Origin: Basidiobolus meristosporus CBS 931.73
Taxonomy: Eukaryota > Fungi > Basidiobolomycota
Length of the DNA: 64,000 nt
NCBI GenBank assembly: GCA_002104905.1
Contig: MCFE01000037.1
Coordinates: forward strand, 140,378 to 204,377
Direction of reading: 5' to 3'
Shown here: in pieces, positions 1 to 64,000 of the stretch
How the letters are laid out: every line of letters starts with the position of its first letter
Numbering within the stretch: position 1 is the first letter of the stretch
Made by a program: the position numbers and the translations under genes
The notes under the pieces: generated by a model
Databases searched by the model: none
Seen by the model: only the letters and a program-made list of their open reading frames with translations
Told to the model about the DNA's origin: nothing

Positions 1-1119
1 GACCTTCATCCTCCACCCGGATGTCAAGCCATTTACTCACCCAACCACCTTCAACGAGCGCATCGTTGGTGATGTCCACGAAACCCGCCATACAGCTAGG
101 ATCGTGAAGTTGGATGGAATCCCAGTTGAATTTGGCCTTCATATTGGAGGCAGGATGTTGGAGTAACTGGGCGAAAAAGGCCCCTGCTGGCGTCCGAAGG
201 GTCCCGATCGGGTCCTGGATAGTCTTACTCGACAGGGACACCGATCCGGTCAAATCAGTGGGGAAGAGACGGATGTGGATGGGCAAGGTGGTCTCCACTT
301 CTTGGTACTTTCGGTGGATGTCTGGGTGGAAGCCGCGAGAGGCGTTCATCACAATGGCCGCCGCGTGTGGGTCGGCGTAGAAGTTGAACTCGGCCACGGC
401 GGTCACGTTTCCGGGCACGTCCACTGCACCGCCCATGATACAGATCTGCTTCGCGCGGCCCATAGTCACCCTGTCCTTCTGCAGGGCCAACGCGATGTTG
501 GTTAGCGGGCCAAGCGCCACGATGGATACGGTGAATGGTGGGTTCGACTTGAGCTGGTGCAGTATCTCGTCCACGGCGTTACGACGGGTGGCTTGGTAGT
601 ACTTCGGTAGGTGCTGGGGATCTTCACCGAGGTTCACGGCCATCTCGTCGGACTTCTCGGCAGCCTTCTTGAACCAGATATGCTTCCACTCCTCCGGGGC
701 CAAGTCGGGCATGCTTTCGTGGATATTTCCCAGGCCATCCTGACCATGGAAATACTCGGCGGAAAACGGTTCGCACTTCATAGGCTTCTCGGCACCTAGA
801 TAGACGCGGTTAGGATTGTCTGGCAACGAAACTGGCAGGGTGATGTGGGGAAGGTTTGCCGCCTACCAAGCGCAATCACCGGGACCTGTTTCTCGAAAAC
901 CCCGAGGCCCGTTTTCTGCCTGTGTAGGCGCTCTTCCTCCATCACCTTCAGTAAGGCGACCAGATTTTTGGAACTGTTCTCAAGGCAGGTGTTCCCGTGG
1001 GTTAGGGTGCAGGCAAGTATTTCTAAGTTGGGTGAGGTGATGGCATACGCAATAGCCAGAGTGTCGTCGATACCAGGGTCGGTATCGATGATCAGCTTGG
1101 AAGGTTGAGGGATGGACAT
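1..1119 (-). CDS. Inosine/uridine-preferring nucleoside hydrolase, copy 1 (3' end runs off the window; intron 866-796)
   Basis: IIDTDPGIDD metal-binding motif, ALGPLTNIA and GNVTAVAEFNFYADP motifs. GT-AG intron at the same position and phase as in copy 2. Confidence 0.92.
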
Positions 1120-2593
1120 TTGGGGAACCTGGTTCTTGGGTGGAGCTTTTATCTGCTCCGACTGGGAGTATTTTCCCCCTATGGATATACACTGGAACAT
1201 TTACTCAGCATGAGTAACCCGCCATCACCGCTGTAATGAGGATGGCTGTGCCCATTTGATCATAACATCCTAATGGAGTAGATATTCTATACATTTCCTG
1301 ATTGTTTAGGGCTGGCAATATATATGTATATGATTGACGGGTCATCCATTTCCCACGGTTTATTTCATGAAAATTGTCATATTGGTGTGGTCAGGTAAAC
1401 AAGGCCATTTCCTTTGCAGACCCTATGAGCCAAATGCACCTACTAGTTTGAATCCCCTCTTTCCCCCGCCAGCCTAACCTTGTGGAGATTGAGTCTATTG
1501 ACTTTACCAAGCTTCCCCTTGTTTCCGGAAAGTCCCGATATTGCGCGTCAGCGACAGCCAGAGCTGTGTGCGATGCTTGTAAAGACTATATGGGAGCCAC
1601 CCAACCACTTGTTCGCCCACCCAGGTGGCCCATGTTCATCGCTCCTTGTGAACTGCATGATAAAGGCTCCAGTCCAAGACAGCTTGGCCAGGATTTTTAG
1701 CGAGATCAAAGGTTGACTAGCCCAGAATCCCCAGTTGAAACCGGTTTGGTCAATTGCTCTTGGGCCACGTGAGCAGCATCCACAATGGAATCGTGACAGC
1801 GTTTGATCCTTGACGCATGGGCTAATGTGCACCATCTTTCTACTTGGAATCTCATCTTACAGTCCGATGACGAGAACGCACGGCGCATAGCTAGGCCAGG
1901 ATGTCGAGCTGTTCCTCGGGACAATATGCGTAAGTCTGGATGGACCCGGTGCTAAACAGCAACCTACCCCTCAACGCATGAGCGATGCATACGATGTGCA
2001 AGAGGCGCCAATGCCCACTCACTCTGACCGAATCGCATGGGACACCCACCACTGGCCGATTTTAGCAAAGATGGAGACTGGTGGCAGGGCAGTGACAGCT
2101 GGACATCGGCTTTTCTTCCACTAGGAAGCTGGATGCGAGCCAAGCCGATCCGATGTTGGAAAGCAATACACCTTCCATCCGATCCCCATTGGTCGCTCAT
2201 GTGATTCCAAGGTTCTCCACCCAATTGAGAAGAGTCTGCCCTGGGCCGTATGATTGGCTCAATGTGGGGGGTCGTTGATTGGAGCATATGGAATCAACCC
2301 AAACGATGTCAGAACATCTGGAGCACTGCATATGGTTGCTAGATCATCTGCCAGCATTCTGTGGGTGGTGGGGGAGGATGGGAATGGTCTGCGGAGAATA
2401 GTGAGTGATTGAAATGTTCCATGCACCAACCTCACAACTGCGCCGATGTTCAAGTGATGAGAATCCCATTTCAATCCAAATTTATTATATAAATCGACCA
2501 GGTGGGTTCACATTTGGAAGTCCCCATCACTGCTTTGCTCGTTTTCCACCCATCCCCACTTCTCCATAACCACCAGCATTCCACTACTTTACC

Positions 2594-4113
2594 ATGACCC
2601 AATATTCACCTGTCAAAGACAGGGAGTTGCCCGAGGAGGTTGATGTCGAGCGTCGCCACAGCGATGCCTCGCCCCTGTTGGGCCAGGGGTCTTCCTCTTC
2701 GCAAAAAGCCTTTCCGGTCGCTGACGCTCCCCAAGCGACGGTTTTCTCCTCCTGCATCAATCTGGCGAATACCATCTTGGGAGCGGGGATGTTTGCCATG
2801 GTTAGTTTTCAAGTATTGTCCGCTGTCACGAAACCGAATTGTAGTCTAACCAAACCCACCCCAGCCCTCCGCCATCGCCTCCGTGGGTTTGTTGATAGGT
2901 TCTGGCTTGATCGGGTTTTCGGGCTGCGCCTCCGGGCTTGGGCTTTATCTGCTTGCACGTTGCGCCAGCCGGGTCGACGGACGTAACGCCTCCTTCAACA
3001 CCATCTCGCTGTTGAGTTATCCTGACGCCGCGATCTGGTTCGACTCGGCCATTGCCATAAAGTGTTTCGGTGTGAGCATCTCGTACCTGATTGTCATTGG
3101 GGACCTGATGCCCGAGGTGATGGATTGGTTCGGTGTGGGTTCGGCGTACAAATTCCTGCTTGACCGCCGGTTCTGGATCACGGTGTTTATGCTCTTCATA
3201 ATCCCACTCACGTTCTTAAGGAAGTTGGATTCGTTAAGGTACACAAGCTTCGTTGCGCTGAGCGCGGTGGTATATCTGCTGATCATCGTGGTGTACCACT
3301 ATGTGGACCCCGAGCGACCTTCTCCACCACCGGAAGAGATTCACTGGGTGAACTTCAGTGAGAAGTTCTTGGCTCGGTTCCCGATCTTTGTTTTCGCCTT
3401 CACCTGTCATCAAAATATCTTCACCGTGTACAACGAGCTTCACGACAACTCGGACAGACAGGTGAACTCGGTCATCTACTACTCCATCGGGGCGTCTTTT
3501 CTGGTGTACCAGACGGTTGGCGTCCTCGGGTACTTGACGTTTGGTGACCACGTGTTGGGCAACATCATCAAGATGTACGACAACGGCTTGGTGTTAACTA
3601 TCGGCCGATTCGCACTTGTCATCTTGGTCATGTTCTCTTACCCGTTGCAAGCGCATCCCTGTCGTGCATCGGTCGATAAGGTGTTGAACGTGGCGTTCCA
3701 TACAAATCTCGAGGTCCCACAATATGAGGAAGAAGACGGCAAGCCCGATGATACCCCACAGCCTCACTCATACGAGATATCGAACCTTCGGTTCTTCACC
3801 ATCACGCCCATCATCATTGTAAGCACCTACCTGATCGCCATTTCCGTGTCGCAGTTAGACTTGGTAAGCCCACAAGTATCCATCTCAAGTGAACCATTAG
3901 ATGATTAACCCTTTACTGGTCGACTAGGTCCTTTCCTTTGTTGGCTCCACAGGATCGACCGCCATCTCGTTCATCCTCCCTGGTCTCTTCTACACCAAGA
4001 TTCATCAGAACGACCCATGGAACCTCACCCGGATCTTGGCCGTGATGCTCCTCGTTTACGGGGTGTGTGTGATGACCATTTGCCTTAGCTACAACATCTA
4101 CCACTTGTTCTAA
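2594..4113 (+). CDS. Vacuolar-type amino acid transporter (Aa_trans, AVT5/6/7-like); exons 2594-2800, 2865-3863, 3928-4113
   Basis: NLANTILGAGMFAMP, AFTCHQN, LVMFSYPLQAHPCR and VGSTGSTAISFILPG motifs; many TM segments. Two GT-AG introns restore one frame. Confidence 0.92.
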
Positions 4114-4302
4114 AGGACCATCCATGTCGGTCCAACCACCCCCACCACCCCCACCCCTTCACCTCACCACGTCTGTACCTTGCCATCCGATTAACCAGAT
4201 ACTGATTGTTATACATAGTTCGAATGTTAATATTTAATTAAATTAGCCCACATTTAGTTCCACTACCTCTTCCGACAATGATACAAACTTCGAGAGACCC
4301 GT

Positions 4303-5636
4303 TTATGCGTGAATGTTACAGCCAAGCGTCCTTTCGATCAGCAAACTGGCCGCCCGCTTCTCGTCACACTTCAGGAACACCTCGACCCGGTTCAGCGATA
4401 CGGTCCAGTTGCTGGGATCCGCTTGGTTGGTCCCATCCTCGACGGCGCTGCTCGCAATACCCTCTTGCATGGACTCGGACCAGACTCGACGGTCCCGGAC
4501 ACACATGCCGCGTGTGAGGTGACCTTCGTCCTCCACCCGGATGTCGAGCCATTTGCTGGCCCAACCGCCTTCGACAAGAGCGTCGTTTGCGGTATCCACG
4601 AAGCCGACCATGCAAGTTGGATCATGAAGCTCGATGAAATCCTGATCGTAATGGGACTTCATGATGGATGCGGGGTACTTGAGGAGCCTGCTGAAGAAAT
4701 GGCCCGCCGGGGTCTCGAGGGAGCCGATGGGGTGCTCGATGGCGGCGTTTGGTAGGGATACGTTGCCGGTCAAGTCGGTGGGGAAGAGACGGATGTGGAT
4801 GGGCAAGGTGGTCTCCACTTCTTGGTACTTTCGGTGGATGTCTGGGTGGAAGCCGCGAGAGGCGTTCATCACAATGGCCGCCGCGTGTGGGTCGGCGTAG
4901 AAGTTGAACTCGGCCACGGCGGTCACGTTTCCGGGCACGTCCACTGCACCGCCCATGATACAGATCTGCTTCGCGCGGCCCATAGTCACCCTGTCCTTCT
5001 GCAGGGCCAACGCGATGTTGGTTAGCGGGCCAAGCGCCACGATGGATACGGTGAAAGGTGGGTTCGACTTGAGCTGGTGCAACATCTCGTCCACCGCGTG
5101 GCGATGGGTGGTTTGGTAGTACTTTGGCAGGGTCTCGGGGTCTTCGCCGAGTTGCTTGGCCACCTCATCCGACTCTTCAGCCGCCTTCTTGATCCAGATT
5201 TGCTTCCACTCCTCCGGCACCAAGTCGGGAACACTCTCGTGAATATTTCCCAGACCGTCTCGACCGTGGAAGAATTCGGCGAACAGGGTATCGTGCTTCA
5301 ACGGCTTCTCGGCACCTAGACAACACCGGCCAGAGGTTAGAAAGGGAGGCAAGAGGAACCAAGATGCACCACTGAACACTTACCAAGCGCGATCACCGGA
5401 ACATGTTTCTTGAAAGTTCCGGTGCCGAGTTTCTCTCTGTAGAGACGCTCCTCCTCCATCACCTTCAGCAAGGCGACAAGGTTCTTGGAGCAGTTTTCGA
5501 GGCAGGTGTTTCCGTGGGTAAGGGTGCAGGCCAGGATATCGAGGTTGGGTGAGGTGATGGCATATCCGATGGCTAGGATGTCGTCGATGCCGGGGTCGGT
5601 ATCGATGATCACTTTGGATAGCTCGGAGTTGGTCAT
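4303..5636 (-). CDS. Inosine/uridine-preferring nucleoside hydrolase, copy 2 (421 aa; exons 5636-5384, 5315-4303)
   Basis: IIDTDPGIDD, GNVTAVAEFNFYADP and LHDP catalytic motifs. Splicing gives a continuous frame. Confidence 0.93.
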
Positions 5637-6113
5637 TTTCTTGAAAAAATATTATGGTGGTTGCGGTGGGCTCATCGAGCTTTTATTTTACCATCGCCAT
5701 GTCCAGGTATGCGGCAATCAAGGCTCCACTTCCTCAGGCTCCCCCGGTGGATCACCCAAAATCACCCTTCATCTGTACAAATCCGGCAGGTCCATTCAAT
5801 CTGGAATACTTCCTGAAGTTAAATGCATTTGAATGTTACCGGTTTTGGTGCCGGGTTCACTGCGATGTCAATCCCACTCATATATTAGGTTACACTCAAG
5901 GATCCCATGAGCAACCCGTTTCAACCAATCTTTCTTTGCTCCCGACTGAAACTAGCAAATTGATCGGTTTGGGTGGAATTTTCCTACAGAACAAAGAAAT
6001 TTGCGCGCACGAGATCTAGGTTTAATTGGGTTTATTATGCTGAGCTGGATGTTCAAGTGTTGGTGATGAACGATGAATGCAATTTAATTACGGGTCAACA
6101 TTGATTAGTCAAG

Positions 6114-7007
6114 TTACTGGCGGCGAGCAATGGTGGCGGTGATGTAGCCAGAGGGGTCACTGATGGGTTGGAAAATGTCCATGTCCTTGCCCTCGTTGGG
6201 GAGGTTGAAAGGTTTCAAGTTAACGCTGATGTAGTGCTTGTTGGGAAGAGCATAGCTGATCTCGGTGACATCCACATTCTCGGCCAAAACCTTCTCGCCC
6301 ATCTTGTACATGGTGGCTTGAACAGAGGCAGAGTCATCAGTGGCGAAGGTGCCGAGGGTGATTTCACGAACGCTGCCGGCGATCTCGTCGAAAGGAATCT
6401 CCTCGATCTTGGACTTCTCCAAGTTATAGGTCCATTTGGCATCGACACTGGTGGAGAAGATACGGTCGGTGGCATCTTGGAGAGTGGTATTCTCACAACG
6501 ATGGAAGTTGGTGAATGAGGAGCCGGTGGACTTCAACACAAGAAGGTCCTTGAGGCGAGACTCAATGGACACCTTTCCATCACGGGAGACAGTCAACTCA
6601 ACACGTCTGGTTTCGTCACCATCACGAAGGAAGGAGTGGGGGTGGAGTTGGCCATCGATGTTGACACGGGTCCAGCGGTGTTGGACGAGCTTGATGTATA
6701 CATGGTCAACATGGGAGTATCTGTTGATGAAGTGTTGGCCGATCTCGTAACCGAAACGCTCGATGGTTTGAACATTATCAGACTTCTTGGCAAGAACATA
6801 GACGGTGTTCTTGACAGTGTCAGTGGGGACGACAACTGAGTTGTCAGCCTCGGTGTAGGAGGTCTCGAACTTGCCATCGAGGAGGACTTGAGCGGTGAGC
6901 TCAATAACATCATGCCAGTTCTTGGTGTGACGGATGACCTTGGTGACGCGCACCTTGGTCTTACCGTAGGCTTGTTTCTTCAAGTAGGCACCAGAGTTAG
7001 CAGACAT
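6114..7007 (-). CDS. uox: Urate oxidase type A, copy A1
   Basis: YGK, VPTDTVKNT, LKSTGSSF, DRIFST, SASVQATMY and LPNKHY uricase motifs. True ATG at 7007; intronless. Confidence 0.96.
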   Translation of the reverse strand: MSANSGAYLKKQAYGKTKVRVTKVIRHTKNWHDVIELTAQVLLDGKFETSYTEADNSVVVPTDTVKNTVYVLAKKSDNVQTIERFGYEIGQHFINRYSHVDHVYIKLVQHRWTRVNIDGQLHPHSFLRDGDETRRVELTVSRDGKVSIESRLKDLLVLKSTGSSFTNFHRCENTTLQDATDRIFSTSVDAKWTYNLEKSKIEEIPFDEIAGSVREITLGTFATDDSASVQATMYKMGEKVLAENVDVTEISYALPNKHYISVNLKPFNLPNEGKDMDIFQPISDPSGYITATIARRQ

Positions 7008-7527
7008 AATGTTGGATAGAAGACTGACAATATTGCTCAACCCCAACTGAGAGAGTGGGGGGATTTATATGAATCGTTCGGTTTCACATCATTCTAGATA
7101 CTCTCATATCAACATCCATCTCTATTTTGGTGAAGATTCATCTTCGGCCAAGTTACACAGGCAGAAGCACGGAGATTGTGGGTACTTTAGATCTGCGCAG
7201 TACTGATAATCGATTCAATCTTGTGTCATTTCCCGCACCATCAATGAGAAATCTGCCTGTGTCCAGATAATCAATTCCATCGACCCTCGTGAACTGGATA
7301 ATTCTCTTTAGCCGTGGATGCACGCAAATCTGGTGACATAACCATGGCTAGGATATCTCCTGCAGTGTGTTGTTCCCATTTCCGAAATCCTTCTTCGAAC
7401 TCAGTATACTCATTGTGGTGGATATTGATATTGGATGCTGTATGAACATTAATTTATTTGCAACTTAGAGATCACAGTGAATGCATGCTTAATGGTAAGT
7501 TAGGGTTGTTCCAAAAACTTGGTCCGC

Positions 7528-8418
7528 TTAGAACTTGTTTCCACGACGACCAATGGTGGCAGTAATGTAGCCAGAGAAGTCGGTGACTGGAGAGAAAATG
7601 GTCATCTCTTGGCCAGCGTTGGGAAGGTTGAAGGGGGCAAGGTTGGTGGTGAAGTGATGGCTGTTGGGGAGTGCGTAGTACACATCACGGACTTCTGGGA
7701 AACGCTTCAAGATCAGCTCAGCCATGCGGTACATGGTGGCCTGGACTGAGGCAGAGTCATCATGGGCGAACACATCAAGGGTGGTCTTACGGACTCCATC
7801 GAAGATGCGGTCGAATGGAATGTTCTCGACTCCAATCGAGGTGTCAATGTTGTAGTGGGCCTTGACGGTAGTGGAGAAGATACGGTCATCAGCATCTTGG
7901 AGAGTGGTGTTCTCGCAGAGATGGAAGTTGGTGAAGGATGAGCCGGTGGTCTTCAAGACGAGAAGGCCTTCCAAGCCAGACTTGATGCTGACATCGTTGG
8001 CGCTGACAGTGACCCAGGTCTCTCTGGTCTCGCTGCCGTCACGGTAGAAGGAGTGAGGGTGGGGCTCGCCGTTGACATTGATTCTGGTCCAGCGGAGTTG
8101 AACAATGTGGACGTGGGCGTGGGTGACATGAGGGTACTTGTCAACGAAGTGCTTGCCGAGTTCGTAACCGTAACGCTCGATGGTCTGAACGTGGTTGGAC
8201 TTCTTGGCAATGATGTAGCAGGTGTTCTTGACAGTGTCGGTGGGGACGACCTTGCTGTTGTCAGCCTCGGTGTAAGCCTCTTCGAAGTCACCCTCGAGGA
8301 GCACTTGGACAGTGAGCTCGACAATGTCGTTCCACTGGGGAGTGTGGCGGATAGCCTTGGTGACTCTGACCTTAGCCTTACCGTAGGCTTGGCGTTTTAA
8401 CTCAACTGCAGAAGACAT
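7528..8418 (-). CDS. uox: Urate oxidase type B, copy B1
   Basis: Same catalytic motifs but LPNSHHF; ends GNKF. Confidence 0.96.
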   Translation of the reverse strand: MSSAVELKRQAYGKAKVRVTKAIRHTPQWNDIVELTVQVLLEGDFEEAYTEADNSKVVPTDTVKNTCYIIAKKSNHVQTIERYGYELGKHFVDKYPHVTHAHVHIVQLRWTRINVNGEPHPHSFYRDGSETRETWVTVSANDVSIKSGLEGLLVLKTTGSSFTNFHLCENTTLQDADDRIFSTTVKAHYNIDTSIGVENIPFDRIFDGVRKTTLDVFAHDDSASVQATMYRMAELILKRFPEVRDVYYALPNSHHFTTNLAPFNLPNAGQEMTIFSPVTDFSGYITATIGRRGNKF

Positions 8419-8983
8419 TGTTGTATACGATTGGAACTAGGAACACTAATTATGGTGGAGTTCGTATGAAGCAATTTATACAACTCACCGAGATGAAGCG
8501 TACCACTGTTCGAGCCAATCATGGTGATTGGCGGCATAATGAATCCCACTAGATAATAACGGTGTTTGGCTCTATCAGTAGCTGCTAGATCAGATTCGAG
8601 TGTTCATCTAATCTTTCTGTGAGTAATTACCATCTTGAGCAATAGCCTAGAAAACATTACACATGTTTCAGATTGTGATTAATCTGATGATGAAATCTGG
8701 GAGATTTGATTGGAATTGCTGGCCGCGTGATCCACTGAATATGGATTCCACGAGCAGAGGTAGAGTTGGTGTGGAGCGAGTGCTAATGGCAAGCATGAAT
8801 CGAGGCAATATCAATTCACAATGATAATCAAAAGTAGCCCATAGTCAAGACCACGTGGTGTGCTATCAACGCGTTTTACAATGGCAACCTTTCATCACTT
8901 TTTAGTCGGTTTTATTACGGATTGACCAGGTCAATCAATGTTAATGGATGGTAATGAAAATGATCGTGAATACATTTACACGG

Positions 8984-9874
8984 TTAACGACGGGCAATAG
9001 TGGCAGTGATATAGCCAGATGGGTCACTGACAGGTTGGAAGATATCCATATCCTTGCCCTCGTTAGGAAGGTTGAAAGGCTTCAGGTTGACACTGAAGTA
9101 GTGCTTGTTGGGAAGAGCATAGCTGATCTCACTGACATCCTCAAAGCTGGCAAGAACCTTTTCGCCCATCTTGTACATGGTGGCTTGAACAGAGGCAGAG
9201 TTGTCAGTGGCGAAGGTGCTAAGTGTGATCTCACGAACACCCTCGGCAATTTCATCGAATGGAATCTCCTCAATCTTGGATTTATCAAGGTTGTACGTCC
9301 ACTTGGCATCGACGCTGGTGGAGAAAATACGGTCGGTGGCATCTTGGAGAGTGGTGTACTCGCAACGGTGGAAGTTGGTGAATGAAGACCCAGTGGACTT
9401 CAACACAAGAAGGTCCTTGAGGCGGGACTCAATGGATACCTTACCGTTACGGGAGACAGTCAACTCCACACGTCTGGTCTCATCACCATCACGAAGGAAG
9501 GAGTGGGGGTGGAGTTGACCGTCGATCTCAACACGGGTCCAGCGGTGTTGGATAAGCTTGATGTAGACATCATCAACATGAGAGTATCTGTTGATGAAGT
9601 GTTGACCAATCTCGTAACCGAAACGCTCGATGGTTTGAACTTGGTTGGACTTCTTGGCAAGGACATAGATGGTGTTCTTGACAGTGTCAGTGGGGACGAC
9701 AACTGAGTTGTCAGCCTCGGTGTAGGAGGTCTCGAACTTGCCATCGAGGAGGACTTGAGCGGTGAGCTCAATAACATCATGCCAGTTCTTGGTGTGACGG
9801 ATGACCTTTGTGAGGCGCACCTTGGTCTTACCGTAGGCTTGTTTCTTCAAGTAGGCACCAGATTTAGTAGACAT
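8984..9874 (-). CDS. uox: Urate oxidase type A, copy A2
   Basis: Intact 296-aa ORF with uricase motifs; CEYTTL variant. Confidence 0.96.
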   Translation of the reverse strand: MSTKSGAYLKKQAYGKTKVRLTKVIRHTKNWHDVIELTAQVLLDGKFETSYTEADNSVVVPTDTVKNTIYVLAKKSNQVQTIERFGYEIGQHFINRYSHVDDVYIKLIQHRWTRVEIDGQLHPHSFLRDGDETRRVELTVSRNGKVSIESRLKDLLVLKSTGSSFTNFHRCEYTTLQDATDRIFSTSVDAKWTYNLDKSKIEEIPFDEIAEGVREITLSTFATDNSASVQATMYKMGEKVLASFEDVSEISYALPNKHYFSVNLKPFNLPNEGKDMDIFQPVSDPSGYITATIARR

Positions 9875-10394
9875 GATAGAGGAATGAGTAGAGAGAACCA
9901 GAACAGTAAATCTCAGTATCAGATCCCGCGGCCTTTATATATATCCCATTGGTGGTCGAACGTTTTGCCTCCATTGATTTATCTATCTAGATGAAAAGGA
10001 AAGTTCCCATGGTTTGGTTAAATCAGATCAGATCACTCTGCGTAGTCTGTTCTTCTCTAGGTGTGGTGGTGATTCTAGCCATGATTTTGGTGAGAACATC
10101 ACCTACGGTCTAGACTATACAAATCCAGACTGGAATAACACTCTGTCTTCAGTGTACCTCTTAATCAGCTTAACCAAAACAGCGGTAGAGTGATCCTCAT
10201 GTACCAATGCTATGGAACTGCGCGAAGAACCGGCTTACGTTATACAAAATGGATTGATCATATGTTTCTTGTTTTGATATAAGCATTGTTAGGTTTAAAG
10301 TATTTATTTACGCTGTTAAGGTTGGTCGGCTCTGACAATGGAGATTAGGATGCATGCGAAAAATCATGAGTGAATTCATTAATAATGTTTTCGT

Positions 10395-11285
10395 TTAGAA
10401 TTTGTTTCCACGACGACCAATGGTGGCAGTGATGTAGCCAGAGAAGTCGGTGACTGGAGAGAAAATGGTCATCTCTTGGCCAGCGTTGGGAAGGTTGAAG
10501 GGGGCAAGGTTGGTGGTGAAGTGATGGCTGTTGGGGAGTGCGTAGTACACATCACGGACTTCTGGGAAACGCTTCAAGATCAGCTCAGCCATGCGGTACA
10601 TGGTGGCCTGGACTGAGGCGGAGTCATCGTGAGCGAACACATCAAGGGTGGTCTTGCGGACTCCTTCAAAGATGCGGTCGAATGGAATGTTCTCGACTCC
10701 AATCGAGGTGTCAATGTTGTAGTGGGCCTTGACAGTGGTGGAGAAGATACGGTCATCAGCATCTTGGAGAGTGGTGTTCTCGCAGTGATGGAAGTTGGTG
10801 AAGGATGAGCCGGTGGTCTTCAAGACGAGAAGGCCTTCCAAGCCAGACTTGATGCTGACATCGTTGGCGCTGACAGTGACCCAGGTCTCTCTGGTCTCGC
10901 TGCCGTCACGGTAGAAGGAGTGAGGGTGAGGCTCGCCGTTGACATTGATTCTGGTCCAGCGGAGTTGAACAATGTGGACGTTAGCGTGGGTGACATGAGG
11001 GTACTTGTCAACGAAGTGCTTGCCGAGTTCGTAACCGTAACGCTCGATGGTCTGAACGTGGTTGGACTTCTTGGCAATGATGTAGCAGGTGTTCTTGACA
11101 GTGTCGGTGGGGACGACCTTGCTGTTGTCAGCCTCGGTGTAAGCCTCTTCGAAGTCACCCTCGAGGAGCACTTGGACAGTGAGCTCGACAATGTCGTTCC
11201 ACTGGGGAGTGTGGCGGATAGCCTTGGTGACTCTGACCTTAGCCTTACCGTAGGCTTGGCGTTTTAACTCAACTGCAGAAGACAT
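10395..11285 (-). CDS. uox: Urate oxidase type B, copy B2
   Basis: Intact; ATG at 11285 by homology to B1. Confidence 0.96.
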   Translation of the reverse strand: MSSAVELKRQAYGKAKVRVTKAIRHTPQWNDIVELTVQVLLEGDFEEAYTEADNSKVVPTDTVKNTCYIIAKKSNHVQTIERYGYELGKHFVDKYPHVTHANVHIVQLRWTRINVNGEPHPHSFYRDGSETRETWVTVSANDVSIKSGLEGLLVLKTTGSSFTNFHHCENTTLQDADDRIFSTTVKAHYNIDTSIGVENIPFDRIFEGVRKTTLDVFAHDDSASVQATMYRMAELILKRFPEVRDVYYALPNSHHFTTNLAPFNLPNAGQEMTIFSPVTDFSGYITATIGRRGNKF

Positions 11286-11769
11286 TGTCGTATAAGATTT
11301 GGATGATACTGATGTACGAGACTGACCGAGGAATTCCTTATATACGGAACTAGACTTCACCACTAGGGAGCAATATAATCAATATCTCCATGATCAATTG
11401 ATAATCAGGGAGCATCAACTGGCTAGGCACATAAGTCTCATTCTTGTTCATCACTTTCATCAATTATGTTGCTTTACCGGTTTTTGTGGGAACGATCTAT
11501 ATTGGCAATCAAGATCGATGTGAGAGGATTTTCGTTCCCTCCGTTTCACTTTGTTCATTAATGCCACTCTTGGTGACATGGCGGAGACCCAAATTCCTTT
11601 ATCTCTCTCTTGCAACTCGGAAATATATAGGAATTTGCGTTCCATCTGGTTAGAGATAGTTTAAAAATGCAAGTATTTATTAGATTTTACGATTCAGGAC
11701 TTTACACTACTCCGTTGTTATGGTGATGTTGGATGAAATGAATGATGTGAACAATTGTTGGTGAACAAT

Positions 11770-12660
11770 CTAACGACGGGCGATAGTGGCAGTGATATAG
11801 CCAGATGGGTCACTGACAGGTTGGAAGATATCCATATCCTTGCCCTCGTTAGGAAGGTTGAAAGGCTTCAGGTTGACACTGAAGTAGTGCTTGTTGGGAA
11901 GAGCATAGCTGATCTCACTGACATCCTCAAAGCTGGCAAGAACCTTTTCGCCCATCTTGTACATGGTGGCTTGAACAGAGGCAGAGTTGTCAGTGGCGAA
12001 GGTGCTAAGTGTGATCTCACGAACACCCTCGGCAATTTCATCGAATGGAATCTCCTCAATCTTGGATTTATCAAGGTTGTACGTCCACTTGGCATCGACA
12101 CTGGTGGAGAAAATACGGTCGGTGGCATCTTGGAGAGTGGTGTACTCGCAACGGTGGAAGTTGGTGAATGAAGACCCAGTAGACTTCAACACAAGAAGGT
12201 CCTTGAGGCGAGACTCGATGGATACCTTACCGTTACGGGAGACAGTCAACTCAACACGTCTGGTCTCATCACCATCACGAAGGAAGGAGTGGGGGTGGAG
12301 TTGACCGTCGATCTCAACACGGGTCCAGCGGTGTTGGATAAGCTTGATGTAGACATCATCAACATGAGAGTATCTGTTGATGAAGTGTTGACCAATCTCG
12401 TAACCGAAACGCTCGATGGTTTGAACTTGGTTGGACTTCTTGGCAAGGACATAGATGGTGTTCTTGACAGTGTCAGTGGGGACGACAACTGAGTTGTCAG
12501 CCTCGGTGTAGGAGGTCTCGAACTTGCCATCGAGGAGGACTTGAGCGGTGAGCTCAATAACATCATGCCAGTTCTTGGTGTGACGGATGACCTTTGTGAG
12601 GCGAACCTTGGTCTTACCGTAGGCTTGTTTCTTTAAGTAGGCACCAGAGTTAGCAGACAT
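11770..12660 (-). CDS. uox: Urate oxidase type A, copy A3
   Basis: Intact; protein matches A2 except at the N-terminus. Confidence 0.96.
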   Translation of the reverse strand: MSANSGAYLKKQAYGKTKVRLTKVIRHTKNWHDVIELTAQVLLDGKFETSYTEADNSVVVPTDTVKNTIYVLAKKSNQVQTIERFGYEIGQHFINRYSHVDDVYIKLIQHRWTRVEIDGQLHPHSFLRDGDETRRVELTVSRNGKVSIESRLKDLLVLKSTGSSFTNFHRCEYTTLQDATDRIFSTSVDAKWTYNLDKSKIEEIPFDEIAEGVREITLSTFATDNSASVQATMYKMGEKVLASFEDVSEISYALPNKHYFSVNLKPFNLPNEGKDMDIFQPVSDPSGYITATIARR

Positions 12661-13201
12661 TTTGTGTATTATGTAATTCGGGGAAGCAACCCTCTTGTAT
12701 TTATAGACCTAGCTCTCCCCTGATCATGCTGCCATTTTAACTCCCCCTCACCCGCACGCAGGTTTGGAGCAATCCTATTAGTCAGGAAAGGAAGTCAGTA
12801 CTTGAATTCAAGGAATCCTATTCGATGGTTAGATAAGAAATCATTCATTTATTACTATCCTTATTCGATTTGGTCACACTTTTCCGATTATCTTAATAGA
12901 TTTAATCTCAACCCCCCTCACCTCCAGTTTCCTGATTTATCGTCTCTTCACGATCTAAACGCTGGGCTACTTATGAATATAGTCGAATACCATTCATGTG
13001 CATTTTTGGACATGGGTGTTAAATCATACACGTCACGACCACTTGTGGCTAATTTGATGTTTGCTCCTGTTACTTTTTGCGTGGTTTTTTTCTTTTCTTT
13101 GTCTGTTCCTTTCTAAAACACAATCCATTTAATTTGCGTCGAAATTTATTATGTATATAATGGTGTAGAGTTACAGATGCGAATGTAAATTGAATGATGA
13201 T

Positions 13202-14092
13202 TTAGAACTTGTTTCCACGACGGCCAATGGTGGCAGTGATGTAGCCAGAGAAGTCGGTGACTGGAGAGAAAATGGTCATCTCTTGGCCAGCGTTAGGGAG
13301 GCTGAAGGGGGCAAGGTTGGTGGTGAAGTGATGGCTGTTGGGGAGTGCGTAGTACACATCACGGACTTCTGGGAAGCGCTTCAAGATCAGCTCAGCCATG
13401 CGGTACATGGTGGCCTGGACTGAGGCAGAGTCATCGTGAGCGAACACATCAAGGGTGGTCTTGCGGACTCCTTCAAAGATGCGGTCGAATGGAATGTTCT
13501 CGACTCCAATCGAGGTGTCAATGTTGTAGTGGGCCTTGACGGTAGTGGAGAAGATACGGTCATCAGCATCCTGCAGGGTGGTGTTCTCGCAGCGATGGAA
13601 GTTGGTGAAGGACGAGCCGGTGGTCTTCAAGACGAGAAGGCCTTCCAAGCCAGACTTGATGCTGACATCGTTGGCGCTGACAGTGACCCAGGTCTCTCTG
13701 GTCTCGCTGCCGTCACGGTAGAAGGAGTGAGGATGAGGTTGACCATTAACATTAATTCTAGTCCAGCGGAGTTGAACGATGTGAACGTGGGCGTGGGTGA
13801 CATGAGGGTACTTGTCAACGAAGTGCTTGCCGAGTTCGTAACCGTAACGCTCGATGGTCTGAACGTGGTTGGACTTCTTGGCAATGATGTAGCAGGTGTT
13901 CTTGACAGTGTCGGTGGGGACGACCTTGCTGTTGTCAGCCTCGGTGTAAGCCTCTTCGAAGTCACCCTCAAGGAGCACTTGGCAGGTGAGCTCGACAATG
14001 TCGTTCCACTGAGGAGTGTGGCGGATAGCCTTGGTGACTCTGACCTTAGCCTTACCGTAGGCTTGGCGTTTTAACTCAACAGAGGTAGACAT
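13202..14092 (-). CDS. uox: Urate oxidase type B, copy B3
   Basis: Intact; ATG at 14092 by homology. Confidence 0.96.
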   Translation of the reverse strand: MSTSVELKRQAYGKAKVRVTKAIRHTPQWNDIVELTCQVLLEGDFEEAYTEADNSKVVPTDTVKNTCYIIAKKSNHVQTIERYGYELGKHFVDKYPHVTHAHVHIVQLRWTRINVNGQPHPHSFYRDGSETRETWVTVSANDVSIKSGLEGLLVLKTTGSSFTNFHRCENTTLQDADDRIFSTTVKAHYNIDTSIGVENIPFDRIFEGVRKTTLDVFAHDDSASVQATMYRMAELILKRFPEVRDVYYALPNSHHFTTNLAPFSLPNAGQEMTIFSPVTDFSGYITATIGRRGNKF

Positions 14093-14193
14093 GGCTGGAA
14101 GATAGAATTTGGGATCTGCGTGTGCGAACCCTATTCCCAACCTGGTGATTTATATAATCGGGTGACAAAAATTTTCCCACCTCACACGGGATT

Positions 14194-14222
14194 GATGATT
14201 CGGATGATTCGGATGATTCAGA
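14194..14222 (+). repeat. Short tandem repeat (GATGATTCG)x~3 upstream of B3
   Basis: gatgattcggatgattcggatgattcag, followed by two GATAAT motifs. Confidence 0.7.
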
Positions 14223-16634
14223 TAATCTTCGAAGATAATCAGTATGATGGGAACACTCTTCGGTGTGCACAGCAATCTAGGCTTCGTACATGATGCACTG
14301 AAATATATTCACGAGATTAACCGTTGACTATATCAACCTGTATAGCGATTTATATTCTCAGTTAGAATCATGCGTTACTGATGAACAATGCCACCATATA
14401 TAGTAATACCCTGGAGGATATTCTCGGATTTCCTGCAAACACCTTCCTTAATTACCCATAATGATGCAGGAAGCAGTCACAGATTCCGATGATAGTTTCA
14501 GATAATCTTTCAATTTCGGCGTATTTGTTGTAAAGGGTATTACGAAGCGGATAATGGTGTATCAAACAACTCGAGGCCTAATCCCATTGCCATATAACTT
14601 ATGTAAATCATTGACAGAGGAAGTGGGGGCCTTCTCTATTTTAAGTAATCTGCTTGAAGGTTTGGTGGTTTCTTGGGAGGCATCTCACCCCCATCTCTTC
14701 GTTGGGATATTTGATGTACAGCCTAAATATTGAAGTACGGTTGTATGGTGCATCCACACCTCTTTGGCAACGCTTTGGAACCAATTTGATATGTTTAACA
14801 TATGGGGAATTAAGATATTTTGTTTTAGGCAATTGTTTGAAGCATTGCAATATTATTTATATGTTGGTATCTTTCGGTGAATTGGAGAGCCCACAGTCAT
14901 CCAAGTCTAAAGCACTAATATTTCTGATAGAGTATTTATAATTTCTGGGAAACTTCATAATACCAAAGATGAGGATGCTATATGAAAGACCCCAGGAAGC
15001 TGTTTGTAAAGTTTGAGAGCTTTTGGTCGAGTTTGAAAATATTGATAACTTCCTAATTCAAAGAATCAGCTAATATCTTACAAACCAAATCTCAAGCAAA
15101 TAATTCATAACTTAGCGATAGGCCAAATAGATTTTTAAGGTATATGAATGGCTTAGGTGTAAACGGAATACTTACAACAGATACTCCAGGACCTGTAAGT
15201 ACTTGCAACCAAATTGACTTCGAGCACCAATACCAAGACCATGTTTAAGTAAATATGGCAGCATTTGTCTCCAACAAAATGTTGTAATAGTGTATTGACA
15301 CCTAAATGTTCCATCAGCTTTGTCATTTAGATCATAGTTTACTATTTCCTGTCCAAATTTACTTTCAGCATGTACTTGGAATATCTTCACCAATATGTCA
15401 AGTGACCATACATGAAAATTGGCCAAGTATCCCAAAAGCCCCTAGACTTTGCACACATGCCATTAGGATCTTTCTAGACATATTTGATGCGTTTCTTTTG
15501 CCAAGACTTAGTAAAAGTATAAGCCTCATTTTTTCATTTAATAGGCCCTGAAGTAGAGACCATACAATCTTCTTGCTCTCCCAATCACTTCTGATATTGA
15601 CAAGACCCTCACAGCATGATATGCAAGATTTATTTGGAAGAGATTCAGTAGCATTTGGCATTCAGTAGGTTGGAAGAGTTTTATTGAGAAATGATTACAG
15701 TAAAATCTAAAGGCTACATATGTCAGAATTTTCGAAAATGGATTTTGCTTGGATCTGGTAGCTAGGCCTCATACTTTGCCTGGGATTAGTATGCATCATG
15801 GTCAGTATTTTGCGCGCAGCATCATGCTCACATATGGACCTGATCCTCATTTTTGAGATGCTGTGAGCTTAATCCAAGTTGGGTTTCTGCCGATTGTCAC
15901 ATGTTATTCTTATGGCAACCATCCAAAATTTCTGATAGGATAATCATCACCACCAACATCCAGCATATGATTCACTTGCCTTATCAATGAACTCCAAGCG
16001 TATGTTCGGAGATAGAAAAGTTGAAGCCCTTGCCGATTCAAATATCACCCAACAGATCCACGGGCCCTTTGTTGTTCGAGAACGTAGTGTACCATAGTGG
16101 TTTGCCAGAGAGTGATAAGGTTGGGTAAGGCGGATTATGGAATCATCGACCCGGGTATGGATTAAGTGATTACAATCAGCACCAAAGCCAATTGATTTCA
16201 AAACAATAGATTTCCCTCCAGTATATTTCAGTGATTCCCAGTCCACCCAAATCTGATAAGTTATCAAAACAGATCTTTCTAGATCAGAGCGTGATTTTTG
16301 CTGGGAATTCGAAGGGTTCCAAAATTACCTAATCACTACCGCAATTGGGGAGCGTATTTTACGTCGGTTACAGAATCCTCCACTCAAATCAAGTTCCTCT
16401 AAGTAGTGAGATCGAGTTTAAACCGTTTTCATTTTCCCGATTATTAATCAGAGGCTGAAAAAAGCCTGGATTATATAGTAGAGCGGGTGGGGTTTATTTG
16501 CGGAAATAAAAATCCCACCTTCCTTTACCTTCCTCTCATACTCTCTTCTCTAGATATATAGCCATATATATCCCTTCGGTGCCAACCCAGTTTCCAACCA
16601 CACCCAGGATATTTTTGTAAACCAAACAGCCACC

Positions 16635-17651
16635 ATGTTCGAAATAAACGCGGGCGATAGAGTTCTCTTGGTCGGGAACCCCCAGGTGAAAATGGAAGCC
16701 CTGGTGCAATGTCGTAGCGAGCTTGACCAGAAAGTCTCCCCTAACGGAAAGGTGGATTTCGAGCAATTCGACCGCATTCCTATTCGTAAGTGCTGTTGCT
16801 ACGGATCTTTCAAATGATTCGGCGTTCTGACCTGTGTTGTTCTTTTAGTTTATCTTTCACCCATCTACAACGCCATCTTGACCGGTGTCCTCCAGCCTTC
16901 AGGAACAGCCCATAACGCAGTTGTTCTTAGAAAGCTTCTAGGCGCTCTGTTGCCGGGAGGTCGGATTATCCTTCACGAGCCTGCCTTGGTTGAGGGAGAG
17001 CAGAATACTGCCGCCCCCGTCAACCGCACAGCCAAAGATATCGTTTCGGAACTCAAGATCAGCGGCTTCATCGACATCTCGGTGAACAGCAGGATTCTCA
17101 CTGAAGAGGAGCTGAACGACTACATCCAAAACACCTGGAGTCTCCAGGATAGAGACAATGCTCACCAAAGCCTCCAAGGGAAACTGGAGATGGTGCAAAT
17201 CGTTGCCAAGAAGCCTGCTTACGAAGTAGGCGCCTCGGCCGCTCTTCCTTTCGCGCGCAAAAAGGCAGCCACTCAAGCCACCAAAAGAGCGGCAGTCTGG
17301 AAGATCAGCGCCAATGACGAAGACGAGGAGCTGGAAGACGAAGACGACCTTTTGGATGAAGAGGATCTGGCCAAGCCTGACCCCAGCTCTTTGACCAAAC
17401 CTGACGATTGCAGCAGCAAGAAGAAGGCCTGTAAGAACTGCTCCTGTGGCCTCTCGGAGGAGTTGGAGGAAAAGAAAAGGGTGGTGCCTAAGCCCACTCC
17501 AGCCCCCGCCCCCGTATCATCCTGTGGTAGCTGCTACTTGGGAGATGCTTTCCGTTGTGGTAGCTGTCCGTATTTAGGGATGCCGGCTTTCAAGCCTGGC
17601 GAGAAGGTCCAACTGGGCGGCAACATGATGGCAGATGACATCGACCTCTAA
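16635..17651 (+). CDS. DRE2: Anamorsin / Fe-S cluster assembly protein Dre2 (exons 16635-16785, 16849-17651)
   Basis: Methyltransferase-like N-terminus and acidic linker. [10 protein letters not shown] and [29 protein letters not shown] Fe-S motifs. Confidence 0.95.
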
Positions 17652-18194
17652 GCGCATGCATACCCACACACGAACCCTCTAACTCTATCTAAATTCCCTT
17701 CACAATACACAGGCAGACGTTTCTCGACCTTGCATCCAAAAAATTCCTAGCGAGTTTATTACCTTGGCTACTGCTACATTTATCACCCTAGAATCTGCTC
17801 TTGCAACATGGATTTCGTTTGTATTATTATTCCGATGTTTAGAATCATTAAAGGTCAAGAACGATCGATTTGTTTGTAGTGGTTGGTTGGTTGGTGGCCA
17901 GCGTTGGGTTGGGTATTGGATAGCTCTTTACTGACAAGAATCATCAACGATCTGCTTCGTCGCGAACAAAACAATCATGTATATATGTATATTTCAACTT
18001 GATTTGGTCTTGCTCGGTAACATGAATGAAAAACCAAGTGGGTTGGGTTGGGGTTTGGCTTGAAAAAGAAGTATCTAGATTCATTTTGGCAGTACATACA
18101 AGGGTTGTCATTAAGATACGCAATATCCGAGAACAAGGGAGATGGATTAAAGAAAATGCGCGCTTGTGTAAAAAGTCTTCGGAGGGGGTTGGAA

Positions 18195-21100
18195 TTAAAT
18201 TTCCTCGTCCATGGCTGGAAGGTCCGATGGCTTCACCATACCAGGAATTCTCATGGCTGCCTCCATATCAGCCTTCTTCTTGGCCTCGGCCTCAGCCTCA
18301 CGCTCGTCGAGGAAAAGATCGGCGTTGTCCCCAGCGAATTCCTGGTGGAGACGAATGAGTACGCGATGGGGATAATTAGTGGGCACATGTACTTACCTTG
18401 AGCTGGATCAGGAAATCTCTGACGTGGAGCTTGAACTTGTGAAGGTCTTGGTCATAATCGAACATGCCCTTCACGAATCCTTGGATTTGAGCACTACATG
18501 GAGGAGGTGTTAGAGGAATGTGGTGCACAGGTGCGTGGCCTAAATGCTTACGTAGTTAGATGTGGGAAGGCGGTTTGGAGGAGATTACACACGTATTCCA
18601 TGAGGAACATGGAGTTTGTCATGCTGGGGTTGCTCACTTGGGCTGGGTTGAAGAGGGGAGCACTGACGGAGCCGTTCTCAACCAACAAGAACATGCGGCT
18701 CAAGACCAGACACTGGAGCTTGAAACCACTCTTGTGGTCGGTGTCCGTCAAGACGTAGAAGATGTCCTGAAGGAGACTAAGGAAGTAGCCTTGGTAGAAG
18801 CCGTTGGCAATGCTGGGGTCGGATGAGGCAACATTGTTGAGCAACTCTAGACAAATGCTCAAACCAATGTCGGCAATGTCACGCATGGTGTGCTTGAAAG
18901 CCCACACAACGCTGTCCATGATGAGCTTGAACTGAGGGGCGGGTAAGCCGAGAAGTGCGGGGAAGCAATGAATATCAATGGCGCGCAACAGCTTGAAAAA
19001 GCCGGAGCGATGCTCGGGGTACTCAGAGAAGTCCTTGTTGATCATGTTGAGGGTGCATTCGAACACCGCATCCAAGACTGCGGGGATCTTGTCGGTCAGT
19101 AGCGATCCCAATTTGCTAACAATGGAGGAGATGACGCTCAGGACCTCGGGCTCCTTGGCCTTGTCAATGTTTCTGCCGTAGTCACCAAGGACAGCCTCGA
19201 AGAATGGTGGAACAATGTTTTGTGCCACAGCATTCAAGTCCTCAGCCTTGTTAATGTATGTCTCCACCAGTTTGAGGATTTCCTTCTTGATGGTACGCAT
19301 GCCTCGGATCTTGGGAGTGCTAGCAGCGATGTTGCCCTCCATCTTCAATGACTCGGAAATAATCTCGCTGACGGCCCTGTAGAGGCTGAGGACATCCATG
19401 TAGATACGTCCGAGCTGACTGTAGTATCCGGAGCCAACGGAGACACAGGCAGCTACATTGGTTTTGAGAATGTTGACCAGGAGTTTGATGGTCTCAGGGT
19501 TGCTCAAGATCTCAGCATTGCTGTGGGCTTGGGCCATGGTGTTGTCCCAGGCGTTGTTGGGTAACTCCATGTACTTGGCGATCAGGCGCTCCTGGAGATT
19601 TCTCTGTGCCTGGGCCTGAATCATGTACCCAACCGCTTCGTAGAAAGTTTGCACTTGCAGAGGGGTCAGATCAGAGGTGATCTGATCAATGGTGTTCAAG
19701 ATTTCCTCGATGAACGGAACCACTTCCCCGGATTGCTGTGTAACGAAATGGCGGCGGCACTTCTGTGAAATCTTGATGAAGGTGTCGCAGGCCATGTCTT
19801 GGACACCCTCATGGGTCTCATGCATGAACTCGAACAGCTTGTTGACCACAGTCTTGAGGAACTTCCAGTGGGCCTTCAAGAATCGGGGGTATTGTCCAAC
19901 AATGTACATGATGTTGGAGGCCACCACCGCCTTGTTATCTTTGCCTCTCTTCATCTCACACAAACTAAGAAGATCTTTGATGACAATGACCAAGAACTTC
20001 TTCTCGGTTTCCTCGTTCATGGCTCCACTGATCGATCCCACCGCCCAGCAAAGTTTGTTCAGGTTGTTCCACGACCACTCTGAACCATCCATTTGCTTAG
20101 CAAGCTTGGTGGTCATGATAGACTCAGTATCGTTCACATCCAAATGCGTGAGGTAAACCAAGCATTCACGCATGCTCTTGTAGAGAGTGATGGTATCAGT
20201 TTCCTTAATGTATTCTCTAACGATCTCTCCTTCATCGTTCTCTACGATGAGGACTTCCTCGGGTCTAACCATTCTTTCGATCATCACCACTCGCAGCTGC
20301 GATAGGACCTCTGCGTAGGTGTCCTTTCTTTGTGTCCCGTTGGAGGCACCACCGAGGTTGAGAAGAGGAGCGCCCATGTTGGAGAGGTGCTGGCTTTCCT
20401 CGTACAACTCTGCAACTAGTTTGTTCCAATACTCCAGGCAGATCTTGAAGATCTCCCTGTCATCTACTCGGGAGATATTGACTAGGTACTTGTGGGCCGT
20501 CAACAAGATATCGGTTCTAGTGCGTGACTCGACGATCTTCAAGTGGGTGGAGAAGAAGCTGGTCAAGAATATGGCAAGGTTCTGGATCAGCTCTTGTTCT
20601 TCGTCAGATGCCTCTTCGAAGACGGTCGCGATATCGGTGTTTGGAGGGATCATATTGACAACGGAAGACATGACCATTTCAAAGAGAAGTGGGAACTTCG
20701 CCTCGTACTTATCAACCACCACCAAGCCGCCAATCTCGGTAAGGCACTTCAGCGTGATGTTACGGAAAGCGGGAACCTCAAGAAAACGGCCACGAAGGTT
20801 GTCTATGATGTTGGTTTCGAAAATGTACCCAAGTGGGATCCAGTTGAGGAATCTCAACAGTGTCTCCAGAGTAGCTTTGATAAGGCTGGGCTTCTGAGCC
20901 TTTTCCAGTACCTCGCTACATAGCTGGAAGATTTCGGAGAACTCTCCACACATTTGTTGCTTGAGGTTACGTGTTTTCACCTGGGTCATCTGTTCAGCAG
21001 AATAATCAAAGATCTCCTCACTATACGCAAATCGGTCATTATTCAATCCGTAAGAATCCGGGATGGTGGTCTTTCGTTACCTTAGCAACTTCAAAATAGC

Positions 21101-21886
21101 CATGTTGTTTTCGCAAAGAGCGAGGTTAGTTTTACTGGACGCAACAATATCTGGAATGAACGTAGGCCAGTTTTTGGGCCATTCTTGCTTGAGGATCTAC
21201 GGAGATATGTTATGTGAATGGTCATTTGGAGTTAAGGGATGGGAAGCTTCAGCATACCTGAACCAAACTCAAGTTCAACTTGTTCAGTAATGTTCTTTCG
21301 CGATGCAGGGTGGTTTCATCAGAAGATAGTTTGATGGTGATTGCGACAATAAAGTTCTTGATTCCTGGGCAAATATTTCATTAATACAAGGCTCGAGCTA
21401 TGTCCAAAAAAGTAGACCTTACCATCACACTGCTCTCTGGGGAGAACTTTCCAACGAGTTTGAACAAGCTTGTCGAGGATTTGAAGTGCGATGAACTATA
21501 TACAAATGTAAGTAAGTGAAGATGGGCCCGGCACTGGTTACGTCGACTAACCTTTGTGTGGGCAGCTTTAGAGTTTTCTAGAATGCCGTCGACTCTTGTC
21601 CAAGCGTCAGGATGCTCTTGGAATTGCGTTAGCACTTGTTGGGCCATGCGTTGCTAAGTAGTTTCAAAACATGAATTTCCACCCTAAAATCACTGCAAAC
21701 CGCAGAATAAGCAAACCAACCTCTTCGCCCTTTCCAAGGAAAAACGTCTCGACAACTTGATCTAAGAGCTGTATATTAAGCTCACGGGAGAAATCCAAAA
21801 TACCCTAGATCGATCGGAGCAGGAATCGCCCAGTTAGTCAGAAGTAATCCAATCCTCGTACCGTTGAATCTGAAACTTACGTCCAT
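18195..21886 (-). CDS. CRM1: Exportin-1 (multi-exon; begins [11 protein letters not shown] after an intron at 21880-21805)
   Basis: [20 protein letters not shown] (leptomycin-site Cys present), [12 protein letters not shown], and C-terminal GMVKPSDL. Confidence 0.97.
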
Positions 21887-22944
21887 ATTGATTTATCTTT
21901 TTACAACCTAGCAAGTAAAAAAAGGGGGTTAACCGCTGGAGAGAGAGGCTGGGTGGGGTGTGAAGTACAAAAACTATCGCCAATCCGCAGCGACAAGCCG
22001 GGGAAATATTAAGAAAAGCCAGATCCTTCACATAGATGCTAGAAACGGGCTCGGTAAAGAGATAGCAGTGAATACCCACCTGATAAGTTTAATAGATAAA
22101 AGAGAAGTCAACGTTCGATAATAAAGAGACAAAAATGGAGTTGTTTGGATAAAGGCAAAGTATATCGAAAAAAAACAATGCTTAACACACGAATCCATCA
22201 AGTAAATCTTGATACGGTTTTTTTATTACTACGATTTTTTGATTGTTCCTTCCCCTCCCCCCTATGTCAACTGTAAATGCGCCAGAAAAAAAACCCTGAT
22301 TTCACGATTGCGTCTGCGTTTCGGATGGTTATATTTCTATCGATGAATACTCTCCTTCATTTCAATAACTTTGATAAACATTGTAGCAGCCAATTATCAG
22401 CCAGCAGTGTCAACTATCTTTTTGTTTATTTGACCCATAGCAGTACTGCTTACCAACCGTCCGCACGTGACCGATTGGGGTTATAGCTACGGCACCTGGA
22501 TTCCTTGGGGAATCATTCGTGCGCTTGGGCGGAGTTGATTTCCGGAATTCCGGCTGTGGCCCGGACCCTCTGGCTGTGCTTGCTACAGATGGGTGGAGTA
22601 GGCATGTTTGCCGCACCTGCAAGAAATCGGGGAATTAGTACGTGAATTCAACTGGCCAATCACCTTTGCCCACACAACCACTACCCGGTTCTTGCATGCA
22701 GAATACCAGCAATTTCTACGGCTAACCGCTTGGCTATTCAGGTCAATCCAGTGGTGGAAAATACCCATAGTTGGGTATATTGGACCCGTCAGCCAATATT
22801 ACCGAATCTGCTGAGCATACTCACTCGTAATTCAAAATTTCATCACCGATTGCCTAATCACCTAGACCACTATTTCTGCTTGTTCTTCTGTTTGTTGATT
22901 ACCTATCCTTTTCCTTCCTCCAACTCCAACTTCTTCCGTAAAAG

Positions 22945-23891
22945 ATGAACCCTGAATAGTAAGTATACTTTTCCTTCTTTGGGCGCTTGTTGCGTATTTA
23001 TTCCCTACGGCTCGTTATAAATAGATACATACCTGGCTATGTAATCCCTCTCTTTCTACCACATCTTGTTTCCCCAACTTGGGAATTATCACCTCATCTG
23101 AACAATCTAAAGTGCTAGTTGACTGACCGTTTTTATTCCTCACTGTTGTTACTTCCAATAGCGACTATCTTTTCAAGCTCTTGCTGATCGGCGATTCTGG
23201 CGTTGGAAAATCTTGCTTGTTGCTTCGTTTTGCTGATGACACCTACACAGAAAGTTACATCAGTACTATCGGTGTTGATTTCGTAAATACCCTCACTTTC
23301 ACTTCCCTTTGTCGACAGTCGTTTTAATAATGTTGTTTCTCGTAGAAAATTAGAACCATCGAGCTAGAAGGAAAGACCATCAAGCTCCAAATTTGGGATA
23401 CCGCAGGCCAAGAGCGTTTCCGTACCATTACCTCTTCCTACTATCGTGGCGCCCATGGTATCATCGTCGTTTATGATGTGACCGACCAAGACACTTTCTC
23501 GAATGTCAAACAATGGTTGCAAGAAATCGATCGTTATGCCTCTGAGGGTGTAAACAAGCTTTTGGTTGGTAACAAGAGTGATTTAACTTCAAAGAAAGTT
23601 GTGGAGTATGACAGCGCCAAGGTATGCCTACTGATGCACACTATAACCTGCTCTATTCGTAAAAGACAATTGCTAAACCCATTTCAATAGGAATTTTCTG
23701 ACCAATTAAGCATCCCATTCTTGGAGACTTCCGCCAAGGACTCCACTAATGTAGAGCAAGCTTTCCTTACCATGGCCAAACAAATCAAGGATCGTATGGG
23801 TACCAACACTGTTGCTCCCTCCACTAAGCAAAACATCAAGATCAGCCAAGGCAGTTCTGTTCCTGCTCAGTCTAGCAGTGGTTGTTGCTAA
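22945..23891 (+). CDS. YPT1: Rab1/Ypt1 small GTPase (multi-exon)
   Basis: [41 protein letters not shown] and C-terminal GCC prenylation motif across GT-AG introns. Confidence 0.96.
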
Positions 23892-24250
23892 TTTTACACT
23901 TCCCCTATTCATGTCGTTTATAAAGGCCAATTTTAACCCTATTTACTGTAAATCCACAATCAAGCTTTTTTGTTTGAATTGTTCTCCTTTTACATGTTGA
24001 CCTAGTCGCAATCATTCTGAACTAGTTATCGATTCTTCGTTTCACAATTTTATTCTCACTTCGAAGCTACGTTTTAACTTTTTACGATTAACATGTGACT
24101 TCACCTTTATCCATTCATCAAAGTCTTACTGAGCAAAAGGGAATGTATCTCATCCACAGTCAAGGTTATAGCACAATTCCTTTAATGTTTAACAATGTGC
24201 TTTTATTATTGGGAGTGCTTATGAGGAATGGGAGCGGTTAAAAGCCGTAA

Positions 24251-25142
24251 TCAACGACGGGCAATGGTGGCAGTGATATAGCCAGATGGATCACTGATGG
24301 GTTGGAAGATGTTCATGTCCTTGCCTTCGTTGGGGAGGTTGAAGGGCTTCAAGTTGACGCTGAGGTAGTGCTTGTTGGGAAGAGCATAGCTGATCTCGCT
24401 GACATCCACGTTCTGTCCCAACACCTTCTCACCCATTTGGTACATGGTGGCTTGCACCGAGGCTGAGTCATCGGTGGCGAAGGTGCTGAGGGTGATCTCA
24501 CGAACGCTGCTGGCGATCTCGTCGAATGGAATCTCCTCGATCTTGGACTTCTCAAGGTTGTAGGTCCACTTGGCATCCACACTGGTGGAGAAGATGCGGT
24601 CGGTGGCATCCTGGAGAGTGGTGTTCTCACAACGGTGGAAGTTGGTGAATGAGGAGCCGGTGGACTTCAACACAAGGAGGTCCTTGAGGCGGGACTCGAT
24701 GGACACCTTTCCATCACGAGAGACAACCAGCTCAACACGTCTGGTCTCATCACCGTCACGGAGGAAGGAGTGCGGGTGGAGCTGGCCATCGATCTCAACG
24801 CGGGTCCAGCGGTGCTGGATGAGCTTGATGTAGACGTCATCGACATGAGAGTATCTGTTGATGAAGTGTTGACCAATCTCGTAGCCGAAACGCTCGATGG
24901 TCTGGACATTCTCGGACTTCTTGGCGAGGACATAGAGGGTGTTCTTGACAGTAGTCAGTGGGGACAACGACAGAGTTGTCAGCCTCGGTGTAGGAGGTCT
25001 CGAACTTGCCATCGAGGAGAACTTGAGCGGTGAGCTCGACAACATCATGCCAGTTCTTGGTGTGGCGGATGACCTTGGTGATGCGAACCTTGGTCTTGCC
25101 ATAGGCTTGCTTCTTCAAGTAGGCACCGGAGTTACTAGACAT
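24251..25142 (-). CDS. uox: Urate oxidase type A, copy A4 (1-nt insertion at ~24953, probably a consensus error)
   Basis: 892 nt versus 891 for intact copies; both frames match type A. Confidence 0.85.
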
Positions 25143-25653
25143 GTTTTTGAGTTGGTCGATAAATTATTACACTATTTCAAATAGAAATACGAAGGTTTAT
25201 ATATACAGTATTAAATAACTTCATGGTGATACTAGATTTTATGTAGAGATCAGATCTCAACATCGAAGTTCGTAGAAAGCCTCGACTCTCATGCGTGACA
25301 ACGTAGCTGGTTTTAAATTTCCCAAACACCGCACGGAATATTGATTAGATTGAGATATTGATGCTAGCGATCCGGCCAGCTTTCCCCTACATTTACACAT
25401 TAGAATCATAAGTAGTATTTCGCAATCAGACATCCAGGAATTCCAAATGCCCATTCAAATGTGGAAACATGGATAGAGATAAATTATTATGTATATTTCA
25501 AATGAGTATTCCCATGCTAGCCACATACGAGTATTTTCACATATCACAAAGAGTACTGATACTCTAACGCTATGTGACATTCATAAAAAAACATATATAA
25601 TTCAGGTGTTTTTGGCAATAGTTCTCCAGTCTTCAAAGCAATTTCTCGTTATC

Positions 25654-26545
25654 ATGTCATCCTTCGTTGAACTAAAACGTCAAGCTTACGGTAAAGCCAA
25701 GGTCAGAGTGCACCAAGGCCATCCGCCACACCGCCTAGTACAACGACATTCGTTGAGCTCACTTGCCAAGTCCTTCTCGAGGGTGACTTCGAAGAGGCTT
25801 ACACCAAGGCTGACAACAGCATGGTTGTCCCCACTGACACTGTCAAGAACACCTGCTACGTCATTGCCAAGAAGTCCGACCATGTTCAGACCATCGAACG
25901 TTATGCTACGAGCTTGGCAAGCACTTCGTTGACAAGTACTCCCATGTCACCCATGCTCATGTGCACATTGTCAAGTACCGCTGGGCCAGAATCAATGTCA
26001 ACGGCGAGCCCCACCCTCACTCCTTCTACCGTGACGGCAGCGAGACCAGAGAGACCTGGGTCACAGTCAGTGCGAACGATGTCAGCATCAAGTCTGGCTT
26101 GGAAGGCCTCCTTGTGTTGAAGACCACCGGCTCGTCCTTCACCAACTTCCATCACTGCGAGAACACCACTCTCCAAGATGCTGATGACCGTATCTTCTCC
26201 ACCACTGTCAAGGCCCACTACAACATCGACACCTCGATTGGAGTCGAGAACATTCCATTCGACCGCATCTTTGAAGGAGTCCGCAAGACCACCCTGGATG
26301 TGTTCGCTCACGATGACTCTGCCTCAGTCCAGGCCACCATGTACCTCATGGGTGATGTGATCTTGAAACGCTATCCCGAAGTTCAGGATGTGTACTACGC
26401 CCTCCCCAACAGCCATCATTTCACCACTAACCTCGAGCCATTCAACCTTCCTAACTCCGGCCGAGAGATGACTATTTTCTCACCCATTACCGACTTCTCG
26501 GGGTACATTACTGCTACGATTGGTCGGCGTGGTAACAAGTTCTAA
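25654..26545 (+). CDS. uox: Urate oxidase type B, copy B4 (indels at ~25710, ~25750, ~25906 and an apparent TAG; divergent C-terminal segment)
   Basis: Type-B sequence split across frames; error versus pseudogene unresolved. Confidence 0.75.
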
Positions 26546-27007
26546 TGTATCACAAAAGTTCCTTGTGTAAAATTCGGCAGTAAATATAGCATTCGTTCTA
26601 AACCATTATCCTGAGCCTGCTGCTTCATCGATCCGAAAATAGTAAGGTTAATCTGAATAGTTCGGCTCGTCAAATACATTGAAAGGCAGCCAACAAGATT
26701 GCCATATCAGCCGCTATAAAACGTGTAATCTTATTTGCACCAACATCTCAAACTTTAGCATGACAAAAAGTGAGCCTTCACGAACTCATTTAACTGGACC
26801 AATAATGCTCCGCTGAAACGAATAGTCAGTAGTGTAGTCTACCACAAACATCCAATTAAGTATCAGCTACACACTGTTCAGTTTTCAATGTTCATTTCAA
26901 CCCATTATCAATCTCACTAATAGAATTGACAGGACTTCATTAGAGATTGGTCATAGATTTAATGGTAGAGTTTATTGAATTACTAATTGCTAAAATTTAC
27001 AAAGGGC

Positions 27008-27898
27008 TTAACGACGAGCAATGGTAGCAGTGATATAGCCAGATGGATCACTGATGGGTTGGAAGATGTTCATGTCCTTGCCTTCGTTGGGAAGGTTGAA
27101 GGGCTTCAAGTTGACGCTGAGGTAGTGCTTGTTGGGAAGAGCATAGCTGATCTCGCTGACATCCACGTTCTGTCCCAACACCTTCTCACCCATTTGGTAC
27201 ATGGTGGCTTGCACCGAGGCTGAGTCATCGGTGGCGAAGGTGCTGAGGGTGATCTCACGAACGCTGTTGGCGATCTCGTCGAATGGAATCTCCTCGATCT
27301 TGGACTTCTCAAGGTTGTAGGTCCACTTGGCATCCACGCTGGTGGAGAAGATGCGGTCGGTGGCATCCTGGAGAGTGGTGTTCTCACAACGGTGGAAGTT
27401 GGTGAATGAGGAGCCGGTGGACTTCAACACAAGGAGATCCTTGAGGCGGGACTCGATGGACACCTTTCCATCACGAGAGACAACCAGCTCAACACGTCTG
27501 GTCTCATCACCGTCACGGAGGAAGGAGTGCGGGTGGAGCTGGCCATCGATCTCAACGCGGGTCCAGCGGTGCTGGATGAGCTTGATGTAGACGTCATCGA
27601 CATGAGAGTATCTGTTGATGAAGTGTTGACCAATCTCGTAGCCGAAACGCTCGATGGTCTGGACATTCTCGGACTTCTTGGCGAGGACATAGAGGGTGTT
27701 CTTGACAGTATCGGTGGGGACAACGACAGAGTTGTCAGCCTCGGTGTAGGAGGTCTCGAACTTGCCATCGAGGAGAACTTGAGCGGTGAGCTCGACAACA
27801 TCATGCCAGTTCTTGGTGTGGCGGATGACCTTGGTGATGCGAACCTTGGTCTTGCCATAGGCTTGCTTCTTCAAATAGGCACTGGAAGTGTTGGACAT
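27008..27898 (-). CDS. uox: Urate oxidase type A, copy A5
   Basis: Intact 296 aa. Confidence 0.96.
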   Translation of the reverse strand: MSNTSSAYLKKQAYGKTKVRITKVIRHTKNWHDVVELTAQVLLDGKFETSYTEADNSVVVPTDTVKNTLYVLAKKSENVQTIERFGYEIGQHFINRYSHVDDVYIKLIQHRWTRVEIDGQLHPHSFLRDGDETRRVELVVSRDGKVSIESRLKDLLVLKSTGSSFTNFHRCENTTLQDATDRIFSTSVDAKWTYNLEKSKIEEIPFDEIANSVREITLSTFATDDSASVQATMYQMGEKVLGQNVDVSEISYALPNKHYLSVNLKPFNLPNEGKDMNIFQPISDPSGYITATIARR

Positions 27899-28415
27899 TT
27901 CGTAGATAGATACTTTGTTAATACAAGCTACTCCTGATGTGAGAGGTAGACGATGACTTCTCTTATATATATTGCATGTGGTGTCACTCGGAGTACCTTA
28001 TATTAAAATAGAATCTAAATCAAATCAAGTCTCGGCCATTCCTCACTTTAGTCCCACCAATATGGCGGAATGGTGTTTTCTACCCTCTATTGCAGATGTT
28101 CTCAGGGATTCAGATCAACTCCACGTCCTTTAATTTGGCGACTATCGGAGATGGTATTTGTTATACGGACCATTGTGCTACTGGTATAAAAAGGCAAATC
28201 TAATCTTTGATGTTCTCTTGACAAATTGCTGTGTGCACGTACTAAGGTCTAGATCCAGGATTTGAATTTGATACCAGCACATGTGGTAAATGATTGCAAT
28301 GCAAATTAGAATGTATATGCTACAAAGGCGATGGAACTGCCCTCAAGGGTATTTAAATGCAGAGCTCGTTGTCGTTGAATAGTAATCAAGCACATCGTTC
28401 GGGAGTTATTTGAAA

Positions 28416-29306
28416 ATGTCTGCATCTGTTGAGTTGAAGCGCCAAGCCTATGGTAAAGCCAAGGTCAGAGTCACCAAGGCCATTCGCCACACCGCCCAAT
28501 ACAACGACATCGTTGAGCTCACTTGCCAAGTCCTTCTCGAGGGTGACTTCGAAGAGGCTTACACCAAGGCTGACAACAGCATGGTTGTCCCCACTGACAC
28601 TGTCAAGAACACCTGCTACGTCATTGCCAAGAAGTCCGACCATGTTCAGACCATCGAGCGTTATGCCTACGAGCTCGGCAAGCACTTCGTTGACAAGTAC
28701 ACCCATGTCACCCATGCTCATGTGCACATTGTCAAGTACCGCTGGGCCAGAATCAATGTCAACGGCGAGCCCCACCCTCACTCCTTCTACCGCGATGGTA
28801 GTGAGACCAGAGAGACCTGGGTCACAGTCAGTGCGAACGATGTCAGCATCAAGTCTGGCTTGGAAGGCCTCCTTGTGTTGAAGACCACCGGCTCGTCCTT
28901 CACCAACTTCCATCGCTGCGAGAACACCACTCTCCAAGATGCTGATGACCGTATCTTCTCCACCACTGTCAAGGCCCACTACAACATCGACACCTCGGTT
29001 GGAGTCGAGAACATTCCATTCGACCGCATCTTTGAAGGAGTCCGCAAGACCACCCTTGATGTGTTCGCCCACGATGACTCTGCCTCAGTCCAGGCCACCA
29101 TGTACCGCATGGCTGAGTTGATCTTGAAGCGCTTCCCAGAAGTCCGTGATGTGTACTACGCCCTCCCCAACAGCCATCACTTCACCACCAACCTTGCCCC
29201 CTTCAACCTCCCGAATGCTGGCCAAGAGATGACCATTTTCTCCCCAGTCACCGACTTCTCTGGATACATTACTGCTACCATTGGTCGTCGTCGCAGCAAC
29301 TTCTAA
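28416..29306 (+). CDS. uox: Urate oxidase type B, copy B5 (ends RRSNF)
   Basis: Intact 296 aa from ATG 28416. Confidence 0.96.
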   Translation: MSASVELKRQAYGKAKVRVTKAIRHTAQYNDIVELTCQVLLEGDFEEAYTKADNSMVVPTDTVKNTCYVIAKKSDHVQTIERYAYELGKHFVDKYTHVTHAHVHIVKYRWARINVNGEPHPHSFYRDGSETRETWVTVSANDVSIKSGLEGLLVLKTTGSSFTNFHRCENTTLQDADDRIFSTTVKAHYNIDTSVGVENIPFDRIFEGVRKTTLDVFAHDDSASVQATMYRMAELILKRFPEVRDVYYALPNSHHFTTNLAPFNLPNAGQEMTIFSPVTDFSGYITATIGRRRSNF

Positions 29307-30764
29307 TTCATGCTTCGCGCATTTCATGTAACATACCCAATAAAAGTTTACACTGTTAGTGTACGTACTTGAACAAAACATTTTTGAATATCAGGATTAG
29401 AATTCGGTAGTTTAAGTAGTGTATATGGAAGGGTCATTTGCAATCTCATTTTCAACTCTGCGCTTCATCGATGTATGATTGCATGGACTCTGTATCAATA
29501 ATGAAATTGGTGACATTTACGTCTGATGAGAATATCGTGAAGAAGGTAGAGCTTGGTTTGTATCTGCGTTTGGGATTATCAGCGGGAAACTTTATATATG
29601 CAGTCTTAACGGAAGGTGATATTACCTTTACTCCTAATTACTTGTATATCATGAATACACTCATGACCTATACCCTTGTTAGTTAACATCGTAGGATTAT
29701 TGGTTTCCTGGAGCTATAAAAGAAGAGTAATAAGAGATCATCAACTACATACATACACCTCCGTAGTACTCTGCATTCAGTTCCCAATATAACATATAAA
29801 ATCAGAATGTGTACCTTATTTCTACTAACCAAAGGACTTTCAATTTATTTACAGCTGATGGAGCACACAGATCATTGCAATTAGCTAATTCATCATCTAT
29901 ATCATTCATACATTAGATGTCTCGACCTGTCAAATTACCAAGCTCTTGAATATTCTCAAAGGATCTAGTTAGTAAGACACTTCCTAATTTTTGGATTATT
30001 TACCAAAACATTTGGGCTTTCCCAAGCCTGTGACACTACTTCATGGTACTTTCCCCAAAAATTCTTATGTTTTCCAACTAAAAAGTTCTACCAAATTGTC
30101 CCTATAAAACAAATCAGTGAGTAAAGTGACACATAATCCGCAATTTTCCCAATTTTCCAAGTCAATAGACGACGCTTCATACCATACATAATACAAATAG
30201 ATTTAAGACTTAGAAAAGGGTTGGCCATAGTTAAACCAGATCCTTTTCAGTTAGAGCACTTCCCCATTCATAAAAACCTATACATAGTGCAAGGATTATC
30301 CCATCTCAGTTTTCTCAATTCCCAAGAAGTAAGAAATCAAGTGAATTTGGGTTTTCCAAACTATTGCACCAACATTTAAAAGTCTAACATGGCTGGGAAA
30401 ACCCTCAATAGGCAGAGCTGGCCATTCGAACTTCGATCAATGTTTCTGTGCACTTGGTTATTGTCTTCAGTTGATCAATCAAATCGAACGTATCATGGCC
30501 CAGTGCGTTAATACGCATCCGAGATTAACCAGCATACCTCCTATTGAGCCATATACCAGCAATTTCCAATCAACCATAGCCACCCGGAAATAGCTATCAG
30601 TAATGTCATTCAATAAGTTACTATTGCGGCATAAACCTGGCTCTGTGCTACGTTCAAATGAACGCGCGTATAATTTACCAGGTAAAGTTCGAACCACTAC
30701 TAATAAACGAAATTAAGTAGAATGGGGTTTATTAAATTGCGAAATGCCAAAATTTACAAAGGGC

Positions 30765-31656
30765 TTAACGACGAGCAATGGTAGCAGTAATATAGCCAGA
30801 TGGATCACTGATGGGTTGGAAGATATTCATGTCCTTGCCTTCGTTGGGGAGGTTGAAGGGCTTCAAGTTGACGCTGAGGTAGTGCTTGTTGGGAAGAGCA
30901 TAGCTGATCTCGCTGACATCCACGTTCTGTCCCAACACCTTCTCACCCATTTGGTACATGGTAGCTTGCACCGAGGCTGAGTCATCGGTGGCGAAGGTGC
31001 TGAGGGTGATCTCACGAACGCTGCTGGCGATCTCGTCGAATGGAATCTCCTCGATCTTGGACTTCTCAAGGTTGTAGGTCCACTTGGCATCCACACTGGT
31101 GGAGAAGATGCGGTCGGTGGCGTCCTGGAGAGTGGTGTTCTCACAACGGTGGAAGTTGGTGAATGATGAGCCGGTGGACTTCAACACAAGGAGGTCCTTG
31201 AGGCGGGACTCGATGGACACCTTTCCATCACGAGAGACAACCAGCTCAACACGTCTGGTCTCATCACCGTCACGGAGGAAGGAGTGCGGGTGGAGCTGGC
31301 CATCGATCTCAACGCGGGTCCAGCGGTGCTGGATGAGCTTGATGTAGACATCATCGACATGAGAGTATCTGTTGATGAAGTGTTGACCAATCTCGTAGCC
31401 GAAACGCTCGATGGTCTGGACATTCTCGGACTTCTTGGCGAGGACATAGAGGGTGTTCTTGACAGTGTCAGTGGGGACAACGACAGAGTTGTCAGCCTCG
31501 GTGTAGGAGGTCTCGAACTTGCCATCGAGGAGGACTTGAGCGGTGAGCTCGACAACATCGTGCCAGTTCTTAGTGTGGCGGATGATCCTTGGTGATGCGA
31601 ACCTTGGTCTTGCCATAGGCTTGCTTCTTCAAATAGGCACTGGAAGTGTTGGACAT
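30765..31656 (-). CDS. uox: Urate oxidase type A, copy A6 (1-nt insertion at ~31586)
   Basis: 892 nt, otherwise near-identical to A5/A7. Confidence 0.85.
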
Positions 31657-32177
31657 TTCGTTACTAGATATTTGGCAGATACTTTGAACTCCTGATAGAT
31701 ACGAGTGACAATGACTTCTCTTATATAACTGGTAGTGCCACTTGTTGATCTTAATTTACCATTGGAGTAGGTAGAATCTTTTTAGAAATATATGTGATGG
31801 CCTCGGCCAGCCCACTACGATGATGCACAAAGTGTGTGTGTGAGATGCGGTCACAGCCCTCATTTGTAGATATTCTCAGGAATAGAGATCAACTACACAT
31901 CCTTCATTACCAGCGATGGGAGATGATTTGTGTGACAGCAACTGCGTTGCAACTAGATCCGCAAGTCCCATCTAATCTACTATGTTCTCGTGACTAGTGG
32001 CCGTGTGCAATTGCCAATGCCTAGATCCAGAAATTAGAATAACACCGAGATTGCAGTGAAATGAACATGGTGCATATCCGAGGATGTATGTGGTCGGGAA
32101 CTTTCTCAGATTGTATATATATGCCGCGCTGAAGAAATGGAAAGGCCAAGCAATATCATTGGTAAGTGATTTGAAGT

Positions 32178-33068
32178 ATGTCTGCCTCTGTTCAATTAAA
32201 ACGTCAAGCCTATGGTAAAGCCAAGGTCAGAGTCACCAAGGCCATCCGCCACACCGCCCAATACAACGACATTGTCGAGCTCACTTGCCAAGTCCTTCTC
32301 GAGGGTGACTTCGAAGAGGCTTACACCAAGGCTGACAACAGCATGGTTGTCCCCACTGACACTGTCAAGAACACCTGCTACGTCATTGCCAAGAAGTCCG
32401 ACCATGTTCAGACCATCGAACGTTATGCCTACGAGCTCGGCAAGCACTTCGTTGACAAGTACTCCCATGTCACCCATGCTCATGTGCACATTGTCAAGTA
32501 CCGCTGGGCCAGAATCAATGTCAACGGCGAGCCCCACCCTCACTCCTTCTACCGTGACGGCAGCGAGACCAGAGAGACCTGGGTCACGGTCAGTGCGAAC
32601 GATGTCAGCATCAAGTCTGGCTTGGAAGGCCTTCTTGTGTTAAAGACCACCGGCTCGTCCTTCACCAACTTCCATCACTGCGAGAACACCACTCTCCAAG
32701 ACGCTGATGACCGTATCTTCTCCACCACTGTCAAGGCCCACTACAACATCGACACCTCGATTGGAGTCGAGAACATTCCATTCGACCGCATCTTTGAAGG
32801 AGTCCGCAAGACCACCCTGGATGTGTTCGCCCACGATGACTCTGCCTCAGTCCAGGCCACCATGTACCGCATGGCTGAGCTGATCTTGAAGCGCTTCCCA
32901 GAAGTCCGTGATGTGTACTACGCCCTCCCCAACAGCCATCACTTCACCACCAACCTTGCCCCCTTCAACCTCCCTAACGCTGGCCAAGAGATGACCATTT
33001 TCTCCCCTGTTACTGACTTCTCTGGATACATCACCGCAACCATTGGTCGTCGTGGCAACAAATTCTAA
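32178..33068 (+). CDS. uox: Urate oxidase type B, copy B6
   Basis: Intact 296 aa. Confidence 0.96.
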   Translation: MSASVQLKRQAYGKAKVRVTKAIRHTAQYNDIVELTCQVLLEGDFEEAYTKADNSMVVPTDTVKNTCYVIAKKSDHVQTIERYAYELGKHFVDKYSHVTHAHVHIVKYRWARINVNGEPHPHSFYRDGSETRETWVTVSANDVSIKSGLEGLLVLKTTGSSFTNFHHCENTTLQDADDRIFSTTVKAHYNIDTSIGVENIPFDRIFEGVRKTTLDVFAHDDSASVQATMYRMAELILKRFPEVRDVYYALPNSHHFTTNLAPFNLPNAGQEMTIFSPVTDFSGYITATIGRRGNKF

Positions 33069-33928
33069 TTCATTCCATTAACGTATGTAAAACATCCATT
33101 AAATATCAACTACCATCAATCCTTATTGCATTTTTGAAACTTAATAGAGTAGTGTGAAAACCTAGTTGAATCAACTACAATTTTATATAAGTGCAGGAAT
33201 AATAACGGTGGACTTCTGGCAACCCTAAACCTTTCCTGGGTTGATATCTGGTGAACCTTCCATACAAATATCAAATATAGAAATGGTTCAGAGGTGATGT
33301 TTAGCTACAGAGTACGGGTTGATAATCTGGGAGATATATAATTTAAATAAGGGCAATTTTTGTAAGCCAAATAAAATGATCGACCTCCCGGTTCGTCATT
33401 AAATGGGAACTGGAAAAATGAGTTCGTCTCATAATTCAAACTACTGAAGTTTTGTGACCACATTTTTCGCCACCACTACCGTCAAATAAAGTTACAGGAA
33501 TTGGTGGTGAACTATGTTGAGATGTAAATTGGGTTTATCTTTTAGCCACAGTGGGCCATATGCTGTTACTAATACCGGTTGTATACACACCCAGATACTT
33601 CTGTACTCATTAATAATAAAATATTGTATCCGACTGTATTAGAAATACTCCAAAGTTTGGGTAGTATTTCATCCCCATTGAAAGATATTAATGAAAAACG
33701 GGAAGCACTGATCAATTTCAAATACAAACAGAGAAATCAGGCATTATAGCAGCTCGCTTTGACTGCTCACATGGCCATTGTCTGCATCAAACACACAGCG
33801 CCCATGGTGTTCCATGTCGAAGGATGTTCAATGCGTTCGAAATTGAGTTGATATATTATTTTAATAGTGTCAGATATTACATGATGTGCAATGATACGAA
33901 TGGGGTAAACGCCCAAAATACCAAAACC

Positions 33929-34819
33929 TTAACGACGAGCAATGGTAGCAGTGATATAGCCAGATGGATCACTGATGGGTTGGAAGATGTTCATGTCCTT
34001 GCCTTCGTTGGGGAGGTTGAAGGGCTTCAAGTTGACGCTGAGGTAGTGCTTGTTGGGAAGAGCATAGCTGATCTCGCTGACATCCACGTTCTGTCCCAAC
34101 ACCTTCTCACCCATTTGGTACATGGTGGCTTGCACCGAGGCTGAGTCATCGGTGGCGAAGGTGCTGAGGGTGATCTCACGAACGCTGCTGGCGATCTCGT
34201 CGAATGGAATCTCCTCGATCTTGGACTTCTCAAGGTTGTAGGTCCACTTGGCATCCACACTGGTGGAGAAGATGCGGTCGGTGGCATCCTGGAGAGTGGT
34301 GTTCTCACAACGGTGGAAGTTGGTGAATGATGAGCCGGTGGACTTCAACACAAGGAGATCCTTGAGGCGGGACTCGATGGACACCTTTCCATCACGAGAG
34401 ACAACCAGCTCAACACGTCTGGTCTCATCACCGTCACGGAGGAAGGAGTGCGGGTGGAGCTGGCCATCGATCTCAACGCGGGTCCAGCGGTGCTGGATGA
34501 GCTTGATGTAGACGTCATCGACATGAGAGTATCTGTTGATGAAGTGTTGGCCAATCTCGTAGCCGAAACGCTCGATGGTCTGGACATTCTCGGACTTCTT
34601 GGCGAGGACATAGAGGGTGTTCTTGACAGTGTCAGTGGGGACAACGACAGAGTTGTCAGCCTCGGTGTAGGAGGTCTCGAACTTGCCATCGAGGAGAACT
34701 TGAGCGGTGAGCTCGACAACATCATGCCAGTTCTTGGTGTGGCGGATGACCTTGGTGATGCGAACCTTGGTCTTGCCATAGGCTTGCTTCTTCAAGTAGG
34801 CACCGGAAGTGTTGGACAT
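33929..34819 (-). CDS. uox: Urate oxidase type A, copy A7
   Basis: Intact 296 aa. Confidence 0.96.
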   Translation of the reverse strand: MSNTSGAYLKKQAYGKTKVRITKVIRHTKNWHDVVELTAQVLLDGKFETSYTEADNSVVVPTDTVKNTLYVLAKKSENVQTIERFGYEIGQHFINRYSHVDDVYIKLIQHRWTRVEIDGQLHPHSFLRDGDETRRVELVVSRDGKVSIESRLKDLLVLKSTGSSFTNFHRCENTTLQDATDRIFSTSVDAKWTYNLEKSKIEEIPFDEIASSVREITLSTFATDDSASVQATMYQMGEKVLGQNVDVSEISYALPNKHYLSVNLKPFNLPNEGKDMNIFQPISDPSGYITATIARR

Positions 34820-34949
34820 TTTGCAGATAGGTATTTGACTTATACTTCATGTGTGGTCCTCTCTCAGTTAAATAGTAAATATTCGGCACGTGCATCCACC
34901 ACCAATTCGGAGTTGTATGAATGGGAAATATGTAGGTTTCAGAGTGGCC

Positions 34950-34963
34950 TCGGCCTTTGCCGA
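34950..34963. promoter_or_regulatory. TCGG-N6-CCGA, a perfect match to the Zn2Cys6 UaY/Ppr1-type site, in the A7/B7 divergent spacer
   Basis: TCGGCCTTTGCCGA; the TCGGCC half is positionally conserved in other spacers. Confidence 0.45.
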
Positions 34964-35300
34964 CTGCTGTCCTACCAAGATCAAGGAGTAAGTGGTGCTT
35001 CCCTCAAACGTAGATAATCTCAGGGTTGAGATCTACTTCTCGTCCTTAGTTACAGCCGTAGATGAATTTGTGTGACACAAATTGCTGTACTGCGAAGTCA
35101 TACTGGTCAAATCTTATCTATCTTGCACCAGAACCAAGCATCAGTCAGTCCCACCGTAGGCCTAGAATCCGGATATAATTTTGGCAGCCGGATTCAGTAG
35201 CAGAATTATTAGTGGCGAAAGAAATTTCCATGATTTTAGGAGTATATATACCGGCATTATTCAGCAGTATAGACCACACAATCATTTCAAAAGAATAGAA

Positions 35301-36192
35301 ATGTCTGGAGCTGTTGAGTTGAAGCGTCAAGCCTATGGTAAAGCCAAGGTCAGAGTCACCAAGGCCATTCGCCACACCGCCCAGTACAACGACATCGTTG
35401 AGCTCACTTGCCAAGTCCTTCTCGAGGGTGACTTCGAAGAGGCTTACACCAAGGCTGACAACAGCATGGTTGTCCCCACTGACACTGTCAAGAACACCTG
35501 CTACGTCATTGCCAAGAAGTCCGACCATGTTCAGACCATCGAGCGTTATGCTTACGAGCTCGGCAAGCACTTCGTTGACAAGTACACCCATGTCACCCAT
35601 GCTCATGTGCACATTGTCAAGTACCGCTGGGCCAGAATCAATGTCAACGGCGAGCCCCACCCTCACTCCTTCTACCGTGACGGCAGCGAGACCAGAGAGA
35701 CCTGGGTCACAGTCAGTGCGAACGATGTCAGCATCAAGTCTGGCTTGGAAGGCCTTCTTGTGTTGAAGACCACCGGTTCGTCCTTCACCAACTTCCATCA
35801 CTGCGAGAACACCACTCTCCAAGACGCTGATGACCGTATCTTCTCCACCACTGTCAAGGCCCACTACAACATCGACACCTCGATTGGAGTCGAGAACATT
35901 CCATTCGACCGCATCTTCGACGGAGTCCGCAAGACCACCCTTGGATGTGTTCGCTCACGATGACTCTGCCTCAGTCCAGGCCACCATGTACCGCATGGCT
36001 GAGTTGATCTTGAAGCGCTTCCCAGAAGTCCGTGATGTGTACTACGCCCTCCCCAACAGCCATCACTTCACCACCAACCTTGCCCCCTTCAGCCTCCCTA
36101 ACGCTGGCCAAGAGATGACCATTTTCTCCCCAGTCACCGACTTCTCTGGATACATTACTGCTACCATTGGCCGTTGTAACACCAAATTCTAA
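35301..36192 (+). CDS. uox: Urate oxidase type B, copy B7 (1-nt insertion at ~35941; ends NTKF)
   Basis: 892 nt; two overlapping ORFs both match type B. Confidence 0.85.
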
Positions 36193-36712
36193 TCCATACT
36201 ACCATTTCTCACACAGCACATTAAATAAATTCATCACTTATGACATCCGTTCATGTATTCTAGGCTTCCTAAATATGTGGTACACCATCCGAACTTAAGG
36301 TTCGAGTAGTACTTCGGAAGTCGCCACTGCAGATCTGTTACCCAAGCATACTCATTTACCCTATATCTGTATTATTCCAACGCAAATGAATGATGTATCA
36401 CCGCTTTCAATGATAATATGAAATCGTACATAGCAACTGCGTTATTCTTAGTTAAACCCTAATGTATATATTGAAATACACGTTGTTTACAGAGTACAGA
36501 AATGTGATCATCAACTTTATGTTAGTGGGTTTTAAAGTGCGCTTTGAGTGTTCAATGTTAATTGTCTGCATCGCATCAAAATTGATCATGAGATCAACAG
36601 TCCAAGGATGTTCAATGCGTTCGAAATTGAGTTGATATATTATTTTAATAATGTCAGATATTACATGATGTCCAATGATACGGATAGGGTAAACGCCCAA
36701 AATACCAAAACC

Positions 36713-37600
36713 TTAACGACGGGCAATGGTGGCAGTGATATAGCCAGATGGATCACTGATGGGTTGGAAGATGTTCATGTCCTTGCCTTCGTTGGGAAGG
36801 TTGAAGGGCTTCAAGTTGACGCTGAGGTAGTGCTTGTTGGGAAGAGCATAGCTGATCTCGCTGACATCCACGTTCTGTCCCAACACCTTCTCACCCATTT
36901 GGTACATGGTGGCTTGCACCGAGGCTGAGTCATCGGTGGCGAAGGTGCTGAGGGTGATCTCACGAACGCTGCTGGCGATCTCGTCGAATGGAATCTCCTC
37001 GATCTTGGACTTCTCAAGGTTGTAGGTCCACTTGGCATCCACACTGGTGGAGAAGATGCGGTCAGTGGCATCCTGGAGAGTGGTGTTCTCACAACGGTGG
37101 AAGTTGGTGAATGAGGAGCCGGTGGACTTCAACACAAGGAGGTCCTTGAGGCGGGACTCGATGGACACCTTTCCATCACGAGAGACAACCAGCTCAACAC
37201 GTCTGGTCTCATCACCGTCACGGAGGAAGGAGTGCGGGTGGAGCTGGCCATCGATCTCAACGCGGGTCCAGCGGTGCTGGATGAGCTTGATGTAGACATC
37301 ATCGACATGAGAGTATCTGTTGATGAAGTGTTGACCAATCTCGTAACCGAAACGCTCGATGGTCTGGACATTCTCGGACTTCTTGGCGAGGACATAGAGG
37401 GTGTTCTTGACAGTGTCGGTGGGGACAACGACAGAGTTGTCAGCCTCGGTGTAGGAGGTCTCGAACTTGCCATCGAGGAGGACTTGAGCGGTGAGCTCGA
37501 CAACATCGTGCCAGTTCTTAGTGTGGCGGATGACCTTGGTGATGCGAACCTTGGTCTTGCCATAGGCTTGTTTCTTCAAGTAAGCAACGGAATTAGGCAT
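36713..37600 (-). CDS. uox: Urate oxidase type A, copy A8
   Basis: Intact 295 aa. Confidence 0.96.
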   Translation of the reverse strand: MPNSVAYLKKQAYGKTKVRITKVIRHTKNWHDVVELTAQVLLDGKFETSYTEADNSVVVPTDTVKNTLYVLAKKSENVQTIERFGYEIGQHFINRYSHVDDVYIKLIQHRWTRVEIDGQLHPHSFLRDGDETRRVELVVSRDGKVSIESRLKDLLVLKSTGSSFTNFHRCENTTLQDATDRIFSTSVDAKWTYNLEKSKIEEIPFDEIASSVREITLSTFATDDSASVQATMYQMGEKVLGQNVDVSEISYALPNKHYLSVNLKPFNLPNEGKDMNIFQPISDPSGYITATIARR

Positions 37601-38106
37601 AACTTTATGATTACAAGAGTTCAGTCAATGTGGTATGGTAGGCATCCAGTTCCTATTTATAGATATTGACCGCTTCCCTCATAACGGTAATGGTCGTCTT
37701 CCGGATTCCTCAATAACAACCTGAGTCTCGGCCTTTCTTATCTCCAGTAAATTCAGGAACCGGGGCCTGATGATGGTAACACATACACTTTATTCTGTTG
37801 CACCATTCAAGTTTGAAAGTCGGTCTGAGCTTCAGTCTGCGTAACCGATTATTTGAAAATGTATAAAAACTTCATCTCGGAGGTTTTCTGTACCACAATC
37901 CAGTTGGACATGCCGATCCTAAATAGTCAAATCTCATCTTGATGAATCTCTTGGTATCATCAAATATTCTGTGCAAAGCCTGGATTCTTGAGCAATCATA
38001 ATTGCGTGTCTATTGCAAAGCTAATGTAATAATGCTGGTCTTAATAGTATAAAAGCGCTCTATCAACCAACATTATAGGTCAGAAACCTTGAGTGGAAGT
38101 ACAAGA

Positions 38107-38997
38107 ATGTCAGGTTCAGTAGAGTTGAAGCGTCAAGCCTATGGTAAAGCCAAGGTCAGAGTGACCAAGGCCATCCGCCACACCGCCCAGTACAACGACA
38201 TCGTTGAGCTCACTTGCCAAGTCCTTCTCGAGGGTGACTTCGAAGAGGCTTACACCAAGGCTGACAACAGCATGGTTGTCCCCACTGACACTGTCAAGAA
38301 CACCTGCTACGTCATTGCCAAGAAGTCCGACCATGTTCAGACCATCGAACGTTATGCCTACGAGCTCGGCAAGCACTTCGTTGACAAGTACACCCATGTC
38401 ACCCATGCTCATGTGCACATTGTCAAGTACCGCTGGGCCAGAATCAATGTCAACGGCGAGCCCCACCCTCACTCCTTCTACCGTGACGGCAGCGAGACCA
38501 GAGAGACCTGGGTCACAGTCAGTGCGAACGATGTCAGCATCAAGTCTGGCTTGGAAGGCCTTCTTGTGTTGAAGACCACCGGTTCGTCCTTCACCAACTT
38601 CCATCACTGCGAGAACACCACTCTCCAAGACGCTGATGACCGTATCTTCTCCACCACTGTCAAGGCCCACTACAACATCGACACCTCGATTGGAGTCGAG
38701 AACATTCCATTCGACCGCATCTTCGACGGAGTCCGCAAGACCACCCTTGATGTGTTCGCTCACGATGACTCTGCCTCAGTCCAGGCCACCATGTACCGCA
38801 TGGCTGAGTTGATCTTGAAGCGCTTCCCAGAAGTCCGTGATGTGTACTACGCACTCCCCAACAGCCATCACTTCACCACCAACCTTGCCCCCTTCAACCT
38901 CCCTAACGCTGGCCAAGAGATGACCATTTTCTCCCCAGTCACCGACTTCTCTGGATACATTACTGCTACCATTGGCCGTCGTAGGAACAAATTCTAG
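38107..38997 (+). CDS. uox: Urate oxidase type B, copy B8
   Basis: Intact 296 aa from ATG 38107. Confidence 0.96.
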   Translation: MSGSVELKRQAYGKAKVRVTKAIRHTAQYNDIVELTCQVLLEGDFEEAYTKADNSMVVPTDTVKNTCYVIAKKSDHVQTIERYAYELGKHFVDKYTHVTHAHVHIVKYRWARINVNGEPHPHSFYRDGSETRETWVTVSANDVSIKSGLEGLLVLKTTGSSFTNFHHCENTTLQDADDRIFSTTVKAHYNIDTSIGVENIPFDRIFDGVRKTTLDVFAHDDSASVQATMYRMAELILKRFPEVRDVYYALPNSHHFTTNLAPFNLPNAGQEMTIFSPVTDFSGYITATIGRRRNKF

Positions 38998-39487
38998 TTC
39001 CATCATTGCCTCTGTAAATTTATTTATTAAATATTCACATACTTGACGTGACAGCCAATCTTTTTGCATTAATGTGATGATTATTTTTTAGTTTTCGGGT
39101 ATTCATTAAACTGTTGGTAGTCCTGGGTTTACCCATATAGTGAAGAACCGGTCTACTGAAATGTGAATATAGCTTGCTACGTTACACAAGTTTACATGTA
39201 TTATAAGCTATAGCACTTCATATTGCCGTACACCAATGTTAACTTTTTAACTGCTCGGCACTTCTAGATGCTACCGCATTTGAAATCTATAGAGTGTTTT
39301 CCTCAAATCCTTGGAAGTAATGCTGAAAATTTGGATTTTCGGTTTTCCAGGGATGTAAAATCTGGATTGTCCATTTTCCAATACATTCGTGTCAATCACA
39401 ATTCAAACAAACCTTGTGGCAAAGTAGATTTACGACTTCGTTCGAATGCTTGCTAATCGTTAATGTTTATGTTGGATTCTGTCAATT

Positions 39488-39663
39488 TACCGACAGACGA
39501 TAGTAGCAGCGATGTGGCCGGAAGGATCACTGATGGGCCGGAAGTGCTCACGTCCCTGAGCTTGCCATCAAGGAGGACTTGAGCAGTGAGCTCGACAACA
39601 TCATGCCAGTTCTTGGTGTGGCGGATGACCTTAGTGATGCGAACCTTGGTCTTACCATAGGCA
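39488..39663 (-). pseudogene. Type-A uricase remnant (A9) with ~700 bp internal deletion
   Basis: The 5' segment (YGKTKVRITKVIRHTKNWHDVVELTAQVLLDGK) is joined at ~39557 directly to a decayed 3' end. Confidence 0.85.
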
Positions 39664-40210
39664 TTTGCAGGAGTTGGACAAGTTTGTATAGCTGATGCGG
39701 ATCAGAAATTGAAACCCGAGAAGCACATCAACATTGACAATTGGGCTCTTATATTTTTGCCGACAATACTGACAACTATCAATGTACCCAAGTCTTAGAA
39801 ATTCAGTGAGCCTGGACTATCTTCATAGACGAATAACGTTGTGGGTAAGGCAACAATTTTGTTCACAACTCCTAATACTGTAGATCCTATATATCTTAAA
39901 TACCGTAAAGCTATATGTATGCTATCATAAGGTGGCCTACTTAGACATAGGACCTAGGGTAGCTTTCAGAATCTAATTGCTTTCATACTGACAATTGACC
40001 AGATCTAATCTAATTGTCGACATGTCAGGGTGTAGGAATAATTTTGCAAAATCTGTAATTCTTGGGAATTAAGATTCAAGATATAGCATGAGCGTATATC
40101 AGGTTTGCGCTTGCCTATCAGTGGCGAGTCTCATGCCCTAAGGTTTGGAAATTAATGTCCTACAAGTGGCGGTTCAATTATTATCTCCCTTTCTGAAGCC
40201 TTGAAATTGA

Positions 40211-41064
40211 ATGTCTGATTCGGTTGGTAAAGCCAAGGTCATCCGCCACACTGCCCAATACAACGACGTTGTCGAGCTCACTTGCCAGGTGCTTCTCGAG
40301 GGCGACTTCGAAGAGGCTTACACCAAGGCTGACAACAGCATGGTTGTCCCCACTGACACTGTCAAGAACACCTGCTACGTCATTGCCAAGAAGTCCGACC
40401 ATGTTCAGACCATCGAGCGTTATGCTTACGAGCTTGGCAAGCACTTCGTTGACAAGTACTCTCATGTCACCCATGCTCATGTGCACATTGTCAAGTACCG
40501 CTGGACCAGAATTAACATCAATGGCGAGCTTCACCCTCACTCCTTCTACCGTGACGGCAGTGAGACCAGAGAGACCTGGGTCACAGTCAGTGCGAACGAT
40601 GTCAGCATCAAGTCTGGCTTGGAAGGCCTTCTTGTGTTGAAGACCACCGGCTCGTCCTTCACCAGCTGCCATCACTGTGAGAACACCACTCTCCAAGACG
40701 CTGATGGCCGTATCTTCTCCACCACTGTCAAGGCCCATTACAACATCGACACCTCGATTGGAGTCGAGAACATTCCCTTCGACCGCATCTTTGAAGGAGT
40801 CCGCAAGACCACCCTGGATGTGTTCGCTCACGATGACTCTGCCTCAGTCCAGGCCACCATGTACCGCATGGCTGAGTTGATCTTGAAGCGTTTCCCAGAA
40901 GTCTGTGATGTGTACTACGCACTCCCCAACAGCCATCACTTCACCACCAACCTTGCCCCTTCAACCTCCCTAACGCTGGCCAAGAGATGGCCATTTTCTC
41001 CACTGTAACTGATTTCTCTAGCTATATCACTGCTACCATTGTTCGTCGTGGTAACAAGTTTCAA
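40211..41064 (+). pseudogene. Decaying type-B uricase (B9)
   Basis: N-terminal deletions, substitutions (FTSCHH, DADGR), a frameshift near 40958 and a lost stop. Confidence 0.85.
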
Positions 41065-41165
41065 TTTTCATCAGTGCCTGCCTTCTCTGATTAGATAACC
41101 GTCACAATTGGCCGCCACTACCCCGTATTCGGTCATCATAAAATACGACTGGTTCGCCTCACATT

Positions 41166-41192
41166 TTAGGGTTAGGGTAACCCTAACCCTAA
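41166..41192. repeat. Head-to-head interstitial telomeric repeats (TTAGGG)2-TAA-(CCCTAA)2
   Basis: ttagggttagggtaaccctaaccctaa. Confidence 0.85.
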
Positions 41193-41229
41193 GCATAAAA
41201 TTTGAGGTTGAGCAAAAAACTTCCATGAC

Positions 41230-41476
41230 TTATAGTTTGTTTCCCCCACGACCAATGATGGGGGTGAAGTAACCCAAGATGTCAGTAATGGGTGAGGAGA
41301 TGACTATTTAGGAATGGTGTCTATTGGGGAGAGCATAGTACACATCATGGACTTCGGGGAAGTACAAGAACAACTCAGCCAGGCGGTACATGGTGGCCTG
41401 GACTGAGGCAGAGTCATCATGAGCGAACACATCCAAGGTGGTCTTGCAGACACCTTCAAAGATACAGTGGAATAGG
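41230..41476 (-). pseudogene. 3' fragment of a type-B uricase (B10), inverted relative to cluster 2; ends GGNKL*
   Basis: LDVFAHDDSASVQATMY...YYALPN with stops and deletions. Confidence 0.85.
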
Positions 41477-41500
41477 ATGAGTAATCCCTGATACCAGAGC

Positions 41501-41704
41501 TGACACGATGTTATTGAGCTCACCGCTCAAGTCCTCCTCGATGGCAAGTTCGAGACTTCCTACACCGAGGCTGACACCTCTGTCGTTGTCCCCACTGACA
41601 CTGTCAAGAACACCCTCTATGTCCTCGCCCAGAAGGCCGAGAATGTCCAGACCATCGAGCGTTTCGGCTACGAGATTGGTCAACACTTCATCAACAGATA
41701 CTCT
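41501..41704 (+). pseudogene. Internal fragment of a type-A uricase (A10), inverted relative to cluster 2
   Basis: HDVIELTAQVLLDGKFETSYTEAD...VPTDTVKNT...HFINRYS. Confidence 0.88.
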
Positions 41705-42586
41705 GACCGAGCAGAGTCCATTCGTAGAGATCAGTGATTTACTATGGTTTGTTATTAGCTTCTTTTTTGTATATTGACACTTGAGCTAATAGTTTGATGA
41801 TTCATTAACATTCATTAATTGTTGCGCTACCAACGTTTCAAGTATTCTCTTCTGGTATTTGGTGATTTTGGTGGCCAGTATCCCAGCATCTTGTGGTAAT
41901 CACCGAGCTTTTACCCGCAGAATTTATTGGGTAATACCCTGAGATTGTTTCAATTATGTAGGTAGTTCTTGGATGCATTTGGGGTTTCTAGAACCATGAA
42001 CAGGTGCTTTGACTGACACGGATCGGTTCTAGTTAAACACCGATTCGGGTGCCCGATATGGAGAAATCAGGTAAGAGATGTCTTTCATCTGAATATTCAT
42101 CACAACATGCACTCGTTCGATCAGATTCTGTTTAATTTCCGCGTGGTAGGCCATGGCTTTTATCTTGGTGTATATCCTTTTTGATTACCTGCTCTTTCTT
42201 AAGCACACCACCCAGCTTGCCTCATACGGACTGTTGGCGATACTTTGGAAGCAATGGAGGGGAAGTGGCGGGGAGGGCTGATGCAAGTATATTCATTATT
42301 GTAAATGTTAAACCAAACCAATGATTAGGCTTGGCAAAGAAATAACCGGTTATTACGAGTTCTATCTGGCCCATTCTTGATCTATTATCACGCAGGGTTA
42401 GTTAAAGTGTATGGTTTGACCAGTTGCATCTATATACACATTCCTATATTTGGTTAAAGTGGGCTGATCTAACCAGAGAACTTCGCAGGGTGAGGGAAAA
42501 TGTGTGCTTTGACATAAATACTCTCTCACTCCACCTTCGGCTTCTGGCGATATTTATATCTTCATCAAAATTCAACCCTCCCCAAC

Positions 42587-43150
42587 ATGTATCCTCATTC
42601 TATGAACACAGCAGATCGCTCAAATATGATGGAATTGGTATTTCATTCGCTTGGGGTTTATCCTTCGATGGCCGATACTTTTCCGCCCAGGTATGCCAGT
42701 TCGGCCTCCGTTATGCCGCACAGAATGCTCTTCGAGAATAGTCTATTATTTTCACATTTCTTAGAGCTAGGTGAACAACTACCAACCTCGAATCATCGTA
42801 TTTCGGGCTATTACGATTCTCTAGTCCCACAATCCACAAGCCCGCAAGTGTCAACAGTTGGCTCCAACACGGCTTCAGAGAATTCCTCACGTAAAAACAG
42901 TCAAGGGAAGGTCAAAACTCTTCAGAGAGATCGTCCATATGCCTGCACACATTGCCTAAGGACATTCACAAGAAAGTATGATTTAGAACGTCATGAAAGA
43001 TTACATACTGGTGATCGGCCTTACCAGTGTGCATTTTGTCACAATTCGTATGCCAGAGTGGACGCCAGGCAACGCCACTACAAATATGACGGCACATGCT
43101 CTTTTCTGTATACTATTACGAAAAGCAGTGGTATTGAAATGCCGTTTTAA
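42587..43150 (+). CDS. C2H2 zinc-finger transcription factor (two fingers)
   Basis: CTHCLRTFTRKYDLERHERLH-TGDRPY-CAFCHNSYARVDARQRH, with a Ser-rich N-terminus. Confidence 0.85.
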   Translation: MYPHSMNTADRSNMMELVFHSLGVYPSMADTFPPRYASSASVMPHRMLFENSLLFSHFLELGEQLPTSNHRISGYYDSLVPQSTSPQVSTVGSNTASENSSRKNSQGKVKTLQRDRPYACTHCLRTFTRKYDLERHERLHTGDRPYQCAFCHNSYARVDARQRHYKYDGTCSFLYTITKSSGIEMPF

Positions 43151-44081
43151 AGTGCATTTCGTTACCAATTCCAATTGTATATACATAGTTCATTTGCTCT
43201 CTATGCTATCATATCTCTCTACCATTGAATCGAATTTCGTAGCGGTTTTTGGCAACACAGCTGATACCCGATCTATTTACTGTAATGCCCTTTATGTGTA
43301 GTAAGATAGTAAATAGTTCAGTGGATCTTGTTGGCGATAAACTTGTTTCAATGTCACATTACAAATAATGACGAAAGCGATTTCCGCCATAGTTGTCTCA
43401 GTGCTCAACATCACCTATATGAAAGGAGAGTTTCGGCCAAAGCATACCTGTTAATGACATTGTGTCAGCTCTAGCTCTCCTTGATCTGAATGATCTGTTA
43501 CAGTAAGCAAATATTCTATAATAATATAGACGCAATCAGTATGTGAGATGTGGAGTACAGAGGCAGTTTATAGTAAGTAACATAAATCAGGTCCTTGGCA
43601 GGAATATGCAATGCACCATGATTTGAAATACATTAGTTGTACATATTAGTGTTGGAAATATCGGATATATGATAAATAGAGAGGTCAAGGTATACCAAAT
43701 TATATAGTTCCCACCAGCTACACTCGCAGGGGTGGAGAAACATGAAAATGGCGCAGTGGTCAAAACATTCTTATCATCTGGACCTTAGGGTAAGGCACCC
43801 TATTTCCTTATATAATACGCGTGATTTCCATCATATGATTTTATGATGATAGCTCAACTGATCGGCTAAAAGTGTGGCAAGGCAAAGGCTGGCTGGTTGA
43901 TTTTCTTTGGAGCATGCCGATAAAAAAAGATGAAATGTTTAACTGGGTGGAAGTCGATATTATCCTCTTAGGATATATTATTGCTCTAAGCCGCCACAAA
44001 GTCTGACTTCTCTTGCTTGATGTATACAGGGCTTGTTCGTGAACAAAAGGGGCTGCATGGTCTTCTGTATTTCTGGAAGAA

Positions 44082-44918
44082 TCATTGCTCACCGTGCCGC
44101 CGAAGAGAAAGCTTCATTCCTTGGTTGGAAAACCAATCTGACAAAGGTGTAACGTCTTTCTCCTTTGATTAGTAAACTGGTTGGATATGTTACCCCAAGA
44201 TATTGGGCTCTTACCGGCCATTCCTGGAAAACTGCGCGGTGGATACACCGTAAAGGGTTCACTATAAACGTGAGTGAGCATGTAGTTATGTCCTTCTTTC
44301 CAAGTCCTGGGAATGGAAAAGATGCGTTAGGAGCAATATCGAATTACAACTTCTCACTTTTCTACCTCATGATATCCCACAGACTAAACCGTAGTCTATA
44401 TTTTCCTTCCACCCTTACCGAGAGGTCAGGAAACAGAAAAAAAACGCCAGGGTTGCCGTCCATATGCCTGAGTTGATACGAGGAGGAGACGGTGCAGCCT
44501 ATTAAATTTCGGACGTTAACAGGCCCGCCAAGAGATATAATAGAAGAACCTTGCCGCTCTTGACTAGACGTTGGTATGGACGCCGGATTGACTACTACGT
44601 TACAATCATGCTGGAAATCAGCTGACCAAAGGTCCGCATGTACAACAAAATTTGCGATTTCGACCGTACTTTGGAGAAGTCAGTTAGTGCAAGGGAGTCA
44701 GACGGCATTATTGAAAGGTGTGCTACTTTTCAGTGGTCGTATTGTTGGTCTTGAGTTCCAGTATCGGGAGTGGCCCAATTAGTCTACGGTCCTTGTCACC
44801 AAATCCACACATTCTCGCCCGTGTAGGCTGTTGAAGGATTTCCAAAGAGTATCTGATGGGTTGAAAATGGTTAATGAGTTGAGCACCAATGTAATCCACG
44901 CCAGCACTACCTGGTCAT
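44082..44918 (-). CDS. Velvet-domain protein, ~200 aa (exons 44918-44911, 44852-44727, 44668-44366, 44306-44215, 44155-44082); absent from the ORF track
   Basis: Spliced translation YSLEILQQPTRARMCGFGDKDRR...RNLIG...FFLFPDLSVRVEGKYRLRFSL...SEPFTVY..FPGM..TPLSDWFSNQGMKL. Four GT-AG introns keep the frame. Confidence 0.9.
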
Positions 44919-47900
44919 CGTTGTTGTAAGAATACGGTGAGGAAAAACAAAAACACGTGAATGCAAAAAGGATAAAAGCAAAAAGGATAAGGGAGTGACT
45001 TTTCCTTTCTTATAATAAATTTACTGGGCAGAAGTGAAGTTGAAGTTACCATATCAGGTGGGACGTACCAAGTTCTATATGGCATGCAGAGCGGTGCCGT
45101 TATAAAGTAGGATCCGATATAGTTTGGGGGTTGTTGGAATACCAAGTTATCTGTCATACCTTTATGCCACCCCATTTACCTTCACTCTTAACCAACTGGT
45201 TTCTTGCTGCTAATTGGTTAGCAGCTGTTGATAATCTAGATTGAAGATGGACAAATGTATTATCAGGAATTATGGACTTTGAACCTGATTGGCCGAACGA
45301 GTTCGAGGACGCATCCGACTGCTTCAATCTTGAGCGATCATAGTCTGGTTGCCTATTTCTGCATATACCATCTGCTCTTACGATATAGCGAATGTCTAAA
45401 GGAGGCTTTACATAGGATTTATATTTAGGCTAATGAGTCAGCAGCGTTAATTGCTTCCGCATCAATTAAACAACCCGCTCTACCTCAAGATTAGTTACCA
45501 TCCTTTTCCCTCTACTGAATCCTGCTCAATTAACCTGAACATGACTGCTTTGATTTGGCAATGTGATACAATCGAACCATAAACTAAGCTTTGTTCTGGT
45601 TGTTGTTTCTGAACTCGATCTGTGGGATTTCTTGTCTATCCTCACATAGTACCCGTGAAGATTGCGATAATTAGTGGCGCACCTTATCTCATGTTTCATG
45701 TATCGTTAATCCTCCATGTATTTGTCCAAATGTAATCTTATTTGGATGACTCGCCCCCAGGGTAGGTGATAGAAAGATGGAAGCGAGAATAAAATGGTCA
45801 ACACAGTTCATTCCCTATTTTGGCCATTAGTGTATGATACATGCTACGTACGTCCTAGGACCAGAACAATTGTGAAGTCTAAATGTGGCAATACATAATT
45901 AAACGAGCTATATGAAGTTCTCTGTGTGATTCCTTTTTATTCTCTGATGCATTATCCTCTCCTTATTGGAATGAATATTAGTGATTAGGCCCCAGTACAC
46001 AGTTGCTGAGCCCGTATCACATTGATTCACATGATACTATCATGTTACGAACACGTTACCGCATATAGACTCCATATTGGAGGGGGAGTAATGGTGTTTG
46101 TAACACTAACGTTTACAGAAAGCGAAAATCAAGCTACAAACTCTTTCGAGGATAGCACTTTGGGAAGCCTAGAGATCAGCGATCATGCCAGATGAGCCGA
46201 TTTGCTCGTCAATTTAATCGAATTTTATTGGGGAGAATTGGTTGCAAGTATTCCTGTAGTCAAATTTATTCATATTCTCAATTTTATACTATTAGCCGAG
46301 AATACCTTTTCAACAATTCTCTTTCCTTATGGAAGTGTCAGAGTGTTGAGAGTATACTCACATTACATGACGCTAAACAAAATAATATATGAATATATGA
46401 CAAACTTAGACATTGGTGCTGGTGTAAAATCTAATGACGAGCTTATATTTGAAAAGTATACTTCGATTCAGGTATATTACTTATTACCTCATTGATTCGA
46501 GGAGAGTTCAAAGTTATTTGGTGAGCTAGGATTATGATATCATATCCACTAGCCAGTTGACAGTGAATTAGCATGATTGCCATACTTTATAATAGGTCTG
46601 TTTTCATCAAGAGAGATTGACCAAGTTGGAGAATTTACAACTTGAAGCTTGTAAGATTATGCCTGGTAAGGATTTAGTACAGTATCACTTCTTATCTAGT
46701 ATCAAATCTATTCTATGCCTTATTTTCATGTGATAGCTGTCTCACCTTAGTATCACCTGATTTTAGGATTTATTGATTTCCCGGAAGTGATGGCAATTTT
46801 CCAGGAGAGGGAGGTCCTTCTTTCCATTGTTTGCCTGGCGCTTATTTCAATACAAATAAAAAAGCCAATCTATAGATTTAAAGTATCCTTGGTAAATATC
46901 CTTGATCTGGAGTTAGTGGGAGATATATAAAGTGATAAACCACCCAACGCGCTGTCCCAGCAAATATTGCAGTATGACCTAGTAAGCGCAACGAAGACCA
47001 AGTCCCAATATTGTATGCCTTATTACTAGTATGTACCTTGTCCAGAGCACAGTCCGGGTATTGAAAGAAGCTAATGGTACCTTATTAGACAGAGTCATTG
47101 TTGGCTACATCAATTGTTATGCTGTACCCTACCAAGGTGGATTACTGCGCAACAGTTGTCACCAAAAGAATCTGTTGGGGTAGATGACAGTATTCGAAAT
47201 TTGCAGGAAAGTAACATGTACTGATTTTTTCTTCAGCCAGGCTAAAAATGGCACTCCATACCTTTTTTGGATTTTCTGTGGATGAATTGCTGTCTTGTCG
47301 ATTGCTTTGCCAGGTGTTGAGCCATGCCTACCACATCAAATTTCAACCACATTGTTTTCATTGAACACATGGTTACAGAAAGCTATTGCACATACATAGG
47401 CTAAGACCACATCTCAGAATACTATTGTTTCCAAGTACATGTTTTGTTTGATAGTAAATGTATATTTACTAACTTGGACCTGGTCTAGTCCATGTTATCA
47501 GTTATAGCTTAAGCCATATGCATTGAGCGGCTCTGGGTCGGTAATGCTTTGACGATTTTTCTTTTAATTCCTTTTGACACAAATCAGCCACACGGTATGG
47601 ATAAATTTATACCAGAAGAAACAAAAAGCTGCATCAATTCCTATCCAAGTCAAATACATATATACACTCAACAATGCACCGAAAGTATCATTGGTTGATT
47701 CCTCTTCCCATTTTATTCAAGTACGAGACATGTGTCCACGTACCAATACATTATTCAATCAGTGCTTATCACTTACAAACAGATGCTACCTTAGGAAGTA
47801 ACGAAGACTAGAAATTGAGTAAATGGCTTACACAACATACAACCACTCGTCCCACTGGCTTTCGTTTGAGAGAGGCAATGGACTTGAGACTCGGACTTCA

Positions 47901-48249
47901 AGATAAATGACGTAGATTTCCTACATGTGGGAACAAAGTATCTCTTGTCAGTCGCAGCCACCTGAACTTTCCATTCTCTCCAAGAGATCCATGGCTGGAA
48001 CCTTGGAGTAATGCGTTTTTATTGATGGGAAGGCTTACAACCCGTCTATCACTAGCTTTTGAACATCGATTAAGATCCCTATTGGATATGACTAAGTATA
48101 ATCCAACTTTTTTAGAGGCTTAGTTACTTAACTCGGACAGTAACCACGATGGAATATGGGTGATAATCCACCCGAGGTATGGAAGCACGTTCTGCAAGCT
48201 TTCGAGTTGATTTTTGTGCTGAGGTAAGGCATTCCAAATCAATGTTCAA

Positions 48250-48263
48250 GGGTTAGGGTTAGG
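48250..48263 (+). repeat. Short interstitial telomere-like repeat GGGTTAGGGTTAGG
   Basis: About two TTAGGG units in the same polarity as the telomere. Confidence 0.5.
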
Positions 48264-48987
48264 CTCAAGGTGGGTATTATTATATTCATATCAAGGAGAG
48301 GAAAGGTGCGGGGTTCGAATCGTGGAGAAATGAAGCCACTGGTTGATTGTTTCCATCGATTCGAAATCGAATTGTCTGACGCGCAACATACGATAATCAG
48401 TTTCCGAATCGAAGGGTAATAGTAAATGATCAATATAAGCCAAACAGAAAGGAATGCGCTGATAAGAGCTTCAATGAATAATTTGTGACATTTGAAAGAG
48501 ATGCTGACTACACGTGCATACCGTATCTTTTGTAGGATCGCCTACAGTACACCCTACAGAATGTCAAACTCGAATAGTATCCTAGGGCTACGTAGTTGAA
48601 CAAAATGTGTACCTAGCCGAATCTGGAAATAAGTAAAGATCTACGCAGTGATTTCCCGGTTAGTTCCAAATTTAGGATCAAAAAGTGCTCAGAAAATCAG
48701 CTAGCTTGAGGTCCCAGAAAGTCAATTGAAATCAATTTTGATTCCCAGAAATTCAACGAAAACAGCCATCTTCGGCAGTCCTGAAATAACAGTCAAGTCT
48801 TTAATTGTAAACATCGAATTGACGATGTGATCCAACCAGTACAAATTAAAACGCGCTCATGGAAAAGTGGCATTTAATTTTTTTCATTGCAACACGTGAT
48901 TCTTGTACTTGTTACTGTACCGTTCCAATTTTTTCTTCGATAAACATGGTGCAATAATCAAGGGGACTGATATTCAAATGCAAACGT

Positions 48988-50379
48988 CTAATTGAAAGAA
49001 GCAATAACAGAGACCGAGTCGATATCCAGGATGCATTTTTTAGGGATTTGGACATTGCTCCAGCTGGGTTGCTTCTCCGACTGCTGAAAGCACTCGTAGA
49101 GTGGTCCTCCAATTTGTTCACCCTCCTTCAAAGGTGTACGGGTTTGCACTTCAACATGCAAATCATAATCTTTGCCATCACTGCTCTTGCCGTTATAGTA
49201 AAACAAGGTTGAGCCCGAACTCCAGGCAGCCTCATCCCACCAATACCCTTGATTTTGGTAAGCAGCCAAGAAGTCGTCAATGTATATGTCTACTGAGTCC
49301 CTAGTGCAGGCGCAGTTGCCGGTATTGTTGGCAAGTTTAAATTTAGAAAGCTCCGTGTCGTCACGGTGTACAGGAGAAAGAATATGCGACTTGGTCTTTG
49401 TGGTCTTCGTAACTTGAGGCCGGCGGTTTGTCACAGGGGCATCATACTCCAGATTAGATGAGCCTTTGCAGTAAGCATCGGTGGTGCCACAGTAGCCATA
49501 ATTGGAGCAGCAGTAACCTGGTTGGCACTGGTGCATCACATCTCCGAACCAGCCACAACGTGTATTGGTTTGATTTGCAACAACGATGTCTATTCCCAAT
49601 TTATCGGCATCGTAGGGATACCACTGCCATTGTATGGGCTTGTTGTTGTATCCATGATAGCCAGCTGGGCCGTTGATGGACATCCAAAGTGCCGTTTGAT
49701 CTTCTGTTAAACCTGCACCCCATGTGCCGTCGGGTCCAGGGTACGTGTACGTTATAGAGCCACCTAATGCGGGGAACCACTGGTTACCACCTTCATATCT
49801 GTAAACTTGTTTACTCCAAACGCCAACTCGGACGCCATTGCTAAGTCCCTGAGGATTTTCAAGGAACTGGTAGAAGTAGCCAAGACCATTTTTCAAGTTG
49901 TCGTTGATAACACGCAATTTCCCAAATTGCATCCATTTGTCATCAATACGTAGCTGGGCTGTGTAGATCAAATAATCACCGTCCTCTTCGTAATCGATTT
50001 GGAAGCCGTAATCCACTCCATCAAGCCATGGATAGAAATACTGCATATGGGACCCAGTGCCCTCGTGGCCAAAGCGACTAGTCACACATTCCTTACATGC
50101 TTCCAGTACGGTTGCTTTTCCATTGTTGTTGTCCCAGAGAGAGAAGAGGAATACGCGTTTGTTGGCCCATGTCTGCATCCCCATATATCCGTTATTCCAG
50201 CCGATAGCTGACCAGTAGGTTTGGTTAGGGCTGAATTCAGGAACAGATCGGACGTCTGTCCGAAAGGAGACGAACTTCTTCCCATTATCAGGGAGACTGG
50301 GGAAGTTGTGCATTGCCTGGGAGAGCACCTTCGCTGCGAACAGCGAGGTAAGCGAGAGGAAAAGGGTTGGAAGCTTCAT
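48988..50379 (-). CDS. Secreted modular protein: signal peptide + DUF3472-like domain + hevein/CBM18 chitin-binding module + unknown C-terminal domain
   Basis: Hydrophobic N-terminus. GYMGMQ..KRVFLFSLW, FGHEGTG..YPW and YQFLEN recall DUF3472. RCG...CQPGYCCSNYGYCGTTDAYC is a hevein motif. Intronless. Confidence 0.78.
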   Translation of the reverse strand: MKLPTLFLSLTSLFAAKVLSQAMHNFPSLPDNGKKFVSFRTDVRSVPEFSPNQTYWSAIGWNNGYMGMQTWANKRVFLFSLWDNNNGKATVLEACKECVTSRFGHEGTGSHMQYFYPWLDGVDYGFQIDYEEDGDYLIYTAQLRIDDKWMQFGKLRVINDNLKNGLGYFYQFLENPQGLSNGVRVGVWSKQVYRYEGGNQWFPALGGSITYTYPGPDGTWGAGLTEDQTALWMSINGPAGYHGYNNKPIQWQWYPYDADKLGIDIVVANQTNTRCGWFGDVMHQCQPGYCCSNYGYCGTTDAYCKGSSNLEYDAPVTNRRPQVTKTTKTKSHILSPVHRDDTELSKFKLANNTGNCACTRDSVDIYIDDFLAAYQNQGYWWDEAAWSSGSTLFYYNGKSSDGKDYDLHVEVQTRTPLKEGEQIGGPLYECFQQSEKQPSWSNVQIPKKCILDIDSVSVIASFN

Positions 50380-52252
50380 GATATTTTCACGAAAGCACGG
50401 AGTTCAATCATGCTCTTAAAGTAGTTCCATTTTTCCAAGATAGAAATCACGTTTCGTCACCAACCGCGAAAACAAGCTGAGGATTTGCCCTAATTGAGTA
50501 GTCTGATAGCGTTCTACTATTGTGGCAATTCGGGTAGGGTAGCTGAATGGATGAATCCTAAATGGAAGTCATCGGATAAACACATTGTCGATGGTGTTTC
50601 AATGCGGTTTCTAGAAATCACCCAAAGTAGTGGCATTTTGCATACCGGTCTTGAGAAATGAGGGTCCAAGGAAGTGTGGTCTCTCAATAATACCACTCTC
50701 AACACGGTGGAAGTGACTCTTACGGTGCATACTTGAACGGATTCGAGTATAGCAAGTGAGCCTAAAGTATTATATTACCTCGAAACTACGATGATGTAGG
50801 CTATATAAAGAAGTTTGCTCACAGGATTCCTTTTCAGAAGTTGCGGAGCGAAACTTGTAAGAATCTATGCCGATACCGCCGACAGGGAGGGGCAAATTGA
50901 TACCCTTCAATATTTACCCAGGAGAATAAACACGGCTGATATAGTGCCCTGCCGAAGATTTAATGACCATGTCTACTACGCAGAGGCGTCCATCAAATTG
51001 TAATGTGAATACTTTCCCAGAATGCCACTACGTTTAAGCATGTCTATAAACGAACACACTTTGCAGTGGGCTGTATCCAGAATATAATGGTATTAGTTTG
51101 CGCACCAAATATTTCAAATGACTCCCATTTTTGTAACATAGATTAGCCATACCACTAGTAATACTTCAGTTTTCCTTTACGTCACACCTTCATGGATACT
51201 TCTCTAGAACTTTGCGGTTAGGGATCCATTTGCTTGGCTCAACAAATATGCTGCCTTCCAATTAAGATCGTATAACGTGGCCAATAAGTCGCTAGAAAAT
51301 CTCTTGGTCGAAATTTCCATTCAGCGTATAGCATCATGACTCAATAAGGAGCTGAGTATCATGGAAAATCATGCTAAACCCCGTTTTGGGCCAAATTGAT
51401 GGACATCAAGATTTTCCTCATTTGGAATATTGCTTTGTTGGGTGGATGTAGCCGGCATTTGCACACAACAAATCTGTTACGGAGGATTGAAGAGTCATGC
51501 GAACCAGCCACGTTATGCTCGAAGTCCAGTGCATACGTTGAGGATTTACTTATGGGGAATAGCCTCACTAGGCGTTATGGCTTGGGGGACTGGTCGAGAC
51601 ACCAAGGTACACAATTGCGTAGTCTCGACATACTTCACAGCTCCATGGACCTTGAGCTCGGTGTCCAGACTTTGACTGATGGTACCTGCTGTGCTTCAGC
51701 TTTCTGCTTGGCGTGCTCATCTCCAAAAGTAGTTCTTACATATCCTCCCGTGGACGGATAGCTGGAATTTCCATTATCAACGCAATCGCAAGATCAAATC
51801 TAGTGGTTCTGATCACATCGATCACTATCTTGATACCACATTTTAAACTCGGTGAATCAGAGAACTTCCTGATGATACAACAGAGTTCAATTTTGACGAT
51901 GACGCTTTGGTCAACATAATCCACCAAGGCCCTTACACCCCTCTGCGAATATTCATACAAGCCACGCTCATGAATATGCAAATTGGTTATTTTTGATAGC
52001 GGCAGCCTCAGTTTTGCTTTGACTGTATACAAGTTGCAAGCGCCAATCATGTAACTGGGTCTAGGAATATAACACTCAGTCCTATGGTGAGGAAAGTGGA
52101 TTTAAGTGGTTTTTGTCCAATAGTCAGATATAACAGTGGACAAGTTAATGTCATAGAGATGAGAACCACCAGTTGGTGAGGTCTTTATTTTATTAGTTTG
52201 GAATATAGAAGCCAGGTGCTACTTAGACAACTGTGCACTCAAGTATTGAGTG

Positions 52253-53340
52253 TAGGGTTAGGGAGGAGGGTGGCAATCACCATCAGGGAAAATCTTTATT
52301 TCAATAACTCAAAATCAAGAAGCCAAGTTCTACATAGGTGGTTTGTTTACCAGTGAATAAAGGGAAGGGGGAGATAGTCACCAACAGGTGAAATATTTAT
52401 TTCAGTTGAAGTAAAGAAGCCAGCACTACTGTTGTAGCTTTGATACTGTTGTAAGAGTCTTGGAGATATTGGAAGTGATTGGGAGAACAAGTAGATTATG
52501 TGGTTTTCACTTAATGATTTATTCAATGTAAAAGTAGTATTTATACTTTTACCTGGTCTTGGCATTACAAACACGTAGAATAGGTTAAGGAAGGTCCCAA
52601 GAGCATGTGTGCAAAGTTTGGGGCTGTTTGGACAACTTTAAGAATTTTCATATTCTGGGTACCTGGTATTTTGGTGAAAATATTCTAAGTAAATCCCAAG
52701 AAGGAATTTGGTCAGTATTCTATAGGATATGAAGGTAATGATCTAAGTGACTAAGTCAGGTGAATATTTAGGTGGAAATTCAAATCTCTACAACAGATAC
52801 AAGAGTGTGTAGCTGAGGGGAATCTGTTAGTAAGTTAATAAGGAGGTAAGATAGTTCTTCAGTGCTCAAGACACAGTTCAGTGGGAAGGGGGGTAGCAAG
52901 AGAGGTAAGAATGACTTGTGAACAACATTAATGAGGGGAATATGATAAGGATTGATATTCATCATAAAGGGAGTGTGCTACTTCAGATATTGCTGCCAAA
53001 GGTCTGTCAAGTACTTCAGGTGGGCCAGCTTGGGTTTTTCTGACTGCCAAATATAATAAGTAAACTTCTTGACTTCAGGATCTCCAAGTATAGTTCTCCA
53101 GCAGGAGCCAGGTGTAGTGTGTGTTGTATGAGTCTTAAAGATATTGGAAGTGAATTGGGAGGACAAGTAGAGTACATGGTTCTCACTTGATGATTTATAG
53201 AATGTAAAGTAGTATTTAAACTTTTACATGGTCTTGTAATAGCACACATGTAGAAAAGGTTTAGGAAGATCCCAAGAACAAGTGTGCAAAGTTTGGGGCT
53301 GTTTGGACAACTTTGAGAATTTTCACATGCTTGGTACAAA
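52253..53340 (-). mobile_element. Old, mosaic 3' fragments of telomeric non-LTR family 1
   Basis: Decayed 3'-end signatures at ~52253 and ~52361. 52780-53130 matches the family-1 C-terminus (MMNINPYHIPL, TTPGSCWRTILGDPE). A ~200-bp segment is shared between ~52450 and ~53130. Confidence 0.75.
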
Positions 53341-54965
53341 GGGTAGGGGAGGGAAAGTCACCAAGTTGGTGAAATCTTTATTTGAGTCAAGAACTAATCT
53401 AAGTACAAATAAAGAAGCCAATTAAGAGGTCTAGAACCTCTCTAATAAGTAGTCTAATTTATGTTTTGCTTCATCTCTAATGTTTCTTTCAATAAAGTAA
53501 AGCTCATCAGGGGTAAATATAAGATTCAAGGGTTTTGGGGGAAGTACAAATTGTAGATGTTTCTGATCATTATAATCCAAGACTGGAACCCAGCCTGGGA
53601 TTAGGTGTAGTAGGAAAGGTATGTGGACTTGTAAGTAGCTCTGCCACATAGATCTAAGATGGTCCTGAGCCAGTAGTCTTGGTTTCTCAGCTTTTTGAAG
53701 TTTTGAAGTAAGCTCTGTTACTACAGCAGAGCCAACCAGGGTGTGCCAGCAAGAAAATATCAGGGAGGAGTTAGATTTAAGCCATTGTTTGATGGAGGGG
53801 CTATGTGATTTCTGAAGTTTGACTAGGAAGGAAGCACGGAGATAGACCATTTGGATTTGGTATGAGTAGAACCCAAAGGCTCCATTAGTTGCATCAATAT
53901 AGAGAGATACTGGAAGATAAGGTACCAAGGATCTGATACACTGATGGAGAAATTTATCCAGGTGGTGAAGTTCTCTGGAGGTTAGGGGTATAATGTGGAG
54001 ACCAAATTCAAGTACCAGCAGTACATACTGCTTCAGAAGTATAGGGATCTTTTGAATTGGAGTCTCTGGAGTGACTACTACCAGAAGATTTTTAAGAGCC
54101 TGTTAGGCAAGACAGATCCTATAATTCAGGTGGAGCTTTGAGTCAATCCCATGTTGACAAAATGGCAGACCTAGATATATTGCTGTTTGTTGTGGCAGAA
54201 TGCTAGTGTTCTGTATAGTTGCAGTGCACCCAATTGGGACTGTCTTGGAAATTGAGAGTGAGAGTTTGTTGGCAGACAAGTACTTCCCAATGATGGCAGT
54301 GTCTGTTATGGGATTAGGAGTAGCAATCTTGATATCATCTGCATATAGAGTTAGTAGTGGATAGGGAGAGTCTGGTGAGGGGCCTTTTGGAGATAAAGGA
54401 AAGTCATGCAGAAATATCACAAATAGTAAGGGACCTAGTACAGATCCTTGGACTACACCATTTGGAACCTCATAAGTCTCTGATGTGCAACTTGGATGCA
54501 AAATTTTGGCTGAGCTCTCACAAAATAGAGAATGTACAAGAAGGATCATTTGTAGTGTGGTAACTGCTAATAGCTTTCTCCAAAGCAGGGCTCTGTCAAC
54601 AGAGTCAAAGGCTTTAGTAATGTCAAACAGAATGGTTGGCAATGAGAATTGAAGTGAATGATCATGGCTTAGCACTACAGCCATATCCAAGGAGAGTTTG
54701 GGCAAGAAGCCAAACTGAGAAGGATGGAATGGATATAGTTGAGATTGCAAGGATCTTGCTATTATAAGCTCAAAGATTTTCTGGCAGGTTGGTAGGAGTG
54801 AAACTGGACAGTAAGAACCTGGGAGTGAGTGTTTCCCCTTCCCTTTGTATAAGGGGATTACATTTGCCTGTGACCAGGCCTTTGGGGTAGTCAATTGTTG
54901 GGCACAGATAGAGAAGAATGGGAGAAGTAAGTGACTCATTTTGGAGTAGCACACCCAGAGTAGAT
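53341..54965 (-). mobile_element. Diverged family-1-like non-LTR element (subfamily 1b), 5'-truncated, RT remnant
   Basis: WSQANVIPLYKGKG, QFGF, FDITKAFDSV, GVVQGSVLGP, LYADDI and YLGLPF; decayed GGGTAGGGG 3' junction at 53341. Confidence 0.85.
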
Positions 54966-55108
54966 CAGGGTTAGGGGGGGAGACAGTCACCAACAGGTGA
55001 AATCTTTACTTCAGTTGAAACAAAGAAGCCAGCGCTACTGTTGTAGCTTTGATACAAGAGTGTGTAGCTGAGGGGTATTTGTAGGTAAGTTAATAAGAAG
55101 TGATGATA
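54966..55108 (-). mobile_element. Family-1 3' stub joined to GGGTTAGGGGGGG
   Basis: Carries the AGACAGTCACCAACAGGTGAAATC 3'-end motif. Confidence 0.88.
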
Positions 55109-55744
55109 GCTTGTAGGGTGTAGGTGTTAAAGTAAGGGCTAGGAAAAGGTTAGAAGAGCAGGGGGTCTGGGGGACACAGTCCCCTAGAGAATAAAAAAGC
55201 AGGGGGTTTGGGGGATGCAATCCCCCATACTGCTCCCATACTCTTTAAATTCCCTTTGGATTACTTTTCTCTTATTTTTGGTTCTGGTCCCTTAGGGTTT
55301 CAATTCCTCCTCCTAACCCTTATCACCCTAACCATGAATATTTTTACCCTACAACTGGCACATTGTCTGCTCTTATAGTGGGCATGTCTAGGCTGATATT
55401 TGTCTCCCTACACACTCTCCATGCTCTGTATAGGTCTTGATGATTATTTATTTAATAAAATGTTACTTTTGATGCTATAAATAATAATTTATGGGAATCA
55501 TCCCAATCTGGCCAGAATCTCATATTTTAATAAGCTTTGGGCACCATAAATTGCACGGCCCTAATATGATAAAAAAATTTATTGCCATTGCAAATTTTCT
55601 GTAACCTGATTGCTTTTACCAAATTTAAAGTGTATCCCAAGTTCAATACATTTTATAGCTATAATAGAAACTTCATTTGACACCATTGCAACTACTACAT
55701 GTGTTCCATGTGCACATGTATCCTGCGGGAATTGTAAAAACCTA

Positions 55745-56385
55745 GCGGTGCAGTACAAAAGTGCTTTTATTTTTCATCATGCTAGTTTTCATGAGTTCCT
55801 AACGCACTTCCAAAGTACACAGTAACCATACCCCAACAGGTTTTAAGGATGCCCACTGGCTATGCTTACTTGTGTCTAGCGGGAGCCATCAATCATCAGC
55901 CATGCGGTACTGAAATGCTTTTATTTTTCATCATGCTAGTTTTGCATGAATTCATAACGCACTTTTATAGTGCGCGGTAACCATACCCCAACAGGTTTTA
56001 ATGATACCCACTTGCTATGTTTACTTGTGTCTAGCAGGAGTCATCAATTATAAGCTGTGTGGTAATAAAGTGCTTTTATTCTTCATCATGCTAGTTTTAC
56101 ATGAGTCCCTAACACACTTTTATAGTGCATGGTTACTATACCCTAACAGGTTTTAATGATACCCATTTGCTACATTTACTTGTGTCTAGCAGGAGTCATC
56201 AATCATTAGCCGCACGGTAATAAAGTGCTTTTATTTTTCATCACAATAGTTTTATATGAGTCCCTAACACACTTTTATAGTGTGCGGTAACCATTCCCCA
56301 ACAGGTTTTAATGATACCTACTTGCTATGTTTACTTGAGTCTAGCAGGAGTCATCAATCATCAGCCACGCAGTAATAAAATGCTT
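55745..56385. repeat. Subtelomeric tandem repeat, ~155-bp unit x ~4.1
   Basis: RTGCTT(TTATT) anchors at 55761, 55915, 56070, 56225 and 56380. Confidence 0.92.
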
Positions 56386-56443
56386 AGACTACTTTGGGGA
56401 ACGGTTCTAAGCAAACATTAAGCACTGCTTATGGTGATACAGA

Positions 56444-56469
56444 GGGTTAGGGGGGGTTAGGGTTAGGGG
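56444..56469 (+). repeat. Telomeric repeat tract at the 3' junction of the family-2 LINE
   Basis: gggttaggggggttagggttagggg (approximate G-run lengths). Confidence 0.9.
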
Positions 56470-59400
56470 TCTAAATTCTTTTATTGAATCTGATCAAGTA
56501 TAGTAATACTATTTCAACCTGATTCAAGTTGAAAAGTGCATATTGTATAAAGAAGATATATCTATAGTAATGTGAAGGTAAAATACTGCTCAAGTTGAGT
56601 TGAGTTCTGAAAAGAAATTTGTTGACAAATCAGGCTAGAAAATGAAGTAAAGCTGGGAGTTATTTGAAAGCTAAGCACTAAGGGAAAGTGTAGAGCTATA
56701 CTACCACTTCCTGAAAGGCAGGGATCTCACAGGAAGGCAGAAGCTCAGGTCTAATTGCAGATATGATAGCAGAAAGTCTCTGGATGAGCTCCCTTTGTTT
56801 GTGAAATTGGAACAAAGATTGGGTATTGTTGAACCCAAAGCAGCTCTCTACATGAGAGAAGTAAAAATACCTGCTACAGTAGGGGCACTTGGAACCCAAG
56901 CAAAGTGTGTTCATTCTCCACCTTATGGCCTGGAAGGCAAAGAAGGAGCTCCTGATGTAAAGGGATATGTCTGCTCCACTATGGGAATGTCTACTCTCAT
57001 GAGAAATAAGTCCAACTCTGTCTCTTGAGCTAGTAACTCTGGAGATATTAGACTTGTTCCGTTGGATAGTGCCACATTGAGCCATGAGTGCCAAATAATG
57101 CCATAGTGTGCCAGGGAGGCCAATTGAGCCTCTACCTGGCCACAGAGTGTGAAAGATAGCTCCGCATCTTCATGCAAAGCAGCCCCTGTGTTTCACCCAT
57201 TGTGTTGGAGAAAATCCATTTTTTGACCTTTTTTTGTTGATCAATGTAGCTCAGGATGTGTTAGAGCACAAGCAGATTGAAGATATGCATCTGGTACTCA
57301 ATACCCAGGGCACTCTGAATCTAGCTCCTGTAGCTTGTATCATGTCACAAAAATGAATGGCACTATCTTGGTCCACTGGTACTATCTGGCACTATAAGTG
57401 CTTTGTATAGATCTTACTTTAGGGCTAATATTTAAATATAGTGCCAGATAGTACCAGTGGACCAAGATAGTGCCATTCATTTTTGTGACATGATACAAGC
57501 TACAGGAGCTAGATTCAGAGTGCCATGGGTATTGAGTACCAGATGCATATCTTCAGTTCTCCTGTGCTCTTACACATCCTGAGCTACATTGATCCACAAA
57601 AAAAGGTCAAAAAATAGATTTTCTCCTGCGCAATGGGTGAAACACAGGGGCTGCTTTACATGAAGATGCAGAGCTATGTTTCACACTCTGTGGCCAAGTA
57701 TAGGCTCACTTGACCTCTTGGGCACACTATGGCATCATTTGGCACTCATGGCTCAATGTGGCACTATCCAATGGAACAAGTCTATTCTCCAGCTTCCTTT
57801 GATGCATTGATACAGAGAGAGGAATATGCTCTCCAGGTGGCTTGGCACTGTTGGAGGCCAAATACTCTCTATAACCAGCAGGAAAGTGTATCTTCTTTCT
57901 CACCAATGACTTTGGGGTGGCTTGGACTAAGTTGTTAGTAATCTTATTGACTAAGATCTTCAAAGGATTATTGGATGATGCTTTTGCATAGTGCTGCCCA
58001 AATCTGATACCCAAAGTCTCAAATCTGATTGGCACAGCCTCAATACCAGTCAGACTATGTATAAGCCTCTGATATTGCCTAGAATGGTAGTCAGAAGCAT
58101 TGACTACCCAGCCAATAGCTTCTTGCTGCAGAGCTTGTAGCTTGGTGATGAGGTCAGGATCAGCAGCCAAACACATCATAGGAGCAGCATACTCCCAAGA
58201 TGACCTCACAAAGGCCTTGAATAGCTGTAGCCTAATCAGAGGATGCCATCTGGCCCCTTTGAGCTGTAGGAATCTCAAAGTGGCAGAAGCCCTTTGAATA
58301 CACTTTTCAGTGTAAGCTGCCCAAGAAATACCACTTTGACAAGTTGGGAGTCCAAGGTAGCTGTAAGAGGAAGGTTGAGGCAGAAGGGAGTTATTGAAGG
58401 AAATATTCCACTCTGGTGTGGGACTAATGTATGCTGATTTAGCAGTGTTTACCTCCATACCATTGGCAGTACACCATTGGCTGACTTTACTCAGCAAACA
58501 ATTAGCTTCTGAGAGACTCCTAGGCAGCAATTGGATGTCATCAGCAAATAACAGTGCAGAGGGCACAGCAGCTCCTGAGTCATTGAAGCAGAGACTTTGG
58601 GCCAGGTCATCAATGTAGACATTGAACAGGATTGGTGAAAGCAAAGATCCCTGGAATAGCCCCCTGAGCCTGGGAAATGGAGATGATATCACACCATTAA
58701 CACTAATGGTGGAATAGCAGGCTGAGAAGAGTGAGTGTACAATCCTAAGAAGCTGACTGGATACATTCTGGTTCTTTAGTCTCTTCAGGAGTATTGGGAT
58801 CACTACCCTATCATATGCTTGCTTCAGGTCAATAAAGATTCGGTGTTTTCTTTCTTCATGACCTGATAGGTAAAAAGCATCATGAGATACAACTGAATGT
58901 GTTACAGTAGAGTAGCCACCCCTAAAGCCAGCTTGTGCAGGATGAAGCTGGGCCAAGGGGGAGTCCTTCAAGTGGTTGAGGAGGCAGGCCTCAAATATTC
59001 TTCTAAGCATTGGTGTCAAGGCAATAGGCCGGAAGTTGTCAATGGTTGAGGAAGTGGACTTCTTTGGCAAAGGGTGAATGTGAGAGAGATTCCACTGTGA
59101 AGGGGTAAACCCTAGCTTGAGGCAATGATGAAAGAAAATCTTCAAATCATCTATGAAAGCTGCATTTCTAGCCAAAACCTTGAGAATGCATATATGAAGA
59201 GGGTCCAGACCAGCAGACTTGGAAGAGGGATACTTGCTGATTGCAAGAAGAAGAGACTTGGCAGTGAACCATTGACTATCAGAGAGGGTGTCTTGCATGA
59301 AAGTCCCAAATGCTGGAACCCAGCCATCTTTAAGGCAATGAGCAGGTGGGTATGCAAATACTTCTTGAAAGTACTTGTATGCATCATCCACAGCAGAGAT

Positions 59401-60390
59401 ACCAGGATCTCTGGAACTGATTATTACTTCTGCCTGAGTTACCCTTTGAGCTTGCCTGAATATCACAGCAGCCTGCTGGGCAGCTGAGGCAGAGTGAAGT
59501 CTCCAAAGGGGGTCACTTCTCCTAGGACCAGATTTGGCAGCATGAACTGAGTAAGTTCCCAGGTACTCCTCACATATGACCAATACCAGGGAGTGGAAAG
59601 CAGTATAGGCAGCATCAATAGCAGCAGAGATGGTTCCTATAGGAGAACAGGATGTAAGCTCTTCTAGATGTCTCCAGGCAGTTTGCAGTATAGGAGACTC
59701 CAAAGAGTAATGGCTGCTAATGAGTGACTGAACCATAGGCTTCTCTAGTGGCTGAAGATGCAGCTTGATTGAGTCAGAAGAAGAGAAATTCTGGGTGTTA
59801 GAGGAAGAGTAGGCCATTGACACCACAGCAGCCATAAGTATATGGTCAGACTGGCCACATATAACATCAGACTGGAAGTACCAATGAGCCATTGTGTTAT
59901 ATCTGACAAAAGCATGATCAGGAGTGCTTCCCAGTGGGATGGGGGGGAGGTGCTCCATACCAAGTCTTAGAAGAAGACTCTCAAATAAGCCTATTCTACT
60001 CCTTGGTCCAACCTTCTTGGAGCCAAAGAGTTTACCAAAGTGAGTGTTGATATCACCAAAGAGCAGAGTGGGAGGCCGAGTGGGCAGGAATGAGGCAATA
60101 TCCTGACAGGACATTGAGGGAGGGAAGTAGACAGTCATTAGGCTGACTGACATCAGAGTTACACATATTGCATTTTCAGTGCAGGAGACCATGGATATCA
60201 TTGGCCTCAGATGTGGTGATACTAGACAGATCAGTCCAGCCTTCTCATGACCAGTTATGATTGGGTTAGGGACAATCCTGTTAGGGCCAATCCTGTTGGA
60301 GGTGGCTGGGAAGTATGAGTGTGATGAGTGCAGAGCTTGATCAACAAACCAAGTTTCAGCCAGGAAAATTATGTCATATCTATTATCTTT
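56470..60390 (-). mobile_element. Non-LTR retrotransposon family 2 (APE endonuclease + RT + C-terminal Cys/His knuckle), 5'-truncated within APE, interrupted by a foldback element
   Basis: DIIFLAETW, GDINTH, DHAF and SDH (APE). FRPIAL, QAGFR, FIDLKQAYD, GLFQGSLLSP, LFADDI and YLGL (RT). CPYC..H...C near the C-terminus. AATAAA near the 3' end. Confidence 0.92.
57051..57782. mobile_element. 732-bp foldback/MITE with ~346-bp inverted arms, 40-bp loop and TA target duplication
   Basis: TA|GACTTGTTCC...GGAACAAGTC|TA; arms 57051-57396 and 57437-57782. Removing it plus one TA restores the LINE frame (HQRKLENNISRVTSSRD). Confidence 0.88.
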
Positions 60391-60402
60391 GGGTTAGGGG
60401 GG

Positions 60403-62638
60403 AGACAGTCACCAACAGGTGAAATCTTTATTTCAGTTGAAACAAAGAAGCCAGCGCAACTGTTGTAGCTTTGATACAAGAGTGTGTAGCTGAGTGGAAT
60501 TTGTAGGTAAGTTAATAAGAAGTGATGATAGTTCTTCAGTGCTCAAGACACTGTTCAGTGGGAAGGGGGGTAGCAAGAGAGGTAAGAATGACTTGTGAAC
60601 AACATTAATGAGGGGAATGTGATAAGGATTGATATTCATCATAAAGGGTGTGTGCTGCTGCAGATATTGCTGCCAAAGGTCTGTCAAGTACTTCAGGTAG
60701 GCTAGCTTGGGTTTTTCTGACTGCAGAATATAGTGTGCAAACTTCTTGACTTCAGGATCTCCAAGTATAGTTCTCCAGCAAGAGCCAGGTGTTGTGTGGT
60801 GTGTTCTCTTCCAGGCCTTAATCAGTGGGTTGTTGCCGTTGTGAAGTCTGAGGTATAATCTGGTTCTAAGGTAGAGAAGTCTGATCTTATAGGGCATAAA
60901 CCCAAAAGCACCAAGAATAGCATGTCTGTAGGGGCATTCAGGCAAATGAGGCACCAAGGAGGTAATGCACCATACTGCAAACTTGTCAAGCTTAGTGCAG
61001 TCTCTAGAAGTAAGAGAGAGAAGTGGTAAGCCAAATTCCAGGACAGGGAAGACAAACTGCTTGAGTAGAAGGAGGCAGCTGGGAGCTGAAGTTGTAGGAG
61101 GAGTAACAGCCAGTAGCTTGTGGAGTGCCTGTCTTGCCAGGATAATTCTCTTCTTCAGGTGTGCTCCAGAGTCTAGTCCAGTAGGAAGGAAAGGAAAGCC
61201 AAGATATGTAGCAGAAACCTGAGCAGGTAGAGTGGAGTTCTCCAAGTTGATGGGAGAGCCCAAAGGTACTGTCTTTGCAATGGAAAGCTGGAGATTATTC
61301 TTCTGCAGATACTGGTGAATGGTCTGGGAGTTGTGTTGCACATTGGAGGAGGATATTCTGATGTCATCAGCAAAGAGGGTAACCAGGCAGTCAGCTGAGA
61401 GTCTTGGGAAATCATTCAGGAAGATGGCAAACAATATAGGACCAAGCACAGAGCCTTGAACCACTCCATTAGGAACTGAGAACACAGCTGATTGCTCACT
61501 TGGGTGCAGAATTCTTGCTTGTGGATCCAGAAACAGAGACCTGACAAGGAGGGTGAGAGAGGTACTGGAGAAGCATTGCAACTTGGACCAAAGCAGATTT
61601 CTGTCAACTGAATCAAAGGCCTTAGTAATATCAAACAGAACAGAGGGATACTTGCACTGGAGAGAGTGATCTTGGCTAAGTATGACTGCATATTCCAAGG
61701 AGAGGCCAGCAACAAAGCCAAACTGTTCAGGATGAAACTTGAGGGAGTCAGAGTAGAGCTCCTGAGCAAGCAGAAGCTCAAACAACTTTCTGCAGGTGGG
61801 CAGCAGAGATATTGGCCTGTAGGAGCTAGGATCCAGGCGCTTTCCTTTACCCTTGTACAGTGGCAGAACATTTGCAAAGGACCATTCCTCAGGAGTAGAA
61901 AGCTGGGTTGAGCATTGCTGAAACAGTGGAAGCAGAAGTGCAGACATGGCCTTGGTACTAGTCTTCAGAAGCTCATAGGAGATTGTGTCCACACCTGGAG
62001 CAGTAGAGTTGGGAAGCCTCTTGAGCACATTATGGATTCTCCCTTGATCAAGTGCAAGTGGGATGGGCAGAGTCTTGAAGTCAGGATGAAAGCCAGGAGT
62101 TGAGTACTGCTTTGTAGAGAAGAAGATGTTAGCCAGCTGTTCTGTTGAAGGTAACTTCCTGGAAGAGGGCCTCATTGCCCTGTAGAGTCTTGACACTGTT
62201 CTTGTTATAGAGTTGGAAGATTGCAGAGGCAAGGAACTCATAATGAGTATGCAGAGTGTGGTGAATTGCCTTGGAGTGGTGTATTGCTGTCAGGAGGAGC
62301 TTCTCTGTTTTTGGGTTAGGGAAACTCAGGTAGCTTTGTTGCAGGGCAGAAACAATGGATTCCCATTTTCTTGAGGTAACAGCAGTAGTCTTGCATGGCA
62401 GTGAGAGGGAGGCAGACACCAGAATCAGATGCTTCACAAAGAGCCAGGCATAGTTGAGATCATCTGGCAGAGAATGTAGCAAACTGGCAAGCTTCAAGTG
62501 GTTCCCAAAGTCTTTCTTCTGATTCTTGGTAGCTTTGTGGGTGAGCACAGTAAGTTTTGGCAGCTTCTTCTTCACAACTGGTTGCATAGAAAGGGACCAG
62601 GCTGGGTGGTCAGAGGCTCTCAAGGATTCTAGCTCAGC
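60403..62638 (-). mobile_element. Non-LTR retrotransposon family 1, longest copy (2.2 kb, RT ORF 60433-62241), 5'-truncated and telomere-capped
   Basis: APGVD, YRPISLL, QFGF, FDITKAFD, GVVQGSVLGP, LFADDI and YLGFP. 3' end follows GGGTTAGGGGGG (60391); the 5' end is followed by TTAGGG repeats (62639). Confidence 0.93.
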
Positions 62639-62670
62639 TTAGGGTTAGGGTTAGGGGAGGGTTAGGGGGG

Positions 62671-62949
62671 AGACAGTCACCAACAGGTGAAATCTTTATT
62701 TCAGTTGAAACAAAGAAGCCAGCGCTACTGTTGTAGCTTTGATACAAGAGTGTGTAGCTGAGGGGAATTTGTAGGTAAGTTAATAAGAAGTGATGATAGT
62801 TCTTCAGTGCTCAAGACACTGTTCAGTGGGAAGGGGGGTAGCAAGAGAGGTAAGAATGACTTGTGAACAACATTAATGAGGGGAATGTGATAAGGATTGA
62901 TATTCATCATAAAGGGAGTGTGCTGCTGCAGATATTGCTGCCAAAGGTC
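62671..62949 (-). mobile_element. Family-1 3' fragment (~280 bp)
   Basis: Near-identical to the 3' end of 60403-62638; flanked by TTAGGG-type junctions. Confidence 0.93.
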
Positions 62950-62956
62950 TTAGGGG

Positions 62957-63647
62957 AGACAGTCACCAACAGGTGAAATCTTTATTTCAGTTGAAACAAA
63001 GAAGCCAGCGCTACTGTTGTAGCTTTGATACAAGAGTGTGTAGCTGAGGGGAATTTGTAGGTAAGTTAATAAGAAGTGATGATAGTTCTTCAGTGCTCAA
63101 GACACTGTTCAGTGGGAAGGGGGGTAGCAAGAGAGGTAAGAATGACTTGTGAACAACATTAATGAGGGGAATGTGATAAGGATTGATATTCATCATAAAG
63201 GGAGTGTGCTGCTGCAGATATTGCTGCCAAAGGTCTGTCAAGTACTTCAGGTAGGCCAGCTTGGGTTTTTCTGACTGCAGAATAAATTCTGCAAACTTCT
63301 TGACTTCAGGATCTCCAAGTATAGTTCTCCAGCAGGAGCCAGTTGTTGTGTGGTGTGTTCTCTTCCAGGCCTTAATCAGTGGGTTGTTGCAGTGGTGAAG
63401 TCTGAGACATAATCTGGTTCTAAGGTAGAGAAGTCTGATCTTATAGGGCATAAACCCAAAAGCACCAAGAATAGCATGTCTGTAGGGGCATTCAGGCAAA
63501 TGAGGCACCAAGGAGGTAATGCACCATACTGCAAACTTGTCAAGCTTAGTGCAGTCTCTAGAAGTAAGAGAGAGAAGTGGTAAGCCAAATTCCAGTACAG
63601 GGAAGACAAACTGCTTGAGTAGAAGAAGGCAGCTGGGAGCTGAAGTT
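62957..63647 (-). mobile_element. Family-1 3' fragment (~690 bp)
   Basis: Same 3' end; truncated and capped by GGGTTAGGGGGGG. Confidence 0.93.
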
Positions 63648-63660
63648 GGGTTAGGGGGGG

Positions 63661-63832
63661 AGACAGTCACCAACAGGTGAAATCTTTATTTCAGTTGAAA
63701 CAAAGAAGCCAGCGCTACTGTTGTAGCTTTGATACAAGAGTGTGTAGCTGAGGGGAATTTGTAGGTAAGTTAATAAGAAGTGATGATAGTTCTTCAGTGC
63801 TCAAGACACTGTTCAGTGGGAAGGGGGGTAGC
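63661..63832 (-). mobile_element. Family-1 3' fragment (172 bp), terminal copy
   Basis: Directly abuts the telomere. Confidence 0.93.
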
Positions 63833-64000
63833 TTAGGGTTAGGGTTAGGGTTAGGGTTAGGGTTAGGGTTAGGGTTAGGGTTAGGGTTAGGGTTAGGGTT
63901 AGGGTTAGGGTTAGGGTTAGGGTTAGGGTTAGGGTTAGGGTTAGGGTTAGGGTTAGGGTTAGGGTTAGGGTTAGGGTTAGGGTTAGGGTTAGGGTTAGGG
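63833..64000 (+). repeat. Telomere (TTAGGG)28 running to the window end
   Basis: Perfect TTAGGG array. Confidence 0.99.

Follow-up and report, generated by a model that had tools for sequence, protein, structure and literature searches.

A head-to-head telomere-repeat palindrome at the orientation flip of a subtelomeric uricase array in Basidiobolus meristosporus: a possible scar of local breakage or inversion

The window, by which we mean the whole 64-kb stretch of DNA analysed here, is the terminal 64 kb of MCFE01000037.1, a contig of 204,377 bp from Basidiobolus meristosporus CBS 931.73 (assembly GCA_002104905.1; the contig coordinate is the window coordinate plus 140,377). It carries two uricase paralogs, A and B, both confirmed by Pfam and organized in two arrays: array 1 (6-14 kb) contains three A(-)B(-) units, and array 2 is built from divergent A(-)/B(+) pairs. 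The window and the contig are closed by a run of 28 telomere repeats, and therefore the right edge of the window is a chromosome end. No tRNA or Rfam RNA was found in the 38-53 kb interval. The features of the distal part of the window are as follows, with the strand given where one applies.

24251-41061: uricase array 2, six direct repeats of the divergent A(-)/B(+) pair
39487-39662, minus strand: what remains of A(-) in the last direct unit, after a large internal deletion
40211-41061, plus strand: last B(+) uricase copy, B40
41062-41165: left spacer between B40 and the palindrome, 104 bp, unique
41166-41192: head-to-head palindrome (TTAGGG)2-TAA-(CCCTAA)2 (direct sequence, tract scan and folding)
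41193-41230: right spacer leading from the palindrome to the B(-) relic's stop codon, 38 bp, unique
41231-41479, minus strand: B(-) relic with internal deletions, covering the 3′ portion of B and its TAA stop (multiple alignment)
41481-41704, plus strand: A(+) relic, A nucleotides ~82-290
41705-47055: unique gene-bearing DNA
42587-43150, plus strand: C2H2 zinc-finger ORF
about 44082-44918, minus strand: Velvet gene
47056-51878: subtelomeric DUF3472/chitin-binding block, common to paralogous loci
48250-48263, plus strand: short interstitial telomere tract, GGGTTAGGGTTAGG
48988-50379, minus strand: DUF3472/chitin-binding gene
52252-63832, minus strand: stack of LINE copies, 5′-truncated, with reverse transcriptase ORFs on the minus strand
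63833-64000, plus strand: terminal telomere (TTAGGG)28 (telomere-repeat scan)

The units of array 2 are homologous only from one stop codon to the other, through the A gene, the promoter that it shares with B, and the B gene itself. Between units, nearly all of the convergent 3′-3′ spacers (460-1460 bp) are unique sequence; a simple tandem duplication would not be expected to give this, and it does not point to breakage-fusion-bridge cycles either. The last direct unit is decaying: in addition to the deletion in its A gene, B40 has lost 1 nt near its 3′ end, which causes a frameshift and leaves an ORF of 265 amino acids, and the canonical stop position (~41056-41061) is now mutated. Beyond the palindrome, the B(-) relic is 83-86% identical to the B copies of the window and is directly abutted, at 41479/41481, by the A(+) relic, which is 94-96% identical to the A copies of array 2. 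The palindrome thus falls within the 169-bp spacer that separates the facing 3′ ends of two B genes, exactly where the orientation of the uricase units flips, and is the centre of a decayed inverted repeat of unit scale, in which the last A(-)B(+) unit faces an inverted B(-)A(+). A preliminary description of this DNA had placed it ~100 bp past the last A(-)/B(+) pair and ~40 bp before a relic pair in mirror orientation; the measured distances, 104 bp from B40 and 38 bp to the relic, bear this out.

The 27 bases at 41166-41192 read TTAGGGTTAGGG-TAA-CCCTAACCCTAA, a perfect 13+1+13 palindrome with 13-nt arms around a central A, just as first described. A two-repeat 12-mer with at most one mismatch is expected by chance 0.26 times per 64-kb window. 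Besides the two arms, at 41166 and 41181, all 12-mer matches are on the plus strand and distal to the palindrome, and CCCTAACCC occurs only once in the 64-kb window, at 41181, as its sole C-strand telomere tract. The single-stranded fold of the region reaches -16 kcal/mol (z = -5.5), which is equalled by none of 200 shuffles. The motif is therefore a genuine head-to-head junction of telomere-type repeats, unique in the window and far beyond chance, ~23 kb from the chromosome tip. Its repeats face each other in the way that fits the joining of two DNA ends, each carrying telomere repeats.

A perfect palindrome with strong hairpin potential might also be a functional or mobile motif, such as a putative boundary or terminator, placed between convergent genes and bound by a telomere-repeat-binding Myb protein, or what is left of a small fold-back element. 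The exact 27-mer does recur in more than 120 environmental eukaryote contigs. However, these matches are mostly the cores of much longer arrays, in GC-rich marine organisms and in another context, and a single head-to-head site is present in the 217,724 bases sampled from this genome, which comprise the window and eight further loci, uricase or subtelomeric, among them all accessible uricase loci. The other convergent spacers of array 2 contain no head-to-head site. We consider such a motif very improbable, and a common site or repeat, which had been proposed as something that would speak against a chromosome fusion, is disfavoured by the single copy in the sampled bases. As a separate observation, the outer borders of the environmental (TTAGGG)n(CCCTAA)m arrays often read CAG/GTTAGGG...CCCTAACCAG/ (slashes mark the borders), like intron boundaries, and these arrays may be an intron-borne or introner-like palindromic element.

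The locus is found in one assembly only; an exact search with the B40 protein for a second assembly or haplotig of the junction returned MCFE01000037.1 as the sole match. A chimeric join of two pieces in a long-read assembly would be compatible with this, but misjoined real telomeres would carry long arrays like the one that ends the contig, not two repeats on either side, and the flanks are unique rather than the mirror image that missed-adapter reads give. An assembly artefact is, in our judgment, extremely unlikely.

The flanks of the palindrome are not mirror images of each other. The local score of the comparison is reached by 745 of 2000 shuffles, and the global score is not significant. 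The one resemblance is a mirrored stretch of 9 nt adjoining the repeats (CCTCACATT on the left, CCTCAAATT on the right, with a 6-nt offset), which is of marginal significance: the best register has 8 matches out of 12, and 332 of 5000 shuffles are as good. We therefore rejected a sister fusion or fold-back with mirror-image flanks, in agreement with the earlier view that the junction is no simple foldback.

This bears on how the array grew. The products of breakage-fusion-bridge cycles are inverted ladders, with mirror flanks of the sister type (PMC2847243). Instead of alternating inverted units, array 2 has six direct A(-)B(+) repeats with a single flip at the distal edge, and both shuffle tests (745/2000; 332/5000) speak against a mirror-image sister fusion point. 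The palindrome did not build the uricase array. The suggestion that telomere dynamics drove the amplification is thus at odds with the direct repeats, the lack of a palindromic ladder and the unmirrored flanks; the array would have grown by another route, for example unequal exchange.

Head-to-head telomere repeats are usually taken as proof of chromosome fusion. In a true end-to-end fusion, two chromosome or chromatid ends, eroded or healed just beyond a uricase B gene and carrying about two repeats each, would have been joined head to head; the dicentric would then have broken distal to the join, and the new end would have been healed and later extended by LINEs. Several features agree with such an origin. 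The repeats run as (TTAGGG)n followed by (CCCTAA)m, two on each side. Such an orientation is classically read as the mark of a fusion, and the one human ITS of the "fusion" type, at 2q13, shares this head-to-head arrangement (PMC7215372). The flip in unit orientation coincides with the junction, which the 3′ ends of uricase B genes face from both sides, and uricase pairs are present on several other contigs. In addition, the chromosome end shows repeated end-rebuilding, and the gene-bearing DNA at 41705-47055 has no paralog near any other uricase locus.

Other features are difficult to reconcile with a fusion. Given the near identity of the A relic to the neighbouring array, the other end would have to be a very close copy, yet the 104- and 38-bp spacers are unrelated in sequence. 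Two independent ends are needed within 38 and 104 bp of a B stop codon. When short telomeres fuse in experiments, one or both tracts are usually deleted, as has been described in human (PMC2847243). Further evidence comes from the DNA distal to the junction and from its paralogs elsewhere in the genome.

The segment nearest to the junction, with the zinc-finger and Velvet genes, has no paralog at any fetched locus, including those near other uricase loci, and could be foreign in origin. No terminal repeats or target-site duplications bound the 41.7-47 kb interval. In a comparison with B. ranarum through the zinc-finger gene, the alignment is confined to the zinc-finger domain, and the contig, a short one, shows no collinearity. 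The following block is of a different kind. Its DUF3472 gene has paralogs in the B. meristosporus CBS 931.73 genome only, and it is found next to uricase genes at two other loci. At locus L009 (MCFE01000121.1) an ABC transporter gene is followed by A(-), B(+), a spacer of ~2.7 kb and then a block homologous to window positions 48264-51878. The same ABC-uricase-DUF3472 segment lies on MCFE01001198.1 (L002) and is 95-99.9% identical to L009:4362-19329; the two are haplotigs or a very recent duplication.

At L009 and L002 the DUF3472 gene is on the minus strand, and both the order, from uricase pair to DUF3472, and the orientation match the window; neither locus has a telomere motif. The uricases at these loci share 77-79% identity with those of array 2, compared with the 94-96% of the A relic, and on this evidence the linkage between uricase and DUF3472 appears to predate the inverted relic. 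The apparent youth of the A relic could also be due to gene conversion. Collinearity of the two sides in relatives that lack the motif had been put forward as grounds against a fusion; the two loci show it, but they are paralogs rather than orthologs, within one genome whose subtelomeres exchange, and window positions 41.07-48.25 kb are absent from both. No fetched locus retains either immediate flank of 41166-41192.

The polarity of the block points in the same direction. At a further locus, L005, C-strand tracts lie on the side that the 5′ end of the DUF3472 gene faces, and in the window the 5′ end of this gene is likewise directed toward the tip. The segment has thus kept its usual polarity and is not reversed as a fused foreign end would be. 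These results suggest that most of the DNA beyond the scar is native subtelomere, to which a LINE stack was added later. The preliminary description had called the palindrome an end-to-end fusion scar by which the distal 23 kb was acquired. As regards the scar, the head-to-head junction at the orientation flip stands, whereas the collinear paralogs without the motif and the unreversed DUF3472 polarity weigh against a fusion; acquisition of the distal 23 kb is not supported, given the order at L009 and L002, the polarity of DUF3472 and the LINE stack at 52252-64000. Taken together, we regard an end-to-end fusion as unlikely, though still a serious contender. That both flanks are B 3′ ends is equally expected from a fusion of two uricase-bearing ends.

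A second telomere tract in the same region provides a useful comparison. Here the window has 11 nt of telomere repeat where paralogs have a variable patch of 30-38 bp, and the flanks of 48250-48263 are collinear in alignments with L003 (both arms), L004, L002 and L009. To judge from these alignments, the tract would be a textbook-like case, in a fungus, of telomeric-repeat insertion at a repaired break, and its position between collinear flanks indicates that telomere-repeat patching of repaired breaks occurs in this subtelomere. Insertion of telomeric repeats during double-strand-break repair is a known signature (PMC2246262; PMC7215372). We also considered whether the two tracts might cap a 7.1-kb piece (41178-48263) with inverted telomere seeds, as in a captured linear fragment or a telomere-bearing element; this was ruled out, since L003 and L004 are collinear across 48250-48263.

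Toward the tip, telomere repeats occur in yet another setting. From 52252 outward, each LINE copy has a short G-strand telomere tract before it, and the tract leads into the antisense 3′ end of the element. This arrangement suggests that the copies were primed from short G-strand telomere tracts, and the presence of such a tract before every antisense LINE 3′ end points to addition of the outermost ~12 kb onto the end by retrotransposition. The stack also contains an inverted repeat at 57044-57789 (353-nt arms, 93% complementary, 40 nt between them) and tandem repeats at 55758-56385 (a 155-bp unit, ~4 copies, 85% matches) and 62667-63236 (a 286-bp unit, 2 copies, 100% matches).

The enzyme of these LINEs might in principle have produced the palindrome. 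A short G-strand tract at the end would have primed the copying of a telomere-adjacent read-through transcript of uricase B, an RNA ending in UUAGGG repeats, by the reverse transcriptase of the telomere-primed LINEs that build this end. Like every G-strand tract from 52252 outward, each followed by an antisense LINE 3′ end, the tract at 41166 precedes an antisense gene 3′ end, that of the B(-) relic, 38 nt away. However, the B(-) relic, the sense-strand A fragment and 5 kb of gene-bearing DNA are not one cDNA; a G overhang does not base-pair with RNA that ends in UUAGGG; and the junction is without LINE sequence, no LINE 3′ end adjoining the palindrome. We consider this route improbable.

The explanation that we tentatively favour is a local one: the palindrome would be a scar left in the subtelomere by a break or inversion junction whose two ends both carried short telomere seeds. 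We base this on the second tract, 7 kb away, that is patched between collinear flanks, on the existence at L009 and L002 of the same gene order without the motif, on the likely recent derivation of the A relic from array 2, and on the conserved tip polarity of DUF3472. The break would have fallen at the centre of the inverted repeat, where only a short spacer separates the convergent uricase B genes. The inverted repeat may itself have made the site fragile; inverted repeats with short spacers are known break sites (PMC7999016; PMC10622511). About two telomere repeats would have been placed on both DNA ends, most likely by telomerase acting at the break, as would have happened at 48250; alternatively, a short fold-back or template switch may have used one arm as the template for the other. 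The seeded ends would then have been joined head to head. We know of no documented standard pathway in which telomerase seeds both ends of one break that is then rejoined. Since the arms match in length and phase, copying or equal short seeding accounts for them better than two telomeres that eroded independently. Head-to-head telomeric stretches have arisen locally at a locus with insertion, inversion and inverted duplications (PMC7215372), and head-to-head orientation alone is therefore not proof of chromosome fusion. The scar now probably has no function beyond that of a site prone to form a hairpin or cruciform with a 13-bp stem, with two pairs of predicted telomere-protein sites.

Comparison with known systems shows partial likenesses to three of them. 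The junction resembles the human 2q13 fusion-type ITS in having internal head-to-head telomere repeats and, on either side, gene copies of a subtelomeric type that face the junction. It differs in that there are two perfect repeats on each side, whereas the 2q13 type has long degenerate arrays; in that the distal block has the order and polarity of paralogs without the motif; and in lying 23 kb from a live telomere. Nothing at 41166 shows that its two sides come from different chromosomes.

Short ITSs at repaired breaks (PMC2246262; PMC7215372) have few exact repeats, unique flanks and small deletions. The tract at 48250-48263 is an example, with flanks that are contiguous in copies without it; 41166-41192 is likewise an exact short internal tract with unique flanks, and these flanks occur at no fetched locus. 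Typical short ITSs are tracts of a single orientation and the palindrome has two, but head-to-head stretches have been reported with inversion or inverted duplication (PMC7215372).

Breakage-fusion-bridge and fold-back duplications (PMC10622511; PMC2847243) offer a parallel in the one inverted terminal unit beside direct copies, and this subtelomere has other large palindromes. In contrast to those systems, the flanks of the centre are unmirrored here, the amplification is direct rather than alternating, and the centre consists of telomere repeats instead of a short natural inverted repeat.

The paralog comparison argues that a minimal palindrome of two plus two repeats can mark local repair or inversion in a subtelomere that is constantly rebuilt, with LINE stacking, short telomere patches and large palindromes nearby; this calls for caution in interpreting head-to-head telomere motifs in fungal genomes. 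A grander history can be imagined, in which an ancient fusion of two uricase-bearing ends of an early-diverging fungus was followed by breakage, healing and LINE-mediated rebuilding of the end. We think this distinctly unlikely; if true, it would mean that a telomere crisis reshaped a gene family plausibly important for life on the uric-acid-rich dung of reptiles and amphibians. This Basidiobolus chromosome end is a place where several end-repair processes can be studied together.

The large palindromes are giant inverted duplications around two DUF3472 genes near contig ends (L003:989-17010 and L004:1-16193). Their arms exceed 7 kb and are 83-100% complementary, and the centre (about 7628-8609) is non-palindromic and without telomere repeats. 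They could be real subtelomeric palindromes or artefacts of long-read assembly.

The amplification of the uricase genes is not explained by the palindrome and is still, biologically, the more interesting side of this locus. At L006:7125-10891, ~30 kb inside a 201-kb contig, a single A(-)B(+) uricase pair lies beside a gene of the adenosine/AMP deaminase family, and this may be the ancestral purine-catabolism context of the pair.

Follow-up and report, generated by a model that had tools for sequence, protein, structure and literature searches.

The APE-bearing telomeric retrotransposons known so far come from insects, with one further entry from an anole lizard, while the known fungal cases carry another nuclease or none. 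TRAS and SART, found in silkworm and other insects and belonging to the R1 clade, are LINEs of telomeric repeats that encode APE and reverse transcriptase (RT) domains and exist beside telomerase-type repeats. Tx1-1_ACar (anole) and Zepp (Chlorella), which are L1-group or LINE-like, are listed as telomere-associated (PMC10088271). That endonuclease-deficient Penelope-like telomeric elements occur in fungi too is mentioned in PMC10088271, where Gladyshev & Arkhipova 2007 is cited.

We analyzed a 64,000-nt stretch of Basidiobolus meristosporus CBS 931.73 DNA (the window) that ends in 28 perfect TTAGGG units (63833-64000), and hence at a chromosome end. A first-pass annotation had proposed that, next to a stack of LINEs referred to as family 1, the window contains a second, APE-encoding LINE family (family 2) anchored to telomeric sequence by the same rule, and that such an element would be unusual for a fungus. 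The literature searched bears out the latter point: we found in it no description of APE-type telomeric LINEs in fungi, the fungal telomeric retroelements known there being only REL-type (MoTeR, FoTeR and Cnl1) or endonuclease-less and Penelope-like (PMC12857005, PMC10088271).

Results

A dead copy of an APE-type LINE next to a chromosome end

The window contains one family-2 copy, on the minus strand, 3.4 kb from the (TTAGGG)28 chromosome end. Its parts and neighbors are given below; P0001 is an intact 994-aa relative.

56444..56469, minus strand: telomere-like tail, 26 nt, at the 3' end of the family-2 copy; C4, C3, C7 and C3 runs with TAA between them
56470..56695, minus strand: family-2 3' UTR of 226 nt; its AATAAA (56480-56485) is separated from the tail by 10 nt
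56696..57049, minus strand: C-terminal part of ORF2 with stop codon; zinc knuckle CX2CX7HX3C; 63% identity to P0001 residues 883-992
57050..57783, no strand assigned: inserted foldback, a MITE-like palindrome with arms of ~353 nt, 93% complementary, and a 40-nt loop
57784..60390, minus strand: main part of ORF2, starting at about residue 28; 61% identity to P0001 residues 28-888
~59842-60381, minus strand: APE of the family-2 copy, followed by a helical linker and then RT
~58348-59067, minus strand: RT of the family-2 copy (Pfam RVT_1)
60391..60402, minus strand: block GGGTTAGGGGGG where the truncated 5' side of family 2 meets the next element; interpreted as a family-1 tail
60403..62641, minus strand: neighboring family-1 LINE, RT only, 5'-truncated, the first of four stacked family-1 copies up to the telomere
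63833..64000, plus strand: terminal array (TTAGGG)28, joined directly to a 172-nt family-1 stump

Read on the minus strand, the 3' end of the copy consists of AATAAA, a 10-nt spacer (56470-56479) and the 26-nt CCCTAA-like tail, with no A-run after the AATAAA; the arrangement that had been annotated is thus confirmed at 56444-56485. The tail adjoins non-coding DNA with a 155-bp satellite present four times. At the 5' side the body ends at ~60390, where alignment starts at residue 28 of P0001, so that the truncation does lie inside APE, as had been noted. The copy lacks ORF1, the start of ORF2 (~27 residues) and the first catalytic Asn of APE, and a YDIIFLAETW motif stands immediately after the truncation point. 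The block GGGTTAGGGGGG at 60391-60402 leads directly into the next family-1 element at its 3' end.

A near-perfect foldback of 734 bp (57050-57783, z = -39), overlooked in the first-pass annotation, interrupts ORF2, with the RT-proximal part on one side and the CCHC part on the other, and shifts the frame. It is flanked on both sides by a 3-bp repeat, AAT (minus strand). The foldback apart, the 2.96-kb ORF2 is free of stops and frameshifts. The family-2 copy is dead, being the 5'-truncated and foldback-split remnant of an autonomous L1-like LINE. In this state it cannot supply the TTAGGG-nicking endonuclease that had been envisaged, and nicking of TTAGGG by a family-2 APE is pure conjecture.

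Family 2 belongs to an L1-like lineage

Family-2 ORF2 is laid out as APE, RT and a C-terminal CCHC knuckle, beyond which it continues for only ~50 aa; this C-terminal segment gave no Pfam match. The RT is recognized by Pfam as RVT_1 (E = 3e-30), and its nearest solved chain is human L1 ORF2p (3e-23; R2, 8e-13). By Pfam the APE of this copy is weak (Exo_endo_phos, 0.0014), but the N-terminal family profile matches human L1 endonuclease over the full domain (2e-8). TRAS1 EN and R1Bm EN were absent at E <= 10 from the same profile search, in which L1 EN was listed. In an alignment of 14 family sequences, the APE residues N, E, Y, D, N, D, D and H are invariant or nearly so. An AF2 model (pLDDT 77.6) matches L1 ORF2p (3e-14), L1 EN (TM 0.69) and TRAS1 EN (TM 0.68), and an ESM Atlas search returned generic APE+RT clusters only. 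Judged by the nearest solved chains, the fold and the tree of database hits, the family-2 lineage is an APE-type LINE and L1-like. Given the RVT_1 and L1 EN matches and an RT only 27% identical to that of family 1, the annotation was right to treat family 2 as a separate, APE-encoding element. A family-1 copy has an SDH motif at its 5' end that was considered as a last APE motif; this reading found no support in hhalign against the family profile (E = 0.22).

In six related loci (L001, L003-L006 and L008), ORF2 is preceded by ORF1, which is 315-556 aa long where complete and gave only coiled-coil hints in a Pfam search. The full form, as predicted from these sequences, is ORF1 plus an ORF2 of ~1000 aa with APE, RT and CCHC knuckle.

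A telomere-repeat tail is conserved across distant relatives

The combination AATAAA-spacer-CCTAACCC tail is common to relatives from other samples and metagenomes that share only 25-61% identity; it is present in the six loci with ORF1 and in L011-L013, L015, L017, L019, L020, L026, L027 and L072. Conservation of a telomere tail over such distances, and on one strand only, is what is new here. In the window and the related loci together, the sense strand has 21 instances of the tail motif and the antisense strand has none. The medians across the 21 tails are 11 nt for the spacer, 13 nt for the tail and 24 nt from AATAAA to the tail end (range 13-38). Most tails begin in the same register, CCTAACCC..., though the tail may belong to the RNA, and none of the 21 3' ends is followed by poly(A) or another A-run. 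Chance is excluded: in shuffled sequence the expected count of the 12-mer CCCTAACCCTAA is 0, and the tails are distributed 21 to 0 between the strands. The polarity and the telomere-repeat tail in place of poly(A) that the annotation had ascribed to both families are hence borne out, and are kept in relatives down to ~25-30% identity.

Only one family-2 copy was examined in the B. meristosporus genome, which speaks for the alternative of an ordinary dispersed L1-like LINE placed in a subtelomere by chance, its telomere-like bases being leftover target sequence. We regard this alternative as highly improbable: relatives at 25-61% identity from other samples carry the same AATAAA-spacer-tail, always in sense and never in antisense, and poly(A) is nowhere present.

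All tail-bearing relatives fall in a single clade of the ORF2 tree of database hits (SH-aLRT 97), and family 1 is sister to the clade of family 2 and all tail-bearing relatives (SH-aLRT 99, on a long branch). Because of this sister position, the tail rule looks inherited, and families 1 and 2 do not appear to be independent inventions. Taken at the level of sequence, the presence of the same tail in distant relatives suggests a whole lineage of nuclease-carrying jumping genes specialized for chromosome ends. Against so wide a reading, the window provides a single family-2 copy, and no CCCTAA tail was seen in a Smittium relative (38% identity), whose true 3' end could not be fixed. One further B. 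meristosporus contig (L090, reached via a paralogous gene) contained no LINE ORF.

Elements are stacked head to tail with their 3' ends toward the centromere

Many tail-bearing elements stand in one-way head-to-tail stacks with 7-28 nt between members; such stacks are also present in L003, L004, L011, L012 and L015. Orientation is uniform, with the 3' end toward the centromere, and all members keep the 3' end and lack the 5' part, with no nested halves. In L003 and L004 there are, in addition, 3' stumps of 30-45 nt, each with its own tail. In the window, the distal three family-1 copies show no difference over 172 nt, the one inward of them has two changes, and the innermost is far more diverged and its tails have decayed.

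According to the first-pass annotation, the truncated family-2 copy is "capped by GGGTTAGGG". This is doubtful. Of the four further family-1 3' ends in the window, three have a tail of the same form as the 12-nt block at 60391-60402: it measures 12-13 nt and stands each time after arbitrary bases (ttt, tca, gtt), in a register other than that expected of telomerase alignment. The GGGTTAGGG cap is for these reasons more likely the next element's own tail, copied from family-1 RNA. The shared 12-13-nt form after unrelated bases, together with the imperfection of the tails (C4-C7 runs) compared with a terminal array of 28 perfect units, argues for an RNA-borne tail.

Could the stacks have been built by recombination, that is, by break-induced replication, D-loop extension or slippage at short telomere seeds, with the tails serving as the homology used and with little fresh retrotransposition? 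Growth of arrays in this manner is documented for MoTeR (PMC7367193), and the region 62667-63236 consists of a 286-bp period repeated twice with 100% identity. However, the repeat junction in that region contains an extra TTA foreign to the element, the members of a stack come from different families and were truncated at different points, the ORF2 of the family-2 copy has no stops, and in many organisms divergent elements with intact ORFs keep the tail at their ends. We therefore consider recombination an improbable origin of the stacks, though less so than the chance placement of an ordinary LINE.

Discussion

Proposed addition to chromosome ends and the role of APE

We think it probable that the family-2 copy derives from an autonomous L1-like LINE of a deep clade specialized for chromosome ends, in which a G-strand 3'-OH primes on a C-strand tail of the element RNA. 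The transcript would be cut ~24 nt past the conserved AAUAAA, leaving 1-4 CCCUAA-like units at the 3' end of the RNA. Where a chromosome end is short or uncapped, its G-strand 3'-OH would pair with this tail, or just abut it, and prime reverse transcription, so that the element would be added to the end with its own 5' end outermost. The exposed 5' end would then be lost by erosion or incomplete copying until capped by the next element or by telomerase. Addition at ends is suggested by the retention of 3' ends and loss of 5' ends, by the gradient from proximal-old to distal-young copies and by the TTAGGG array that sits directly on a truncated stump.

The main gap in this mechanism is the role of the conserved APE, which may be a source of the G-strand 3'-OH but is no more than a candidate for it. 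In a TRAS-like manner, APE could nick the G-strand in telomeric duplex or in resident tails, the nicked strand would serve as primer on the C-strand tail of the RNA, and stacks would grow by intercalation and not at the tip. Orientation in insect TRAS is the same as in family 2, the predicted fold is equally near TRAS1 endonuclease and L1 EN, and the APE catalytic residues are invariant despite up to 75% sequence divergence in the clade. An endonuclease has been lost from telomeric elements like Athena and GilM/T, and an invariant active site argues that nicking is needed, against simple addition at ends. The identical 12 nt GGGTTAGGGGGG on both sides of the family-2 copy (56444-56455 and 60391-60402) may likewise be a target-site duplication, left by an APE-made insertion into a family-1 tail. 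This evidence is ambiguous, because an unrelated relative has a tail of the same pattern, two units and then a C6 run.

Several observations fit nicking less well. The family-1 copy that lies at 62958 lacks a corresponding duplication. In the stretch from APE to RT, Pfam gave no match and no Myb-like domain for telomere binding was seen; the linker is helical, and the model matches L1 ORF2p. The proximal-old to distal-young gradient better suits growth at the tip. Finally, all 21 junctions are without a long telomere tract at their side, although the terminal array has at least 28 units. The last point could be explained by survivorship: in Magnaporthe, interstitial telomere tracts of at least three units break and only short ones survive (PMC7367193). 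Short inter-element tracts, for this reason, do not amount to proof of addition to bare ends. On balance we lean toward addition at ends over nicking by APE inside telomeric DNA, which we hold to be possible but doubtful.

A further reading can be put forward tentatively. The clade, deep and widespread, might have swapped poly(A) for a telomere C-strand measured from the poly(A) signal, its RNA acting as a one-shot telomerase template that heals short or bare ends, and APE serving separate, internal insertion. If true, early-diverging fungi would have a second, retrotransposon-based system of end maintenance beside telomerase.

Telomere-specialized retrotransposons bear on the kinship of telomerase with mobile elements and on the survival of chromosome ends after damage. 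An L1-like, APE-bearing clade with the telomere repeat as its tail, seen in many environmental samples, would represent a third solution. B. meristosporus, a culturable fungus with a PacBio assembly, offers a tractable system in which to ask whether a LINE needs its nuclease at the ends of chromosomes, and whether the poly(A) signal determines the tail.

Comparison with known telomeric elements

Among fungal elements, MoTeR, FoTeR and Cnl1 have their 5' end outermost and short telomere tracts between stacked copies, as here (PMC7367193, PMC12857005). They carry a C-terminal REL (restriction-like, PD-(D/E)XK) endonuclease and group with CRE/SLACS, whereas family 2 has an N-terminal APE and no REL domain. 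In Athena and Coprina, which are endonuclease-deficient and Penelope-like, the 3' ends bear the telomere-repeat complement and are thought to pair with the G-overhang, which resembles family 2; their RT is of a different class and they lack an endonuclease, while family 2 is an L1-like LINE whose lineage conserves APE. Tx1-1_ACar and Zepp, hosted by a vertebrate and a green alga, are set apart from family 2 here by description rather than by sequence; Zepp has poly(A).

HeT-A, TART and TAHRE of Drosophila form, like family 2, one-way head-to-tail terminal arrays with 3' ends centromere-ward and eroded 5' ends; TART and TAHRE keep APE even though they are added to ends. Drosophila, however, has no telomerase repeats, and its elements have poly(A) and belong to the Jockey clade, whereas here (TTAGGG)28 caps the stack. 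TRAS shares its polarity with family 2 and has a similar APE fold (TRAS1 EN, TM 0.68). TRAS and SART have poly(A) tails and are members of the R1 clade, for which the family-2 APE profile shows no affinity, matching L1 EN and not TRAS1 or R1Bm EN; family 2, in contrast, combines a telomere-repeat tail with a fungal host.

Structure of the family-2 copy

The window lies at a chromosome end, closed by 28 TTAGGG units, all of them perfect (63833-64000). The exact product of its ORF 48988-50379 groups with proteins labeled Basidiobolus meristosporus CBS 931.73, and a paralog is present on a contig of GCA_002104905.1, which identifies the source as this early-diverging fungus. Its single copy of family 2, a LINE, runs on the minus strand from ~60390 down to 56470. 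The 3' end, read directly at 56444-56485, is as the first-pass annotation described it: AATAAA (56480-56485), 10 nt, and a 26-nt imperfect C-strand telomere tail (56444-56469), with no A-run in this interval. Translation from 60393 gave an open frame of 888 codons, matching RVT_1 at 3e-30 and Exo_endo_phos weakly. Alignment with P0001, an intact 994-aa relative (61% identity), is interrupted by a foldback:

60387-57784, minus strand: aligned to P0001 residues 28-888
57783-57050: foldback between the two ORF2 pieces
57064-56735, minus strand, different frame from the first piece: aligned to P0001 residues 883-992

Since the alignment begins only at residue 28, the copy is indeed 5'-truncated, as had been claimed; ORF1 is missing, along with the start of ORF2 and its first catalytic Asn. 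The foldback, present once in the window, is a near-perfect, MITE-like 734-bp structure (arm complementarity 93%; folding z-score -39) with termini AGACTTGTTCC and its complement. It is flanked by AAT on either side, a repeat readable as 3 bp (AAT) or 2 bp (TA). By codon arithmetic, deleting the foldback with one AAT restores the ORF2 frame; it is a later insertion that splits ORF2. The foldback apart, ORF2 is free of stops and frameshifts, so the copy is young.

A telomere-like tail marks a whole clade

The main new result is that the tail rule is clade-wide. AATAAA, a spacer, and then CCTAACCCTAA... were found at element ends in contigs encoding relatives with 30-61% identity (L001, L003, L004, L005, L006, and L008), and a metagenome scan detected the same form in L011, L012, L013, L015, L017, L019, and L020. 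The tail follows longer 3' UTRs in L026, L027, and L072, is variant in form in L014 and L016, and is replaced by TCCTA alone in L018. Across the window and related loci, we counted 21 tails in sense orientation and 0 in antisense. In the ORF2 tree, every tail-bearing relative falls in one clade (SH-aLRT 97), to which the window's other LINE family, family 1, is sister on a long branch (SH-aLRT 99). From this placement, the two families look to share the tail habit by descent. The earlier claim that family 2 obeys the family-1 rule is borne out. An exception is a Smittium member nested within the clade, in which no CCCTAA tail was seen. Nor is stacking confined to the window: 3' stumps of 30-45 nt, each with its own tail, occur in L003 and L004, and L011, L012, and L015 contain several tails each, all on one strand.

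Median lengths are 11 nt for the spacer, 13 nt for the tail, and 24 nt (range 13-38) from AATAAA to tail end. The last fits the 10-30 nt where cleavage after a poly(A) signal usually occurs, suggesting that the family RNA would end in 1-4 C-strand units. Family-1 junctions at 54968, 60391, and 63648 place a constant GGGTTAGGGGGG(G) between unrelated preceding bases (tca, ttt, gtt) and the 3' UTR, and tails are imperfect, whereas the terminal TTAGGG array is perfect. We therefore argue that the tail probably has an RNA template and is not a remnant of telomerase product. The telomere-like "cap" proposed at 60391-60402 is more likely the own tail of the adjoining family-1 element, given the identical junction form after unrelated bases.

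A lone GGGTTAGGGTTAGG lies at 48250-48263, 15.6 kb from the end and just downstream of a chitin-binding gene, with no AATAAA-type element end beside it.

Growth of the stack

All members of the stack retain the 3' end without the 5' part, and none is split into nested halves. Over 172 nt, no differences separate the three distal family-1 copies, and the next one inward has two changes, while the inner stack (52.2-55.1 kb) is far more divergent, with decayed tails; the terminal TTAGGG array is joined directly to a 172-nt stump. This combination of unnested, 3'-complete members, a distal-young gradient, and an array on a stump favors addition at chromosome ends, toward which we lean slightly. 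Nicking of telomeric or tail repeats by the APE appears less likely to us. Three points count against tip addition: the APE active site is conserved; the identical 12 nt on either side of the family-2 copy could be a target-site duplication, but these flanks are ambiguous, an unrelated tail in L003 having that pattern too; and short inter-element tracts may reflect survivorship, as shown in MoTeR arrays (PMC7367193).

At 62667-63236, a 286-bp period is present in two copies (100% identity), made up of a 280-nt family-1 3' stump and a 7-nt TTAGGGG junction, after which comes a longer copy identical to it. Either one source gave rise to two very recent additions, or the segment was duplicated locally. 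At 54981-56443, a family-1-type 3' end (last 142 nt 94-99% identical to other copies; signal altered to AGTAAA) is fused to a non-coding segment of 1.3 kb that includes a 155-bp satellite repeated four times (55758-56385). The family-2 tail adjoins its outer end, and the unit may be a non-autonomous partner. The older inner stack (52255-54980) has at least three more 3' ends, whose tails have decayed (GGGTTAGGGAGGAGGGTGG, GGGAAGGGGG, and GGGTAGGGGAGGG), and contains a third RT family (53500-54966) 49% identical to family 1.

The ORF2 protein and known telomeric retroelements

An APE profile built from the first 300 residues of each of 14 family proteins matched the complete domain of human L1 endonuclease (2e-8), and the catalytic residues (N, E, Y, D, N, D, D, and H) align with it in columns invariant or nearly so among the 14. 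P0001 residues 1-440, modeled with AlphaFold (pLDDT 77.6), matched full-length human L1 ORF2p at 3e-14, with TM scores of 0.69 to L1 EN, 0.68 to TRAS1 EN, and 0.62 to R1Bm EN. Profile, catalytic residues, and predicted fold thus agree with the proposal that family 2 encodes an APE. The closest match of the RT is also human L1 ORF2p (3e-23), a CX2CX7HX3C knuckle is present at the ORF2 C terminus, and ORF1 lies directly upstream of ORF2 in intact relatives. Judged by nearest solved proteins and structures only, family 2 is L1-like.

The coding region itself holds telomere-like 9-mers on the sense strand (window 60263-60297; L001 953-961, 2641-2649, and 2795-2803, three observed in L001 versus ~0.015 expected). 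In the window copy and the 61% relative, an APE surface loop of Pro-Asn repeats is encoded by CCTAACCC-type DNA, enlarged in the window copy via a 15-bp tandem duplication.

A 2023 list of telomeric retroelements names TRAS/SART, GilM/T, Zepp, MoTeR1, Tx1-1_ACar, and Athena (PMC10088271). For fungi, our literature search for telomere-specific LINEs returned MoTeR, FoTeR, and Cnl1 only, and nothing on Basidiobolus or Zoopagomycota. Arrays of tandem repeats, each repeat 190-200 bp long, adjoin element ends in some relatives (L004 4850-5500; L007 3900-4440) and are reminiscent of the variable 5' repeats in MoTeR and FoTeR. All three of these fungal LINEs, Cnl1 included, encode a REL nuclease and cluster with CRE/SLACS (PMC12857005, PMC7367193), whereas in family 2 no REL domain was found at the ORF2 C terminus and the nuclease is an N-terminal APE.

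Follow-up and report, generated by a model that had tools for sequence, protein, structure and literature searches.

Truncated LINEs of an APE-endonuclease family form a polar, telomere-capped array at a chromosome end of the fungus Basidiobolus meristosporus

TRAS/SART elements, among them TRAS1 and SART1 of Bombyx mori, belong to the R1 clade and have two ORFs, the second of which encodes an N-terminal APE endonuclease (EN) and a reverse transcriptase (RT). Telomeric repeats are their only insertion site, entered in a fixed orientation; they coexist with telomerase-type repeats and are found as 5'-truncated copies in arrays proximal to the cap. APE-encoding target-specific LINEs are known from the Tx1 and R1 clades, with TRAS as the cited telomeric-repeat case (PMC4640811). 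TRAS/SART elements end in poly(A), of which SART1 needs a long stretch, and SART1 also requires at least three TTAGG repeats (PMC7265360). Telomere-targeted non-LTR elements occur in telomerase-positive fungi as well, namely MoTeR in Magnaporthe, FoTeR in Fusarium and Cnl1 in Cryptococcus (PMC7367193, PMC12857005, 10.1101/2021.08.11.455996). These fungal examples are all of the CRE clade with restriction-like nucleases, whereas TRAS, the cited APE-type case for telomeric repeats, is from an insect (PMC7367193, PMC12857005, 10.1101/2021.08.11.455996, PMC4640811); MoTeR1 and FoTeR each have one ORF, which encodes a restriction-like (REL) endonuclease at its C-terminus. Multi-copy arrays of MoTeR are found at telomeres (PMC7367193) and massive subtelomeric arrays of Cnl1 at almost every chromosome end (10.1101/2021.08.11.455996), and recombination also reshapes the arrays of all three (PMC7367193, PMC12857005, 10.1101/2021.08.11.455996). 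They have been treated mainly as telomere-targeting, genome-destabilizing transposons (PMC7367193, PMC12857005, 10.1101/2021.08.11.455996), with a link to telomere maintenance speculated for FoTeR and Cnl1 (PMC12857005, 10.1101/2021.08.11.455996). The idea of a hybrid retrotransposon/telomerase end is not in itself new. In Drosophila, which has no telomerase repeats, HeT-A, TART and TAHRE are attached through poly(A) and form head-to-tail terminal arrays. Athena/Coprina, with a Penelope-type RT and no endonuclease, and GilM/GilT of Giardia are telomere-associated and carry the complement of the telomere repeat at their 3' ends.

In this study, we examine a chromosome end of Basidiobolus meristosporus CBS 931.73 in a window of 64,000 nucleotides, the whole stretch of DNA analyzed, whose last bases are telomere repeats. 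Fungi are already known to have telomeric elements of this kind, and those of Basidiobolus differ in their APE-type nuclease; a literature search found no paper on telomere-targeting APE LINEs in this genus. The features of the end, with the G strand as the plus strand, are as follows.

52252-53121, minus strand: oldest LINE remnants of the array, family-1-like pieces of 92-93% identity
53341-54967, minus strand: truncated copy of a third family, 64% amino acid identity to P0007
54968-55109, minus strand: older family-1 copy of 142 bp with the same 3' end and tract, 96.9-98.5% identity
56444-60390, minus strand: family-2 LINE, with APE and RT but of a different family; open frame of 824 aa
60391-60402, plus strand: junction tract GGGTTAGGGGGG between the family-2 5' end and the copy 1 3' end
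60403-62638, minus strand: family-1 LINE copy 1, 2236 bp, 5'-truncated
60403-60460, minus strand: conserved 3' module of copy 1 (alignment of 11 3' ends, RNAalifold)
60433-62241, minus strand: open 602-aa frame of copy 1, RT and C-terminal region
62606-62614, minus strand: S-D-H codons, last APE catalytic motif, in copy 1 (alignment A1 and translation)
62639-62670, plus strand: junction tract of 32 nt between copies 1 and 2, (TTAGGG)3-GAGGG-TTAGGGGGG
62671-62949, minus strand: family-1 LINE copy 2, 279 bp
62950-62956, plus strand: junction tract TTAGGGG between copies 2 and 3
62957-63647, minus strand: family-1 LINE copy 3, 691 bp, 5'-truncated within the ORF2 C-terminal region
63648-63660, plus strand: junction tract GGGTTAGGGGGGG between the copy 3 5' end and the copy 4 3' end
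63661-63832, minus strand: family-1 LINE copy 4, 172 bp, 3' UTR and ORF2 C-terminus only
63833-64000, plus strand: terminal telomere (TTAGGG)28, reaching the window end (TRF period 6, 28.0 copies, 100% matches)

A preliminary description, made from the sequence alone, had reported a telomere-capped, polar array in which four consecutive family-1 copies share a 3' end and differ in 5' truncation, and this holds: the four copies (2236, 279, 691 and 172 bp; window positions 60391-63832, minus strand) have one common 3' end and four different truncation points, and every LINE piece from 52.2 to 63.8 kb lies on the minus strand with its 3' end toward the centromere. Tracts of 7-32 nt, made of a G-run and TTAGGG, join the copies. 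On the plus strand each family-1 copy starts with AGACAGTCACCAACAGGTG, a 20-mer with six occurrences in the window where chance would give 0.01. Copy 4 is the most distal of them, and the telomere adjoins it without a spacer. From the end of its APE domain, copy 1 extends through linker, RT and C-terminal region to the 3' UTR. It has one frameshift near 62192-62244, and P0004 matches the copy in two frames by tblastn. Further from the terminus, the family-2 element is oriented like family 1, is 5'-truncated inside its APE domain, and runs at its 3' end into CCCTAA repeats, while the third-family copy has the orientation and the 3' module type of family 1. The remnant region holds an older family-1 piece (52367-53121) and another 3' end with a CCCTAACCC tail.

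The polarity and the head-to-tail terminal arrangement are those of HeT-A, TART and TAHRE. Unlike in Drosophila, however, telomerase repeats have not been replaced at the terminus, where a perfect (TTAGGG)28 cap is present, and telomeric tracts occur at every junction. Athena/Coprina and GilM/GilT share the polarity, the telomere association and the repeat complement at the 3' end, but Athena/Coprina lack the LINE-type RT and APE domain of the Basidiobolus elements. With MoTeR and FoTeR the array has in common that 5' ends face the terminus, that TTAGGG flanks are short, and that many copies are 5'-truncated (PMC7367193, PMC12857005). The sense strand of TRAS lies on the C strand, as here.

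The copies also form an age gradient. Copies 2-4 are 100% identical over their overlaps and yet differ in length, G-run (6, 4 and 7) and tract; their identity to copy 1 is 97.8-98.9%, the older family-1 pieces are 92-98% identical, and identity drops steadily toward the centromere. Because the distal copies are identical, activity must be recent, in line with what the preliminary description took from their near-identity, and the 1-2% difference of copy 1 from three identical copies indicates that the array grows outward by repeated reverse transcription. Beyond this locus, 13,276 and 10,023 short-read Logan contigs match the stretch, and more than 50 different joints from other internal element positions to a tract and 3' end are present among Logan contigs of 2016 short reads. 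A separate 2017 assembly of B. meristosporus (loci L010-L012) shows this architecture too, as do metagenome and Logan contigs with related elements (L002-L009). A full-length family-1 copy was not found for this genome, all B. meristosporus copies in L010-L012 being truncated, and the family-1 3' end had no match in the JGI metagenome contigs scanned.

The junctions follow common rules. Each of the 24 distinct 3' junctions from the window and from loci L002-L012 consists of a C-run followed by TAA(CCC...), without an A-run; the element body passes directly into C4-7 and TAACCC, and a poly(A) tail is absent throughout. At the window junctions no A/T run was present and no TSD was readable, so that the earlier report of neither poly(A) nor TSD was borne out. 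TRAS/SART elements, by contrast, end in poly(A) where those of Basidiobolus end in a C-run and CCCTAA. The tract after the C-run measured 3 nt at four of the 24 junctions, 4-5 nt at two, 6 nt at eight, 9 nt at six, 15 nt at two, and 22 and 26 nt at one each; it is thus 3-9 nt long in 20 and at most 15 nt in 22, and the longest tract between elements, 26 nt, compares with at least 168 bp at the terminus. The phase of the first repeat follows the last base of the older element, C being followed by TTAGGG (nine junctions) and A by GGGTTA (five), and never the converse. The G-runs of family-1 copies 1-4 are 6, 6, 4 and 7, rather than spanning 3-7 as first described, and TTAGGG does not come after every copy, as had been claimed, since copy 3 is followed by GGGTTAGGG. 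Variable G-runs in copies from one source fit the pairing of a G-strand primer with a C-run/UAA tail, and the earlier proposal that the RNA end pairs with the G strand agrees with this and with the passage of the element 3' end into C-run and CCCTAA. A primer ending in GGG or in TTA is compatible with the junctions.

Upstream of the C-run, family 1 and its relatives end in two conserved hairpins, as found by folding with RNAalifold an alignment of 11 3' ends from at least six subfamilies, in which 96% of cells are paired, against 36-55% when slid. Helix 1 is UCUUUxUU / AAUAAAGA, and helix 2 is UCACC / GGUGA, followed by a pyrimidine tail into the C-run. The AATAAA noted earlier near the element end does lie there, 24 nt upstream of the C-run. 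It is included in helix 1, and no copy has an A-run; we therefore set it aside as a poly(A) signal, and it is better read as an arm of the conserved 3' hairpin.

The coding regions place family 1 as an APE-endonuclease LINE. As stated in the preliminary description, the RT is LINE-type: that of copy 1 matches RVT_1 with E=6.7e-25, its best solved relative is human L1 ORF2p (E=1.2e-12) with no R2 match at 0.01 or better, and its nearest database relatives are 30-38% identical. That description had also placed the truncation of copy 1 in the pre-RT linker and for this reason left it undecided whether family 1 has its own endonuclease. The first point needs correction and the second is answered, because copy 1 extends into the last APE motif, retaining ..LRASDHPAW, and five relatives carry a complete N-terminal APE domain in an ORF2 ordered as APE endonuclease, linker, RT and C-terminal region. 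In all five full elements the domain starts with LLLNC(N/H)S immediately after the ORF1 stop, and GDLN, VDW and SDH are invariant in a five-sequence alignment (A2). Of two Pfam matches, that of P0004 (65% identical in the RT) to Exo_endo_phos, 7.4e-5, falls short of the gathering score, and that of P0007 to Exo_endo_phos_2, 3e-6, lies at it. The AlphaFold model of the domain (pLDDT 84.5) has ExoIII and APE1 as its best Foldseek matches (probability 1.00); the TRAS1 EN structure 1wdu, likewise matched with probability 1.00, superposes with a TM score of 0.66, a fit no closer than to cellular APE1/ExoIII. Comparison of the domain with the PDB by sequence gave only a chance match, and protein searches with it recovered only itself or P0005. 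It was the fold search, not sequence searching, that settled the identity of the domain. Rough estimates of dN/dS, with dS saturated at 1.2-3.0, are 0.12-0.34 for EN and 0.10-0.17 for RT. Endonuclease activity is not certain, since Asp (LIDV) seems to stand in the place of the usual metal-binding Glu. Of the complete elements, the nearest is L002, with only 75% DNA identity and a stop between EN and RT.

Penelope-like, REL-endonuclease and R2-like identities were rejected, given the LINE-type RT, the N-terminal APE domain and the lack of REL and CCHC motifs; the CCHC, RHD/N and (R/K)PD motifs are absent from the five ORF2s, in which no Pfam match lies downstream of the RT. The N-terminal APE domain and separate ORF1 likewise distinguish these elements from the CRE clade, so that a different kind of LINE has here taken up the same lifestyle. 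The likeness to TRAS/SART is one of anatomy and target, and as to clade placement an Atlas search showed only generic APE+RT clusters. The likeness has its own exceptions, for the host is fungal, the repeat is TTAGGG, and one in-frame UGA separates ORF1 from ORF2.

Family 1 is best read as one of several related telomere-repeat-specific APE LINE families of Basidiobolus. We favor, with modest confidence, a working similar to that of TRAS/SART in an arrangement similar to that of MoTeR, FoTeR and Cnl1, in which the APE domain nicks the G strand. The RNP would target the terminal TTAGGG tract, and the 3'-OH freed by the nick, ending in GGG or TTA, would pair with the C-run/UAA tail of the RNA and prime reverse transcription. 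Slippage on the C-run could yield 4-7 G, and cDNA synthesis would often be incomplete, leaving 5' truncations. The cDNA end would then be rejoined to, or re-extended with, TTAGGG, the cap still coming from telomerase. Each new copy would land distal to the previous one, and hence the stack would grow outward with all 3' ends facing the centromere. Some observations count against nicking. Random nicks along a tract of at least 168 bp would leave many long internal tracts, yet the tracts are short, also at the three copies that are youngest and free of mutations. Nor was any insertion seen that lies outside telomere tracts and has a TSD, which would be a direct sign of EN-driven TPRT.

Priming from the chromosome end itself, as the preliminary description proposed for a natural overhang, is a possible but less probable course. 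A natural or eroded G-strand 3' end would pair with the CCCUAA/C-run tail of the RNA and be extended, and telomerase would re-cap it. Polarity, which is that of HeT-A/TART, and junctions are compatible with this proposal; as stated, however, it is not supported, because family 1 and its relatives encode an APE endonuclease and a TRAS/SART-type nick in the terminal tract gives identical polarity and junctions. The small size of nearly all internal tracts beside the long cap, seen even at the three identical youngest copies, speaks for end priming, as if almost no repeats were left at the time of addition. The 32-nt tract contains GGGGAG-GGTTAGGG, in which the GGGGAG variant looks like an aborted start of 2 nt on the element 3' end followed by realignment, and this resembles re-extension of a free end. 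The phase rule fits a free 3' end aligned on a template, but microhomology joining at a nick predicts it equally. Against end priming stand the APE domain, complete and constrained like the RT in five diverged lineages, and the fact that endonuclease-independent telomeric elements such as Athena/Coprina have lost their endonuclease. A retained endonuclease is no proof of its use, as TART of Drosophila, which adds to ends, has kept its APE domain. In MoTeR arrays, internal tracts of three or more repeats break often and only (TTAGGG)2 or less is stable, so that short tracts may reflect survivorship rather than mechanism (PMC7367193). If additions were end-primed, LINEs would truly lengthen chromosome ends, mainly at critically short or uncapped telomeres. 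More doubtful still is a maintenance role, as in the hybrid system of the preliminary description, and likewise that APE LINEs constitute a second end-extension pathway beside telomerase, acting preferentially on ends at about two repeats or fewer or freshly broken, where the C-run/CCCUAA tail of the RNA would pair with the last G-strand bases before telomerase re-caps the end; if so, they would be a buffer and healing system, and not parasites only, in a fungus with very many chromosome ends.

Recombination is an improbable source of the array. By this account BIR, D-loop copying or unequal exchange would shuffle a few old insertions with little current retrotransposition; arrays of MoTeR and Cnl1 are known to grow and shrink by recombination (PMC7367193; 10.1101/2021.08.11.455996). 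It does occur among these elements, to judge from L012, where a tandem duplication has left two neighboring units of 499 bp that agree in truncation point and tract, and blocks such as a 155-bp satellite are found again at several chromosome ends. Duplication cannot, however, yield identical copies 2-4 with three truncation points, three G-run lengths and three tracts, and the many truncation joints in short-read contigs, the purifying selection on the open reading frames, and the steady fall of identity toward the centromere all speak against it. An assembly artefact, in which tip repeats were mis-joined and the copy order is not real, is very improbable even in so extremely repetitive a family, given the same architecture in the separate 2017 assembly, in unrelated metagenome and Logan contigs and in short-read contigs; the call for read support made in the preliminary description is answered in that the junction type is abundant in independent short-read contigs, which support it genome-wide and not the copy order at this end, no single listed contig spanning the stretch.

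Between ordinary telomeres and the solution of Drosophila, retrotransposons that target telomeres in telomerase-positive organisms are natural intermediates, and the elements read here as telomere-repeat-specific APE LINEs make Basidiobolus, an early-diverging fungus, an independent case on an APE chassis. Several coexisting subfamilies use one common conserved 3' RNA module and a telomeric tail in place of poly(A), at very high copy number. How a LINE recognizes telomere repeats, whether the primer is a nick or a natural end, and whether arrays protect or destabilize chromosome ends can thus be asked in a second, independent system.

The relatives of family 1 read ORF1-UGA-ORF2 in one frame, with the single in-frame UGA between the ORFs. 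ORF1 belongs to no Pfam family, and the CCHC pattern is absent from the four ORF1s examined, which accordingly lack the CCHC zinc knuckles of the TRAS/SART type. ORF1 has an N-terminal CxxC...CxC, a coiled coil and a conserved C-terminal domain, the model of which gives weak RRM/ferredoxin-like matches (E of at least 0.03).

Family-1 LINEs in the window form a terminal array that lacks poly(A) and lies under a telomerase-type cap. Four consecutive copies are present at the sizes given in the preliminary description, as reading of positions 59800-64000 bore out:

60391-60402, plus strand, tract GGGTTAGGGGGG (sequence read)
60403-62638, minus strand, family-1 copy 1, 2236 bp (sequence read)
62639-62670, plus strand, 32-nt tract between copies 1 and 2
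62671-62949, minus strand, family-1 copy 2, 279 bp
62950-62956, plus strand, tract TTAGGGG between copies 2 and 3
62957-63647, minus strand, family-1 copy 3, 691 bp
63648-63660, plus strand, tract GGGTTAGGGGGGG between copies 3 and 4
63661-63832, minus strand, family-1 copy 4, 172 bp

From copy 4 to the window end the cap is (TTAGGG)28 with no mismatches. On the G strand every copy starts with AGACAGTCACCAACAGGTG, a 20-mer found six times in the window versus 0.01 expected; the two further matches belong to older copies (54968-55109 and 52367-52446). All junctions of the array are free of A-runs and T-runs, in agreement with the earlier statement that family-1 ends carry no poly(A). Two details of that account change: the G-runs at the starts, described as 3-7 G, measure 6, 6, 4 and 7 (a small correction), and TTAGGG does not follow every copy, copy 3 being followed instead by GGGTTAGGG.

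A longer LINE stack has copies 1-4 at its outer end. In a tblastn search of the window with LINE proteins, every LINE piece from 52.2 to 63.8 kb mapped to the minus strand, and the centromere-side end of each is a short telomeric tract. The inner pieces by tblastn are:

52252-53121, minus strand, family-1-like remnants
53341-54967, minus strand, third LINE family
54968-55109, minus strand, family-1 copy, 142 bp
56444-60390, minus strand, family 2, an open 824-aa frame with reverse transcriptase (RT) and partial apurinic/apyrimidinic-type endonuclease (APE) domain

The same arrays occur in the 2017 B. meristosporus assembly within ~25 kb of three contig ends, with all 5' ends toward the contig end. 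An APE and RT LINE family is found only beside telomeric tracts and in one orientation. Logan contigs from two 2016 short-read runs (13,276 and 10,023 placed on the stretch) contain more than 50 joints, in which many internal positions lead into a tract and a 3' end and which represent further copies truncated elsewhere. A search for RNA runs covering the stretch turned up none. The junctions of the preliminary description are read-supported as a type, but the order of copies at this end, which no contig among the Logan contigs listed spans whole, is as given by the assembly. Family 1 (window 60200-63838) is extremely abundant in these data: each run places over 10,000 Logan contigs on it, and its summed depths exceed those of the adjacent family-2 segment by a factor of hundreds, figures that are not copy numbers.

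Where they overlap, copies 2, 3 and 4 are 100% identical, yet each has its own truncation point, G-run and tract; the stack therefore arose from one source through separate rounds of reverse transcription. Divergence from these copies is 1.1-2.2% for copy 1 and 1.5-8% for the older pieces; the outermost copies are the youngest and the array grows outward. We compared 24 distinct 3' junctions from the window and loci L002-L012, measuring the tract after the C-run. Tracts were 3 nt at four junctions, 4-5 nt at two, 6 nt at eight, 9 nt at six, 15 nt at two, 22 nt at one and 26 nt at one, versus at least 168 bp in the cap. The phase of the first repeat tracks the base on which the older element ends (C|TTAGGG 9, T|TTAGGG 4, A|GGGTTA 5, T|GGGTTA 5), and neither C|GGGTTA nor A|TTAGGG occurs in this set. 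Slippage on the C-run or a choice of register would accompany each start.

The best protein matches are annotated proteins of B. meristosporus CBS 931.73 (92-96% identity), which places the window in Basidiobolus. Metagenome and Logan contigs yielded related, distinct elements (P0002 79%, P0004 65%, P0005 64%, P0006 60% and P0007 49% identity); outside this group the closest RTs reach only 30-38%. These relatives settle whether family 1 has an endonuclease, which the preliminary description had left open: copy 1 reaches back to ..AELESLRASDHPAW, which in the alignment matches the SDH motif at the C-terminus of the relatives' N-terminal domain, showing that a nuclease is present. That domain matches Pfam Exo_endo_phos and Exo_endo_phos_2, and its predicted model (pLDDT 84.5) is structurally closest to ExoIII and APE1, with the TRAS1 endonuclease (1wdu) at TM 0.66. 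Its GDLN, VDW and SDH motifs are invariant in the alignment, and its LLLNC(N/H)S start is present in five of five full elements. As a caveat, Asp seems to stand in place of the usual Glu (LIDV). Rough dN/dS values, with dS saturated, are 0.12-0.34 for the nuclease, in the range of the RT (0.10-0.17).

Wherever a relative's contig includes the 3' end, that end reads ..AATAAAGATT-CACC-loop-GGTG.., followed by a C-run and TAACCC(TAA); in several of these contigs the next element follows head-to-tail. In an alignment of eleven 3' ends that represent six or more subfamilies, UCUUUxUU pairs with AAUAAAGA (helix 1) and UCACC with GGUGA (helix 2), followed by a pyrimidine tail continuing into the C-run. 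Helix cells are paired in 96% of cases, versus 36-55% with the partner slid, and one position shows four pair types; the "AATAAA" thus belongs to a conserved structure and was set aside as a working poly(A) signal. This structure is probably the RT recognition site.

Priming would use a 3'-OH on the G strand, with GGG or TTA as its last bases, paired with the C-run/UAA tail of the RNA. We lean toward a nick by the element's own nuclease as its source, since that nuclease is complete and constrained and the insect telomeric-repeat LINEs TRAS/SART offer a precedent. Priming from the natural chromosome end, which we consider rather unlikely, would fit the uniformly tiny tracts, youngest copies included, and the 32-nt tract, which seems to hold an aborted start and then re-extension. 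However, in arrays of MoTeR, a fungal telomere-targeted LINE, internal tracts of at least three repeats break often and stability is limited to (TTAGGG)2 or less, so survivorship can yield equally short tracts (PMC7367193). Recombination also shapes the arrays, as two adjacent 499-bp family-1 units (L012:12296-13295, 2017 assembly; same truncation point and tract, 96-97% identical to copy 1) are a plain tandem duplicate, but that it alone built them is improbable because it cannot account for the varied truncation points.

ORF1 carries a CxxC..CxC motif at its N-terminus, a Ser/Pro-rich stretch, a coiled coil and, at its C-terminus, a conserved domain of ~170 aa, whose predicted model gave weak RRM-like matches only; ORF1 matches no Pfam family and lacks CCHC knuckles. 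In five of five diverged elements ORF1 stops at UGA followed by CU (L001:2112-2117, L002:1449-1454, L004:2669-2674, L009:1666-1671, L013:905-910), and the ORF2 frame is open from the first base after it. The two ORFs are therefore a single frame with one in-frame UGA, which suggests readthrough or reinitiation. UGA-CU is a leaky stop context, and because the APE domain begins immediately after it, ORF2 may be made by stop-codon readthrough. ORF2 runs from nuclease through linker and RT to a C-terminal region; a search for CCHC motifs and for REL, the restriction-like endonuclease of CRE-clade elements, found neither. Among solved structures, human L1 ORF2p is the closest to ORF2.

The Basidiobolus elements resemble TRAS/SART in mechanism but lack the poly(A) and CCHC ORF1 that are features of that family. 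The poly(A) feature is confirmed for SART1 (PMC7265360). In arrangement they resemble the fungal MoTeR, FoTeR and Cnl1, but have no REL nuclease, the defining feature of those elements (PMC12857005). Our literature search found no paper on Basidiobolus telomeric LINEs. The group consists of APE-type, poly(A)-less, telomere-tailed LINEs in an early-diverging fungus and holds real interest for specialists in transposons and telomeres; the principle itself is not new, and for Cnl1 it was suggested before that arrays might complement telomerase (10.1101/2021.08.11.455996).

Between the 142-bp family-1 copy and family 2 lies a 155-bp satellite (55758-56385, 4.1 copies). With adjoining telomere-like motifs it recurs inside LINE arrays at several chromosome ends, L011:6180-6900 and L010:13104-13350 (2017 assembly) among them, and could be either a subtelomeric block common to these ends or a non-autonomous passenger. 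Before the stack, at 48253-50379, is an apparently intact 463-aa host gene with DUF3472 and chitin-binding domains. Directly ahead of this gene, at ~48250, is a GGGTTAGGGTTAGG tract; the order of tract, host gene and LINE stack suggests an older chromosome end later extended by added sequence. At 41166-41192, 23 kb inside the chromosome, head-to-head (TTAGGG)2-TAA-(CCCTAA)2 repeats carry no LINE insertion and are possibly a fusion scar. Farther in (7528-37600), at least nine intronless uricase-like ORFs of 296 or 283 aa (Pfam Uricase, E=2e-66) are arrayed in tandem in the subtelomere; most lie on the minus strand, and one is flipped.
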